This document shows, piece after piece, positions 1-64,000 of a DNA stretch of 64,000 nucleotides (positions are counted from its first letter, which is position 1; each line of letters begins with the position of its first letter). The position numbers were made by a program, and so were the translations under genes. This stretch comes from Mytilus trossulus. Lineage: Eukaryota. The notes under the pieces were generated by a model that saw only the letters and a program-made list of their open reading frames with translations, was not told where the DNA came from and ran no database searches. Location of the stretch: assembly GCF_036588685.1 (NCBI RefSeq), contig NC_086379.1, positions 10,292,001 to 10,356,000 on the forward strand. The letters run 5' to 3'.

Positions 1-356
1 AATTTAGTTATACGTGTTGTAGGTGGATTGTTGTCTGAAAGTGATATCATACCCTTTATCCCTTTGATTTGATTCCCCCTGATATTCTAACCCTAATAGC
101 AATAGTGTGCATTCTTTCTTTACGAAATTATATACACTTGAAACACAACATATTTTTTTTTTCCATTTTGGAAATCATCGTGTCCTTACTTCAGATAAAA
201 ATAGAAAGATGTGTGCTTATGTGACCAGTCCCTACCAGGACATAAAAGGTTAACAACTATATGTCACCGTACATGCCTTCAAAATTCAACCGCAAAGGAA
301 GCAATGAGGGCCTCGAAATGAAAAAAAAATAAATAATTCAAACAATATACTTAATA

Positions 357-945
357 AAAGTAAAATCATTCAAAAAATGCTGAACTCCGAGGAACGGAAA
401 GTCCCTAATTAAATGTCAAAATCAAAAGCTCAAACACATCAGACGGATGGATAACAATTATCATATTCCTGACTTGGTACATGTATTTTCTTATGCAGAA
501 AGTGGTAGATTAAACCTGGTTGTATAGCTAGCTTAACCTCCCATTTGTATTCAAGTCGCATAAAATGTCATCATATTGACAACGATGTGTGAACAAAACA
601 AACATGTAAAAAATTTTAAAAATATAGGTACAGCAGTCAACATTGTGTTAAAATCTCAATCATTATAAAAACAAACAAATATGTAACAAAGAAGCACAAT
701 AAGTCAAATAGACAAAGCACATTAGCCAAAATGCAAGACAAGACTATTTATATCTATCATAGCAAAAAAAAACAATAAGGGGATGTGTAAGTACATATCA
801 TCGTCATATGTAACAAAGAAGCATAAAAGGCATATAAATAAAGCACAACTATAGCAGCAATGAAAGACAAGAATACACAAATTTTGCCATTAAATAATAA
901 CACAATGAAAAGATCTATAAGTGCAGTGTTAACAACCGTCACAAA
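357..945 (-). mobile_element. Dispersed repeat family A, copy 1 (contains a degenerate twister-P5 motif at ~460-550)
   Basis: Clear similarity to 17884-18300, 31561-31708, 38780-39026, 42521-42688 and 48630-48915. Strand is that of the ribozyme-sense reading; boundaries approximate. Confidence 0.8.
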
Positions 946-1589
946 TATGCATGCACATTTAAAAACAATCGTTCACCATCAGCTGAGAAATTGAAAGAAT
1001 TGACAGCATTGCATCATTCAAGGTTTAGACTCTGTTTTAAACTATAGGAGTATCATATCTCAAAAATCCAATGCTTCTAGATTTGATGACTTTGAAAAAG
1101 TTTCCGGTTTGAAAAGTTGGTGATTTTTAATCTATTTGAATTATCAAATACCGAAAAATCAGTTTTTTGCTTATCTGATTTGGATGTCCTATTAGACTGT
1201 ATCTGCTGAATAATGTTTTTGATTCAGAAGTTTTTAATTTATTAGGCTACGGAATATTATTTATACACGAGCAGTTATCTAGAACAACGCTACAAACTCT
1301 ATTATGTTGTTCTGCGCTTTCATAGTTGGTTGTAATACATCTTTCATTGGCTATGGGGGTTTGATTGCATATATGTAACTGTCACACGATTCATAAGCTA
1401 CAACATGAAATAACGGACCAGTTCTTTCCGTCTATAGAATCTTCATAATTCCTTTTTTTAATATTTAGATTTGCTAGGATATATTAAGTGTTTAATCTTG
1501 GAGTGAATCTACGTTTCTTTTGTTGTTTAGTATATCAATATCAAGTCAGTTCTATCTCCCATATGATATAAAATTGGTATCATGCGAGT

Positions 1590-2160
1590 TTGTAGAACAA
1601 ACATTTTACATAGCGTCCGGCCTTGTTAGCGCTATCACGTGTACAATTCTTGTGAGGTTTTTGTAAAATATATATCATAGATTTATTTTAGCAATAATTT
1701 GAATGAGTTTCAAATAATTTTTTTTTAAAAGAGTTATTTCCCATCGAATATCGTTACCGCTCTCATGTGTACAATGACAGATATATATGAAACTTATATC
1801 GCAGGTTTGTATTAGCAAGGTCTCGAACGAGTGTTTTTTAAGAGTTTTTCCCTTGTAAATATTGATTATATAAAAACATTGGATGTTTATCTCTCATGTG
1901 TACAATTCTTGCCAAATATTCATGAAAGTTATATCATAGATTTATATCAGCAATGTGTATGACATTTTCAAAATTAATTACCAATCAAATAATTGATTTA
2001 CGAGTTATGCCCTTGGAAATATTAATTATCTCAAAAATTTAATTGCACATGTTCTCAACACTTCATTTCTCTAAGATAATCATATAGTTATGAGGACAAA
2101 CAAGTTTGTTTAGTCATTTCCCCTGGACAGATAAAATATCCCTAACGCGGGGCATATTCG
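1590..2160. repeat. Degenerate modular repeat with ~130-bp internal subrepeats (bivalve pearl/HINE-like)
   Basis: Three diverged units containing (c)tctcatgtgtacaat...gagttat..ccc, ending in gcggggcatattc. Family assignment is inference. Confidence 0.35.
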
Positions 2161-2868
2161 AACTTTGTTCTTTATAAAAAAAAAATAATATACGGTATAT
2201 TTTTTTTATCCTCTCAATTTTTAATTTTTTTTGTATTCATTGTCGGTCGCAGATATTAATTTAACTGTCATGTTAAGCACAATTTGTTTTCTTTCTTGTG
2301 TTACCTGTGAGTGTATTTCTTATGTATTTGTGTAATTATCTTCCAAACGTATGCATACATATTCCCTTGTTAGTAATACCGCGAGTATTACTGGAGTTCA
2401 CGGTTTGTATGTACTCCCGAAAGGACAATACTAATATCCTGTTTTCGGCAGGCAACCATTAAGACTAAATAAAAAAAACTAGATATGAAATCCCAAATAA
2501 CACGTGATGATTCATGACGGTTAACTTTCAGGGTTAACATATCAACAACGGTACAGGCTGTCGTGTAGTCCAAGAATATCGAACAATGAAAAATGTTCGT
2601 TGTCATGACAGACAAATATAAAAATCAAGAACTTGCGTTATTGTACCGTATATGATTAAAATATTAAATTTTGCATGTAACACGTTTTCTATTTGGTGTT
2701 TTTTTTGTCTATAAGCTCATCCACATATTTTTTTTATGTGACTGTGACGTCATCAACGGGTTTTGATATAGTAGTCCTAAAAAATAGAATTTAGAACCAA
2801 ACTATACGGAATGGTTGTATTTATATTACATACCGTCTTTACGAAATACATAAAAAAAATACAGTATA

Positions 2869-3270
2869 AAATTCAGAAAGGAAATGGGGAATGTATCAAA
2901 TCGACAATAACCGGACCATAGATCACACAACAGACGGAGGGCAACCTATGGGTCTTCAATGTAGTTATAAACTCCCAAACCCGTAGGCGTCCTTCAACTG
3001 TCCCATTAACAAATATGTATACTAGTACAGTGATAATGAACGTCATACTTAACTCCGAATTATAGACAACAAACAAAATAAAAAATCATACAAGACTTAC
3101 AAAGGCCAGAGGCTCCTGACTTAGGACAGGGACAATATTGCGGAGGGGTTAAACATGTTTATGAGATCTCAACCCTCCCCTATACCTCTAGCCAAAGTAG
3201 AAAAGTAATTACAAAACAATACGCACATTAAACTTCAGTTCGAGAGAAGTCCGAGGATGTAACAAAAGAA
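2869..3270 (-). mobile_element. Dispersed repeat family B, copy 1 (degenerate twister at 3104-3193)
   Basis: Homologous to 8874-9200, 43736-44070 and 60643-61456. Confidence 0.85.
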
Positions 3271-4435
3271 AGGTGCACATTTCAAAAACCACTCGCGTAG
3301 CACGTTTTTCAGTTTGCACCAAATTCTTCAAAGACAGAAAGAATATGTTACAGTCATTCCTTAATTAGTTATGACGTTTACACGCATATAGCAAACAATT
3401 TCAATTGACCTAATTTTGATGCAATATAGTATTGAATACACGCATACGTACACAATTACATGCTCTTGTATTGCAAATATAAAAGAACAATTAGTAAACA
3501 GCAATTTAATTTCCGTCTTACACCGACGAACAAAAGCAGATCATCCCACATATTATCCAATTAAGATACATAACTAAATGTTCATAGTATTTTCGCCTTG
3601 TTAATAGACATCAGGTTAAACCTTTCTATCCTCATGGCGTCTTCAATGAATCCCCTTATAATTATTTTTTTAAAGTATGCTTAGTTTATGTTGTGCGTCT
3701 TTTTGATGCTTTATCCTCCGAAACAATTAACAGATATTTGTACCTAACAGAAGACTAACGTTCATCTAAATGGACACATTAAATTAATTGATCAGCTGCC
3801 GTTATAGTATACTGCATTGTAACATTTATAATTTAATAGATTTAGAATGGTGAAGAAATAACATATTTCAATCAATAATTGTCGTAAATTAACAAAGAAT
3901 GATTAAATTTGACTTAATGTGATGTGATTCTGGAAAAGTGTGCTTTTTTAAATCTCTCGTTTTGTATGTTTGGCAAAAGCATATAAAACATTGAACATAT
4001 ATCGAAAAAAAAAACCATTACATTTTTTTCAATAAAATTATTAGACGGTGCAATAAAAACAAAACCCCAATTACAAAGCAGACAAACTAAAGGTATAAAC
4101 GATTATCTTATGCCAGTTTTTGATTTATTTAAATACATGAAGCTTGTTTCGTAGTAATATTGATACTGAGGTACTGAAGAAAAATTGCAATGATTGATGT
4201 AAACAAAACAGTGAATTATTACGTGTGTAAACTTGATTATATAACAATTTCTTTTTGAGCGGTGACTCGAATGAACAAAAATAAAGTGATAACAATTTAA
4301 CCTATAAATATATTTCTGGTTAAAATATGATAATCAAGTCTTTACCTCATTTTAAGATGTTTTCGGTATAAAAGCAGTGACTTGAACGATAACTAACAAA
4401 AGAAACTAATTTGCAAGACGTAAAAACTCTTGTGA

Positions 4436-5265
4436 ATAGATATAGGAAGATGTGGTGTGAGTGCCAATGAGACAACTCTCCATCCAAATAACAATTTAAA
4501 AATTAAACCATTATAGGTTAAAGTACGGCCTTCAACACGGAGCCTTGGCTCACACCGAACAACAAGCTATAAAGGGCCCCAAAATTACTAGTGTAAAACC
4601 ATTCAAACGGGAAAACCAACGGTCTAATCTATATAAACAAAACGAGAAACGAGACACACGTATATATTACATAAACAAACGACAACTACTGTACATCAGA
4701 TTCCTGACTTAGGACAGGTGCAAACATTTGCAGCGGGATTAAACGTTTTAATGGGCCCAAACCTTCTCCCTTTTTCTGAAACAATAGCATAACATCACAA
4801 CATATAAAAACATACGATAAAATATCAATTAGCAGACTTAACTCAATCAAAAAACGTATGATTACACAAAGAACGAATAAATTTTATCTGCGATATCTGA
4901 ATACAAATGCACAGTTAATTAAATATTAGAGACAAACAGTCATGACCAAAAGGCTATCAAATAAATTCAAACACACTGAGAAATATTTAACCAATCAATG
5001 TTCACTTTAGAAAAAACCCGTTTTTTTATAATCTTGAAGTTTATACAAATGTTGTAAGAATAAGTGAAAAATTGAAGATATTACAAATAATCAAAGCTGG
5101 TATACAGCCAAGATCCATACAAATAAAAAATGACAAAAAAGCATTATAAACAGTATCAACAGGTCGAATTAACAAGAAAATACGATTTGAGAGTACTCGC
5201 AGTTACTGACAGCTAGTTAAAAGCCAAAACCAATTAATAGTAAAAAATCATGCATCAGAGACTAA
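4436..5265 (-). mobile_element. Dispersed repeat family C, long copy
   Basis: 4436-4800 is almost identical to the reverse complement of 39104-39464; also matches 62279-62463. Right boundary approximate. Confidence 0.85.
4696..4779 (-). ncRNA. Twister ribozyme, type-P5 permutation (family C, intact core)
   Basis: Minus strand reads TCAGA AAAA GGGA GA AGG TTTGGGCCCATTAAAACGTT T^AA TCCC GC T GCAAATGTTTGC A CCTG T CCT AA GT CAGG AA TCTGA. Pairings: P5 TCAGA/TCTGA, P2 TCCC/GGGA, T1 CCT/AGG, T2 GC/GT, P3, P4 CCTG/CAGG. Predicted cut between 4741 and 4740. Confidence 0.85.
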
Positions 5266-5913
5266 TGAAGTCTGTATTATTAATAATTTTCTACACGGTT
5301 TGTTATAATCCTGGTACTTTTGATAACTACTTGCATATTATGATGCAGATGTTTTTTTCTCGATATTTTTATAGTATGAAATTTCAGATATTATTTAACA
5401 CGTGTAAGAAGTGATCAAACTAGATGTAAAGTATTCATCGTTTTATTGATTGTCTTTTTAGTATAGATATATGTATACCACAGACACAGGTGGTCAAAAA
5501 CTTTTAGAGTTGTGTTCGACAAACAACGATCTTAGACAGAACATCACTTATCAGGATGTTTCACAATGATTGCGTATTATCGTCGTTACGAGATCAACAA
5601 ATGCATCGAAGTTTAAATCGGAAATAAGTCGGAAACTTTGAAATGAGAAAAAAATACGACGTCGGATCATAACTTTCTTGGAAGTGAAATAAGTTTTTTT
5701 TCTTAAACCGATAAGTTTTAAATACATTAAAATTGGTTGTTTAGACCTAGTAATTACACTGCAAAACAGGAATTGAACTGCATAACTGTTATATTGAGTT
5801 TTAAAGAAATCAAAATTGATTGCATGAACCAAGGCAAAACAGGAAATGTACCGCATTACTGGTATATTGATAATTATGATGTGATTTGCCAATTGTGAAG
5901 TTGGGAGACAAAA

Positions 5914-6618
5914 ATGAACAACAGTTTCACAAATGAAACTTACATTTCTGAACAAAAGATTTCTCATTTTTTACAAACTATATTCATATTCCTGTATTCT
6001 ATAATCGTAGTAATAGCTATAGGGGGGAATAGTATTGTTTGTTATCTAGTGTATGCGTACAAACGGATGAGAACTATTCCAAATTATTTTCTTGTTAATT
6101 TAGCCATAAGTGATATAATCATGGCGATTTTCTGTATTCCGTTCACATTTGTGGCCAATCTTTTATTAAACTATTGGCCATTCGGTGAAACCATGTGCCC
6201 TTTAGTGAGTTATTTACAAGTGGTAGCAGTGTTTCTGAGCGCATATACATTGGTTGCAATGAGTTTTGACCGCTATATCGTCATTGTTCACCCATTCAGA
6301 CCACGAATTACTACAAGAAAAACCCTTTGTGTTATTATTATCATCTGGATATTATCTTTATCTATACCCATTCCAACATTAATCAAATCAAAAGTGCAAT
6401 ATTATTCAAACACAAGTGGCCAATGTTTAGAAACATGGGATAACAATCACACTTTAATGTATGCATACAGTACAGGAATAATGGTATTACATTTTTTCGG
6501 ACCATTAGTTGTGTTGATATTCTGCTATAGTAGAATAGGATATAACATTTGGAACAAAACTCTTCATGGAAATGATGAAAATAAAAGACGATTACAGTTA
6601 GCGTCAGCAAAACAAAAG
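5914..6618 (+). CDS. Coding exon (235 codons, N-terminus to TM5/ICL3) of a class A neuropeptide GPCR, RYamide/luqin receptor-like
   Basis: N-glycosylation sequons NNS/NET, TM1 AIGGNSIVCY, TM2 NLAISD, YWPFG..MC, DRY, TM4 W, TM5 FFGPL..LIFCY and basic ICL3 end ASAKQK. AAG|GTGCGT donor at 6618/6619 in phase 0; the ORF track's last 8 residues are intronic read-through. Confidence 0.92.
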
Positions 6619-8873
6619 GTGCGTATATGTATTTTATCATATTAATTGACTATTTAAGGTCATGGGCATAGGTATCAATATTTCTTTTCTTTATATGAAA
6701 AAAATCATGCAAATGTTTTGTCCGTAAACATTATGATGTGATATCATATGTTTTCCGAAAGGTGTCTGTTCGTGATAAGAATTAATTAGTAGTGCCATTA
6801 GGCATCTTCAAGTGAGAGATGACCAAAGTCGTCCTGACACATAACAGAGATAATTGGACGAAAACAGACTTTTGATATTGATTAAACTAATAGTTATATA
6901 AGAATCAATGATTTGAAATATCATACGTTTTTAGAGTTGTCTAAGACCATTCCCGACATAAATTCAGACAGAAATTTTTTATAGAAAGCTAACCTTTAAT
7001 TTGGAAATAATTAATTTAACGATAATGTTGTCGTTTTTAGGACGATTGGATTTTGAACATGAATTCTTAAAAAGGGATTTTATTAACATTCATATTCAAA
7101 TCAAGGTCACTTTTCGAGAATATTGTAAACAACTCTTGGCCTTTAAACTATAATTGAAAATCGAAAAATAATGCATTTATCTCGTTTATCATTTGAAATA
7201 TAAATGATTAAATTCTTTCAAAATAGGTGCATTACTAATTCGAATTTCAATTATCAACCGGTGCCAAAGTTGTATGCACTATTTAAGTAAAATCTGGGAC
7301 ATAGCCCATTTGATGTAAATTTAACGTAGGTAAATCTCAGTCTTCGTACATGGAAAAACCTTCAGCAACAAGAATAAAAGTAGATGCTGAATATATTTCA
7401 ACGTAAAAGTAACCCTACAACAACAAAAAAAGAAGAGAGCAACATACATTTTGCGACTCAACAACAAAAAACTCATTCCGTGCAGCGGTTATTTTTTTCA
7501 GTTAATTTCGGGATTGATCGTTATTGATTTCGAATTCACATTATCAAAACTCTAATCAAACTTCAGGAAAACTTCAGGAAAAGCGCTAAATGTCAACGAA
7601 AATATGTTTTCCGTAACAATAATTTCAGATTCAACCTTTTCAGATATTTATTCATGTATGAACTAAAACTCTAGTCTTACAACTGCTTAACAAGGAAGTA
7701 AAAAGACAAACGAAATTCAGAAAAAGGTTTATAATGTGTAACATTATTTGAATATTGATTAATGTGATACGTTTTCTGGCCCATTTTTTATTCTGTGGAA
7801 TGAAATTAAAGGGTTTTTACATTCGAACAAGTGTCGTTCTTTTTCGTAAACGAAGGAAAATTATAACTAATTTTTGTACATATCCCAACAGCATAAGGAT
7901 GAAAGTATCATTTTAGTTGGTGCACGTAATCTGCTTTGATTTTTATAACAAAAACACGAATATCTGAATGCATTATAAAACTTAAAGTTAAAACTATGTT
8001 AATTGTTATGCAATAGGATATATAAGCACCACCATTACCCAAATAGTTATTTCTGTATATAAACACCGCCAAATTTAAAACAAATATGTGATATTCAACG
8101 GTTATCCTCAGTTACAGCCCAAAAAGGAAATGTTATTAATTTTGTCACCTCCAAGATATCAGCGCTATGCTTAACTTGTCTGATAACTATACGGTTCAGT
8201 ATAGTCCTTTTTTTGTTACTCACTACATCAGATATTTCAAAAAGCTGGTCTGTTTTTGGAACTAAGGTGTCAAATAATGTTTTCTTCGATCTGTATGAAT
8301 TTCAGTACAAAATGAAACTCATCTTCAATGATTCCTCGAACTACATATATATTACATGTATGCGACTATCTCCTCTTTTTTTTTATTGGAAAACTTTTTA
8401 ACACCCAGATTCAATAGAAAGTTTAAACTAACTATAGTGTCATTAATCGAATAAAAGTCAGAATGTTTTTATACATTAAAACATAGAAGGTTTTTGAAGT
8501 AGCCATTTTCATTCTCAATTTTATCATCTTTCAGGAAATCGTTGAATGTGAAAATTAAGGATGTATGACTATTCTGTTACAGTTAAATTTACAAAGTTGT
8601 TAAACATGGTCTGAAGGAATAACTTTATTATCACGATACAATCAAATGGAACTGACAAAGTAATTTGGCTAAAAACCATTCTATAGAAAAAGGACGAAAT
8701 AGTATTTAACCATTGAACAGTTTCAACATACTTTTATATATAATGCATGATGAAAAACAGAATTGTATTTCGCTGTCTAGACAAAAGTTTCGACCAGTAG
8801 ATTAAACCTCGCAACTTAACATACATAGCTAATAGATACTACATGTACACATTTATTCATGTATGGTATTGAT

Positions 8874-9200
8874 TACATTGGTTAGAGGTATAGTGGGAGG
8901 GTTGAGATCTCACAAACATGTTTAACCCCGCCGCATTTTTGCGCCTGTCCCAAGTCAGGAGCCTCTGGCCTTTGTTAGTCTTGTATTATTTTAATTTTAG
9001 TTTCTTGTGTACAATTTGAAAATTAGTATTGCGTTCATTATCACTGAACTAGTATATATTTGTTTAGGGGCCAGCTGAAGGACGCCTCCGGGTGCGGAAA
9101 TTTCTCGCTTCATTGAAGACCTGTTGGTGACCTTCTGCTGTTGTTTTTTTATTTGGTCGGGTTGTTGTCTCTTTGACACATTCCCCATTTCCATTCTCAA
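8874..9200 (+). mobile_element. Dispersed repeat family B, copy 2
   Basis: Near-identical to the reverse complement of 43736-44070. Confidence 0.9.
8880..8970 (+). ncRNA. Twister ribozyme, type-P5 permutation (family B, near intact)
   Basis: P5 GGTTAGAGGT(8880-89)/GCCTCTGGCC(8961-70); P2 CCCC(8926-29)/GTGG(8893-96), one mismatch; catalytic GA 8897-98; T1 GGG(8899-8901)/CCC(8949-51); T2 GC/GT; P3 CGCA-TTTT-TGCG; P4 CCTG/CAGG; predicted cut T8923^A8924. Confidence 0.85.
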
Positions 9201-9716
9201 TATTATTACCTGATGTTGCCCTATTTATGAACAAGACTAGTATAACCATTTTTTCTAACTTTGAAATGAACCATTTCTTATTACAGAACCGAGTTATGCA
9301 ATTTTCATATTTTGACAACTTCAAAAATATATTTAAGGATAAACGTCGTTTTGTCAATTGAGTATATGACCAGTATGGATGTAATCACCATACTCATACA
9401 CAAAAAGAGTCTTGAATTTCCGATTTTATATAATTAAAACCTTTTGATTTTCAGTATCCCTTTTATGTCATTTTAATCCACATTAATTTGCTGAAAAGTG
9501 AAAATCTGTAATCTTTAACACGCAATCTTCAGTGTCACGAATTATTTATACCTTCGGAAGCTGACTACGCAAACTCACGATATCATACATTCTCTAATAT
9601 AAAAATTTACAAGGTGAAATTGAAGATAACAATGCATTGATTGATTACTGAAAATCAATCATTGAAATTAAAAGTATATTGAACAAATAATTGTACTGCT
9701 TAGTTGTAAGTCTTAA

Positions 9717-11879
9717 TGCCCGCGTCACACTGTCCCGATTTTTACGCCGATGGCAACAAGATTATGGAAATTATGGAATTTTTTTAAATCGGGACTGATT
9801 GTATCCAGATCGGGCTATTCGTAGTGCCATCTTTAACCATCGTAGAACCATCGGTTTTCTTACCTTCGGGGACAATTTCGGGCAGGGTTCTAAATTTTTT
9901 ATAACGGATCAACGAACCCATTACCTTTAACATGTTAAAAAATCACCGAAGGTGTGTCCGATGTTGAGGGTTCGTATTGAGTTCGTATCACCATCCTCAC
10001 CATCGTGATGTCACCGGGAATGCATCTTTGAACATCGTATTGCATTCGTGTTTCCATCGTTGCCATCGGGCAGTTTTGACATTTCGATGTCTACACAAAT
10101 GAATCACGAAGCTACCCGAAGGTCTTACGATGGCAACACGACTTCATGAAGACCTCGTAATCCCGACGTGTTGCCATCGAATAAAAGTACGAAGACGACA
10201 AGATGGAAATACGACGGCAATAAATCCAGCTAAATGTAAGTTATATTTCGCGCTAAAATACATTTAAAGTATTTAAAGTGCCATGCGCGATATGCACTGG
10301 TCAGTCCAATACGACAGTTGAGAAAAACGTTCACAAAACATGGAGCACATATCATATGTTCTATGAGAACAACAAAGGCGACAGCATTGTTTCTATTAAT
10401 TAAAATTGAACAAGAAGAGCAGCTATTACGGGCTCAGGATTTACTTTTACAAGTCAAATATTATTTTTTTGTCAATTTTTCATATCAAGTAACATTATGA
10501 AAATCATAAACGCGCCTCGTACACCAACACTGCAGGTACACGTATATAGGGAGACCAACTTTTTCTTCATTATTCTGATTGTTTATGTATCGTCTGAGTT
10601 GTTGTTACACGAATGGTTACTCTATAACCATTTTGTTTTCTATATGTCATATTTTGCCGCATTTGTTGCTTTCCCAACATCCTTCCTTTTTTCTATATAA
10701 TTATGATATTCTCCTGGAAAGAGCTCTTTTTGAATAAAACGGATCAACGAACCCATTACCTTACCTTTAAGATAGATCAGTAAACATGGGCATAATCATG
10801 GGTGATTACTCAGACTAGTGCACACATTTTACAGTTCAAACAAGTTCAAAAAATCGTATGTAACATATTGGGGACAAATATGGACACTATATTTGTATAT
10901 GACAAATGCAGAAAATGGTAAATTGAATATGCATATTTGATACATGAACTATTTTTTTTAGAAATCCACCAAAACATTCAGTAACTGGAAATACCTTAAA
11001 TATTGTCTTTAGAACCAGCAGGGAAAAAAAGAGCAACCAATTTCCTGTGTATTATGCTATTTCAAGGAAAAAAACAAGTCCATCTGCATGACCTTGACCT
11101 TTGGCCTTGAATGTAAAAAATGGCAGATCATTACAAGGAAGAAAAATATACCAAATGTGGTTAACATCTCTTTAAGCATATTAGTTTTAGAGTGTCCACA
11201 AGGGTGATATTGCCTTGTAATACAACTGCCACTGTGACCTTGACCTTTGAACTTTAAAGTTAATAGCGCTTAAGATATTCTTAACGAATAATACACACCA
11301 AGTTTTAAGCATTTTGGTTCTAGAGTGTCCATTTCAATTTTATCTACACGCAACTTTCATATAGTAGGCGAGGGGATAATAAACTAAGTTTTATAAGAAT
11401 TAGACAAAAGATCGATTTCCCGCCATGCAAGGCAGACTTGTACAGATCCTATATGTTATAGAAATTCTGTTCGTATCATAAAAAAGTTCAAAACAGGTAA
11501 AACGCATTTTTAGATCGTTTGTATACTTGTATTATGTACATACATGTATTTAACCATTATTTATCATCGTATGGCCATCGCGCCATCATCGTAATCCATC
11601 GTGTAGGCTTCGTTTTTCCATCGTGTAGCCTTCGTAATCCATCGTGTAGGCTTCGGCTGAGATAGAAGCTTAAATACCCGTCTTCGGTTAACCTTCGTAT
11701 GTCCATCTTTTGCTATCGTATATAATTTCGGCACCATCGTATAGACTTCGTTTTTCATCGTACTTGCTTCGGTCACTTTTTGGTATATGAACGAGGTCGG
11801 GACCAACTTCGTACGAACTTACAATTTTCGCATTCGGGTGTCCATCGTATATAGAAATCGGGACAGTGTGACGCGGTCA
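9717..11879. mobile_element. Non-autonomous PIF/Harbinger-type DNA transposon, copy 1
   Basis: 25-bp TIRs TGCCCGCGTCACACTGTCCCGATTT (1 mismatch), TAA target duplication (9714-16/11880-82), subterminal CCATCGT repeats; second copy at 23377-25556. Confidence 0.9.
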
Positions 11880-12602
11880 TAAAGGTATTCGTATGATAGA
11901 AAATAGAAATGTTTTTCAATAATGTCACAATACTTAGAATCGTACTATGTTCGTGAAAAATTTATGCTTATTGTTAAAGGTCGTTCGTGGACATAAAATA
12001 GTTGATTTCTTTCTACACGTCATTTGGTCTCTGGTGGAAAGTTGTCTAGTTGGAGCCATACCATATCTTTTTTTTATGATGAAAGCTCAGTACGTATATT
12101 GAATTATCCGTTTATAAACGTGCACGCATTTATTGTTTCTCTGTTCATGCATCAACCAAGATGAAAAAAACAATAAATAATTAAATTGAGAAACAAACCC
12201 TTGACGATCAGTATTATCAGAGATGGAACAACTGTGTTTCATTTTTATGTTCTTTTTCGAGAAATACCTGATGCAGCATACATAAAGATGAAAAATCGCG
12301 TTACAGTTAATCTGCTCAGTTATTGCTCCCTACTAAATATGTTCATGATATAGAACTGATCGACATTTTAATGACTTCTCCAGGTCACCTCTTTATCGCT
12401 AACGAATTTTATTTTAGGTGCACTGAGCAGTAGGATAAATCAAGCTGTCTTCTGTATTTCAACCGCGATTTAATTTTACACATACAACAACTAGATTTGG
12501 ACACCGAGAATAAAAGTTAGATTTACTTGAAAAGTATTCGAGTAAACATTACCTGCATTACTACAGTGCTTGATTCTTAAGAAACACAAATATAGTAATT
12601 AA

Positions 12603-14508
12603 AATGGTATACGTAAACATTTCGAAGAAACACCAATCTAACACTTAATGGTATAAGTAAACATTACGAAGAAAAACCAATCTAACACTTAATGGTGTCA
12701 GTAAACATTACGAAGAAACACCAATCTAACACTTAATGGTATAAGTAAACATTACGAAGAAACACCAATAAACACTTAATGGTATAAGTAAACATTACGA
12801 AGAAACACCAATCTAACACTTAATGGTATAAGTAAACATTACGAAGAAACACCAATCTAACACTTAATGGTGTCAGTAAACATTACGAAGAAACACCAAT
12901 CTAACACTTAATGGTATAAGTAAACATTACGAAGAAACACCAATCTAACACTTAATGGTGTCAGTAAACATTACGAAGAAACACCAATCTAACACTTAAT
13001 GGTATAAGTAAACATTACGAAGAAACACCAATAAACACTTAATGGTGTCAGTAAACATTACGAAGAAACACCAATCTAACACTTAATGGTATAAGTAAAC
13101 ATTACGAAGAAACACCAATAAACACTTAATGGTATAAGTAAACATTACGAAGAAACACCAATCTAACACTTAATGGTATAAGTAAACATTACGAAGAAAC
13201 ACCAATCTAACACTTAATGGTGTCAGTAAACATTACGAAGAAACACCAATCTAACACTTAATGGTATAAGTAAACATTACGAAGAAACACCAATCTAACA
13301 CTTAATGGTGTCAGTAAACATTACGAAGAAACACCAATCTAACACTTAATGGTATAAGTAAACATTACGAAGAAACACCAATCTAACACTTAATGGTGTC
13401 AGTAAACATTACGAAGAAACACCAATCTAACACTTAATGGTATAAGTAAACATTACGAAGAAACACCAATCTAACACTTAATGGTATAAGTAAACATTAC
13501 GAAGAAACACCAATCTAACACTTAATGGTATAAGTAAACATTACGAAGAAACACCAATATAACACTTAATGGTATAAGTAAACATTACGAAGAAACACCA
13601 ATCTAACACTTAATGGTATAAGTAAACATTACGAAGAAACACCAATATAAAACTTAATGGTATAAGTAAACATTACGAAGAAACACCAATCTAACACTTA
13701 ATGGTATAAGTAAATATTACGAAGAAACACCAATCTAACACTTAATGGTATAAGTAAACATTACGAAGAAACACCAATCTAACACTTAATGGTATAAGTA
13801 AACATTTCGAAGAAACACCAATCTAACACTTAATGGTATAAGTAAACATTACGAAGAAACACCAATCTAACACTTAGTGGTATACGTAAACATTACGAAG
13901 AAACACCAATCTAACACTTAATGGTATAAGTAAACATTACGAAGAAACACCAATCTAACACTTAATGGTATAAGTAAACATTACGAAGAAACACCAATCT
14001 AACACTTAGTGGTATACGTAAACATTACGAAGAAACACCAATCTAACACTTAATGGTATAAGTAAACATTTCGAAGAAACACCAATCTAACACTTAATGG
14101 TATAAGTAAACATTTCGAAGAAACACCAATCTAACACTTAATGGTATAAGTAAACATTACGAAGAAACACCAATCTAACACTTAATGGTATAAGTAAACA
14201 TTTCGAAGAAACACCAATCTAACACTTAATGGTATAAGTAAACATTTCGAAGAAACACCAATCTAACACTTAATGGTATAAGTAAACATTACGAAGAAAC
14301 ACCAATCTAACACTTAATGGTATAAGTAAACATTTCGAAGAAACACCAATCTAACACTTAATGGTATAAGTAAACATTACGAAGAAAAACCAATCTAACA
14401 CTTAATGGTATAAGTAAACATTACGGAGAAACACCAATCTAACACTTAGTGGTATAAGTAAACATTACGAAGAAACGCCAATCTAACACCTAATGGTATA
14501 AGTAAACA
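12603..14508. repeat. Minisatellite, ~43 copies of a 44-bp unit
   Basis: Unit AATGGTATAAGTAAACATTACGAAGAAACACCAATCTAACACTT repeated head-to-tail with no unique spacers. Confidence 0.97.
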
Positions 14509-14752
14509 AAACAAATTGTGGATCGATTGATAAACATTTCAGTAAAACAGATGTATCTAAGTAGCTTCAGAAGGTACAAACTATTAGGTAGAATTTTGAA
14601 CGTAACATGTATATGTGTTTGACGCTTTCAAAAAACATTGAATTGTTTAAAATTTTTCTCACTTTTCTAAATGATCTGATATTTTGTAGCATTCACGGGT
14701 CTATGAACGTTTACACTTCCATTTATCGCATATGTATTTTTGAAACAGTGTG

Positions 14753-15896
14753 CACAAGTATTCCACATTCCAAACTAAAAGACAAATTAAAAGAGTTGGT
14801 ATTACTTTGCTTCATAAAAAAGGATGGCCGACGTAGATACAAGTATCTTGTCTTGTCTTTACACTTTGTAAAGAATCATTCTGATTCAAACAAATAATTC
14901 TCTGAAACCGATATTATCAAGATGCTTGATTTCTTGATTGACAACATATTTGTTACGTTCGGAGGACGTGTTTTTCAACAGACTGTCGGCATCCCAATGG
15001 GAACAAACTGTGCCCCTCTACTTGCTGACTTGTTTCTTTATTATTATGAGGCTGACTTCATGCAGGAACTTCTTAGGAAGAAAGATAAGAAGTTAGCAAT
15101 ATCCTTTAACTCTACTTTCCGCTATATAGATGACGTTCTTTCACTAAACAATTCAAAATTTGGTGACTATGTGATCGCATCTATCCCACCGAATTGGAGA
15201 TAAAGGATACTACAGATACAGTTAAGTCGGCTTCATATCTTGACTTACATCTAGAAATTGACAATGAGGGTCGGTTGAAGACAAAACTTTACGACAAAAG
15301 AGATGATTTCAGCTTTCCAATTGTGAACTTTCCATTTTTAAGTAGCAACATTCCTGCAGCACCTGCATACGGGGTATATATCTCCCAATTGATACGATAT
15401 TCCCGTGCTTGCATTTCCTATCATGATTTTCTTGATAGAGGGTTACTGCTCACAAGGAAGCTATTAAACCAAGAGTTCCAAATGGTGAAGTTGAAATCAT
15501 CCCTTCGTAAATTTTACGGACGCCATCACGAGTTGGTTGACCGTTATGGAATAACCGTTTCACAAATGATATCGGATATGTTCCTTACGTCGTAACTATA
15601 ATCCCCTTCCCTTTCATGAATTTGACCTACCGAATTATACTATTTACCGGATTTGTAATCACATAAGCAACACGACGGGTGCCGCATGTGGAGCAGGATC
15701 TGCTTACCCTTCCGGAGCACCTGAGATCACCCCTAGTTTTTGGTGGGGTTCGTGTTGTTTATTCTTTAGTTTTCTATGTTGTGTCATGTGCACTATTGTT
15801 TTTCTGTTTGTCTTTTTCATTTTTAGCCATGGCGTTGTCAGTTTGTTTTAGATTTACGAGTTTGACTGTCCCTTTGGTATCTTTCGTCCCTCTTTT
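14753..15896 (+). mobile_element. 5'-truncated Penelope-like retroelement (Naiad-type RT C-terminal half plus 3' UTR 'family D'), pseudogenised
   Basis: RT motifs TSIPH, GIPMGTNCAPLLADLFL, RYIDDV, YLDL, KLYDKRDDF..PIVNFP and YISQLIRYSRAC, split over three ORFs by a stop and a frameshift. Stop at 15595 with no C-terminal GIY-YIG, consistent with the N-terminal-endonuclease Naiad clade (inference). Confidence 0.85.
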
Positions 15897-16152
15897 AAAG
15901 CCAATTTGACTTGATGATTTTTTTTACAAGTTTTCAAATATAAGAAAGCAATTAAACTCTGTTGGAAAGTGGTCCATTGGTAATCTTGCTACATGTCCCT
16001 GATTTGTAAGAACAAATTAATCAAGTTTGTTAGATCCATTTTCTGGCGTCAGGAGATATGAAAAATTTTTCTAAATGCGTCTGAAGTACGCTGTTCTAAA
16101 ACTACTTACTTAATGTGATCTTGTGAATAAATTATAAAACACACCTAATATG

Positions 16153-17003
16153 CACAGGCACTTGTCTCAGAATTTTTTTTTCCTATATACCTTATTATAA
16201 CACAAGGTACTTAATTTGCATTTTAGAAAAATGTTGGGTGGTGACGAAGTTCCGTTATATGCCGCTTTATAGGCTGTTAATCCCACTAAAGCTTGTTTAA
16301 TCGAAAATCTTAATTGATTTATCTTTACAATGGTGTATAACATGCCTACATTTATTGTCGGAATCATCCATAGCAATCCTAAGTATGTCAATCGTTATAA
16401 TTTTGCAAACCGCTGAAGAATTGGCAATAAACGCGTCATGCTCCTTGTATATCTCGGTTTCCGATTGGTCAATTCTATGGGAAAGTCTAAATGATTCTCG
16501 GAGTTATCTGATCTTGTTTCATTTCATACGTAAAGTCGAGAGAGAGTCTGAAAGACATTCACGTCATAAGAAAACTTATTAGACATACCACAAATAACAC
16601 TTGTTAATTTTTTTTCACGGTATATCATACAATTTTACTTAATGTATGATAATTCTATTCATACGAAAACTAACAGTTTTTTTTAAAAACGATTTTTATA
16701 AAAAATCATTTACTGCGGCCGTTTATTGCCAATTCTTCAGCGGTTTGCAAAATTCTTACGATTGACATACTTTGGTAGGATCGCTACGGATGATTCCTAC
16801 AACAAATGTAGGCATGTTATACACCATTGTATAGATAAATCAATTTATATTTACAATATAACAAGCTTTAGTGGGGTTGACAGCCTATAAAGCGGCATAT
16901 AACGGAACTTCATCACCACCTAACATTTTTCTAAAATGCAAGTTAAGTACCTTGTGTTATAATAAGGTATATAGGAATTTTTTTTCTGAGACAAGTGCCT
17001 GTG
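16153..17003. mobile_element. Foldback non-autonomous DNA transposon with ~280-bp TIRs and 8-bp TSD (P- or hAT-like)
   Basis: Arms ~16153-16433 and ~16720-17003 are inverted copies; termini CACAGG...CCTGTG; CTAATATG duplicated at 16145-16152 and 17004-17011. Confidence 0.88.
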
Positions 17004-17883
17004 CTAATATGTTATACTTTTATTTTAAAAACTCTTATAACAATATTAAGTAATTCGGGAGGAGAGTACACCAAAATCATACATCCAGAGATAATATATT
17101 ATGTTCGCTTGTTTCAAACATGTTAAATGTTTATGCATAATGTTATAGCTTTGACATTTCGCAATCATGGTTCGAATATCTATATAAGTAAAATCAAACA
17201 TACAAATAGTTTTTATGCATTTACTAAATTTTTTTATTCAAGTATTTCTGACAAATGCATATTAAAACATCCCTGGATATGTTCAATAATTCCTTTTATC
17301 TGATTTCAACACGATTGAAAGCGTGCATTAAAATTTTAAGTCATCAACTGTAAAATTTATCTTATCTTAACAGATATAAATTCTTTACTTATCATGTAAT
17401 GGATTATCTTTTGACAGGAAATCATACCTGATTTTATAGAGATAACTTTATATCAAACTCAGTTGTAATCGTCTAGGCGGTAATTATTCAGCCTCATGAG
17501 TTATAACTTTGAATTTGCAATTTTAAGATATATTAAGGATAATGCAAGTTTAATTAGTAATGCTGTCACGGTAAAACATGTAGTAGTAAAAAACCCGCAG
17601 TATACTAAATGTTAATGATTGGATCTAAACTCCTAGTTTGTCGTCTCGTAGGTTTTCATGGTTGCTATTGTAGTGTCGGGTTTTGATGAACTTGTGATTG
17701 GCTTGGCTGAAATAGTCAATTGATTCCTTGTTGGAATTCTAGCTCTTTAATGAAGATTTTAACCAGTTTTGTTTTGTGCTTTACATTTGATTTTTATGTT
17801 GAAAGCTTTAATAGAAAAATAGAAAAATAAACACATTGATAGCAAAAAATTTGCAACAAGAAAATATCTAATATCACATGTAT

Positions 17884-18300
17884 AAAGTAAAAACACAAAA
17901 ATACTGAACTCCGAGGACAATTCTAAAAGGAAAGTCCAAAATCAAAAGGCAAAATCAAAAGTCCAAACACATCAAACGAATGGATAACCACTGTCATATT
18001 CCTAACTTGGTACAGGCATATTCTAATGTAGAAAATTGTGGATTGAACCTGGTTTTATAGATAGCTAAACCTCTCACTTGTATGACAGTCGCATCAAATT
18101 TCATTTTATGGTTAACTATGCGTGAACAAAACAAACATACTCAAAGAGAAAAAATGTCAAAAATAGGGGTACATCAGTCAACACTGTGTTATCATCTTAA
18201 CCACTATAAAAACAACAAATGAAACGAAGAAGCACAAAAAGGCATACATCAAATTTAACATCCTCATTTTGCATATCTTATACGATTTTGTTTATCTATG
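17884..18300 (-). mobile_element. Dispersed repeat family A, copy 2
   Basis: Homologous to 357-700 and the other A copies. Confidence 0.85.
17990..18089 (-). ncRNA. Twister-P5 motif (family A)
   Basis: Minus strand reads ACTGTCATA CAA GTGA GA GGT ...CCAGGTT C^AA TCC AC A ATTTTCT ACATT AGAATAT G CCTG T ACC AA GT TAGG AA TATGACAGT. P5 is a perfect 9-bp stem; T1 ACC/GGT; T2 AC/GT; P2 is short or imperfect. Confidence 0.7.
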
Positions 18301-18406
18301 TAAAGTATATCCGTAAATAATTGAAGGTTTTCAGTACTGCTGTAAAATTGCGCGTTTGAAATTCACACAAGTCAGCCTGGTCCAAATTACCGGTAAACTC
18401 CGTATA

Positions 18407-21400
18407 TAGTCCAGTCGAAGTGTGAAACAATTGCTCAGATTGTGGTAAAAGCATCAAACTTTGCAGAGTGTACGTTGAGGTAATAATTAACATTTTTAGA
18501 TATGGACCCAATTCAGAAAATCAAAATGGCGGCTCTGGGCGGCCATTTTGAAATCATGTCCAAAAAAATAATGAAAATAATTAGAAAAAATATGAAAAAT
18601 ATGTTTCTTTACCAATTTTGATAAACTTTCGTGTTTTTTATGAAAAAAAATATCAACTGAGAACTATTGAAGTAATTTGTGGCCATCTTGAATGGTGGCC
18701 ATTTTGGAAACGTAAATTTCCAATATATATCATTATTCTCTATCCTAAATTGTTTTTTGAATTAATACTAAGTTTTATTTGCAATTACAACTAGTTTTGC
18801 AAACCATTTATTTTTGACTGTTAATATAGGATATATTCACCAAGTTCTCAAATAAGCCATGCGTATGTAAGCATAGTTTTACAAATAAATGTATGTAAAG
18901 AAATACGTAAATTCTTTTGATTTAGGCAGTTAAGCATATATGGCTTAGTTACTTTTTTACCACCAAAAAATGTGTATATACAATATGAGTTATGACCCCT
19001 GTATGTTGAAAAGGAAAACTGCGTAGCTATTAAAATCGCTGGAGCTGAAAAAAATAATAAAAAAGTAGACTGGAAAGAATTCCTTAACGCGAAGAGAGGA
19101 CATGTGAGGATTTACAATGCCAGTCAAATACAAAAAGAGCAGACATAGACATTAGAGCTGGTAATCAGTCATTTGTTGTAAGCATACAACTGTTCCAAGT
19201 TGATGAAGGCCATGTAATGGGAGAGTAACAAGGCAAAAGGTATTAATCCTTGCAAGGAAAATCTTAATATCAAAATATATTTTGTCAGGAAAAACGAAAA
19301 AAGTCTAAGATGAGTCACGGATTGAAATAAACAGTAAAATAACCAGCCACAGTTGTGATGAATCAACAAGAACAATAACTGCAGGGTGTTTTGTGTTTCG
19401 TTATTTCTGTTGAGGTATCTGACTATCATTCATCATGAAGCATCGACAATTATGATCGACAATATTGTACGTTACTGACACTTGAACTAATAACCATTGT
19501 TCTTTTAGCCAGACTCAGTGGTGCTGAAGATTAATATTTCAGGAGCAGATATTAACATACTAAAAGATTGTTGAAACTGCACGATAAGACAATTAGACAG
19601 AATTCGAGACACAGAAAGAAAGTCAAGAACCTGTAATCCATGAAATGGGCCTCGCCAAAATGATAGAAAAATAGTGAGGACTCCAAGTTTGGAATTGTTT
19701 TTTAACTATTTGAAGTTGATGATATATGTAAATTGTACTGTAAATGTTCTTAATAAATATGAGTTGTCAAGAAAGGAATGATTATTACAACACTAAATAA
19801 AAACCAGCTGCCATAGATGATATGCAAGCACACATGAATGGTTGCGTCTTTCTCCGGATTCTCAACGAATATGTTGGGGAAGTTCTGAAACAGGCCATGT
19901 CTTTTAGTCGTGATGGTGAAGGCCTCTTCATAGTCAAAGTAACTAGAATAGTTTGAAGAGTTAGGCTTGCCACTATAAAAATGTTTACAGGGACATTCAA
20001 TGTAGGCTTTCAAAATGAATCACTTCCACAATTGTTGAGACAACTTCCTCTCTATATGAGGACTGATAAGTTGCAGTTGTATCCTTTCGACTACGAGTTG
20101 CACAATTGAACTAGTATAGCTGAGAAATGATATGTTTGTCTGCCACTCAACGATATAACTGGACTGTGTCGCGATGTTTAGCCATCATGTATCATTCTTA
20201 CTGAGGAAACTTATGTCTGTTGTACTGATTCGTATCAACAGCGTTTACTGAGTGTCCCTGTTAAACTATTTTTAGTACCGTCACGAATAACTCTTTTGAA
20301 AATCAAGAGAACTTATTTATATTGCTTGTATGCTTGCTATGGCAACTACATTCAAATTTTGTTAACAGCGTTGTATCAGTTCTTCCTTTCATGATAACTC
20401 CAAGTTGTTCCCGGCGTATACTGTACAATTTAGCGTGATCTGCAAGCTTGGAGATTAGTAATATACCTCTTCCAGATCGTGTGCCATCAATGTATTTTAT
20501 CATTTTGGAAAGAAGAGCTCCAATGATAAAAGATTCCTGGCTTTCTTTCTGTGTCTTGTACTCTCTGATTTGCTATGTTGTCAAGTTTGATCAAACACCA
20601 AGCAGGATATTATTGAGTTGACATCTTCAGATCTTACTTTGGCTAGGGGATATGTCTTGTAGTACAGGTGCACAGTCATGCCCTATTTTTGTCGATTTGA
20701 AAATGTCGATGTATCATGGTGATCTTCAGATACATCACTACAAAAAAAATACACTGCAGTCATTGATTTTGTTGATCCAGTATCACCTTACAATGTCTGG
20801 TTACTTACTGTTTTCTTTCAATTGGCAACTTATCTAGTATGTTTTTCCCTTTTACTGATGTAATATTCTGAGATCTGAACATTTGTTTGACATGATTTGT
20901 GCCATTATGCCTTTTGATTCTGGAGTGCTTCTGCAGTTCCATTGCCCTCATTCAACTGTTTCGAATTGAGCGAAAGAAAAAGCATTTCAATACCCAACAT
21001 CCTCATATGTTTGCATCAAAAGAGTGATTGCCAGCTCAAATGTCTATGTCTGTTTCATTTGTATCTGCTTGGCATTGCAAACCCTCAAATGTCCTCTCTT
21101 GCCGTTTCACACATTCCTTTCAGTCTAATCGTCCATAATGTTCCTCTGATATCTAGCCCCACGGTTTTCAAAATCTACAATTTTGATCTTTTCAAACGAA
21201 AAACATTCGTTCATAAATTATATATACGTAATTTCTGTTTTAAAAACTTACTTAGGCAAACATGTAAGTAACAGAAATTCTGATACTGATATCTTTATTT
21301 TGTAAACATGTGCATGTCTTATCTGACTTTTTTGTGAATATCAAATATAGATTAGTAAAAAATGTATGAATGCAAACAGTTTAAAATTAATAAAATCAGC

Positions 21401-22261
21401 GAATAATGATATATTGGAAAATCATGTTTTCAAAATGGCCATCATTCATGATGGCTACCCCAAATAAAATCAATATATATGAAGTTCTCAGATGACAGGC
21501 CTTGTCATCTGTGATAAATATACCATATGACTATATAAGAACTTCCCGAAGTAAGCGCTCAACATACACATGTTATAAGTCAAAGTGAACACGGTTACTA
21601 AGGAAATGCAAATGTGTAAAGGCAGTATTAAGTAGTACTACGATATGTAAATGTGGATGACAATGTGATCGAATTTGATAGACAGAGGGTGGTTTGGAAA
21701 ACATGTGCATTTCATTTATTGTTAGATATTATAAACGTCAATTGAAAACATTTGAGTAATTGATGTTCTTTTAACATTACTTGCATGATATGAAATTCAT
21801 TATGTCTGCAATTAAGGTTTTTGAAAGTTGTTTCAAATGAACAATATCAACAAAACGAATTGTCCTATAATCAGACAATTATTATAAACGACAGGTATAC
21901 ACATATTTTCTTGCTTTATTTGTACTTGTTAAATAAATTCTCATGTTATTCTATGTTGAACAAGCGGTGGAACGAATATTGCTTTAAGAGTAGAAGTTCA
22001 TTTTATGATCCTCTTCGTGGTCCGCGTTTTTATGCTGTTATACCCAATACGAAACAGAAGAATAACTCTGGGAGGGGTATGCTCACTTTTTCCCTGTTTA
22101 TATAGCTCAAACAAATTCATTTTTATATCTTCTAAAATGCATTTTTTTTAATTTTTTTTTTTTAAATGTGGTCCATGACATATACTACTAATATTCAAAT
22201 TTCATGCTTTTACAACAATCTGAGCACTTTTGCCGAAAATCTGCACAAATCGACTGGACTA
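18407..22261 (-). mobile_element. Academ-type DNA transposon, decayed
   Basis: Termini TAGTCCAGTCGA...TCGACTGGACTA, 3-bp TSD ATA (18404-06/22262-64), long diverged TIRs (18407-18510 vs ~22165-22261; 18650-18750 vs 21385-21495). Confidence 0.8.
19850..21150 (-). pseudogene. Fragmented Academ-like transposase
   Basis: Frameshifted peptides such as LHDTSTF.IDK..DCAPVLQD..LAK, KLADHAKLYSIRREQLGVIMKGR and SVRMIHDG.NI..Q...ISQL resemble large invertebrate Academ-type transposases (recognised from memory, not by search). Confidence 0.55.
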
Positions 22262-23376
22262 ATAAGAGTTATTCGCCTGTAATGGCGACGTTTCCCAGGA
22301 TTTTCATTATTTTGTAAATTTTTTAATCTTTAATAATATATACTTAGATAGAAACTTTACAGAGAAATAAAAATGATAAAGAGAGACATAGATACTAAAA
22401 ACGTCAACATGGTTGGAAAAGTAAGTCATGCCAATCCTTCAAAAGAGGTATTGCCCTTTACTTTAAAGTCATAAGAAACGAGTGACTGGTGGAAAATAAT
22501 GTTTATCCAATTCTTGAACCAATGCATGTATATATCATCAACTTAGTCCTCTGTGCACGATTTTATCGTTTTTTACACAACTATATCATATAATCATCAT
22601 CTTGTTTTCTCTCTGTCTGTTATGATTTAACAAATATGGCTACTCATTAAATGCCGTATTTTGAAGCCGAAGTTTACCGATTGTCACCTTATAGTAAATA
22701 ACCAACAAAAAGCATGGGTATTTAGCACGTGTTAAAGATATACAATCAGGTAATTGTTTTTTTAATGACAGATTCATGCGTATTGCTATCACCGGATTTT
22801 TACGAGGAGGGTCATGCTTCGGTCATTATGCATATGGAAAATATGTCGGCGAATTGCTTTCTGGCAGCAGTTAAATGTGTAAACTTCTTAAAAAAATGGA
22901 AAGTCCATATTTAACCTTCTTTTTTCTGCATAATAATCCTGTTTTATCACTTTTCGTTTGCTAAAAATCTTTTCCTTACATCTATATTTCTTGCAGGTCC
23001 CATCTGGTGTTCAACATTATATGTTTTTTTTTTAGTAAGACCCATACTTTTAGCTATTAAATGAATAATATTTCTTAAGATACTAACAAACAAAACTTAT
23101 ACCTACGCCGTAAACATAGTTAACTCTCAGTTATTAAGTAAAATAGATGTTTTTGAACAACAACTAAAAATATGTGAACCGATATCAAACTGTTTATCAA
23201 CAACTTATAACCGAAAGAACAAAGACATTATCATTAGCATATTGTGGGAAATGAAAAAATATTAAGAAAATACATTACATAGTATCAATAAAGGTCTTGT
23301 TCTATCTGACGCAAAGCTTAAGTCGTATTTGATTTTATATACTTCCGTGCTTCGCTACAATGTATGTAATTGTTTA

Positions 23377-25556
23377 TGCCCGCGTCACACTGTTCCGATT
23401 TTTACGCCGATAGCAAGACGATTATGGAAATTTTCAAAATCGGGACTGATCGTATCCAGATCGGGCTATTCGTAGTGCCATCTTTAACCATCGTAAACCA
23501 TCGGCCACTTTTTCTAGCCTTCGGGGACAACTTTGGGAAGGGTTCGAAACTTTTTAACATGTTAAAAAATCCTCGAAGGTGCGTCCGATGTTGAGGGTTC
23601 GTATTGAGTTCGTATCACCATCCTCACCATCGTAATTTCACTGGGAATGCATCTTTGAACATCGTATTGCATTCGTGTTTCCATCGTTTCCATCGGGCAG
23701 TTTTGACATTACGATGTCTACACGAATAAATCACGAAGCTATCCGAAGGTCTTACAATGGCAACACGACTTTGTGAAGACCTCGCAATCCCGTCGTGTTG
23801 CCATCGAATAAAAGTACGAAGGCGCAAGATGGAACTACGACGGCATTAAATCCAGCTAAATGTAAGTTTATTTTCGGGCTAAAATACATTTAAAGTGCCA
23901 TGCGCGATATGCACTGGTCAAATACGACAGTAAAAAAAGACGTTCACAAAATATGGAGCTCATATCGTATGATTCTAGGAGAACAAGAAAAGCGACAGCA
24001 TTGTTTCTATTAATTCAAATGGAACAAGAAGAGCAGCTATTACAGGCTCAGGATTTACTTTTACAAGTAAAATTTTATTTTTTGTCAATTTTTCATGTCA
24101 AGTAACATAATGAAAATCATAAACGCGCCTCTTACAACAACACTGCAGGTTCACGTATATAGGGTAACCAACTTTTTCTTCATTATTCTGATTTTTTATT
24201 TATCGTCTGAGTTGTTGTCACACGAATGTTTACTCCATAGCCATTTTGTTTTCAATATTTCATATTTTGCCTCATTTGTTGCTTTCCCCACATCCTTCCT
24301 TATGTCTATATTATTATGATATTTTCCTGGAAAGGGCTCTTTTTGAATAAAAGGGATCAACGAACCCATTACCTTACCTTTAAGATAGATCAATAAACAT
24401 GGGCATTATTATGGGTGATTATTCAGACTAGTGCATACATTTTACAGTTCAAACAAGGCAATGCCGAGCGTGGCACCTCCTCGTATGTAACATATTGAGG
24501 ACAAATAAGGACACTATATTTGTATATGACACATGCAGAAAATGGTAAATTGAATATGCATATTTGATACAAAAACTATTATTTTTAGAAATCAACAAAA
24601 ACATTCAGTAACTGGAAATACCTGTCTTTAGAACCAGCAGGTTAAGAAATGAGCAACCAATTTCCTCCTGTGTATCATGCTATTTCAAAGAGAAAAAAAC
24701 AAGTCCATCTGCATGACCTTGACCTTTGGCCTTGAACGTAAAAAATGTCAGATCATTACAAGGAGGAACAATATACCAAATGTAGTTAAAATCTTTTGAA
24801 GCATATTTGTTTTAGAGTGTCCACAAGGGTGATATTGCCTTGTATTACAACTGCCACTGTGACCTTGACCTTTGAATTTTAAAGTCAATAGCGCTTAAGA
24901 TATTCATAACGAGTAACACCATACCAAGTTTTGAACATTTTGGTTCTAGAGTGTCCATAATAATTTTATCTACACGCAACTAACATGTAGTAGGCGAGGG
25001 GATAATAAACTAAGTTTTATAAAAATAAGACAAAAAGATCGATTTCCCGCCATGCATGGCAGACTTGTACAGAAACGATATGTTGTCAAAATTCTGTTTG
25101 TATCATAAAAAAGTTCAAAACAGGTAGAACGCATTTTTAGATCGTTTGTTTACTTGTATTATGTCCATACATGTACTTTACCGTTGTTTATCTTGTTTAA
25201 AACGTGTGATGCCTTCGGAATATAATTAAATGCATCGTTAGCTGTACACGATGTCAAAAGACATCGTATGTCCACCGCGCCATCATCGTAATCCATCGTG
25301 TAGCCTTCGTGATCCATCGTGTAGGCTTCGACTGAGTTGTGAAGCTGAAATACCCGTCTTCGGTTAACCTTCGTATATCCATCTTTTGTCATCGTATATA
25401 ATATTGGCACCATCGTATAGACCTCATTATTTATCGTACTTGCTTCGGTCACTTTTTGGTATTTTAACGAGATCGGGACCAATTTCGTACGATCTTACAA
25501 TTTTCGCATTCCGTTGTTCATCGTATATAAAAAATCGGGACAGTGTGACGCGGGCA
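23377..25556. mobile_element. Non-autonomous PIF/Harbinger-type DNA transposon, copy 2
   Basis: Same TIRs as 9717-11879, TTA target duplication (23374-76/25557-59), colinear with copy 1 and in the same orientation. Confidence 0.9.
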
Positions 25557-25739
25557 TTACAATTGATTTGACGGATTTGTTTTTCAACAGACGGTATATA
25601 AACATTACACGTTCTTTGACAGTATTATGATTGTTTTCATGCAGATGTATGTTTCAGATTTCAAAGAATAAGAGTATATGATTTAGACTGATTGATTGTT
25701 GTTTATTGCTATCTATCAGATTTGTTTTTCGTTTTGTAT

Positions 25740-26145
25740 TGTGTGTTCTTGTTTCGAGCTGTTACATCACTGGCCAAGGTTAGAGGAGGGTTTGAGCCTT
25801 AACACCAGTTTAACCATTGCAACTTTTTGTATGTGCTTGTCCCAAATCAAGATCATGTGATTCAGACTGAGTGATTGTCGTTTGCTGATTTCATTCATAT
25901 TGGGTTTCACAGAGGAACATGACTGTCATTGTTCTGTAGATAAGTCAGGCCATTTGTTTCTCGTTTGAGTTGTATTGTATTTGTTATTTCGCTGCCTTTT
26001 ATAGCTGAATATGCAATATGAGTCTTGCTCATTGTTAAAGGTCAATAAGGAGGAACTATCATATAGTGTTAACGTCTATGTCATTTTGGTCTCTGGTGAA
26101 GAGTTGGCTCATTGACAATTATACAACATCTTCTTATTTTTATAT
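25740..26145 (+). mobile_element. Decayed repeat family E (related to C at its 3' end) with a degenerate twister motif at ~25770-25855
   Basis: GA GGG ... T^AA ... G CTTG T CCC AA AT CAAG A; 3' end gagttggctcattgacaattatacaacatcttctt resembles the family C end; a similar 3' fragment lies at 11960-12075. Confidence 0.6.
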
Positions 26146-29100
26146 TTATAATACCAATAATCTTAAATCGATATTCTTAGTCGAAAGTTGAGGAATAAAA
26201 TAACCTAATAATAGCGATAGGTTATGGTGCTTATTTTCGAAATATTTGAATTAAAAAAAAATGCGTGAAAAGGTTGACTTGGACTTTTACCTTTATATAT
26301 AGATAGGTATTACTTAGATATAAAAAAATGAAATTACCTATCACGAGCTATAATTGAAGTCTTATATGAAAAGAAAAACGTGTGTTATGGGGCAAAATAT
26401 ATTATCCTGTATTGATTAAGAAAAACTAAGGAGTTCGAATATCCGGAAAAAAATCTAAAACCTTGTACAAATTAAAATGAGGTTTCGTTGCCAAAAAATT
26501 ATATAGTTTAATCATGTGACAAACGTATGATCGTGCTTTTGTAATATTTGTATCGCAGATGATGCACTGTATTTAGGGAAAAAAATAAATATTTTTGTTT
26601 CTTTTTTCAAATCTATTGTGTTGTGGTTGGTTCTCTTTGACAAATGATTACCTTTTTACTCTGTATTTAACAGACTTTCCTGGCTTGATAGTAAAGTGTT
26701 ACGCTATAAATAATTAAAAAAAAAATAATCATTCGTTACATTTTCCCAATATCTTTGCCGTAATCCATTTTTGTTACGTGTTAATATAACTTTTCAAATA
26801 TGAACATCTCTAAATCGATCACTCAAGAAAGATCTATGATAGTCTGATTTCTATATTGTACGTTTATAACTCTACAGAAACCTATTTTGAAAGCAGTATA
26901 CATAATAAAGGATTTTATTTGAAAGGAAGACTAATTATCTGCATGAGGTAAAAATGGCAGAGAATATATAATTTATGCAATTTTGGAACATTTCCTTCTT
27001 GACTTTAATTAAACCATTATCAACAACTTAAGCCAGGAAGGAAACCTTGATGGTGTTTTACGTAAATGTCATCATAATTAAATATTAATTCTTTATTTTC
27101 TAATTCCCATTATATTAATGTGTTAGTAAAGTAAGGCGTTTAATCGTATCAAATTTCAGTAGTACCAATTTGTGATGCAATATAAATTGGAACAAATAAT
27201 TTCCGAGGTCAATGCCATAATAAATGGTTATAGCAGTAATATCCCAGATCAAATCTATTGTTTTTTGTTATAAAAATACAGAAAAGGAAATTGAATACCT
27301 GAAGCTATCAACCTGTCAAAACGGATTACAACGAAGAACAAACTCTGCTTTGGAATCAGATAGAATCCGAAGCGGAAGGATTCTTACTTATAATTGAATT
27401 TCTAAATTGTGTCACAGCAAAATTAATTAAAACAATATTTCAGTACTGCGTTACTTCATAAGAATATAAGGCAGTGTTGTGTATATCTCGCTGACAACAC
27501 AAATAACCAATTGAAATCTGAAGATTAACAAACAATATTCGACAGTGTCTGTACAATATGAAAGCTCTAAAAGAACATGGTCTGAACACATATCGAAAAC
27601 AATTTTCTTTTATCTTGAATGTTTTTTTTGTGTAAAATTATGTATGTATATCATATATTTAATAATATATTATATGACATACATACCTAATTCTACAACA
27701 ACAAAAAAAAACCCGAAAGAACATTAACTATATGACTATAGACGACCACTTATGAGTTGCTTTTTCAGACTTGAGACGGTCAAATTAGCGTGAGCTTGGT
27801 TAAATAAAATAAATATTGGTTTGTCTTCAACACATGATGCAGTCCTGCGATTGAAATATCAATCACACGATGTAAATTTTAACGCAACATGCATAACACA
27901 ATTATTTAAATTTTGCTACGGGAATAAAACAGAACTGGATTCAAACAATTTTAGAACATGTAACTCAAACTTGAAATGACTGAAAACATATAAAGTTGAT
28001 TGTATTCTTTAGATTTTAGCCGTCACAGTGTATTTAAAACAAATGTATCGTTTATAGACTAAAATATGTTTTCGACCTCACTTTATACAGGAATATTTGG
28101 TATATATACAATATCAAAGCGCTAGTTTGTTTTTGTTCTGTATCAGATAAGTTCAACAACAGCTGATTAATGCATTGTACAGTTATTATTCCTGTGTGTT
28201 CTTTTTGTTTTATAGCATCAAAGAATAAAAGACACCTTACTGCAAGGAATAAAAGAAGTTAACCTTTCATATTAACTCTTTTCTTGTTGTATTAAGCTAT
28301 CAATAATAGGATGAAAGTACAACATATCATGAACAGCGTTTTATATACGTTTCTGCAGCAGCTTTGTAAAATCAACGTTAACTATTATACACACACAAGG
28401 TTGTCAATCTATACCAATGTTACATCAACACGTGTTTATCATTTTGCAAGTTTAGCATCCCAAAACTAATGTATGCTATCACATTAACGTGTCAGACCTT
28501 TACTGTTTTTTGTTTTCGATCTATGGGTAATGTATTGTTGGTGCTTCATTGTAGTTAAATGGTTGATTTTTTTTCTTTTATTTATCAATATGTCAGAATG
28601 GCAGATATCAACTGTTCAGTCAAAATTATTCAGTTGCGATTAATAATGTAGTGCCTGTTGCACGGTATAGGAATCGCATAGTACTATTTTGGTGAGTATG
28701 AGATTTAGTAGCCATTGCGACTGTCTTAATCCTAAGACTGTTCATAGGCCACGTTTAGAACACGTACATGGTGAGATTTTTTTTTTAGTTTTAAACATAA
28801 ACTGCATGAGGTAATTGCAACTAAAAAAAGGAAAGAATACAAAATGAATAGCAATAGCATTTTGAATTATATATTAAACATTTTATAGAACGAACTAAAA
28901 GAACATTTCAAATAAAATTTATTTGTAAATAATTAAGTACACCACTTTTAATAATTTCTTGCCTCCCATGCGCTTTTCTTGATTTAACTTCATCAAGAAC
29001 GCTGAAAGCCAAACATTAAAGCATTGAAATAAACTAACAAAGAACGCTTTCCTTTCAATCTTTAAGTATTGCTGAAAACTGTACTCGTTCGTAAGTAAAT

Positions 29101-29889
29101 TACGTAATTTTGCATTTGAGCCTGTTATATCTGTTATACTTGAGATGTAGTCTTTGATTGGTGTCAGGAAGCAATTGCATCCAATTGTATTATACCATTA
29201 TTCATAACAATTAATAGTTTAGACAATAAATACTGCATGCTTAACTTTAAGCCTATTATCTATAAAATGTAATCAAAGTCTTGTCATGACTTTGGTATGG
29301 AAATTACAATCTATTTCTATTTCAATATTTGTATTATTCTCCGCATGAAATCTTCAAATAACTGTTATAAAGTAGATAAACAGAGAGGTTGAGCTCAATT
29401 GAATTTTCAAAATTGTATATCTATTCCGTTCAAGTTCAATGATGGGGTAAGGCAGTTTGGTAATTGGTACCAATAAGAATTATAAAAACCTAAATGGGTC
29501 TTTAAATATAAAGGCTACAAAGATCGTGAAGGACCCAAATGTTGCTTAGCACCTGTCCAAAGCCTACTCCGTGAAAAATATGCCAACTGCTCCAAGCAGC
29601 ATTGTTTTGTAGTATAATTAACTAATTGATAAAGTAATAAGTTTTTGAAATCACTTATAGGTCTGTGCTATGTTCCCTTGGACTTTCAATTAAAGAGATA
29701 TTACTTTTTTTTCATTAATTTTATTTGATTCCTAAATTGTATAAGTGTCCTTACGGGCAACTTTGTATCACCGGATTTTCCAAGTATTTTCCGAAACCTC
29801 TTTCTAAACTATTATATCAGCAAATAGCAGTAAAAACTGGAATTCTGTATAATGGTGAAACTACTTACTCTTGGGGCGTAGTGAATACT

Positions 29890-30230
29890 CTATTTATTGG
29901 TTAACAACATATTTGTTACTTTTGGAGAAATCGTTTTTTCAGCAAACAATCGGCATCCTAATGGGAACCAACTGTGTTTTCGTCTTTCTAACTAGGTCTA
30001 ACTAGGTCCGGGACCCGTTAATGATTCGGAGCAAACTTTATACGCGAGATTCTTTTGAACCATATAAAGAACTAGCAAGATACATCTACTCTATCAAACT
30101 TGACATTAAGGATAAATAGGTTACACTTCAGCCTGTCTCATATCTTGATATAATTAAGAAGTTCACAAAAAGATTCGGTTTAAAACAAACTTTGCCAAAA
30201 AATATAAGGGTATCAGTTTATTAAATCTGA
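29890..30230 (+). pseudogene. Highly decayed Penelope-like RT relic
   Basis: aacaacatatttgttacttttggaga...cagcaaacaatcggcatcctaatgggaaccaactgtg aligns by eye with 14940-15012. Confidence 0.6.
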
Positions 30231-31560
30231 TTACATTATACTTTAGAATCCCTGTCTTGGCTCATGCTTTTTTCTGAGGATGGAAGGTTCAACCAAAATT
30301 GTAACCTTCACTTGTATGTTAGTTGTTTATTATTGATTGTGGTTCCGTTTAATTAACAAAATTAGGCGAGCAATGCAGTTCTTAATTATTATTTTAACCC
30401 TACAATAAATTTCAATTAAAACAAGATAAAAAGGGGAAAAATATGACCTGGTAAATATACTTACAATAATTAAAAAACGTAACTGCATACATAAGAAAGT
30501 GCCATAAACTCTTATGTCTCCTAAGTGTGTACTTCTGACATAACAAAATATTGACTGCTTGGTTTTTATGTACAAGCTTATTACAAAATATCAAAACTCT
30601 AAACGAACCTTTTCTTCTCTATACATTTATTATTACCAGAGACTTAAAGTGAAGCAGAAAAATGTTTAGAGCGGATAAGAGAATTAAGTTATGAATTTGC
30701 AGTACCTGGATTTCTAAAAAAATCTTGACTGACTAAAAAAATAATGGTGTTCTAAACTATGACCTTGTAACTAAATTATGTGCATTGTGAGTGACTATAT
30801 TGCATAAGTTCGTACATTGTTTCTTGTTGCTTTCTGTTGGTTTACATCTTGCATACTAATAGACGTGAACATTTTGTTTTATAGAATGTCATGGTAGTTC
30901 TTATCATCAAACACGCTGAACAAAATATTTGGCTAGTGATTATGGTTTCAATATTTTTTCTAACATGATCAGGGATAATAGAATGACATGTACCTGTTTA
31001 TTAACAGACATATAAATAAAAGAGGGACGAAAGACACCAAACTAATAGTCAAACTAATAAATCTAAAACAAACGTGTCAATAAAGTAGTTCTTCTAAATT
31101 GAAAAAAAGCCATATTAGAATAAATTATGAATATATTTTAATTTAGTTCATTATTGGTATATGAAAAAATAGAACTCACCAAGTTCATACCAGTATCAAT
31201 ATTCTGATAAACAATGTTTGAATATTTATGTATCACAGGTCAAATACTTATATTCATTTTTTTTCGTTTGTATTTACACATGCGTGAATTACAGTTGCAC
31301 ACAATTGATACAATTGTACATTAGGAGATAGTATTGCTTAAATGCAATTTTAAGCCCAAGACTATCTGCAATGTTTCAAGAAAAATAATGTTATGAAAAT
31401 AATATGTTCATAAATGTTAATAAAACTAAGTGTATGTTGATAGTTAAAAAACAAAGACTGCATTTTCCACAAGAAGAGAACAATTTCTTAATATCTAGAA
31501 TAACTTTCTCACAGAATCCAGAAGTGGACAACTTTTAAGTAATAGACCAAAACGTATACA

Positions 31561-31708
31561 ACAAAAATACTGAACTCCAAAGAAACTCAAATCGGATAGT
31601 CCTTAATCACATGGTAAAATCAAAACTCAAACACATCAAAGGAAAGGAAAATAACTGCCACATTCATGTTTGGTAAGGCAGCTACTTGTGAGAAAATGGT
31701 TAAACCAG
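31561..31708 (-). mobile_element. Family A fragment (degenerate)
   Basis: aaaatactgaactcc...caaacacatcaaa...gaaaatggttaaacc matches the family A 3' part. Confidence 0.65.
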
Positions 31709-32890
31709 TCGGGAATTTGATCCTGATCTTTAATGGATATACCATGGTAATTTCTTATATTTAACTATTCATCTAGACTCTATAATTTTTTTATATTAAG
31801 ATATTTCTAAATTATCCTAATTCTAGAAAATAATTTTCTCCCACTGATCAATTATTGTAGTATAGTTTGAATGACCGGCGACCTACAATGACCTACAGAT
31901 GCTTACATCAACGTCATTAAAACTAAAACGTCTTATTGGAATTTATACCACATCTACTTTTAATTTGTTTTATAAATTCAATTATAAACAAGTAGCAAGA
32001 CCAATAAGATACTGATCCTCTTTTAGTTTGGGTGGATGCAAGTAGAAAACAGAAGAGACACGATTCGTATACGATAATCTGTTTTGATGCATTTATAAAT
32101 AGCATAAATCCATTTTATATTTAAATCAAAAGTTTTGAAGAATGCTTGAAATAATAAATATTGTTTTAAGAATACACAAAAGCCAAACAAGAGGTTTATG
32201 TAGAATTTCTCGTATATTCTCAATCGTCCTAAGAAACCGCTAACCATCATCCTTGACAAATTGAACTTCAAGTTCTAGTTGATTAAAACTAATTGATGAT
32301 ACATTAAGAAGTAACGATACTAGACGAAAGATCTAACCAGTATAGATAACGTGTCAATTACCTTATGAATTTATAAATTTGACTTCATTACAATTTTTCG
32401 TTTGATTGTGATCTTATATTTGTATTTATTTGTCTGTTATATAATATTACAGGAAATAATATAATGGAATAGGTGAAAGACCATTGATATAATAATTCTA
32501 AATTGATTTCGATCGTTTTCTAGAATCGTATTAGTACATGTACTTTTGAAGTGAATAATGATGTCTTGGCGATATGTTATGCATTTTTGTTTCACTCATA
32601 CATGTTGGACAATATTTGAACTTCAATTAAGTTAAACGAGATTTTTCCCAATCGTTTCGTTGGTTGATGTTGCCGAGCATTTGGTTTTGTCAGATTTGGT
32701 GGACTATTCTCGTACTAACATTGCAAATCGGTATTTCAAGATGATATGGTGGATAATAGAAATAACCCCCTGTAGTTAATAAGAATGGTGACGGAAATTG
32801 GAATATTTCTTGTCGTATTCAACCTTTTTCTTAAAATACTCGTTACAACTGCTAGCCTTGATTGCGTTCAATATCTTAGTGGCAACATGC

Positions 32891-32998
32891 TGCTACGTAG
32901 ATTTGTGACTATTGAACGTGTAGATAGCCTAGTTGTTACCTAGACATTGATAGCAGCTAGGATAGCTACTCGTTCAATAGTCATAAATCTATGTAGCA
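32891..32998 (+). repeat. Long imperfect hairpin (~48-bp arms, with weaker extension to ~32850-33040)
   Basis: tgctacgtagatttgtgactattgaacg... pairs with ...cgttcaatagtcataaatctatgtagca. Confidence 0.8.
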
Positions 32999-35100
32999 CT
33001 ACTTATCCGCTATGAATTTGAACTCAACCCTAGACTGGCTTCGTAAACCTAGCCATGCTTGAATCTTTGCTGAAACAACTACATGTGACATGTGCATAGA
33101 TCGCTCTTTACCAAATATAGCTTTTGAGGTTGATATTAAGTACCACAGCACTTAAACTGTTACAGTAACTCAATTATCTTGATATTCAAGGTATCACCTC
33201 TAATCTGATAATGAATGTAAATAAGTTTAATTTTAGTCAACTGATTATGTTGTTACAATAAACAGGAAACTCAATTAACGATTTGTTTGAGAATTGTTTC
33301 GTGGTCATAAATATGACACAGTAGCTTATTTTTTTCTTTTGTGTAAAATTGCGCTTTAAAAAAACTAAGAAAGAGCTGGGCTTTTCAACACATTTATGGT
33401 ATCGTTATCGAGAGCATCGCTTAGTTCGTCGCAGAGGACTGTGATTTTCATAACAGAAGTATTTTTTTTCTCTGACAATGTAATGGTATACTAAGTACAT
33501 TACAGCAAACATAAAAAATGTTTTGAAATTTTTGGTTGGTTCCTCATGATATTTTCTCTGTTGAACATGACATATCATTCTGTTTAAAACAAAACTACAT
33601 AATGGTTATTGTCATGCAATATGTAAACTCTTGCTGCTCATGAGAATACATCGATTTCAAGATGATGGTATTGTCTACTTTATACTTCCCTGATTACACC
33701 TACACGAAATTCTCGTGCTAACATACGTTTATCTTCAGAGCCGACTAAACAAACGGATACGTTTTATATAAAACCTATTGTTTCGTATTCATCGAGAAGT
33801 TTCTGTTTTTATATAATCAATCATACTGTCAGCAAAGTGTTACGAAAAAATGATTAAATTATAATCATACTAACTAATTCGTAACGTTATGACTTTGTGG
33901 TTAACATTATGTGTTTACGACACCATTGGATTAATATATAATGACTCCATTGATGACCGTAAATAAGCTCAAAATGGTGTTTTTCTTTCTCGTTTACCAG
34001 ATGTATTTTTAGAAATTATGCACATAAGTTCATTGTTTGCCTTCTATTATTGTCAATTATACTACATAAGCTTATTTGATCTAGAGGCTGGTAATTCCCT
34101 TGCTAATTGCTGTTATGTTAATAACAATTATCACCGAATCAACGAAACTTCAGACATAATAGGCATATGTCTCTTCAGAAAATTGTCAAAATTTATCAGC
34201 AAAGTTTAAATAGTACAAAAATATTAAAATGCAGTTTGTAAAAAAGTCATAACTAATGACACGAGTTTCATTAGGTGGAATGAAACAGTAAGCCTCTTTG
34301 TGTAGTGTTGTGTTATAGTTCATTTATATATGAGTCGATTCATTTGTTAATACATTAGGATCACAGATCTTGGCCGTTTTTTTTGTTCACGTACTGAAAA
34401 GAATCATGCGTAGACATTTATTAGTTTCTGTTTTCCACTTTATGTTGTTAGGTTATCGCCTCATTCACACCATCCAACGTATAATTTGTATTCCGTACAC
34501 GTGTACATGATCATAGGTGTATACTTCATTATGTATCTCCCAAGAGTAATCTGTTTTGACAAGAAAGGAATGAATATATTAACTTATTTATTAAACTAAT
34601 CAATATGTTTACACTTTCGTAAGTGATGCATTGTGTGGCGTCTTGACAGCCAAAGCTACAAATACTAGATGGGATCTTGTAACATTCATCTCAAGTCGCA
34701 TCAAGTATTCAAGTCAATCACAACTTCTCGGTCGGACTCTGAAACCTGTTTGTATTCATAAGTTAATGAAAACATTATTACACTGATTAAATAACACTTT
34801 TATTGTTATATAGTGCTTTATTTATGATAACATTATATGTTTTTTCTTTATTTTGTAAATAACAAGTAATTTACTCAAAATTCGTACATGTAGCTATGAT
34901 TTACATTGCGATCACCATATTTAAGTATTTTAATACATAATATATTAAAAAGTGGCACAGAATAGCCAGTTCATACGTTTCAATTTAATATATATTTTTT
35001 TCTTTTTAAGTAAAGTTAAAGAAATTCAACATGTCTATCAAACATGCTTCTCACGTAATATTAGCATTAAATAAACATGCAGAATTAAATTATAACATGA

Positions 35101-35845
35101 TAAAAGAGGAGCAAAAGAAACCAGAGGTATACTCAAATTCATTAATCGAAAATAAATCAACGTCTTGGCTAAAATAAGAAAAGAAAAAAAAGAATAAAAA
35201 GCAGACAGACAATATAACACAAAACATAGAAAACTAAAAACTCAGCAACATCAACCCCAACAAAATCCAGGGGATGATCTCATGTACCCCTAATGACAAA
35301 AACAGATCCTTCTCGACATGTGGTACTCCCTGTGTTACTGATGTAAGTACAAAACCAGTAACAAGTCTTATTTGGTGAGTCCCTTTGACGGGATTGTAGA
35401 AAAGATATTAGGAACACATCCGCAATCATCCGTGAAACTCTCTTTGTTAATTTGAAAATGTGAATCGAGATATGATGCAGACATAACTGTATCTGTTGTA
35501 TCCTTTATCTCATGTTCCATTGGATAGATGCGTTTAACATATTTTGAATTATTTAGCGAGAGAACATCATCTTCATAGCGTTATGTAAAGTTAAAGGATA
35601 CAGTGATCTTTTTGTCTTTCGTCCTCTACGAATAAAAGAACAAGTCGGCAAGAAGTGGTGCTTTGTTGGTTCCCACGACAATGCCGACTGTTTATTGAAA
35701 AAGACGTCTGCTTATATAAAAAATATATATTCAATCAAGATATCAAGCATATGGCAATGTCAGTTCATAAACTATTTTGTTTGAATAAGAGTGAATTTTT
35801 ACAAAATAGGATTGTTTGCTTCCTAAGACAGGATACTTATTTCAT
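35101..35845 (-). mobile_element. Decayed Penelope-like RT fragment plus family D 3' UTR
   Basis: Reverse complement aligns with 14840-15260 (RT) and 15560-15896 (3' UTR), with internal deletions. Confidence 0.75.
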
Positions 35846-36379
35846 ACATGCGAATGTGATAAATACCTAACAATTTTTGAATTAGTGTCAACAGGTTATT
35901 AATAGAGACATCATGGAAAGTTGGTGATGTATAATGACTATGTCTACGTCGAGGAGTAGAGTTGAAAATGTTTATCACATTCACCGACCTACAAGGAGAA
36001 CTAGATATAATACCTATACCATTAATTTTGTTATTGGTGTTGCAGTCCCCAATTACCGAACCCAATTTTGTTGTTTGTGTCTACGGAGAGGCCATGCAAG
36101 ATAAGGATAGTTAGTCCTGTGGGATATATTTTTCGATGATGCGAACTAGAATAACATTGATTGGTTAATCTGGTAAAATGCTGGTAAAAATTGTCGCTGG
36201 CATTGTTGTTGATGTCTGATTTATAACCGCATATATGTTTGTTACCTTCTTTAGTTTTCACCGACGTATATTTTGGTTCGTTTATATGTTTCGGAGTAGT
36301 TAGTGGGACGTGAATTTTCGCTGAGCAAGTACATACTTTTGATGGTGGGCTAGCTTTAGCCTGCCTACGGGTTCTTATA

Positions 36380-36570
36380 AAAAAAGATGTGGTATATTTG
36401 CCAATGAGACAATAGGCATAGTCAGCTATAAAAGACCACTAAATGACAATGTAAAACAATTCAAACTTGAAAACTAACGGCATTATTTATATACAAAAAA
36501 AGAACAAAAAAAACCCCCCAAATATGTACCACATATACAAACGACAACCACTAAATAGCAGTCTCCTGAC
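36380..36570 (-). mobile_element. Family C/E-like 3' fragment
   Basis: agatgtggtat..gccaatgagacaa...aaaactaacgg...caaacgacaaccact...ctcctgac; truncated within the twister P4. Confidence 0.65.
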
Positions 36571-38779
36571 AATATGCTTACCGTAAACATTAGTACAATT
36601 ATCTCTACAAACTTATTATAACACTAATATCGATACAATCAGGTTGTTAACTCAAATTATTTTGATATAAAAACATATTTACAACTTATTTTGCTATTTA
36701 TGAAACCGATCAAGGATAACATTCACACATAATGGATTGATTTAGGTATCATAGATAACTTGTAAGTTGTCAATAACACATTAATCTTAGAATAGCGAGA
36801 AATTGCTGATGTACTAAAGTGTTTACATTTGTGTAATGTGTCAGAAAAACTAATCGTAAATAAACTTATCAAAGATATCAGCTTTAAAGACTGTACGCCT
36901 GACGCCAGTCACGCTTTAAAAGATACAAGACCAAAGAGCACGAAGTAAAGAAGTATCAAAGATACAAAATTCCGGAAGTTTTTGCCATGTACAGATAAGT
37001 TGATATACTCCTGTGTACAATATCCTTCGTATTTCGAAAAGTTCAATTTATAGAAATTGTATATCTTAATTTGAAAAAAAACATTGTTATTAAGAAAACC
37101 GACAAAAATATTGTGTTATGAAGGTTTCCGTGGTTCATATCCTAGTAACTCTAAATCAGTGATAAGACAACAAATGTCACTGCAAATCATAGTTCTAAGG
37201 AACAAAGGAAATGAAAGTTCTAAAGTTCAAACGATCTAAAAAACAAAACTACACAGTGAGAATTCCACCAATTGCCTTGAGTGATCTCAGCTAATCAGGG
37301 TCACATATTTTCTTCTTTAATAGAAGCGCCTATTTGTTTGCTTACATCACGTACAATTTTACCCATATCAAAGCGAAATATGATATCTTGCATTAGCTTG
37401 ACCCCATAGTGTAAGTAAGAAATGTTGTTTACCCTTTGTCCATGATTGAGGAAATTGAATCTATTCTGCGCACGCTTCCATGAACTTCGGATTTATCATT
37501 TCAACGCGTTGAACACCCCAATGTTGACTGGAGTTTTGAACTGTCGTCACTTCAGAGCGTAAAGCGTCCGTTTGACTGTGTGGGTTGTACAAGTAGGCAG
37601 CTACATCCGATCAGAATAGGACTCTTAATCAGATGTTAACGCGTTTAAAGAGAGCGCTATGCTCTCTGCACGTTTAAAACCCTTACACAAAATCACTGAA
37701 TGATCTGCATATGGCCTGTTATATAAGTCCAGTCATTCTAGGTCAAAAATGGCCTGACCTCAAAGAGACTATTTCATGCTTACAAGAAAGTGTTATCGCA
37801 TTTCAAATCGGCAAGATATTTTAACCTTAGTTTTTTTTGAAGAACTGTGTATTTTATTAAGCCTTTGTTATTTTCTTTTATTCACGCGTCAGCAATTTTT
37901 TGTAGAAAAAAATCGCTTACCAGGCGTACATAATTTTATCGTAGTTTATTTGCTATGTGGTATTGGTATTGATTATTTAAAAGTGACCCAACAATTAAAA
38001 CCTCTACGTCATTTGGTGGATACATTTTAATTTCTTATTAAAACATTTTATAAGATTTCTACGAGATGTTTTTATATAATAAAAAGTTATTGTTTTGAAG
38101 TAAAGTTTCTTATTTTATTTTATTATGTATAATTCCCGCGAAACTATGATAGTCGCTACTAATCCTCAAAACTATGTATACACATATGTAAGGATTTACT
38201 GTTGAATACATTTCATTTTGAGAGATATTTGCTAGAAAAAAAGTCTCAAGATATTTAACAACCCCATAGACTGGTTCATTTGGCAAATACACTGCAATAA
38301 CCAGATCAATATGTTCTAAATTACTTATCTATTTTTAAAAACTTAGTATTTTAGAATGAAGCAAATTTAAGCCCTAACCGTAAAGTTTAAATTTCAATGT
38401 AAAGAGTAAACGTTTAAGGGAAACAGAATTTGCGACAGACAAATCAAAGACTCACGTTAACAAGTAAACAAATGATTACAGTCATTAATTAAGTTTATAG
38501 ACATTGTATTCCTAATCTGTAAATGATTAAGCCTTACAAGATTGAAATTCAATCACGTATTTGACGTGAAAACAACATTTGACATTTCCTTGCAGCAAAT
38601 GATCACTCCATATGTAATGCTTTTTTGTATACACTTGAAGAGTTTGTATAAAATGTACACATTTCTTATGTGTATGTATTTTACATCCCGTCACTGTGTT
38701 ATTGAAGTGTAGTAAATTTGTGTATTGTCTTTAAATTTTGCTAATATGCTTGGTCTGTATAGCATTTTATGTTTTTTGT

Positions 38780-39026
38780 AACATATGTCACGCAACATTG
38801 TCAATATAATGGCATTTGATGCGACTGTCATACAAGTGAGAGGTTGAACTAGCTATAAAACCAAGTTCAGTCCACCAATTTCTACATAAGAAAATGCATG
38901 TACCAGGAATATTTCAGTTGTAATCAAAGTGTTTGATGTGTTTGAGCTTTTGATTTTGCCATTTGATTAAGGACTTTCCGTTTATAATTTTTTTCGGAGT
39001 TTAGTATTGTTGAGATTTTACTTTTT
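38780..39026 (+). mobile_element. Family A copy; twister motif at 38824-38919 disabled by a 5-nt deletion (AAGTC)
   Basis: Reverse complement of the A2 sequence; reads gtacc-aggaat instead of gtaccaagtcaggaat. Confidence 0.8.
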
Positions 39027-39103
39027 GTATATTTAAGAGTCTATTTACATTGTAGTTATGATTTATTTTAAGAGGTCAGTTGAGAAACAAACAAAGTATA
39101 TGT

Positions 39104-39464
39104 TGTGATGTTATGCTATTGTTTCAGAAAAAGGGAGAAGGTTTTGGCCCATTAAAACGTTTAATCCCGCTGCAAATGTTTGCACCTGTCCTAAGTCAGG
39201 AATCTGATGTACAGTAGTTGTCGTTTGTTTATGTCATATATACGTGTTTCTCGTTTCTCGTTTTGTTTATATAGATTAGACCGTTGGTTTTCCCGTTTGA
39301 ATGGTTTTACACTAGTAATTTTGGGGCCCTTTATAGCTTGTTGTTCGGTGTGAGCCAAGGCTCCGTGTTGAAGGCCGTACTTTAACCTATAATGGTTTAA
39401 TTTTTAAATTGTTATTTGGATGGAGAGTTGTCTCATTGGCACTCACACCACATCTTCCTATATC
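39104..39464 (+). mobile_element. Dispersed repeat family C, young copy
   Basis: Almost identical to the reverse complement of 4436-4800. Confidence 0.9.
39124..39207 (+). ncRNA. Twister ribozyme, type-P5 permutation (family C, intact core)
   Basis: P5 TCAGA(39124-28)/TCTGA(39203-07); P2 GGGA(39133-36)/TCCC(39165-68); GA 39137-38; T1 AGG(39139-41)/CCT(39190-92); T2 GC/GT; P3 TGCAA-ATGT-TTGCA; P4 CCTG/CAGG; predicted cut T39162^A39163. Confidence 0.87.
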
Positions 39465-40093
39465 TTAAGTCAAACTCACAAAAATAATACTTTTTTTTTC
39501 ATTGATACAATAACAATATTTTGCCAAAGTCATATTAGAAGTTATTGACAAAATATTGTTGATGATTACAGGAAGACGATTTTGCAGTATTGTTTGAACT
39601 GTCGTATTGTACTTTGTAGAATCTTATAGGACTTAAATAAAGATGGGCGTGAATATTGACAAATTGTTTGCTGGGTATATTTAACATATATTGATACATG
39701 AAATTATTACCGATACAAATTATGTACCTTCAGGTTCCCTGGTTCCATATAAGCGAAACATACTTACAGACACTAAAAGTAGTGATATTCCGGTAACAGT
39801 ATGGACAAATGCAATAATTATGCTGGTACTGGTATAACATGTATAAGTAATACTGAATCATTTACCTTTAACTTGTTTTTCATCGGCTATCGACCACAAG
39901 TCGTTTACCCTCACTCAGTGTGTCAGAGGCCTTCCAGCAGGGATTTGAACAGAATGAAAGAAAAAAGTGCGTGGATGTGCATGAGAAGGATGTTTTAAGT
40001 ATTCAACATGTAAGTAAATACACAAGGTTTAGTCCTCTGCTAGTTATTCTTATAAGAAGTTTTATGCGTTTAGAAAGAGTAGAAATATTTTAA

Positions 40094-42350
40094 CAAAAAT
40101 TAAACTTTGAAAAACAGCTTTTAAAATGTAAAAAAATAATAGCGGATTGGAGTAAAAGAAATCTTACTATTATAGGAAAGATAGTAATCATCAAATCACT
40201 TGTTTTGCCAAACCTAACATATATTGCATCAAACACTTTAATTCCTAAAGAAATGTTGCAAAATTTTAAAACTTTGATATATAATTTTATATGGAAAGGC
40301 AAAAAAGACAAAATAAAAAGATCCACACTTACAAAAGATTTTTTGGAAGGTGGGCTTAAAATGACAGACATTGATGTTTACATAAAATCATTGCATATCA
40401 ATTGGATTCTAAAATTAAACGAAGATAAAAATGATAATTGGACAATCATTCCAAAATTTTATTTCAACAAATTAGGAAAAAATCTTCTTGTATTCAAAAT
40501 GAATTTAAAGAGTATTAAAGACATTGATAAAAATAAGTTACAAAATATACCAGACTTCTACAAGCAACTAATTAAAGATTGGATTAGTGAAAAAGGAGGG
40601 AACACAAAAGATCCCAAAAGATTTTTTGAAATCAGAAAACAAGTTTTGTGGGGTAATGATAATATTAGGTTTAACAGAAAATGTCTAAACTTTGACGATT
40701 GGATAAAAAGCGATATAATTAATATAAATGATATCATTGATGAACAAGGTAAAATCTCTGAAACTACAATCTTATCTAAGCTTAAATATAAACAAAATTG
40801 GATAAACCAAATATATATGTTAAAACAAGCTATACCAAAGAAGTGGAAATTAATTCTTTGTACTGAAGAATCCATCAAAACTAAAGTTAAAGTTGTTAAC
40901 GACTTAAAAATTAGGTATACAACAATAACTCGATTAACAAGCACTAGAGAACTCTATAAAATATTCAAACTAAAAGAAAATCATGAAAAACCAAACGGTT
41001 TTCTTTTATGGGAAAAATTACTTGACAAAAATTTAAATAACAAGTTCAAAAATAACTTTGTTTTTATTTTTCAATATCTCACTGACAACAGATTGAAAAT
41101 ATTTAGATGGAAACTTATTCACTATATTCTGCCATGTAATGAACTATTAAAAAAGTGGAAATTTTTTGAAGACAACTTATGTAAGCATTGTAAAGAAAAA
41201 GACAACTATGAACACTTTTTTGTCAACTGCTTATTTAATACAGACTTCCTAAAAATAGCAATGAAATTAATGAACTCCCTAGGTATAGACAAAAACATTT
41301 TAAGTCTTGAAAATCTAGTAATAGGGTACAAAATTGAAGACTCAGCATACTTTGAGATTAACTACATATTAACAATAATATCCTTTTCATTATATAAAGC
41401 ATATTACGTCTCAGAAAAGAAAACCAAAAAAAATAAACATTTTGAAAATTTTCCAAAAAGAAATTTCAGATATTATTGAAATGAACAATTTTAATAACAA
41501 AAATAATAGTAAGACAATTCTTAAAACAAATAAATTTATTGAAGATTATCAAAAAAATCAGAATTAAATCAGTTTTAAATGTCTGAATATTTCATTATAA
41601 AAGTACAAAACGTAAACACAATTGTTAATTGTTTACATGCCATATATGGTCATGTTTATTCACAGGTTAAATCATGCATGTCGACATGTGTTACAAATAT
41701 GTTTGTAATAATGTTCAACCATGCATAAGCAACGCAATGGTACATATTATTGTTTTATTCATAAACATAAAAGAAAAAACATGTGTAATCACGATTATTT
41801 AATAATTTATTCATAGTGTAGACAAATTGTGAATTGTGCACGCTAAAATGAATGATTTATAACTTGTGTAATACATATACACGACGACATACAATAGATT
41901 AGTAGAAATTTAAACAAAAATGGTATACTTACCAAACTTTATATTATGTTAAATCCTGTTTATAAAAGAATGTTAGACACACTCGGTAATGCGATAACGC
42001 ACATGCTTGTCGAACTTTTACTAATCCCAATTTCTTTCAATGGAACACGGATCATTATAAAATCGATAACGGAAATAATTCCGGAAAATTTCAGATATAA
42101 AAAAAAAAGACAAGAATTTTTTTAACAAAGATCTGTATGTGTATTCACAATATTTATTTAATATATTTGTGATATCAATTATAACTATAGATACTAATAT
42201 TATGAATAAATTATATCTTACCAAATAGTGCTTCCCTAAACTATAAGGTAAACTAACATGAGGGATACTAAGTTACAAGCTGTAAACTTGGTAAATTGTA
42301 ACAGCAAATTTGAAATAAAGATATTTATTACGTTTAAAAAAAAATAAAAA
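40094..42350 (+). mobile_element. 5'-truncated LINE (Tx1/L1 clade): ORF2 C-terminal region, 3' UTR and A-rich tail
   Basis: Open frame 40094-41479 with WSKRNLTIIGK..IKSL, FIWKGK..KIKR..L...GGL and a C-terminal CKHC-x8-HFFVNC zinc knuckle; AATAAA at 42314-19 followed by an A-rich tail at 42336-50. Confidence 0.85.
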
Positions 42351-42520
42351 TATATTTTAACAAGTACGATATATAGTTCAGCGTTCCAGAGGAACGTTCA
42401 CCATTCTGACCCAGTCAACTGATAACATGAGCCCGCAAAGAAATTGTCAATTGATAACGTGGGCCCGCCAAGAAATCGTCCCGTCCACACTGTTATGAAA
42501 ACGAATCCAATTACAATAGT

Positions 42521-42688
42521 AAAAAGTAAATAAAAAAAAAAACTGAACTCCAAGGAAAATTCAAACACGGAAAGTCCATAACCAATTGGCAAAATCAAAT
42601 GAAAAAACACATGAAACGAATGGACAGCAACTGTCATATTCCTGACTTTGTACAGGCATTTTTCAAATGTAGAAAATGGTGGATTGAA
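42521..42688 (-). mobile_element. Family A fragment whose 5' end lies at the predicted twister cleavage site
   Basis: Homology to A2 stops at ggattgaa (42688); predicted cut between 42686 and 42685. Confidence 0.8.
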
Positions 42689-43735
42689 TAGATGAATAGT
42701 TCAAATATGTTATTTTTTGTCCTGCAATAGTAGAATGATGAAATAAGGTCTGATATTTTGCTTTGTAAACACTTCGTTTTACAATCAAAAATTTCACTCA
42801 GAGTAATTGCGATGGCTGAACAAATCAACGTTGTATATGGCTTTGTCTGGTTTTCTCTTAATGATAAAGATAGATAGTGTACTATAACATTAACTCTTAG
42901 GCATATCACGCAAGGTCTGGGATATTGTAGTGCGAGTTTGTAAAGTTAAAAAAAAGCAAATATTCATCTTGGCAATACTTTTTAGCAAAGGTCGAGAGAA
43001 ATCAGTTAAATTATTAGTTTTGAAATGTGTCATTCGTCAATTTAAAGATCAAATTAGCTGCATTGAAAGTTATAACCATGCTTATAATTATACGAAAATT
43101 AATTAAAAGCAAATGTCAGTTGTCAAATTACATATTTCCTCGGAAATTAACAGTTTTTATATTTGTTCATAATGATACTTTGAAACGAAATATTGCATGC
43201 AGAATTAAGCGCCATAATCGAACATTCGATGAAAGAGCTTCAATGGCATTATAAATCCGCCATCAAAACGTCTAGTCACATCAATGGAATTAAAGACATT
43301 GATTCGAAACTGACACCGCACGATATGACATCTAGTAATTGTTTTGTTGACATTTTATTTCAAGCGTTTATTTGATCTTATTGGTAATTAGATCATCTGC
43401 ACGTTTTGACGTACATTTCCAAGAAATGATAAGTTCATTTATTTTCATTATGGGCTGTGTGCGTATCTTATCATCAACACAAGTAAGTCGTTACGTATTA
43501 CAACTTTATTTTTTATGAAGCTTTTGAGAACGAAGTCAACATCGTTTGAGTGATCTATGCAAATCTAGTACCAACATTAAATATTTTACAAATTTCACAA
43601 TAGCTTTGAACCGATATGTTGCCGTAGTAAAAACCAAGGAAAATCAGAAAATTTCAAACAAACAGTTCAGTTCGAAACGCTTTTTTAAACAGTATTTGGA
43701 GTGCTATGCGAAAATGTATATGGAAACCCATACAT

Positions 43736-44070
43736 AAAATTGAGAATGGAAATGGGGAATGTGTCAAAGAGACAACAACCCGACCAAATAAAAAACAGCA
43801 GCAGAAGGTCACCAACAGGTCTTCAATGTAGCGAGAAATTCCCGCATCCGGAGGCGTCTTTCAGCTGGCCCCTAAACAAATATATACTAGTTGAGTGATA
43901 ATGAACGCCATACTAATTTACAAATTGTACACAAGAAACTAAAATTAAAATAATACAAGACGAACAAAGGCCAGAGGCTCCTGACTTGGGACAGGCGCAA
44001 AAATGCGGCGGGGTTAAACATGTTTGTGAGATCTCAACCCTTCCCCTATACCTCTAACCACTGTAGAAAA
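43736..44070 (-). mobile_element. Family B copy 3; twister at 43969-44059 with catalytic G->A substitution
   Basis: Near-identical to B2, but the minus strand reads GGGG AA GGG instead of GGGG GA GGG. Confidence 0.88.
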
Positions 44071-46545
44071 ATATGTAAGACGCAAGACAAGATAATTTAA
44101 ATTAGTCTTAAGAATTTGGGACCTTAACTTATAAGGAATTATTCCCAATAATAATCAAGGATAAACACAATGAGACTTATATATGTATATTTCGAATCAA
44201 TCGATTTATATCAAAAACAGATAAATAAACACGTCTGAAATAAAATCTAAGACGTAAACATTTGCATATTAAATTTAATGAAAATTTGTTGAAAATCAAA
44301 GCGAAATATATCCTTTAAGTGCATCACAGACAATACAAATGAAAGTTGTGGTAGTGATTACTTCCAAAAGCCTTTAAAACAAAAATAGACAACCAACCTT
44401 ATATTCAATTAAATTGTATTAAAGGGAACTGCTATCTTAGCACTTGTAAACATTGTTTAACTTTTTTGTTAAACTTTGAAAAATAATAAATATGGCCATT
44501 ATCAAAACTGTCGATTGTACAAAATCTATAAAATAAGTTTTTGAGACTAGTAATTGACGTACAGTAGTTTCTGGACGACAAGCTGTCAATAAGCAGTGAT
44601 TCAATGGTATTTTAGCCTCGGGGGTATTTTTAGTTCACTAGAAGTGATGTCGGTTTGATGATAACCCTATGGTAATTGTAACTTACATGCAGTCATGTAA
44701 AGTGACTTATAACCTCCGGAAATAGCATTCTTAAGCAGTAGTGTCGACCAATATGCATCAAACGTATGCAAAACATTCTATTTCCTACCTCAAATCTTTT
44801 ATTGTAACAGACCAACTTTATGATATAAAAGGTTCAAGGCTTTATCAAATATCATACTCCCAGATATACGAAACTTCTCCAACAGTGTCGTATTAAAACA
44901 CTACTTAGAGATCAATGCATCCATTACTGATTGATTGATTAAGATAACCTTTGAAATGCAACAAATATATCGTCTACAAAGTTAAGAGTTCTAAAGACTT
45001 GTCTGTTACAAGATGTAAATTTATGTAAAAGATGGAGTGGTGGGTGTTAGTGATTAAGTCCTTTCCATTCTAACCTCTCTGTTGTAGGATATCAGTATAC
45101 AATACAGAATCAATTATTTTTTTCATACCTAAAGCAAAAGCCTGCATCGATTTACATGCGCAGTATAACTATCAACGTGATTGATTAGACAAACAATATT
45201 TATTCAACAAAGTGAATGTGTCAGTCAGGTGGTGTTGCCTGTTAAATTCCTGTTACTTTTTTTACAACAAAATATCTCATCAAAGATAGAAGGCTTAAAT
45301 GTTTTGTTACGCCAAACGCTCGTACAACAGACATAATTATGCAATGTATCAAATTGTAACATTTGTTTTTACAACAACTTTATATTGCCAAATATTATAC
45401 AATTAAAACCTTTTATATCAATAAAGTTGTAATGTTACATAGTTACTTGATTTTTTTCAATTATCAGGTGACTATGCATTTGTCATATTTATTTCGACTT
45501 TGGTGAAAAATTACATTGGTGGACATACAGAAGTTCTGCTATCTCTATTTCTCCGACGGCGGCGTTGACAATTTCTTGAACAACAACATACAGTTCCTTC
45601 ATATATTTTCTTTCTCTCTCTCCTTATTCTGTTCCGGGTTTAAAGTATATGGAGTTGCATCCTCTGAATATGTGTTTGTATCAAATATGGAAGGTCACCA
45701 CTTTTTTTTAATAATTATTTAGATTATTGTGTGAAGACTATTTATGTTACATTAAAATTCGGTTTCTATAGAATAGAGAATGAAAATGGTTTAATGTCAA
45801 ATGTCATGACCTGATATTCAAATCCAAGTTGTGTATAGTCAGGTTAATAGTGATAAGATAAGGTCAACTCTATTTGGTTTTCGAATGCATTGCAAACGTA
45901 AAGTATAAATAGCACAGTGACAAACTGCATGTGTACTTTGCCCATTAACTAGTGAGAGCTCACGGATCTTTCAAAAAATTGAATATTATACTAAGCTACA
46001 ACATACAACATACAACGACTTCAAAATTACTTATTTTTTTTGCCTTTTTTAATATTAGGCTTTCTCTCGTTTATTTCGGGTTTAATCACAAGAATAAAAA
46101 TGTTCCCCCTTTTGCATTTAACATTATCAAAATTAAATTTGAAAGGCACATCTAATGTATGCCCTAAAACAGTTTATTACTTCATTCTCGTGTACAAACG
46201 TACCTTACTCAAGTTATTCACCTGATGAACCAACATAAACATAATCTTTGATGTTAATTTAAAGTAATCAGAGTGAATCAAATGCATCCCTTGTCTGTTA
46301 CGCAAAATTGCAATTCAATAAAAACAACTATAATAAAAATCAACTGCAAAAAACCTCTTTTCGGTATGCATTTATTCGATTAGTCAGCAAGTTAAAGTAC
46401 AACAAGTCAGCTATAATATACAAGATTTTGATATATGTTACGAAGGTATTATATTTTTTAACGGAAATGAGATACCTTTATTTATCAATGTTTATTTTCA
46501 GGTTGTTACAAAACCGGAAATAATCATTTGAATAATATATTCCAG

Positions 46546-46705
46546 TTAAGAATTGAATGCTTCTTTTTGTATTTTTTTTGCGTGGTAAAATCGTTAAACG
46601 AAGTACATTTTGTATGAAGCGCGGAAGCGCTTCATTCTAAAAATGTACGCACGGTCAACGCTTTTACAACCCTATAAAGTTTCAAAAAGAAGCATTCAAT
46701 ACTTA
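46546..46705. repeat. ~160-bp palindrome within a probable palindromic non-autonomous element (extending to ~46910)
   Basis: taagaattgaatgcttctttttg...atgaagcgc-ggaa-gcgcttcat...caaaaagaagcattcaatactta. Confidence 0.75.
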
Positions 46706-47799
46706 TAATTACATTTTTTAGCTAGGATCATGAAAACACGTGTTTTATCCAGTTTTATTTAATTCACCTGTGCACTTTATTGTGGGACCTCGTGTCATTA
46801 AGCATGATACATGTTTTTGTCTGATGCAATTGTTTACGGAATAACATTTGATGTGCAGTTTGCCAATCAGAATATCGTATTAGAATGAAACTTACATCTA
46901 ATGTAATTATTTATATGTGAAAAGACAGTGATTATGACATATAACATCCATGCCAACTTGTTATATTTTTTTGTAGAGAGGGGAAAGTTATTTTTTTCAA
47001 ACTTATGCAATGCATTTCCTGACAATTAGTCCCACATGACAAGCATTAGTGATGCTTTTAAGGGAAAGATGACACAACATAATTTTTACTTCATGTTTTC
47101 TCAATCATAATGCAGTAATAAATCATAATTAAGGGATAGAACCAGACGATATTCTATTATTATTTTATGAATCTAGACAATTTGCAATTATCCGTAAATT
47201 CTATTTCCTTAATTAAAGATGCCTGTAGTTAAGGTGCCAGTATTAATATAACAGTAAAACATAACGGTGACAAGTGTGATTTTTCTGTTAAAGATTATTC
47301 AGAAAAGCTGCTAGCAATTTTCCAAATGTTTTCCGATTCGACCTCTTTTCAATAATTCTGATACCGACACGGTTTGAATAATTAGGTAAGGGTATATTAA
47401 GAACTATTAAGCTAAACTAAGCTGCCGACCTTGCCCTTGTAGACAGACATTACAAACTAATTCAATCGAAACACACGTTCTGATAGACAGCAACATTAAA
47501 GTAAAAAATAGTATCATTATTATCCGTCGAAACATTAATGAGTTCTAAATGAGACACGACTGTCATTAGTAGACAGGCGGAAGAAGGTACAAATAATAAT
47601 GCTATATACCACCAAGGAACTTCCTTCGAGGGTTGCTTGATAAAATATATCTTTGATTTTGAATGGACGTTTTATGCCGTGTTTGACTAATGGTAATATA
47701 AAGTGTACTCTTATGAACTGTCTTTCTTCTCATTTGAGGCATTTGGTTTTATGGACATTGTTATCTAGTTTTTGTACGAATAATCTATCATTTATTTTA

Positions 47800-48627
47800 A
47801 AGACAAATTTTACTTCTAGACAATTTTAAATCTCGGTCTTTTACTGAAATAATTTCTATCAAAACTTTTGATTTTTCAACCCTGTATACCACCCTTACCC
47901 ATGTGAAATTGAAAAATTGCCCAAAAAAATAATCGACAATGTAAAATATAAAAATGGTAGCATACGCTATAAATTTCTTACTTTGGGATTTCATAAGGCA
48001 TACTTCGTTAATAGTGACGAACAAAAAGTTAAAACATGCTACACAGAAGGACAAGTGGTCAGTATGCTGGAGTTTCTTATCGACAGCATATTTGTTGAGT
48101 TTGGACTATTCCAACAAATTGTCGGTTTTCTTATGGAACAAACTGTGCGCCTCTTCTTGCCGACCTCTTCTTATTTTCATATGCATCGGAGTTCCTCCAA
48201 ACACTTTTCAAAAACAAGAGAATCAAAGAAACCAGATTATTTGATTCCACTTTCAGACATATTGATGATGTTCTTTCCATAAACAACCGAATTTTTCTGA
48301 TTCGGTTCCATTAATATATCCCCCAGAACTAGAAATTAAAGAAAAACGGACACGGCCTCATCCGCCTCATTTTTAGATTTATTTCTCGAATTTGACTTAC
48401 ACAGTCATCTTAGTACCAGAATATATGACAAACGAGACGATTTCAATTTTGAAATTATAAATTTCCCCCACCTTAGTAGCAATATACATGTACCAACTTC
48501 ACCTGCATATGAGATATTGATTCCCAACTTATTCGATATTCAAGAGCTTGCAGCTCCTACTCAGACTTTGTAAAACGTCATCAGTGTTTGAGTAGAAAGT
48601 TGATAAACCAGGGGTATGACAAAGAAT
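47800..48627 (+). pseudogene. Decayed Penelope-like (Naiad-type) RT fragment, second subfamily
   Basis: FDFSTLYTTL.H, MLEFLID.IFVEFG..FQQIVG, RHIDDV, IYDKRDDFNFEIINFPHLSSNI, QLIRYSRAC and KLINQGY across several frameshifts. Confidence 0.85.
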
Positions 48628-48629
48628 GA

Positions 48630-48915
48630 TGGCTGCTGTACCCATATTTTGACTGTTTTATTTATTGTGTCTGTTTAGTTAACGCATCATTGTAAATATA
48701 ACGGAATTTGATGAGACTGTCAACAAAGTAAGACGGTTAGCGCTATAAAACCAGGTTTAATCCACCATTTTCTACATTTGAAAAGGCCTGTACCAATTCA
48801 GGAATATGACAGTTCATGTCCATTTGTTTTTGATGTGTTTTGTTATTTGATTTTGCCATGTGGACTTTCCGAATTGATTTTCCTCTAAGTTTTGTATTTT
48901 TGTGATTTAAACTTT
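48630..48915 (+). mobile_element. Family A-type copy directly abutting the RT fragment; degenerate twister at 48716-48813
   Basis: ACTGTCA...GA CGG TTAGCGCTA TAAAACCAGGTTT^AATCCACC...GCCTGTACCAATTCAGGAATATGACAGT. Confidence 0.8.
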
Positions 48916-49357
48916 TTTTTTCCCGAATTGTGTTTATTGTAATATCTCATAAACAGGACAAAACATTTTTAGTGTTATGACCATTGCTAACAAGCAAACA
49001 AGTGGTTTCTATTATCTCTAACCATTATTTTCCATTAAATTCACTTGAGACCTGAAAGTTGTAGATGACGTTAGAAACTTCATTAGTTCTGATTAACATA
49101 TACAGCAAATACTCGTTTTTTTATAGGATTTAAATAATATAACAAGATATATAATAATGATATCTGGGAACTTTATTTGAGTTATTTTTTTAATTAATAT
49201 CTTAGTTGTAAACAAAGAGTCATGTATTCCTTATACCCGTGTGATCAAATAAAAACAAATACGCAATGGTTTTACAGAGGAGAAATTATATTTTTGTTTT
49301 ACCAAACTTTTACATCTATAGGATCCTATTTGGATGTAAAGTTCAATTTGCAGAATT

Positions 49358-49490
49358 AAAAAAGACGGGCGAAAAACACCAAATGGAGTTTCAAACTCAC
49401 AAGTCGACAATAAACTGACAACGCAATTGACAAAAGAAGACAAAAAGACAAAAAGACAAAAAAGAACACAAACAAAAACATACATGTAAG
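49358..49490 (-). mobile_element. Family D 3'-end fragment
   Basis: Diverged reverse complement of 15785-15896; a similar short piece lies at 31018-31072. Confidence 0.6.
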
Positions 49491-49716
49491 TTCTTTTATC
49501 AATATTTCTATTAAGTGAACGGATTTAACAATTTGCATCTTTAATCTTTACTTTTGACCTAATAGACTTGTACTCATGTTAAAGGCTGTAATACTATACT
49601 GTTGACTATTGGGTGTTTTATGTTATAATAATCAATTCGCTATTTTTTGTTTAAGAAAAAAGGAATAATGATATCATTATTTGATTATTCCTTGTGAATT
49701 GATTTACCTAAACTTT

Positions 49717-51622
49717 GGCCGTGTTCACATCAAACGCCGTGTACAGTGAACACTTTACAATAAGTGTAATGTTATGTACACTAGTTTCACATTAAACTTG
49801 TTCACATCTATACACCTTGTTTAATTACCTAGACATAAGATTTGTTCACACTTGTTAACTATATGTCATTTAAATGACAATTTCGCAGAACCGAATTCAA
49901 ATTTTCGCACAACTTTTCTAGCAGTTAGGTAACGACCATTTGATATAAAAAAGGGATGATGGATTTTTCCTTGAAAAGTATTCTGATCCTCAATTTGATA
50001 GAAATGAATATTCGTGTAATGAATCAGATGATTAAGATAAAAAAATATTCTGAATTTAAAGTTTCCCCATAAATAATATTGTAAAATATTCTAACAAACA
50101 TATTTGATTGCTTTCATCGAATGAAAATGAATAAAAACGTTCGCGTGAAAAAAATTCTGACCAAGACCCTTCCCCATATTTTGGGTTGCGTTTGGTAAGT
50201 GGTTGCTCCTTTATAAAAGCCATTTTGATGATTTGCAGTAGTTTAAGGATAATAAAGATGTCTCGATTTTACATTTAAAATGTAGGCTGCATCAGCGTGC
50301 TTACAGGAAGAAAAAGGATTTAGAAGTGAAAGGGGCACTAGCTACGAGATATGAAAAACCTATTTTTTGGGGGCTCAATTAGTAAGGAAATAGAAATAGT
50401 GAAATAATAATTCCTTTTTAGTAGCCAATAATGTTCACTGTTGTCAAAATAAGCCAAAAACATTGATTACAAATTATTCACTTGCAAGTGAATAATTCGA
50501 CCTCATTGAATCCGAATTCATGTGAACTTTACTTTAACCTCTAAGCTTGAGATGGATAACAAGTGAATTGTATGTGTAAAGTTATTTAAAGGAAGGGAAT
50601 GTCAACATTGAAAGTGAAACAAAGGTAACTCATTTGATTGAATGACATTCTAATACAGGTAAAAACGGTGATAAACCTTTCTTTTTTTTATCTGTTATAT
50701 GAAATTAAGTAAACCTAGAATAATCCAACAGCACGTGTTTGCTTAATCTATTTATATCTATATTGATGTTAACATCGCTTAAATTGTTATCGGATGACTA
50801 TAGAGGTCAACTCGATAAATATTTAGATGGCGTCTACACTCAAATACACACGAAACGAAGCAACGTTTTTCCATGACTGTGTCTGTTTATTGTTTTATTT
50901 GAACTTTTAATATATAGTTTGGATAAATGTTTTACATTGTTATAAATCAAATATGAGAATTTGATTAGAATCGGTGAACATGGATTTGACAGATAGTGCC
51001 CGTTAAAGGATCACTACATTTCTATCTTTTGTATTTGTTTCAAATGGTATTTTTCCCTCAAGAAGTATTTGGCAAAGGGAGGGGGAAATAATTTTTTATT
51101 AATTATTTCTTAGAGTATTGCAACGAATCTAAGAAACAAGACAAACAAAACAATTAACCTCACACATTTTTCAGTAATGCATTTATGAGTGAATCGTTGT
51201 TTGAGTAAAGACCAGTGGCAAATATTTATGTGTACGTTCAGTCGATTTGGGAAGACCTTTTCAAATAAATTATGTATTTGGCAATGATGATGTTTATGTC
51301 TTGATAAGGGGCTAATAAAGCTACGTGAAGTGTTATTAAATATACTAGTATCAGTTTTAGCTAAAGTTCCCTGTAAAGAACTTTATTAATAATTGTTATG
51401 CATATCAATTTTATTCAAAATTCGTTTCCTCTTTAAATATATGGTAAAATTAATGTTCTTAATGCCTTGTTTTGTGTACACTTAACCTACAGAAGGCCTA
51501 CGTTGAGTATTGACTGCATGTAGACAAAACATGATTTAAACTATATGTAAACATTGAGTTTATCAATGGGAACGTAATTGTGTTTTGGTTTATGTGTGAG
51601 TTTGGTCAATGTGAACACGGCC
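49717..51622. mobile_element. Old Harbinger-like MITE with nested insertions
   Basis: 14-bp TIRs GGCCGTGTTCACAT / ATGTGAACACGGCC; flanks TTT and TTA (imperfect TWA TSD). Confidence 0.6.
50331..51002. mobile_element. Nested non-autonomous DNA element with short TIRs (Kolobok-like, TTAA-type flank)
   Basis: aggggcactagct ... agatagtgcccg-ttaa; superfamily assignment is inference. Confidence 0.45.
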
Positions 51623-51854
51623 TTACTTTACTGCAGAAGACAACTGTCTCAAGCTTCTTGTGATGTACATGGTGCTACAGTATATAATCAATTCGTTGTT
51701 TGTAAATAAAAAGATTTTAGTAATTCAATTTTGATTTCAGTTACCGTAAACATTCTTTGATACTTTACTATGTTATAGTATGCATAAAGAGTTTGGTACT
51801 ATTTGACTTGAAATAAATGTTTTAATGTCAACTTTAGCATCGAGTGTTTTTCCT

Positions 51855-52030
51855 TCACAACACGACGGATGCTTCATGAGGAGATCATCCGAAGCACCTG
51901 AGATAACGTCTGGTTTTTGGTTTAATTCATGCTGCTCAGTCTTTAGATTTCTATACTTTGTTTTGCAGACTGTTTTCTTTGCGTCGTTTTTCGTTTTTGT
52001 CATGACGCTTCTCTTTTTTGTATTTGATAG
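51855..52030 (+). mobile_element. Degenerate family D (PLE 3' UTR) fragment
   Basis: caacacgacggatg...ccgaagcacctgagat...tctttagatttctat matches 15668-15840. Confidence 0.65.
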
Positions 52031-55000
52031 AAGTAACTGTATATTATAAGTTGTATTGGATTGCAAGCTCTTCTTAAAATTTTCATTACTCCACTGACCT
52101 AGATTAATATTACAATAGATTTAAGTGTAAATAAAACCCGTATGCACACATCTGCTAGTGTCTGTCACCCTGTGAAAAACCTCGTCAGTTGTTTTATTTA
52201 GGTTTATCTGAATGAAATTCATTTAAAATCTATTTTCATGAATACAAATCGTCAGCGTTTGAGGAAACATATATTTTCTATTTTTTTCGTGGTTTACTTA
52301 CGCACTTAGGTATCCCCCGAGGAATAATGAATCCTGAAAATATAGTAGATCTTTGATGGTCACTGTTAATTTTGATATTTTTTTTACTATTTTATACTCG
52401 GGATCATTTGAATCTTTTCAAGTAGAATCTTTACTTTTCTAACGTTGAATACACTATATCTACCTGTATACAAGGACAATGTATTTGTTTTGGCGTTTGT
52501 GTGTCGTCAGGTTGTTCTTATATATATTTTTTTTTCTGGAAACAATTTTATCTACATTTTTTTTTCAAGTTCCCCTATGAATTTAACCCAAACAAAACAA
52601 AATCATTACGGTTCTCGAACGTGTAATTAAAGTACTGACCGTCAACCAATAAGGGTAACAGAAAGATAACGTTGTAAGAAGTGCACTTATTAAAACATAT
52701 GTGTGTAAAAAGTATTCATAAAAACTACAGCACAAGTTGAAACCAAATATCATGAATATGTTATTCATACTTTCTTCACAAAAATTAACATAAAATGTTT
52801 AACTGCCATAATAAATGTTAGAATCGAAGGTGTGCACTTAAAAAGTTCACTATAAGGAACCTTCTGAGGAAACGATAGTAAGTAGTGTATTCTAAAATGA
52901 GAAGAATCATCTCGGCGAAATTAAAAACAAAGTAACACACACTATAAGGACAACTAAAAAACAGGATCAGTCATACAGTATAATTAAAATAAAATTTTTG
53001 ATATACATCTTATCTAACTTTTAACTTTTATGAAATATGAGAAGAACGCATCTTAACTTTTTAAAAAGTTTACATCTTTCAATCAATCCAAATAATTTCC
53101 AGTTTTTTCACAGTTGATATTTATTGAAAACAAAACTGCAACTTCCCTGATTTTTGTTTGAAGACAAGGAATGCTATCAGTTTTGATGTAATCAGATTTG
53201 AAACCTTTATCATGTTTATTGTGAAGAAATAACTTTAAAGAACGGTCCTGTTTACTAAATACGCGTTAAGTGCATGCTTCCGGTATTGACATTTATTATT
53301 GCAGCAAAACATAAAATGTTTAAATGTTCCTTCGAGTTTTGAATTTATTGGTAACAAAAGCTGTTATATACGTGTTTCATGCTTTTCAAACTGCGCATTC
53401 TACAGTAGTTTATTAGTCGACTTTTTGTATGATCAAAGAGTAACCTAATTATGTCATAAATATTTAAAAAAAATCCCATAAAGCTTGGTTATGAAAAAGT
53501 CTTTTGTTTTTATCTATAAAGATTAAAAACGAATGGAAATAGAACAACACCGAAGTGCTACTATAAGGTTGTCACTTCTCATTAGATGATTTAAATATTT
53601 CTTAATTTTGGTTTTAATGCATTCATACAAATTCAATGTGTCATTTTGTGGAGTCTATCGAACTCTCCATCCATTCAAAATGTTGAAGTCTGAATATGCT
53701 CCAAATAAAATTTCGAAAAGCTAGGTGTTATTCTGAAATACTTTCTACACGAATAGAGGAAGCATTAAGTGTTAACTTTTATATGAATGCATGAGTACAA
53801 GGGTAAAGCACGAATACCTCATCGTATTCGGACAAAAAGTTCTGACGCTATGATGTCAACGGTTTGTTTGCTCTTAGTCAACAATATGGCGTGTTTCGGG
53901 GCTAAGTAGAAAATGTGAATAATCATTTGGTTTGACACACGATGGTAGTGTTATCTCAACGTTCTGCCGTACTCGACGACGATTTCGCTTCTACGAGACT
54001 ACCAATATAGTTCAGTTAGTCTCAGATCAAGTATTCTCCGCATTAAAGAAAATGATATATATATGTAGCTCGTGTGTGATTGTCTTCAATGCAAGTTAGC
54101 CACACTTTTTTTAACCAAATTAGTATGCTCATAATTCTTTTTAGTGCTCTGTAATCGTATTTTATGGTTTATCCACAGTGCCTGTTTATATCAATTTATT
54201 TTTTAATTTGAATCAAAGTTAATGCTAACATTTTAACACTTTATTGACAATGCAGATCATCTGAAAAGTTCTATAAGTTTAAAATTGACTTGAGTTGTTT
54301 GAATTATTTAGAACTTGGAAAATTATAGATGACGCCTTTGTCTTGAACTAATCTATAATAACGTTTTATAGAGGGAGATTCACGACACAACATGGGTTAA
54401 GATCTGTTGACGATAAAAGATGATAACAAGTTGATAACCTGCACTAGAGAAATCAAATGATCCATATAGAAGATAGATGGGTTTTTATAAGAAAACTTAC
54501 AGTAACATACTTACTTATTATAGTGTATATCCAATTAATATATATTTTATAATTTTTGTTAACATGTCAGCCGCTGTAAAGATTCAATAATAACATGTAT
54601 ACATGTATTCAGTTCTCACAAGGGATACAAAAAAAATGCAAAAAAAGCACCCCCCCTGAATGTTATTGAAGCATCGCGATTACAGACTTACATGCCGTTG
54701 TATTATATTTTGTTGTTTATAAGTTATTCTTATATTTTCCGCTATTACTGCAAAAATGGTACCTGAAAATTATCCTTCTCTTTCTTATTTTTATGTATGT
54801 ATTTGTTTTTGTGTATGTAAAAGGCCCAGGGACACATTACTTAAGGATTTATTGAATGGGAATTACCAAGGTAGACATAGATGTGTTTTTTTGGCATTCC
54901 ATTCTTTTCAACCGCTTTTTTTCCAGAATTTGCATATTAACATTACATTTCATAAATGCATCAAGTACTCCACTTGTATAATTCCTTTATATTTTTTTTT

Positions 55001-55526
55001 CGAGTGGAACAACAAAGGGTTCAGTGTATAAATGTATAAATGCATCATACTTTTTCATTATATATGTATCTTGTGATTGCAATGCAATGCATCAACAAAT
55101 CAGAATAAAAATGAAAAAACTCTTTAAGATGGTTTACAACAGGAAAGTTAAGCCAAAGTTAAATATCAGTAAAGAAATCTGCTTCTACTTTAGTAAATCA
55201 AATCATAATAAAAGTGAAATAAAGCTAACTTAGAGGATATAACAGAGAGTCAGAACAAATCAATGTAGGACACATGCACTGGAATTAATTATAAACTGAT
55301 TCCAATTTATTACTGCACTACGTAATAATAAACGGCACGAGCGTAGTGTTGTTATATGCTGCATGTGCAACTGTCAAGAATAATAACAAACCCCAATAGA
55401 CTCAAACAGAACACAAATGTTATGAATTTATTAGAAACAAATTCCACTTTATCTCCATACTATTGTATATGCGAAAGTATTTAAAACAGAATATTTTTTA
55501 GTCCGATCTAGAAACTTTTAATGTAC

Positions 55527-55706
55527 CAAATGTAAGTTGTCAAGGTAAGAAACCAAGGAACTTCTAGATTCAAACATAGAAGACAAATGTAAGTTGTCAA
55601 GGTAAGAAACCAAGGAACTTATAGATTCAAACATAGAAGACAAATGTAAGTTGTCAAGGTAAGAAACCAAGGAACTTATAGATTCAAACATAGAAGACAA
55701 ATGTAA
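55527..55706. repeat. Three tandem copies of a 57-bp unit
   Basis: caaatgtaagttgtcaaggtaagaaaccaaggaactt(c/a)tagattcaaacatagaaga x3. Confidence 0.95.
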
Positions 55707-57520
55707 TGGGATTAATTTGAAAGTAATTTCACGTTTTTATTACACTGCGTTATACGCAAGAGTTCTTTAAAACAGAATATATTTGATAGGACCGATTGTT
55801 TTCGAATGTTATCCAAGCTACGTACCAAATTGTAAAGGTTAGAAACCGAAGCACCAATAGACACAAACAGAAAATACAAATAAACTATAGGTTCAAAAGA
55901 AATACATGTAATAAGAAATAATAAGAAATATCGGCTATCGTTGCAGAAAAGAGACACTGCGGCCCCAAACGTGTTTTTCACAAATGTGTTGTAATATTCA
56001 AATTTTTGTCAACGGATTATTATTTACTGTCAACACAGGATATCCAAAAAGAATACCATTGTCGCGTATGTAAATAATTCCGTTACTGAAAAACATCCAT
56101 CCTTTCTTTTTGCAATATTGCAATCAAAGAGACAATTTCTAGCAACAGATATTCAACAATTCATTAGCGACCAGAGGAGTATAATTTTGAGGGAAATTAA
56201 TTAATTGATTGATTGGTTCGTGTTAAACGCAGCTTTCAATACTGTTGTGTTATTTCTTGGCTGTCGGTTTTTATTTGTTGAGAGTTTCGAAAAAAAGTTG
56301 AGGGATACGAACGAAAATTGGTTTATCTATAATATAAAAGTAAATTTTGAACTAGATTGAATAGAATTAAAAATAAAATCCGACGACAACACATTCTGTG
56401 TTCCCCAATCGTCTGCACTGTTCTTCCTGTGCAACGTATACCTTTGAATGAAGCCAACATTAACTATTTTTGACGCGAATCATTTAGCTAGTACACACAT
56501 CGTATAATGTGTTTTACTCAGTGTTGCGGGATACAAAAGTATAGATATTGCATGTACATCTCTACAGGACTGACAGTCATAAGCGTTCATGATGTCCAAG
56601 CTTATACCCATTAAATCATTAAATACTAAGTTTTCGTCCATCCCGATCTATTCCTCAGTTGTAACGGTCTTTTATTTGACAAATATTTAAGGAAAAAGCT
56701 AAATTAATAAGTTTTACATTTAGACTAGTAGATTTTCACATTTCAACATTTACCAAATTTTAATGATCACTTTGCGGTCTACTACACATTCTAAATAAAA
56801 TCCAATATAAATTTACAGTTGTTCTTATTTTTACTTTGGCCATAGTTCTATTTACTACATTCCAAATTATATGGAGACAGACACTTAAAGAATTGTGGAA
56901 ACGTTCGGATAAATATATTTCTCGTTATTGATGATTTTGTCAAATAGTCGTTTAAATTCATAAACCGAATTGCTCACCAATATAGCTCTGCATTTTCTGC
57001 ACGATAAAATCCACTTAATACATAAATCTTTTATTTTTGTCATTCTTAAAAATTAACATGGATATTGGCATTGATAACATAGATACTGACTCGTAAGATA
57101 TTTTAGCTAATATTTATTTTTCACTTTACAAGACAATATCATTACACTGTAAAACGTTCAAAACAATCAAAATAATTATTTAACAACTGTAACATAGTTT
57201 TCTTGAAACATGTTATATCATTTTTACATTATATTTGATTTAGTTTAATTGAAATCTGTGGTAGACATTGATCAATCCTGCTGTTTCTTAAGTATTATCA
57301 TTTGGTTCGATAATTGTTCATCCTCCCTGTAGATGAGGTGTTAATATCCAATGCAAAATTATGATTGCATTACATATTTTTCTGCAGGAGATTCTTCGGC
57401 AATTCATTTTAATGGGAAACATTTATGGCATAGATCTGTCTAAAATAGCATTCAGCAATTTGAGAGTTTGAGACGTTGTGGCAGTAGGTCTGTCTCGCAA
57501 ATGTCGTTACGTAATCAAAG

Positions 57521-57702
57521 AAAAGAGGGACCAAAGATACCAAAGGGACAGTCAAACTCGTAAATCTAAAACAAACTGACAACGACATGGCTAAAAATGA
57601 AAACGACAAACAGAAAAACAATAGTACACATGACACAACATAGAAAACTAAAGAATAAACAACACGAACCCCACCAAAAACTAGGGGTGATCCCAGGTGC
57701 TC
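57521..57702 (-). mobile_element. Family D (PLE 3' end) young fragment
   Basis: Near-identical to the reverse complement of 15715-15896. Confidence 0.9.
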
Positions 57703-59771
57703 TTTTTCAACGTGCAAATTATATTGACGTTGCATTGTCACTTCATGTTGATCATGTCATTGATGGTCTTCAACAAATCCCTTCTACCGGTATCATTGTC
57801 AAAAGGACAGTAAGACGAGTTTATGACGTCAAATTGTCTAGTTACAGCACATGCACGTTTTCCTGTTTTCAGTATTCTAATGGTTTGATTCAGTTTTTTT
57901 ATTCCTCAGTCTTGGCAATATGGAGATGCAACATTTTAAAACTGATTTAAGTGTCCAAGGATTGAAAGAACTGTTTCATAAAAAAAAAAATATGAAATAA
58001 ACTGTTATTGGTTCGAAATTTTGCTTTCTGATAATTCATCAGTTATTTTCTTCGTCCACTTCCCTTCAAATAGTTGTTGACATTTCGCATCTGGTCTTAT
58101 GATTTCAAGTTATCATAACTTAAGGTCTGCCACATGCTTGTTTAAACAGATTTAAATGTTCGTTACGCAAATATGCATTCGTGGATTGTTTATTGTTTCT
58201 CTGTTTAATGCCATTTTTAATTAACGTAAAACGTAATACAAACATTATACAGGGTAAAAAATACAATTCCTTTATTCAAATAGGCAATCATCCATAATTT
58301 ATTTTCTCATCTCCGTTTGACACTTTTGAGACTTTTAAATTCAGTAAGCGCGGCTGGCGTACAATTATTAATCCTGGTATATTATGAGTTTGTATTATTG
58401 CATACATGCTCACAATTTTATTACACTTAAAATACTTTGCGGACATTTAGTTTTAACGTTAACATTCTATAAATTGCTTTGATGTTTGTAAATTACACAA
58501 ACGTCTCTTAAAATATGGCAAATCGATACGTAGTTTCTTTTTTATTTCTACAGATATTCAATTTTTAAGCATTCAAATATAATGAACAAGGATCCAAAAC
58601 ACTAACGGGTAGATATTAAGAAATTCTGCAATCAAATTTCTCATTCTCTTTTTCAAACGTAAATATGGTATTTGAAGTTATTCAACCGTCTATAATTTTA
58701 GTCAAATGCTTTATCAACATCATCAGAACCATATTACATTTCTGTCTTTGTTTAAAATGTAAGTTTTCATTCTATGTTCAGTTGTTCCTATATACTTCAT
58801 GTGATATAATCACCCTTTCGAAGCATCAGAAATCCCTGCTAGTTTTTAAGTAGAGCAAGAATTGATTATCCTTTTCTGGTATATGAGTTTATTTCTATTT
58901 TCTTATTGTTTTATGTTGCATATAAGTTAAACTTCTTGTAGTTTTTTTTGATAGATTTTTACAAGCGTGATTTCTTTGATGATCATTGTAATTAATATCG
59001 GTAATGGCCTGGTCTATCATTGTCAGATAAAAGTTCATATGGTGAAAACAAATCGTATTTGGTCCAATATTTGAAAACTGAAAGGATCATATGGCGTTTT
59101 TTTTAACTTGAATTCATGCTTAAGAGTGAACAAATACATTAAGCAATCATTAATTGTATGATACCTTATCACCAAATATAATGTATCACTGGATTAAAGA
59201 TTTGTAACACACGACGAATATCACGACTCGATATTAAAGGGAAAAATAGCTATTCATGCGAGCACACAAACAGAATATGAATTAACAACTTTATGAATAT
59301 ATAACACAATCTTATTTTTCTTTATAAGCTTAGAATATACAAAAACGATGACATCGTGTTATCATAGTTAACATATGTCGTTTTTAACTAAAAAATATCG
59401 TTAAATGCTTCGAAATGTTTTTTTTTTTATTAATAACAATTTAAATTTCTACACTATGTATTTGTTCTTTGAAATTTATTGCTGTCATTGATATGTTAGT
59501 TATATCAAATCGAGATATATGAACACAGATGTTGAATCAATCTAAAAATAAAATCAACTGTTGATATTTTTTTTTGTGCAATGCTTTGATTGAAATCAGT
59601 ATTCCATGTAAAAAATGTTTGTTAATTTGCCACGAAAGTCAATAAAATTTAAACATTTAGTTTTTTATTAGATAAAATCGACTTAGATATTGAATGGAAC
59701 ACGATAGGTTTCATGTAAGAATTCACAGCAAACAACTACCTGACATTTCAAATAAGTTATTTTACTTGTCT

Positions 59772-59955
59772 TGATAGTTATGAAAGGTACTAGGATTATA
59801 ATTTAGTACGCCAGTCGCGCGTTTTGTCTACATAAGACTCATCAGTGACGCTCATATCAAAATATTTATAAAGCCAAACAAGTAGAAAGTTGAAGAGCTT
59901 AGAGGATCCAAAATTCCAAATAATTGTGCCAAATACGGCTAAGTTAATCCACGCC
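59772..59955 (-). mobile_element. Hammerhead-bearing repeat (PLE pLTR/retrozyme-like)
   Basis: Contains the hammerhead relic below; degenerate relatives at ~28960-29020, ~36860-37050, ~58350-58390 and 5303-5329. Confidence 0.65.
59809..59850 (-). ncRNA. Minimal type I hammerhead ribozyme relic (inactive)
   Basis: Minus strand reads CGTCA CTGATGA GTCT-TATGT-AGAC AAAA CGCGCG AC TGGCG: stems I and II and a palindromic stem III are present, but GAAA->AAAA and GTC->GAC. Confidence 0.75.
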
Positions 59956-60642
59956 TTGAACGTGTTATTCCCTACAGCCAGGTTATTCGCATCTTCAAGG
60001 AGGAAAAACAAATGACAAACCTGGAAAAAAGAAAAAAAACAATGTAATAAACTTTTAAGATACAAATGTCGCTACAGTTTTATTTCAGTTCTTAGAAATA
60101 AACTCAGAATAATGAGACCAACTATTTGCTGGACACATGTGTTTTTATTGTTTATCTTATTAACAGGCTATTCTATGAACAAACTGAAAACAAGAAACAT
60201 TGTTTTATATCTTTAATAAGACAGATATCTAACTAACATAAACATTTAATCATGCTGAAGAAATAAACATTGACAAGTAAAACAGGAGACCTACATTGCA
60301 TTAAATAATGTATTGTTTTGTCAAGGACTTGGAGATATATGTTATTCAACGTCTGACCAATCACTTATGAATACAAAAAATGAATGCACGGTGTTACTTA
60401 AAAATATTGTTTTGTTAGTTTCAAAATGGTTTTGAAGCTTTGGTATAGAAATTATCAGTGTTTAATATAATATGATTCCAGATAGTTAAAATATAAAACA
60501 TTTTTAATATTCAAGGGATTTTGTAGGCAAAATATAAATAGCAAAAAAAGTCAATTGGGAATTTTAATGTCGGAAAAACTTAATTTCGGATGGTTACTTT
60601 CGTCACGAACAGAACGTTGAGATAATTTTTACTTGAATAACT

Positions 60643-61456
60643 AAATTTGAGAATGGAAATGGGGAATGTGTCAAAGAGACAACAACCCGACATTAGAAAA
60701 AAAACAACAGCAAAAGGTCACCAGCAGGTCTTCAATGTAGCGCGAAATTCCCGCACCCGAAGGCGTCCTTCAGCTGGCCCCTAAACAAATATATACTAGT
60801 TCAGTGATAATGAACGCCACACTAATTTCCAAGTTGTACACACGAAACTAAAATTAAAATAATACGCAATAAACAAAGGCCAGATGCTCCTGATTTGGGA
60901 CAGGCACAAAACTACGGCGGGGTTAAACAGGTTTATGAGATCTCAATCCTCCCCCTATACCTCTAGCCAGTGTAGAAAAATAAACGCATAACAATACGCA
61001 AATTAAAAATGCAGTTCAAGAGAAGTCCGAGTTCGATGTCAGAAGATGTAACCAAAAACAAATTAAACAAAATGACAATAATACATAAATAACAACTGAC
61101 TACTAGCAGTTAACTGACATGCCAGCTCCAGACTTCAATTAAACTGATTGAAATATTATGATTTTATCATATGAATATCAGGCACAATCCTTCCCGTTAC
61201 CGGTTTAGTATCATACCATCGTAACATATATGAGAAGATCATAACCCGTGTCACGCCAACAACTGGTTATTAAATAAGTGTATTTAGTTCCGATGCAAAG
61301 AACCTATAAGTGAATCAATATTAACGCCAACATATGTAATCTTTAATGACCTGACAACAGTATCGTATCTATATCCCTTCTTAATAAGTCTATTTAAAGG
61401 TTTTGTTAGTTTCTGAGTTGAATACTGACATGTTTGTGTTGTATAAAGAATATTTC
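60643..61456 (-). mobile_element. Family B long copy: end of a coding frame (61454-61284), 3' UTR and degenerate twister (60878-60968)
   Basis: 60643-61050 is homologous to B1-B3; the upstream part has a 56-codon open frame ending ...LIGSLHRN*. Confidence 0.8.
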
Positions 61457-62278
61457 TTCTTAAAAAAAATAAAAATAATAATAAATGTTTTTTTTTCGCA
61501 AATCGATCTTCTTCAAAATATCTAAACCAAACAAATGTGCAATATAATTTAAGTAAAATAAGTAGTTTATGCTAACTCGAGTTGCAAGGTCAAATTATTC
61601 TTTAGGATTCTGTTTGATTGAATTGTTTCGAATTATTTCACTTTTTAGCTTTTAAACTTGTAACTTTGAGTAATCCCTTTTTCGGTCAACGCATTAACTC
61701 ATTCCAAATGAAATTAAAATAACAAAGTCTTATAATTCTAGTTAAGTAATAAGTCCAACAGAAAGTCTATTTAATATGCTGTCGTGGACAAATTCAAATC
61801 GTCTGTGTTTTTCGATGCAAAAAAAGCCACTAGAAATGACGTAAGACAATGTAAACAGAATGCAGTTCTTTGAGTGAATTTTACATGAACCTGTGCTACA
61901 TAATAACATTTTGATCGATACTTCTTTCGATTATTTATAGAACATTCAATTTTGGATAGATTCAGCTGTTTCAATTAGTGTTCCGTTTTGAATTTTCTTA
62001 GATGACAGATCTTACGAATTACAAAATACTTTCAACTCAATGTATTAGCTTTTAAAATCATTGACTAAAGACACTCAAGTGGTTAGATTACGTACGATTT
62101 CAAGGTTGCTTGTTGACCAAGTAGAAAGTTTAAATATTTAATTACCATTCGACGTGAAAATATGCATTTTTGTGACTTGAACTATATTTATCTAAATTTT
62201 TTAAAGAATCACAGTTAAGGGTACCAAGACCAAGACAGGCATAAATAGACAAGTTCAACCGATTCCCTGTCAAACTAT

Positions 62279-62463
62279 ATAGATATAGGAAGATGTGGTG
62301 TGAGTGCCAATGAGACAACTCTCCATCCAAATAACAATTAAAAAAATGTAAACCATTATAGGTTAAAGTACGGCCTTCAACACGGAGTCTTGGCTCACAC
62401 ATAACAACAAGCTATAAAGGGTCCCCAAATTACTAGTGTAAAACCAATCAAACGGGAAAACCA
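62279..62463 (-). mobile_element. Family C 3' fragment
   Basis: Near-identical to 4436-4620. Confidence 0.9.
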
Positions 62464-62664
62464 ATATGTTCATTTCTATCATACAACTTCGAATTTTTAA
62501 TGTCTGCTGCTATTCTGCATGTCACTCAAAGAGTCGATTTAGATAAATACCAAGAGTAAATATAATAATACATTGATCCTTGCTTTTTCCATTAAGTCAA
62601 TGTCAGGAATTTCAAGCTAATTCAGGACCAGAACAAATAGTTTGTATATAGATCAGACAGTTAG

Positions 62665-62842
62665 ATTTCCTGTTTGAACTATTGTACACTATCATTTTTA
62701 AGTCCTCTTTAGCTTGCTGTTCGGTGTGGAACAAGGCTCCTTGTTGAAGACTGTACGTTTACATTTTAATGGTGTTTTTTTTTCACATGATGATATGGAC
62801 GGAGAGTGATTTCATTTGCACTCATAACCCATCTTCCTATTT
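62665..62842 (+). mobile_element. Family C 3' fragment, older, inverted relative to 62279-62463
   Basis: agcttgctgttcggtgtg..caaggctcc..gttgaag...ggagagtg..tcattt gcactcat..ccatcttcctat. Confidence 0.75.
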
Positions 62843-64000
62843 GTAATAGATATAAATTGTATGTTCTTAAAATGTTGTCAACTGTGATGATGAACGTGAA
62901 TTTGTACTGTCAATATGATAAAAAAAAGTTACTAGTATGTTGGATAGTGGCTGGTATTTTCCCATGCATAAGACCATTCGTTGAGTTGATAAAGTGTTTT
63001 AACGTACATGCGCGTGTTACTAGCTGACCAAATATCCTGGTTGTAAATCATTAACTGTGTATCTCAGTTAAGAGATGTATTACCGTCTTGTACTTAATGT
63101 GAACGAGTTATTACATTGTTTTCCAATAAGTGTTTCATTATATTTTGCTGACAAGTCCTGTGTCAAGAAGACACAATAACATTTCAATCATACAGCTGCA
63201 AAATAGTTAATATAAATTTCTTAACAGTGTACAATGATTGTTTTACTACCGCTTGAAGTTCATTCACTATCAGGAAAATGATAGTATTTTACTTTTTTGA
63301 TGGAGGAAGGTTACAGGTATATATACTATTAGCTTAAAAGGACAATTCATATGATAAATACAGCATTTTGCTTTGCATAATACAATTGAAATTCTTGAGG
63401 TTTGATTTGACTTCAAAGTGTTTTGTTTTGTCCGTTTCATGTCTTAAAATTGTGAAAATTATTTTTTTATTATCGATGTTATAACAAAAAAATTGATGGC
63501 TACTGGTATGAAGCCCCTCATAACGTTTCCGGTCTGTACAAATTATCCGTTTTGCAACTTTTACTTCATCATTATATCAGAGTTTTGAGAAACTGATAGT
63601 CTTTATTTACAGCATAAGTTAATTGATTTCCATTGTTACAACTAAGAGAACTTAACCAATACTACTTTTATATTATATAACACGGTAAATATACACCAAA
63701 GAATCGTGTGATCAGCACTAATCTTTAATTCAGCTACATCATGAAAGAAATTGATGAAGTTGTCAAACTAATTTTTCTGCTGTGTATACGTTAATACACA
63801 ATCGTTATTCTAAAAGCAATACAGCTTATATATATCAGTACAATACATGTTGTATTAGGATTCATATAGTACAGTTTTAAGAAACTCATGAAAATGATTT
63901 AATTTGGGATCTTTTGACTCTGTATTATTTTCTTTCGTCGGATTTTATTTAAACAATTTAAATTGTAAAAATGAGACAACATATGAAATAAAACGTCATC

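Follow-up and report, generated by a model that had tools for sequence, protein, structure and literature searches.

Two palindromes in the place of helix P1: a putative self-pairing module in a twister of Naiad-type Penelope-like elements

Twister ribozymes predicted in the 3' UTR of a Naiad-type Penelope-like element of Mytilus trossulus carry two adjoining palindromes in the loop that takes the place of helix P1, and these palindromes may form a conserved RNA-RNA self-pairing module. The explanation preferred here, which is held at roughly even probability, is that the linker was selected for self-pairing, that the twister carrying it is chemically competent even in the absence of P1, and that the linker couples two copies and modulates rather than creates activity. 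Two twister copies would then probably pair with each other. This explanation is built on the observed anatomy of the modules, the lack of any structure of the linker in cis, the compensatory evolution of the palindromes, and the host element with its tandem layout.

Results

The window, i.e. the whole analysed stretch of 64,000 nucleotides (contig NC_086379.1, positions 10,292,001 to 10,356,000), belongs to an AT-rich animal genome of 1.3 Gb. The P4 hairpin was used as the anchor for a motif search of these 64 kb, after which the copies were oriented and compared. Eleven motif copies were found against 0.08 expected, and they fall into four families: A (n=4; anchors at 467-, 18000-, 42640- and 48787+), B (n=4; 3114-, 8944+, 43979- and 60888-), C (n=2; 4702- and 39185+) and D (n=1; 25836+).

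With its structure assigned by hand, the motif is a predicted circularly permuted twister of type P5, a permutation for which Roth et al. are said to be the source (in 2014). Read from 5' to 3', it consists of the P5 5' strand, an A-rich joiner, the P2 3' strand, GA, the T1 strand (GGG or AGG) and a linker of 20-25 nt, followed by U/AA with the cleavage site at the slash, the P2 5' strand, GC (T2), the P3 hairpin, P4 with the loop GUCCNAAGUC, an A and the P5 3' strand. All helices and both pseudoknots pair in the family C module at 4696-4779 (-), whose 5' half comprises P5a (4775-4779), P2b (4767-4770), the T1 strand (4762-4764) and the linker replacing P1 (4742-4761). The cleavage site lies between U-1 (4741) and A+1 (4740) and is followed by P2a (4735-4738), T2 (4733-4734), P3 (4719-4732), P4 with its loop (4703-4718) and P5b (4696-4700). 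This module is part of a 5'-truncated element copy at 4438-4806 (-), which is 99.2% identical to 39097-39465 (+) according to blastn.

A pairing script found every pair of P2, P3, P4, P5, T1 and T2 to be standard in families B and C, with T2 consisting of G.U plus C-G in both. The first pair of P2 is C-G in B and U-A in C, and the same compensatory exchange is present in the third of the three T1 base pairs. P3 and P5 are unrelated in sequence between the two families, and their pairing is kept in both. The core nucleotides, namely the AA 3' of the scissile bond, the P4 loop beginning with GUCCNAAG and the GA-GGG strand, are present in B, C and a further family, E, which is described below. 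Family A has GUACC in the P4 loop, a shifted T1 register, one P2 mismatch and one T2 mismatch; the family D copy pairs more poorly than A, and its T2 is absent. By these predicted pairings, families B and C satisfy the structural definition of a twister, P1 excepted.

No helix P1 was found beside the cleavage site. As had been claimed in the earlier note, no family forms a normal P1 hairpin, and every P1 region remained unfolded with ViennaRNA (0.0 kcal/mol). A canonical P1 with bulges was sought by hand and by folding as well, and none was found. The missing helix does not exclude membership in the twister class, since P1 is dispensable for catalysis according to passages of PMC11662667 that cite mini-twister work; the same paper reports that twisters were "essentially impervious" to P1 imperfections in high-throughput testing. 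Compared with type-P5 twisters (Rfam clan CL00120), the modules are alike in the N/AA cleavage site, P2, P4 with its GUCCNAAGUC loop, the GA-GGG strand, the T1 and T2 pseudoknots, the optional P3 and the open P5, with P2 and T1 covarying between families. They differ in that a 20-25 nt unstructured linker with two palindromes, and no P1 helix, joins the T1 strand to the cleavage site.

Scans with Rfam gave no usable twister match at gathering thresholds or at E up to 10. There were no twister matches in the window at gathering thresholds, and the best relaxed matches were partial ones to twister-P1 that spanned P3 and P4 with 13.3-14.4 bits, compared to a gathering value of 67.2 bits; the family C module reached 14.4 bits. 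For the full-length element (locus L031), no Rfam twister match was obtained even at E up to 10. Because P1 is missing, Rfam-style searches overlook tens of thousands of twisters.

The palindrome coordinates given in the earlier note for families B, C and A were checked base by base and all proved correct. In the family C module, the first palindrome (pal1), TGGGCCCA, lies at 4752-4759 (-) and has a homodimer energy of -15.7 kcal/mol and a hairpin energy of 0.0 kcal/mol; the second (pal2), AAACGTTT, lies at 4741-4748 (-) with a homodimer energy of -5.3 kcal/mol. The final base of pal2 adjoins the scissile bond on its 5' side, which places it at 4741, with the bond between 4741 and 4740. The family B module at 8880-8969 (+) contains pal1 TGAGATCTCA at 8903-8912 and pal2 AAACATGTTT at 8914-8923, with the scissile bond between 8923 and 8924. 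Both palindromes are also present in the family B copies at 3114-3171 (-) (pal1 3162-3171, pal2 3151-3160, A+1 3150) and 43979-44036 (-) (pal1 44027-44036, pal2 44016-44025, A+1 44015). Family A comprises a short subfamily at 48735-48803 (+), with pal1 TAGCGCTA at 48738-48745, pal2 AAACCAGGTTT at 48748-48758 and A+1 at 48759, and a long subfamily at 467-538 (-), with pal1 AGCTAGCT at 526-533, pal2 AACCAGGTT at 513-521 and A+1 at 511. The 8-nt length stated earlier for pal1 of family A needs a correction: the palindromes are present at these sites, and the one of the main A subfamily has 10 nt (TAGCTAGCTA).

Decay mutations occur in single copies. One substitution breaks pal1 in the second family C copy at 39140-39201 (+) (anchor 39185+; TTGGCCCA; pal2 39155-39162, A+1 39163), and pal1 is decayed in the family A copy at 18000-18071 (-) (AGCTATCT; pal2 18046-18054, A+1 18044). 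In the family B copy at 60888-60945 (-), pal1 is intact at 60936-60945, a single substitution disrupts pal2, and the P4 loop carries a mutation as well. The rare family D copy at 25789-25852 (+) has a linker (25791-25811) with only imperfect, G-U-containing self-complementarity.

The linker has no structure in cis. From the T1 strand to the cleavage site, the minimum free energy of the monomer was 0.0 kcal/mol in 7/7 copies tested, and every palindrome taken alone gave the same value. Small stable hairpins at the palindromes were rejected on this energy and on their stems of 2-3 bp. ViennaRNA homodimers reached -10.9 to -18.0 kcal/mol for pal1 and -5.3 to -8.6 kcal/mol for pal2. With 0.0 kcal/mol for the monomers against -5.3 to -18.0 kcal/mol for the homodimers, the earlier description of the palindromes as poor hairpins and good intermolecular duplexes holds. 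Perfect palindromes of at least 8 nt occur at a rate of 0.006 per position in the window, and those of at least 10 nt at 0.002. Here, two of them adjoin in a slot of ~21 nt in several lineages with differing sequences, and a chance origin of these pairs is unlikely. Between the strand 3' of T1 and the strand 5' of the cleavage site, there is no complementarity in cis or in trans; therefore, palindrome pairing cannot rebuild a canonical P1.

For the genome-wide samples, 100 copies of each family were taken in the order of their positions on contig 1. Across the 1.3 Gb, at least seven perfect palindromes occupy the pal1 position: TGAGATCTCA in B, GGGATCCC in E, TGGGCCCA, TGGATCCA and TGGTACCA in C, and TAGCTAGCTA and TAGCGCTA in A. 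Family E is a new and abundant fifth family with a B-type core. At mirrored positions, its pal1 has G-C where the GAGATCTC of B has A-T, and at a length of 10 nt the palindrome closes by U-G pairs. In family C, the pal1 centre is GC in 52/100 copies, AT in 36/100 and TA in 4/100, with two further copies being decayed TA; the non-palindromic one-step intermediates GT and AC were seen in 1/100 each. Family C thus has three expanded subfamilies, each with a self-complementary pal1 centre. The two recurrent subfamilies of family A differ by exactly the central TA, and family B is itself invariant apart from singletons (n=100). The versions of pal2 are AAACATGTTT (B), AACATGTT (E), AAACGTTT (C), the odd palindrome AAACCAGGTTT (A) and, in one other copy, AAACTAGTTT; compared with B, exactly the central 2 nt (AT) are absent in C. 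Two single family E copies were observed that lack the entire linker (C1:12652092) or pal1 alone (C1:16881716), and neither was amplified.

The earlier proposal that palindromy is conserved while sequence is not, to be examined over the genomic subfamilies, was borne out for A, B, C and E, including the seven perfect versions of pal1. It does not extend fully to family D, which is self-complementary only imperfectly via G-U pairs, or to pal2 of family A, which is odd. With two genomic copies, family D is too rare to be counted as a counter-example. A 34-place pattern anchored on 10 nt of family D returned chance matches only (~1,900-2,000 per strand vs ~900-1,000 in the control). Because the adjacent centre bases that covary cannot pair with each other in a hairpin, selection for the pairing of two copies is the best reading, and the constraint on pal1 suggests that the pairing partners are two molecules or two copies that lie far apart. 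Neither palindrome recurs in the 6.7 kb read around the full-length element at L031; therefore, the partner must be another copy.

Traces of cutting are found at the 5' ends of the copies. Among the 300 sampled copies, seven start exactly at A+1 (B 2/100, C 5/100, E 0/100), and in B and C unrelated DNA runs right up to this base. The spread of truncation points predicts only ~0.1-0.2 starts per position per 100 copies, so that seven starts at one position are a strong excess, even with an ambiguity of 1-2 nt. One family A copy in the window, at 42600-42688 (-), likewise begins at the predicted cleavage site (~42685), with the palindromes and the T1 strand absent. Retrotransposition of self-cleaved RNA would leave such starts, and copies that begin at the cleavage site therefore suggest cutting in vivo. 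B and C are young families in which the core is intact, and they probably cut in vivo.

A B/C chimera at G000:C1:9587731-9587764 joins B palindromes to a C core exactly at the GTTTAA cleavage site; such a joint would be expected if the reverse transcriptase had reached the end of a cleaved C RNA and then switched to a B RNA. In B, C and E, the 5' ends of truncated copies form a second cluster at -7 to -11, within pal2 or at its 5' edge, and pausing or template switching of the reverse transcriptase at the palindrome is a possible cause. In four raw-read RNA-seq runs, no accumulation of read starts was flagged at the cleavage site. These runs cover the region on both read directions with a depth that climbs toward the 3' end, and in three of them there is a 1.36-1.48-fold step across the site on one read direction compared to 1.08-1.11-fold on the other; as a sign of cleavage, this step is suggestive only. 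Circles of the retrozyme kind, or tandem mini-units that begin at the cleavage site, were considered and rejected, given only one such head-to-tail junction genome-wide and no RNA-seq back-joint at the site.

The twisters lie on the sense strand in the 3' UTR of the host element, with the cleavage site ~360 nt after the stop codon of its ORF. A majority profile of the non-coding 3' ends served to find the repeat boundaries only. Copies share a common 3' end ~295 nt past the cleavage site and have variable 5' ends, which is the pattern of 5'-truncated retroelements. Most copies are 5'-truncated, and solo truncated copies number in the thousands. Long copies reach an ORF with Penelope-type reverse-transcriptase motifs and with CxC and DKA, the motifs that Craig et al. 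(PMC8557442) use as Naiad diagnostics, and by these motifs the host is identified as a Naiad-type Penelope-like element. At least 97 copies are 98-99% identical across the reverse-transcriptase frame, and head-to-tail tandems occur at spacings of 4016 and 4035 bp. The upstream pieces of one copy gave no Pfam match for a GIY-YIG endonuclease, and no Rfam hammerhead match was found in the window or in L031:4760-5440.

According to PMC8557442, bivalve genomes are dominated by Naiads, which lack canonical hammerhead motifs. The element shares with this clade, as described by Craig et al. in 2021, the CxC and DKA motifs, an in-frame UGA plus SECIS, AT-rich insertion sites, tandem copies and the dominance in bivalves. 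In the described Naiads the hammerhead is absent, whereas here a twister stands at the equivalent place. No paper linking twisters to Penelope-like elements was found in the literature searched.

Several further features of the element and its surroundings were observed. At L031:3330, in a family B element (G000:C1:192500-199168), the reverse-transcriptase frame contains one in-frame TGA, and 26/26 other copies that were checked have the same codon. At L031:4827-4891, ~50 nt past the TAA stop, there is a SECIS_1 match (32.8 bits, E 1.4e-4), and the family B element looks like a selenoprotein-type Naiad as in clams (PMC8557442). RNA-seq reads exit the element at a ragged 3' end (L031:5417-5421) into variable AT-rich flanks. 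One recurrent 3' flank with ~280-350 reads per run in 3/4 runs indicates that a single locus or junction is highly represented. A further family has only the last ~55 nt of the element, since the RNA-seq depth doubles there. Two family C copies lie 473 bp apart in the same orientation (G000:C1:13553205 and 13553678) and form a tandem of short truncated copies. Elsewhere in the window, a 243-aa ORF at 5914-6645 (+) matches rhodopsin-family GPCRs (7tm_1, E 7e-47) and is probably a host gene exon among repeats, and a 424-aa ORF at 40205-41479 (+) has a zf-RVT domain and stems from a different retroelement.

Discussion

The palindromes most likely do not build the active site, because twister chemistry needs no P1. 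They would link one twister module to another, on separate element RNAs or in the two copies of a head-to-tail tandem, and the presence of the second copy would thereby be tied to cleavage or to another RNA step (RNA dimerisation, template switching). A symmetric dimer would be self-consistent: in the proposed geometry, pal1 would lead away from the core and pal2 would return to it, and each would be paired with its counterpart in the other copy. In family B, with its spacer of 1 nt, both duplexes would fit into one dimer only if they lie side by side. That the pairing takes place between RNAs, and what role it has, is what we infer; it may also involve cDNA or DNA, since palindromes read alike on both strands. 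The odd pal2 of family A, the imperfect linker of family D, the 0/100 family E copies that start at the cleavage site and the RNA-seq runs with no pile of read starts there count against a self-pairing module.

The earlier note had gone further and proposed efficient cleavage only as a dimer. The monomer would then be inactive or very slow, palindrome pairing would be needed for the active fold, and only tandem or multimeric transcripts would be cut, while solo copies in host transcripts would be spared. All the support for self-pairing, i.e. the energies and the compensatory palindromes, applies here too, and hammerheads of Penelope-like elements with a short palindromic stem III offer a precedent for action as dimers (PMC6765202). 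Without such a requirement, host RNAs would be cut by the thousands of truncated solo copies. Furthermore, the minimum free energy fold of the family B monomer contains an alternative 8-bp helix of GGGUUGAG with UUUAACCC, and a switch is conceivable because this helix traps the T1 strand, the cleavage-site AA and P2a. However, the competing helix has just 4 bp in families C, A and D, and a release of the core from the GGGUU/AACCC helix by dimerisation is unsupported, as the cofolded dimer (computed with no pseudoknots) retains the GGGU/AACC pairing in trans. In addition, the strands flanking the slot are not complementary, so a dimer cannot remake P1, and with P1 dispensable and its imperfections having no effect (PMC11662667), a monomer that lacks P1 need not be inactive. 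Cleavage restricted to dimers is therefore not supported and is judged unlikely. The broader proposal that P1 of the Naiad twister turned into a two-palindrome dimerisation switch, with cleavage gated by the meeting of two copies, convergent with the dimeric Penelope hammerheads and the first natural dimer-gated twister, is likewise a doubtful one.

Two weaker alternatives do away with the pairing of two RNAs. The linker could be indifferent to a monomeric P1-less twister, with its palindromy resulting from mutation bias, i.e. template switching in quasi-palindromes during reverse transcription, or from tiny stem-loops. The dispensability of P1 (PMC11662667) is in line with this, the family E copies that lack the linker or pal1 indicate that the core can exist without them, and the truncated 5' ends at -7 to -11 in pal2 suggest odd behaviour of the reverse transcriptase at palindromes. 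These deletion copies are singletons that were never amplified, however, the hairpins are unstable, and seven perfect palindromes in five lineages together with three self-complementary C centres are hard to obtain without selection on the amplifying copies, which makes an indifferent linker quite improbable. It is very unlikely that the palindromes have a role on DNA unconnected with the ribozyme, either as a symmetric site for a dimeric protein (an element enzyme or a host factor) or as a cruciform or cDNA structure. Palindromes are classic sites of dimeric proteins, the pseudo-LTRs of Penelope-like elements carry promoters (PMC6765202), and the sequence itself cannot tell the strand. Yet a single protein would not recognise all palindromes, because their half-sites differ completely between families (TGG, GAG, GGG, TAGC), and protein sites normally need no self-complementary centre dinucleotide. 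The closing of the 10-nt palindrome of E by U-G and the pairing of D via G-U are complementarity of the RNA type, and only by chance would they lie exactly where a sense-strand ribozyme should have its P1. Selection for self-pairing between two copies is thus the reading retained here.

Minimal hammerheads of Penelope-like elements were reportedly described by Cervera and de la Pena in 2014. According to passages of PMC6765202 that cite Lunse et al. (2017, PMC5785218), their stem III is short and palindromic, they function as dimers, and the tandem arrangement is believed to favour this. The analogy drawn in the earlier note with these hammerheads is closer than was claimed, because the twisters themselves sit in Penelope-like elements that form head-to-tail tandems. 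Both systems are alike in host class, position in the 3' region, tandem copies and a palindrome in place of a helix flanking the core, and the palindromes found here are unstable in cis. The differences are the ribozyme class, the number of palindromes (two here, one there) and the consequence of pairing: in the hammerheads the dimer makes the essential stem III, whereas here the missing P1 is dispensable (PMC11662667) and is not rebuilt, with the slot strands lacking complementarity. Twister variants are also carried by another retrotransposon, the RTE-type Perere-3 of Schistosoma mansoni, where T-variants have been shown to function in RNA processing (PMC8501958). [quoted passage not shown] An unpublished RTE twister case is mentioned in a passage of PMC7761336.

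The dimer initiation site of retroviral genomes is a palindromic RNA dimerisation site. The hatchet ribozyme forms a palindrome-mediated dimer in the crystal (PMC6561176). Common to both and to the twister linker is a short self-complementary stretch in an unpaired region, through which two identical RNAs are able to pair; the putative site described here differs in that it lies inside the ribozyme loop of a retrotransposon.

Conclusions

The predicted twister described here has covarying palindromes where P1 should be, and it belongs to a retroelement clade that had been regarded as lacking ribozymes. With its ~90 nt RNA and natural palindrome variants, it offers a clean experimental system. 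Penelope-like elements almost always carry hammerheads that seem to be dimeric. Naiads were the exception among these elements, and here a ribozyme of another class stands in the same place with compensatorily kept palindromes. This argues that the selected property may be that two copies must meet, and not the hammerhead itself.

Follow-up and report, generated by a model that had tools for sequence, protein, structure and literature searches.

A twister-like RNA fold conserved in the 3' tails of Naiad-type Penelope-like elements of Mytilus trossulus

What are the high-copy repeats that punctuate this stretch of the Mytilus trossulus genome, and why do families of them that differ over most of their length appear to share the core of one small ribozyme? 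An earlier note on the 64,000 nucleotides analysed here (the window, whose positions are used throughout unless another locus is named) had read the core of a type-P5 twister ribozyme in three such families, A, B and C, with a family B copy as its focal example. We give a probability of roughly 0.7 to the following answer: the tails of dead, 5'-truncated Naiad-type elements carry a sense module of about 90–120 nt with the architecture of a type-P5 twister, which would be expected to cut itself.

The repeats as tails of 5'-truncated retroelements

Copies 95–100% identical to the family B module were recovered from the mussel's own 1.3-Gb genome. They share a single sharp 3' end, equivalent to window position 9207 and common to the element that hosts the focal module and about 30 other copies, while their 5' ends scatter up to more than 1.4 kb upstream. 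Families A and C likewise have a common 3' end and variable 5' ends, and the module lies in sense in all three. A sharp, shared 3' end together with variable 5' ends is the pattern left by 5'-truncating retroelements; all three families are therefore the 3' tails of 5'-truncated retroelements, and the copies in the window are dead (Table 1). A SINE or a non-autonomous retrozyme was considered as the source and ruled out, because the 5' ends vary and longer copies enter a reverse transcriptase gene.

This gene is represented by a 480-aa open frame with reverse transcriptase motifs, about 320 nt upstream of the B module. A tblastn search with this frame placed relatives directly before a family A module (Table 1) and before the B copy at 60878; the latter belongs to an element copy at 60642-61454(-) that extends to a C-terminal fragment of the reverse transcriptase at 61287-61454(-). 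The module thus has a constant position, following the reverse transcriptase gene in sense. The 480-aa frame, which lies downstream of the last TGA, is retained in more than 100 genomic copies. At six places, pairs or triplets about 4.02 kb apart form head-to-tail tandems, and at locus L034 a near-complete unit with a module of its own comes after a tail that also carries one.

Translation of L034:3500-4990(+) yielded GIY-YIG, CxC and DKA motifs, all upstream of the reverse transcriptase. By motif reading only, the GIY-YIG region (L034, about 3580-3875) runs ..IIYLLT(TGA)NKPGCGIQYVGETERYL..EH; the CxC motif is SCNCS, followed by PADKAANNIIIV(TGA)RKFY; the DKA motif reads PADKA, and this TGA lies 8 aa beyond DKA. 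In-frame TGA codons stand at the expected cysteines, namely before GIY-YIG, a second time after it, and 8 aa past DKA. In clam Naiad selenoproteins, UGA is found at the cysteine preceding GIY-YIG and at the cysteine eight residues after DKA (PMC8557442); since both the TGA positions and the domain order fit that description, family B is, as read from its motifs, a selenoprotein-type Naiad Penelope-like element. The region L031:2100-2360(-) belongs to the same body of evidence. Pfam and NCBIfam assigned no significant family to the reverse transcriptase frame or to the GIY-YIG pieces, the latter being split by TGA, and the Naiad assignment rests on the motifs and the match to PMC8557442.

The B copy at L031 has, between its stop codon and its module (L031:321-415), a SECIS_1 match at L031:610-674(-) (32.3 bits against a threshold of 35, E 2e-4), which lies about 55 nt past the former and about 195 nt upstream of the latter. 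Rfam found no hammerhead in the B tail.

The window and locus L031 also contain features of other kinds. A 44-bp unit is repeated in tandem at 12464-14600, in at least about 42 copies that are up to 99% identical centrally and decay toward the 5' side, and a segmental duplication of about 2 kb (9926-11857 and 23553-25533; several blocks, 90–94% identical) lies in direct orientation with a spacing of about 13.6 kb. Unrelated non-LTR retroelements have left remains at 40205-41479(+), where an ORF has a zf-RVT domain, and at L031:3949-5937(-), where a 662-aa RVT_1 ORF adjoins the B copy. A 243-aa ORF at 5914-6645(+) contains a rhodopsin-family 7TM receptor domain (7tm_1, E 7e-47) and is probably one exon of a host GPCR gene.

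Table 1. Twister-fold modules, their parts and their host elements in the window. Scores are those of covariance models R1 and R2, described in the text.
Feature	Position	Strand	Score and remarks
Focal family B twister-fold module	8880..8970	+	113.3 bits (R1)
Focal module, P5	8880-8889 / 8961-8970	+	
Focal module, P2', GA and T1'	8893-8896 (GTGG); 8897-8898; 8899-8901	+	
Focal module, palindromes 1 and 2	8903-8912; 8915-8922	+	
Focal module, predicted cut	T8923^A8924	+	
Focal module, P2, T2 and P3	8926-8929; 8930-8931; 8932-8943	+	
Focal module, P4 and its loop	8944-8947 / 8956-8959; loop 8948-8955	+	loop TCCCAAGT
Family B element copy hosting the focal module	8874..9207	+	5'-truncated 3' tail of a Naiad-type Penelope-like element
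Family B module	43969..44059	-	115.2 bits (R1); perfect P2 (GGGG/CCCC), AA replacing GA
Family B element around the preceding module	43734-44065		
Family B module	60878..60968	-	104.6 bits (R1)
Family B module, older	3104..3193	-	104.5 bits (R1); 1-nt deletion in P2'
Degenerate B-like module	25770..25862	+	28.7 bits (R1), 39.7 bits (R2)
Family C module	39124..39207	+	93.5 bits (R1); element copy 39097-39466; P5 TCAGA/TCTGA, P2 GGGA/TCCC, T1 AGG/CCT, T2 GC/GT; predicted cut T39162^A39163
Family C module	4696..4779	-	93.2 bits (R1); element copy 4438-4806
Family A module	48716..48813	+	45.4 bits (R2); about 100 nt downstream of the following fragment
Reverse transcriptase fragment directly upstream of the preceding module	47855..48617	+	about 31% identity to the family B protein (tblastn)
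Family A module	17990..18089	-	43.8 bits (R2); P5 ACTGTCATA/TATGACAGT, T1 GGT/ACC, T2 AC/GT
Family A module, diverged	457..558	-	32.1 bits (R2)
Family A module, 5' half lost or replaced	42630..42728	-	24.3 bits (R2)
Family A module, dead	38824..38918	+	15.9 bits, E 0.27 (R2); P4-loop deletion

Covariation and distribution of the fold

The module runs from 5' to 3' through P5, a short A-rich junction, P2', GA, T1', a linker, Y^AA (the caret marking the predicted cut), P2, T2, P3, P4, A and P5', and the 8-nt P4 loop, U-NCC-AA-GN, supplies both T1 and T2'. The earlier note had described this order at 8880-8970; on re-reading the sequence all of its helix positions agreed, and the positions that it gave in family C, G39137 and T39162^A39163, are correct as well.

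We built one covariance model, R1, from the window's six B and C copies only, with the pseudoknots left out; a second, R2, scores family A copies at 24–45 bits. R1 recovered the window's B and C copies at 93–115 bits and the A copies weakly. Twelve of the 13 copies that had been listed before were recovered by these models, those at 25770, 38824 and 42630 being degenerate or partial, while the remaining one (31655-31705) was found by neither R1 nor R2.

For covariation we aligned 35 distinct sequences and added T1 and T2 to the structure afterwards; as neither pseudoknot was part of the aligning model, their support is not an effect of fitting. Paired cells amounted to 92.3%, against 70.7% in shuffled alignments, none of 500 of which reached the observed value, and fell to 35–47% when partners were slid by 1–3 columns. 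Both sides change in 19 of the 21 pairs, both pseudoknots included, and the covariation score was 0.573, compared with 0.20 after shuffling and about 0.08 with slid partners.

The individual helices behave alike. P2 is paired in 85.9% of cells and all four of its pairs vary on both sides, the pair adjoining AA occurring as GC (15), UA (10), AU (6) and CG (1); P4 is paired in 99.3% of cells, with three of four pairs covarying. T1, in which the strand following P2'-GA forms 3 bp with the P4 loop, is paired in 91.8% of cells and covaries in two of three pairs; T2, where the P4 loop forms 2 bp with the strand following P2, is paired in 89.9%, and both of its pairs covary (AU 10, CG 10, GU 10). Across families, P2 is spelled GGGG/CCCC, GGGA/TCCC, GGGT/ACCC, GTGT/ACAC or GAGC/GCCC; T1 GGG/CCC, AGG/CCT, AGA/TCT, GGT/ACC or GGT/GCC; T2 GC/GU, AC/GU or CC/GG; and P4 CCTG/CAGG, GCTG/CAGC, ACCG/CGGT, ACTG/CAGT or GCCG/CGGC. 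P5 and P3 are rewritten in every family with their pairing kept, and minimum-energy folds recover P5, P3 and P4.

Of 22 family representatives, 20–22 have Y^AA, GA and the loop U-NCC-AA-GN. These letters, with GA standing before T1' and with the A after P4, are also the fixed letters of the Rfam twister consensus, whose UAA, GC, U-CCC-AA-GC loop and GA-GGG lines they match; the same fixed letters appear in a published description of twister (PMC5408937). The module is kept among families whose reverse transcriptases are only 31–50% identical. A twister-like fold with both pseudoknots, which compensating changes preserve across many families and also outside this species, is thus strongly supported. 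The covariation of P5, P2, P3, P4, T1 and T2 that the earlier note had seen between three families extends to many more, and its conserved A after the cut, GA before T1' and P4 loop are borne out across the family representatives.

The module is not confined to the mussel. Among 80 marine-metagenome contigs chosen for encoding relatives of the reverse transcriptase (32–98% identity), R1 and R2 match 27, at reverse transcriptase identities from 98% down to 34%. Every match, the 28 significant ones of R1 among them, lies on the strand of the reverse transcriptase, downstream of the gene; R2 adds L100, L119 and L138, the last with a reverse transcriptase only 34% identical. For three metagenome families there was no DNA match in the mussel genome, where the mussel's own families give 127–3533 first-look candidates in the same search, which indicates that the three come from other organisms. 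Together with the spread of reverse transcriptase identities, they argue against the idea that the metagenome matches represent one recent family. In about a dozen distant relatives with enough flank, no module was found.

Within the mussel, the module occurs 12 times in the 64-kb window and five times in 50 kb of arbitrarily chosen genome, upholding the massive amplification claimed before. These densities suggest a total of about 100,000 copies by order of magnitude, nearly all of them dead tails.

A fourth Penelope-like reverse transcriptase fragment, family D, lies at 14739-15571(+) and is 42–47% identical to that of family B. Its GC-rich 3' untranslated region, 15666-15759(+), matched neither R1, R2 nor Rfam; family D has either no ribozyme or a different structured RNA.

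Departures from twister and the case for cutting

Rfam gave a different picture from the comparative evidence. At gathering thresholds the window had no Rfam match, and a permissive search of the whole window returned no twister. When the stretch 8860-8990 was compared with 4227 Rfam families only Twister-P5 responded, at 15.9 bits against a threshold of 37.6; a family C copy reached 14.4 bits with twister-P1, whose threshold is 67.2. RF02684 (Twister-P5), run over the whole genome, had no match above threshold. The Rfam twister models, which the earlier note had proposed as a check, therefore do not call the copies twisters, and the case for the fold rests on the comparative evidence.

The P1 helix that should flank the cut is absent, as the strand after T1' (TT plus a palindrome) is not complementary to the strand before the cut (..GTT). 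The earlier note's interpretation is partly supported, in its fold and in the amplification. In 21 of 22 families the position of P1 is taken by a perfect palindrome of 6–10 nt, one or two bases after T1', with at least 14 spellings among families. Covariation extends to all five of its pairs, even the central, adjacent one (AU 10, CG 6, GC 5, UA 3); adjacent bases cannot pair inside a hairpin, so this constraint points to a duplex of two copies or to a feature at the level of DNA. The predicted dimer energy of the linker is -13.5 kcal/mol, against -7.2 kcal/mol for shuffled linkers, and replacement of P1 by a palindrome suggests that the module may dimerise. A second palindrome, AAC..GTT, is mostly invariant, and its last base is the one before the cut. 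It is complementary both to itself and to T1'-TT; neither dimer pairing nor pairing with T1'-TT is supported, its outer pairs being invariant.

P2 departs from the consensus too. Its second pair is unpaired in 15 of 32 rows; the focal B subfamily and group F have U.C or A.C there. The focal copy has GTGG rather than GGGG as P2', giving a U.C mismatch, while P2' is GGGG in most other B copies sampled without selection. Group F has U.U as the third T1 pair. P2 comes in two lengths: 4 nt in B, C and several others, and 3 nt before T2 in group F and in family A with its relatives. Without this 3-nt P2, a reading picked after the sequences had been seen, family A and its relatives do not fit; the place of family A in the common core holds at the price of a shortened helix. 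In assayed natural twisters P1 is dispensable and imperfections of P1 and P2 are tolerated (PMC5408937, PMC11662667), and the departures of P1 and P2 therefore do not exclude activity.

More canonical-looking type-P1 twister sequences exist elsewhere in the genome, at L037:1483-1542(-) (55.5 bits against a threshold of 67.2), near which there is no long ORF, and at L036:1512-1596(+) (30.5 bits, same threshold), adjoining a family C fragment; both have the consensus loop UCCCAAGC.

Turning to RNA, we mapped four raw-read RNA-seq runs of the species to L031:1-2600, an intact-looking B copy. Over the gene, first-mate reads of the plus strand were in 2- to 6-fold excess, which suggests that the libraries are stranded and, if the usual convention holds, that the element is transcribed in sense. 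Over the tail, coverage was deep in both directions, and loose ends at the 3' end of the element entered many different flanks, indicating read-through from many insertions. At the predicted cut, between L031 positions 370 and 369, no excess of molecule starts or ends was listed at a threshold of one fifth of depth, and there was no bin-level dip. At that threshold the reads exclude efficient cutting of bulk sense RNA, but they are compatible with cutting that is weak or confined to dimers or tandem transcripts. The reads also show a B-related subfamily at L031 position 301 (joint 230->301); its tail has the module side in common, but from the module to the 3' end the sequence is different or 70 nt are deleted.

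How might such a module work? In active elements, arranged in head-to-tail tandems, it would cut after Y and so trim long tandem transcripts down to unit length, a role that has been suggested for the hammerhead of other Penelope-like elements. The palindrome in place of P1 differs between families yet is perfect, so a second copy is the probable pairing partner of the RNA. If cutting depends on such a duplex, as it may, the absence of cleavage in bulk read-through RNA would be in keeping with it. The full proposal, that Naiads carry a twister-class self-cleaving ribozyme whose P1 has given way to a palindrome and whose cutting requires the pairing of two copies, on separate RNAs or in tandem units of one transcript, is one that we put forward tentatively and at somewhat less than even odds.

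The strongest competitor, which we regard as unlikely, is a structured 3' untranslated RNA of Naiads, derived from or resembling twister, that does not cut and instead serves the reverse transcriptase as a recognition, dimerisation or packaging signal, much as do the 3' stem-loops common to LINE and SINE partners. An RNA of this kind would account for RNA-seq that has no cleavage signal, for a palindrome that resembles a dimer linkage site, for the missing P1 and sub-threshold Rfam scores, and for mismatches of P2 and T1 in large, successful families. It accounts poorly for the letters needed for catalysis only: in essentially all families, including those at 34% reverse transcriptase identity, the A past the cut, the loop's AA and the G in GA are conserved. 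A binding signal need not copy the twister active site plus both pseudoknots.

Far less probable is a chance resemblance, or the shared ancestry of young repeats whose structure has been under no selection. Copies within a family are indeed 90–100% identical and decay neutrally after insertion, and a loose descriptor of the motif, not specific on its own, also matched two unrelated AT-rich places in 617 kb. Against this, the module is kept at reverse transcriptase identities of 31–50%, with P5, P3 and the palindrome rewritten but still paired; the significant R1 metagenome matches all fall on one strand, downstream of the gene; and the shuffled and slid controls lie far under the observed values. 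The last suggestion, that the module is all or part of the SECIS that a selenoprotein-encoding Naiad, such as family B with its in-frame TGA, needs in its 3' untranslated region, is refuted, as the SECIS_1 match lies elsewhere (L031:610-674) and the module has no AUGA..AA..GA core.

A twister-class module in Naiad tails thus remains our preferred reading. We infer that it is catalytic, and consider this step well motivated; the single in vivo data set gives it no support.

Relation to known systems

The type-P5 twister ribozyme reportedly goes back to Roth et al. in 2014. The mussel module shares with this type (RF02684, clan CL00120) the order of elements opened at P5, P2, P4, T1 and T2, an optional P3 closed by C-G or U-A, the 8-nt loop U-NCC-AA-GN, Y^AA at the cut, GA before T1' and A after P4. 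It differs in having no P1 and in its place a palindrome of 6–10 nt followed by the conserved AAC..GTT, in ending T2' with U or G rather than C, and in a P2 that is often reduced to 2–3 bp with a mismatch; it scores 14–16 bits with Rfam, and its activity is predicted.

Other Penelope-like elements are said to carry minimal type-I hammerheads in their pseudo-LTRs that are active as dimers, work attributed to Cervera and de la Pena (2014) and Lunse et al. (2017). The likeness extends to the class of element, the repeated tail of tandem copies and a palindrome where a closing helix is expected; the ribozyme class differs, being hammerhead there and a twister fold in the mussel module. In the window itself, Hammerhead_3 gives a weak, minimal hammerhead-like match at 59816-59854(-), scoring 22.9 bits (threshold 48.5, E 2.3); it has CUGAUGAG and a core box, AAAAC, close to GAAAC, such as other Penelope-like clades carry.

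Twister variants are known at the 5' end of the Schistosoma Perere-3/RTE non-LTR retrotransposons (Liu et al. 2021, PMC8501958; de la Pena 2020, PMC7761336), where, as in the mussel, a twister-class motif with a reduced or unusual P1 lies in sense and is amplified with a retrotransposon. Those twisters are type P1-like, a target-site duplication forms part of P1, and their cutting has been demonstrated, whereas the mussel module is closed by P5, sits in the 3' tail (pseudo-LTR) of a Penelope-like element and is predicted to cut. Among the papers examined, none links twister to Penelope-like elements or to Naiad; a 2026 paper on ribozymes in retroelements cites for twisters the Perere-3/RTE case only (PMC13725137), and a large survey predicted bivalve twisters without further context (PMC11662667). 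If the full proposal is right, these tails would be the largest natural twister population known, with copies of the order of 100,000 per mussel genome. A twister fold in Naiad tails would provide a natural P1-less twister, possibly gated by dimerisation, and would also account for a large share of the "unknown" high-copy 3'-end repeats in bivalve genomes.

The elements themselves agree with the Naiad clade in their N-terminal GIY-YIG, CxC and DKA motifs, C-terminal reverse transcriptase, tandem copies, abundant bivalve 3' ends, UGA at the same cysteines and SECIS after the stop (PMC8557442). Selenoprotein Naiads were reported there from clams and spiders, to which family B would add a mussel case. 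The same work reported Naiads to be without canonical hammerheads (Craig et al. 2021, PMC8557442) and describes no ribozyme or structured RNA in the Naiad tail, whereas the mussel tails carry a twister-fold module. In many invertebrates Naiads outnumber all other Penelope-like elements. The contrast between hammerhead-bearing clades and the Naiad and Chlamys clades, regarded as ribozyme-less, had served to argue that the elements can do without the ribozyme, or even that it lives on them as a parasite (PMC8557442). That argument would fall if Naiad tails of several families and species share a conserved twister fold, and two unrelated ribozyme classes would have been recruited to the same place in one type of retroelement. 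Under the full proposal, a self-cleaving ribozyme would be a general requirement of Penelope-like elements, met by hammerhead in some and by twister in others.

Follow-up and report, generated by a model that had tools for sequence, protein, structure and literature searches.

A predicted type-P5 twister ribozyme variant at the 3' end of a mussel Naiad retroelement

Introduction

For tandem insertions of Penelope-like elements (PLEs), two earlier studies describe a transcript with two ribozymes, its possible dimeric cleavage to unit-length RNA and a circle that may be copied repeatedly (PMC4209133, PMC6765202). A 2026 preprint on retrozymes and PLEs treats, in its accessible part, hammerheads only. 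For the Naiad clade of PLEs the absence of canonical hammerheads is reported and twisters are not mentioned (PMC8557442); in such very successful elements, this lack was read as a hint that the ribozymes might be parasitic or not needed (PMC8557442). Hallmarks of Naiads are a CxC linker, GxKF/Y, a KR-rich block, DKA in place of DKG and CX2-5CxxC before the GIY-YIG domain; selenoprotein Naiads have so far been described from clams and spiders (PMC8557442).

Twister ribozymes are known from the 5' end of RTE retrotransposons, according to the accessible sections of PMC8501958 and PMC7761336. Stem P1 belongs to the twister consensus yet is dispensable for activity, and G-U pairs in the pseudoknots are tolerated (PMC5408937, PMC11662667, accessible text). 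In a large screen, twisters did not tolerate simultaneous mismatches in the two pseudoknots (PMC11662667).

Here, a stretch of 64,000 nucleotides from Mytilus trossulus (the window) was analyzed, in which a preliminary description had placed a repeat, family B, behind the end of a retroelement-like ORF. With a probability of roughly 0.7, we read family B as the 3' end of a Naiad, in which a SECIS-like element is followed by a predicted twister that likely cuts the element RNA in a hammerhead-like role. The ORF is linked in one unit to the SECIS-like element, the twister-like fold and a fixed 3' end. No report of a twister in a PLE was found in the literature, the original twister lists, Repbase and Dfam being outside the scope of this search, and the pairing of a twister variant with a Naiad is apparently unreported.

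Family B copies and the decayed element end

Self-BLAST of the window gives four B copies with one 3' end and variable 5' ends, exactly the pattern previously described. The copies and the coding remnant are:

60642..61456, minus strand: 5'-truncated Naiad copy, the last ~820 nt of a 4017-nt unit (91% identity to loci L001 and L006 over 771-828 nt)
61284..61454, minus strand: end of the EN-RT ORF, with its final 56 codons (residues 947-1002) and TAA
43734..44073, minus strand: second B copy, beginning 13 nt ahead of stem P5
8874..9206, plus strand: third B copy, beginning 5 nt ahead of P5
2866..3255, minus strand: fourth B copy, more diverged

All four finish at position 4016-4017 of the 4017-nt unit and start in it at about 3194, 3626, 3674 and 3682. 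The stop-free minus-strand frame of 56 codons at 61454-61284 and its peptide were recovered as first reported, and the distance of ~315 nt given between ORF end and twister agrees with the measured gap of 315 nt between the stop end (61284) and the start of P5 (60968). Since the window contains 194 stop-free frames of at least 56 aa, a frame of this length is not beyond chance and the case rests on homology. The peptide matches the C-terminus of RT protein P0002 over its whole length (88% identity, E 1e-22); of 17 candidate proteins five match at 76-88%, with the C-terminal end of a 435-aa RT as the top match. These RT-linked homologues bear out the proposal that the peptide is the C-terminal extension of a Naiad-type PLE protein. 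A likeness drawn between RLIKKGY and KLINQGY in the RT at 48600 has to be given up, as the two come from different ORF regions: the RT piece at 48135-48617 aligns to full-ORF residues 745-904, ending at KLLHQGF, and the window peptide to residues 947-1002. KLINQGY is the counterpart of KLLHQGF, which precedes RLIKKGY by some 70 residues.

A scan of metagenome contigs yielded eight loci (L001-L008), and the source samples of matching contigs include mollusc and gill metagenomes. Window 60636-61467 aligns to L001, L002, L003 and L006 in one colinear stretch at 87-91% identity; beyond 60620-61455 the contig cover drops by about five orders of magnitude. Extending family B in the 5' direction recovered a full ORF with no SINE head before B, and the idea that family B is the 3' UTR or pLTR end of an autonomous PLE gains firm ground from the colinearity of ORF end and B in the same four loci. 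Three of the four window copies lack an ORF, as would be expected if family B were a separate SINE or other non-autonomous repeat that chance or a single fusion had brought next to an RT fragment. This explanation is hardly credible, being contradicted by the colinear order of ORF, UTR and motif in L001-L007 (seven of the eight scan loci; the L008 contig ends before that place). An Rfam search gave no tRNA match in L001-L008, and full-length copies carry no tRNA-like head. UTR divergence tracks RT divergence among the loci, and an RT end followed by the motif is also found in L004, L005, L007, L050, L052/L108 and L109. At L052/L108 (L108 = G001:C49) the motif lies ~250 nt downstream of an intact Naiad ORF of 1017 aa.

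The full element and its Naiad identity

The whole unit is present in L001-L003 (~4.02-4.03 kb; reference unit 4017 nt), where the 5' UTR follows the 3' end immediately in head-to-tail order and the contigs show terminal redundancy. Full-length copies start with a UTR of 366 nt, followed by an EN-RT ORF of 1002 codons with TGA read through. Its order is N-terminal GIY-YIG, CxC, DKA and C-terminal RT. The GIY-YIG motif, IIYLL..QYVGET, is located at residues ~91-110, and profile A4 matched the I-TevI domain 1ln0 (E 0.009). Pfam gave neither an RT nor a GIY-YIG match on this ORF itself, and a single-sequence PDB search no RT match; relatives carry PF01541 and PF00078. The Naiad motifs C385-x-C387, G420-P-K-Y, D512-K-A and C-x4-U-xx-C and a KR-rich stretch after EN are all present. 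Further Naiad-like traits are 5' truncation, partial tandems (pLTR) and a unit length of 4017 nt, where 3.4-4.4 kb is expected. Along L001 the summed contig depth in run X1, a rough measure and not a copy number, increases from 0.2-0.8 million in the 5' part of the ORF to 21-24 million in the final 260 nt, a gain of about 30- to 100-fold, and breaks off abruptly at the 3' end. In a tree of RTs that included no named Naiad, the element groups with N-terminal-EN proteins, apart from the C-terminal-EN L115, whose branch is very long.

By sequence comparison, window 60642-61456 is confirmed as a 5'-truncated copy of a 4.0-kb Naiad-clade PLE, which likely represents a mussel Naiad family not among the 54 listed in PMC8557442.

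Just behind the head-to-tail junction lies a stretch of pyrimidines closing with ACAG (L001 136-143), which resembles a 3' splice site. Other PLEs have an intron in the 5' UTR, which would be a parallel. No spliced joint for this site was seen in RNA contigs; these are metatranscriptome assemblies that may hold DNA, and they cover the element and show no ends, splice joints or expression.

Other observations concern the sources and the remaining window. Bacterial bins of mussel symbionts contain animal retroelement DNA (L108, L050, L092, L096). A hammerhead-like motif with a core substitution at window 59816-59854 (-) is likely a single mussel retrozyme-type copy. The window also holds a tandem array at 12579-14508 (period about 88 nt, 93-97% identity), the C-terminal part of a LINE-like ORF at 40094-41479 (+), a 2.2-kb repeat pair at 9705-11880 and 23365-25557 (86% identity) and an open frame at 5899-6645 (+), which resembles an exon of a class A GPCR, neuropeptide-receptor-like.

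Features of a likely selenoprotein

In-frame TGA codons are found at positions 55, 86, 97 and 522 in all three full ORFs, and most aligned relatives have Cys at the TGA positions; L004, L007 and L008 have Cys at the position of the fourth TGA of L001. About 50 nt after the stop, five of the eight loci (L001-L004, L006) match SECIS_1 with 28-32.3 bits (E 0.007-0.1), where the gathering score is 35. The window copy retains a trace of it:

61168..61232, minus strand: decayed SECIS-like element (SECIS_1 16.1 bits, E 3.4)

Judged from these sequence features, the four TGA codons are very probably read as selenocysteine, and the element is likely a selenoprotein Naiad. If true, a selenoprotein retroelement is added in mussels.

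A predicted type-P5 twister variant

The twister-like motif lies between the SECIS-like element and the common 3' end. Its parts in the window copy are:

60878..60968, minus strand: type-P5 twister-like motif (Twister-P5 23.1 bits in L001; covariation)
60960-60968 with 60878-60886, minus strand: stem P5
60947-60955, minus strand: P2/G-A/T1 strand
60936..60945, minus strand: palindrome 1 (10 nt), at the position of P1
60925..60934, minus strand: palindrome 2 (10 nt; broken here by one substitution), its last base lying immediately 5' of the predicted cut
60924..60925, minus strand: predicted U^A cleavage site, by alignment to Twister-P5, 286 nt upstream of the common 3' end
60889-60904, minus strand: P4-L4-P4

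In the RNA, the order is P5, P2, G-A-T1 strand, insert, U^AA, P2, T2, P3, P4-L4-P4, P5. The Rfam Twister-P5 model aligns end to end (1-58 of 58) to L001 3836-3902 with 23.1 bits (E 0.0036 for 141 nt), 14.5 bits short of the gathering score of 37.6. Whole-window Rfam scans, both at gathering and at E<=10, missed the twister; the window copy of family B at 60 kb (B60) gave no twister match at E<=10, and the scan of L001-L008 returned only a 20-bit match to a P1-type twister, in L007. Every twister core position is nevertheless present, P2, P4 and the pseudoknots T1 and T2 included, and the conserved nucleotides of L1 and L4 are invariant or near-invariant among copies. Stem P1 is absent, with two short palindromes in its place; as P1 is dispensable in the twisters that have been tested for it, the P1-less motif was filed as a twister variant.

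The motif is therefore described as a predicted type-P5 twister ribozyme in variant form, and its conserved core suggests that intact copies probably self-cleave at U^A. Compared with L001, the window's own copy has changes at 10 of 111 positions; each pseudoknot holds one of them, as does palindrome 2. With mismatches in both pseudoknots, a combination that was untolerated in the screen (PMC11662667, accessible text), it is probably inactive. If the prediction is true, a natural twister architecture with very many copies in bivalve DNA has been missed by the Rfam cut-off.

The window holds 12 twister-like motifs of at least three families, as counted with model R1, whose training set includes nine of the 12. 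Family A, which forms the 3' end of an element resembling Naiad_Mgal, has such motifs at 48704-48821 (+), 17982-18101 (-) and 449-568 (-), and further ones at 38812-38926 (+) and 42622-42737 (-). The RT at 48.6 kb belongs to this other, also twister-bearing Naiad family: at 47855-48917 an RT piece is joined to a family A twister end across an internal deletion, and the segment appears by eye to be a close, internally deleted copy of Naiad_Mgal, as far as the accessible consensus goes. Family D consists of two copies that are 99% alike, at 4438-4806 (-) and 39097-39465 (+), and contains a third twister-like variant with T1 and P2 altered compensatorily. Its 3' end also occurs as an inverted pair at 62275-62849, and a search for its parent ORF found none. 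A decayed twister-like motif of another family is located at 25761-25871 (+) (43.7 bits with model R1).

Covariation of the twister-like stems

Sixteen copies of the motif were aligned with MAFFT without regard to structure. In this alignment 90.9% of 254 cells pair, against 28-43% in slid controls, and eight of 16 pairs (two of three in T1) show two-sided change, which was reached by none of 500 shuffles; the 16 rows are related to each other, so that the covarying changes represent few events. The two-sided changes are located in P2, T1 and P3. T1 occurs as G-C, A-U or U-A in step with L4, and T2 shows no two-sided change among these copies. A second measure, 'further pair types', was matched by 120 of 500 shuffles and is thus not above them. 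Two P2 columns stay unpaired in five to six of the 16 rows, since the P2 of A-type copies is bulged and has 3 bp. The P5 flanks differ wholly in sequence between families, yet pair inside each (-13 to -22 kcal/mol within the own family; -1.6 to -12.8 across families). Between L001 and L004, L005 and L007, the motif region is 75-96% identical and the remaining UTR mostly 40-70%.

Eleven further motif matches come from bivalve-like contigs of bacterial bins; here two of 11 pairs change two-sidedly, a value reached by 92 of 500 shuffles. Published Naiad ends (Mgal, Bpla, Mphi, Scon, Mmer), compared by eye in the accessible part of the supplement, add compensatory pairs in P2, P4, T2 and P5. Two-sided changes in T2 and P4 are found only in these consensi, by eye, and Mphi, Scon and Mmer have U-U as their third T1 pair.

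The twister score below the Rfam cut-off, and the fact that cleavage is a prediction, also suit a fold that is twister-derived and not needed for cutting in transposition, serving instead as an RT-binding signal or persisting as a passenger. Many Naiads have spread without a recognised ribozyme (PMC8557442), and the same role has been suggested for PLE hammerheads. This explanation is quite improbable, for the unpaired catalytic positions (the A after the cut, the G-A before T1 and L4) have been kept among families with diverged stems.

Two palindromes in place of P1

The inserts that replace P1 contain the pairs TGAGATCTCA and AAACATGTTT in L001, TGGGATCCCA and AAACTAGTTT in L005, TGGGCCCA and AAACGTTT in the window copy at 4718 and GGCGCC and AATCTGATT in L050. 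Two palindromes were found at shuffle p<0.05 in 13 of 16 inserts. The exceptions are window copies B60 (p 0.16) and D39 (p 0.056), together with A18, which at p 0.046 would be the 14th insert to pass, by a small margin, and is not taken as strong; inserts D39, D4, A48 and B43 were taken from a wrong 5' anchor and are hence slightly lengthened. The letters of the palindromes vary between copies while self-complementarity is kept, also in the centre letters, for which a hairpin has no pairing partner. A lone insert has no stable fold; as a homodimer it reaches -15.4 and -19.6 kcal/mol. Hairpins were rejected (loops of 0-2 nt, no stable fold), and a sequence-specific DNA-binding site is unlikely when letters change and symmetry stays.

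Self-complementary centres and a fold that forms only as a homodimer indicate pairing between two copies. Modelling of this kind leads us to hold tentatively, at slightly below even odds, that the two palindromes pair between two copies and that cutting depends on the second copy. By simple reasoning, both palindrome helices at once would interlock two closed loops until the cut, which makes a full two-helix dimer awkward before cleavage.

The awkwardness disappears if the twister works as a P1-less monomer and the palindromes act elsewhere, by pairing the 3' ends of cut RNAs, by folding single-stranded cDNA or by directing template jumps, the last of which would make tandem and inverted insertions. 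Cleavage opens the loop, so that no interlocking arises; palindrome 2 ends at the base 5' of the cut and would become a free 3' end after cleavage; and P1 is dispensable in the tested twisters. We nevertheless regard a monomer as rather unlikely. If efficient, it would cut every template 286 nt from the 3' end, and all four B copies cross that place, which would need re-ligation. In addition, the predicted monomer fold hides the cut site: in the lowest-energy fold of the lone RNA, from a fold model without pseudoknots, it is paired with the T1 strand.

Proposed mechanism

In the preferred reading, that of a twister which cuts the element RNA, the RNA of an intact copy would be cut at U^A, and the palindromes of two copies would pair and thereby gate the cut. 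A head-to-tail insertion would give a transcript with two twisters, and two cuts would release unit-length RNA. All four B copies continue past the cut site for another 286 nt, which implies that the template was uncut or re-ligated there; the simplest option would be a circle copied more than once round. By analogy, the complete scheme, with a tandem transcript cut to unit-length RNA and an uncut or re-ligated template, most simply a circle, has about an even chance of being right. Copies beginning at the predicted cut were sought, and no excess of them could be established. The similarity of the second motif of L097 sets in there and that of window 42656 (-) no more than 3 nt away, which is too small a number for a count.

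If the preferred reading is true, the occurrence of an unrelated ribozyme at the same place, with palindromes by the cut, would argue for self-cleavage and two-copy pairing as parts of the mechanism.

Breadth among Naiads

The 3' ends of 17 of the 54 published Naiad consensi were compared, in the accessible part of the PMC8557442 supplement, where the CGi and Esco ends were assigned by list order; the other 37 were probed with short words only. The twister motif and both palindromes are present at the 3' end of five of the 11 bivalve Naiads (Mgal, Bpla, Mphi, Scon and Mmer), and 12 of the 17 accessible ends have no twister; the Naiad_Mcor consensus, as accessible, stops before the twister position. 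Another two-palindrome motif, motif C, is found in this material in five bivalve Naiad ends (CGi, Sglo, Olur, Tgra, Pmar) and in all four hemichordate ends. Two cephalopod ends in the same part showed, by eye, neither twister nor motif C. In the window, motif C is represented by family C:

15670-15765, plus strand: motif C, within the 3' UTR of a further Naiad family whose RT is at 14739-15571; also at L110 and L118

Motif C combines covarying helices with two palindromes, and its hosts are oyster, ark-clam, pearl-oyster and hemichordate Naiads (nine published ends, from the accessible part). Rfam gave no meaningful match for it. As a twister-sister, judged from the accessible part of PMC11620745, one loop strand fits and the other does not, and it was left unclassified. 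From its sequence pattern it is a candidate unclassified ribozyme.

A tree of 32 RT pieces places the elements with a twister in two distinct groups, both with good support, one with L001-L007 and the other with L108, L050 and the window RT at 48 kb; the motif C group is nearer to the latter. Among three C-terminal-EN PLEs from the same bins, a hammerhead core was found downstream in two and a twister in none. A pattern scan of genome contigs gave 81 loci, about 72 of which are chance matches in bacterial DNA and were excluded; L010, L011, L014, L036, L042, L050, L052 and L083 look like animal DNA in bacterial bins. Three pattern scans of viral contigs gave no match.

It is conceivable, and in our view doubtful, that Naiads replaced rather than lost their ribozyme, with a dimer-gated twister in mussel and clam and motif C as a new self-cleaving class in oyster, ark-clam and hemichordate. 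If true, Penelope-like transposition would generally need the palindrome-mediated pairing of two copies, and this need would have been solved convergently.

Comparison with known systems

The closest described elements are the clam Naiads Naiad_Scon and Naiad_Mmer, which likewise have an N-terminal GIY-YIG, CxC, DKA and a C-terminal RT (PMC8557442). Their TGA codons are likewise found at the Cys before GIY-YIG, at the first Cys in the CCHH motif and eight residues beyond DKA (PMC8557442). Their SECIS, directly after the stop, corresponds in place to the SECIS-like element of the window family, the C-terminal extension is shared, and their consensus ends have the same twister-like motif. Unlike in these two, the fourth TGA of the window element is at the second Cys of CX2-5CxxC, as in the spider Naiad_Sdum. 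For Naiad_Mgal and Naiad_Mcor, the accessible part of PMC8557442 gives no Sec annotation, and their proteins differ from that of the window element.

With the type-P5 twister of Rfam (RF02684), the motif shares the stem order, the U^AA site, the G-A-GGG strand, P4, L4, T1 and T2. It differs in that P1 is replaced by palindromes and L4 ends in U (G-U or A-U in T2). Moreover, the candidate scores below the gathering cut-off, is located in the 3' UTR of an animal retroelement and is known from sequence alone.

The minimal type I hammerheads of PLEs (Cervera and de la Pena 2014, PMC4209133) are, in the accessible part of that paper, likewise located near the 3' end or in the pLTR. They have a weak helix beside the cut, palindromic loops and a proposed dimer and circle model (PMC4209133, PMC6765202, accessible parts). 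Their fold is unrelated, and they have, as far as these parts go, one loop of 2-4 nt in contrast to the two palindromes of 6-12 nt seen here. The T-variants of Perere-3 (RTE clade, Schistosoma mansoni) are, as here, twisters with an altered P1 in a retrotransposon (Liu et al. 2021, PMC8501958, accessible part). In Perere-3 the twister occupies a LINE's 5' end, where its cut sets the 5' end of the insertion and the target supplies P1 (PMC8501958), whereas the window element combines the P5 permutation with a position in a PLE 3' UTR, 286 nt short of the 3' end.
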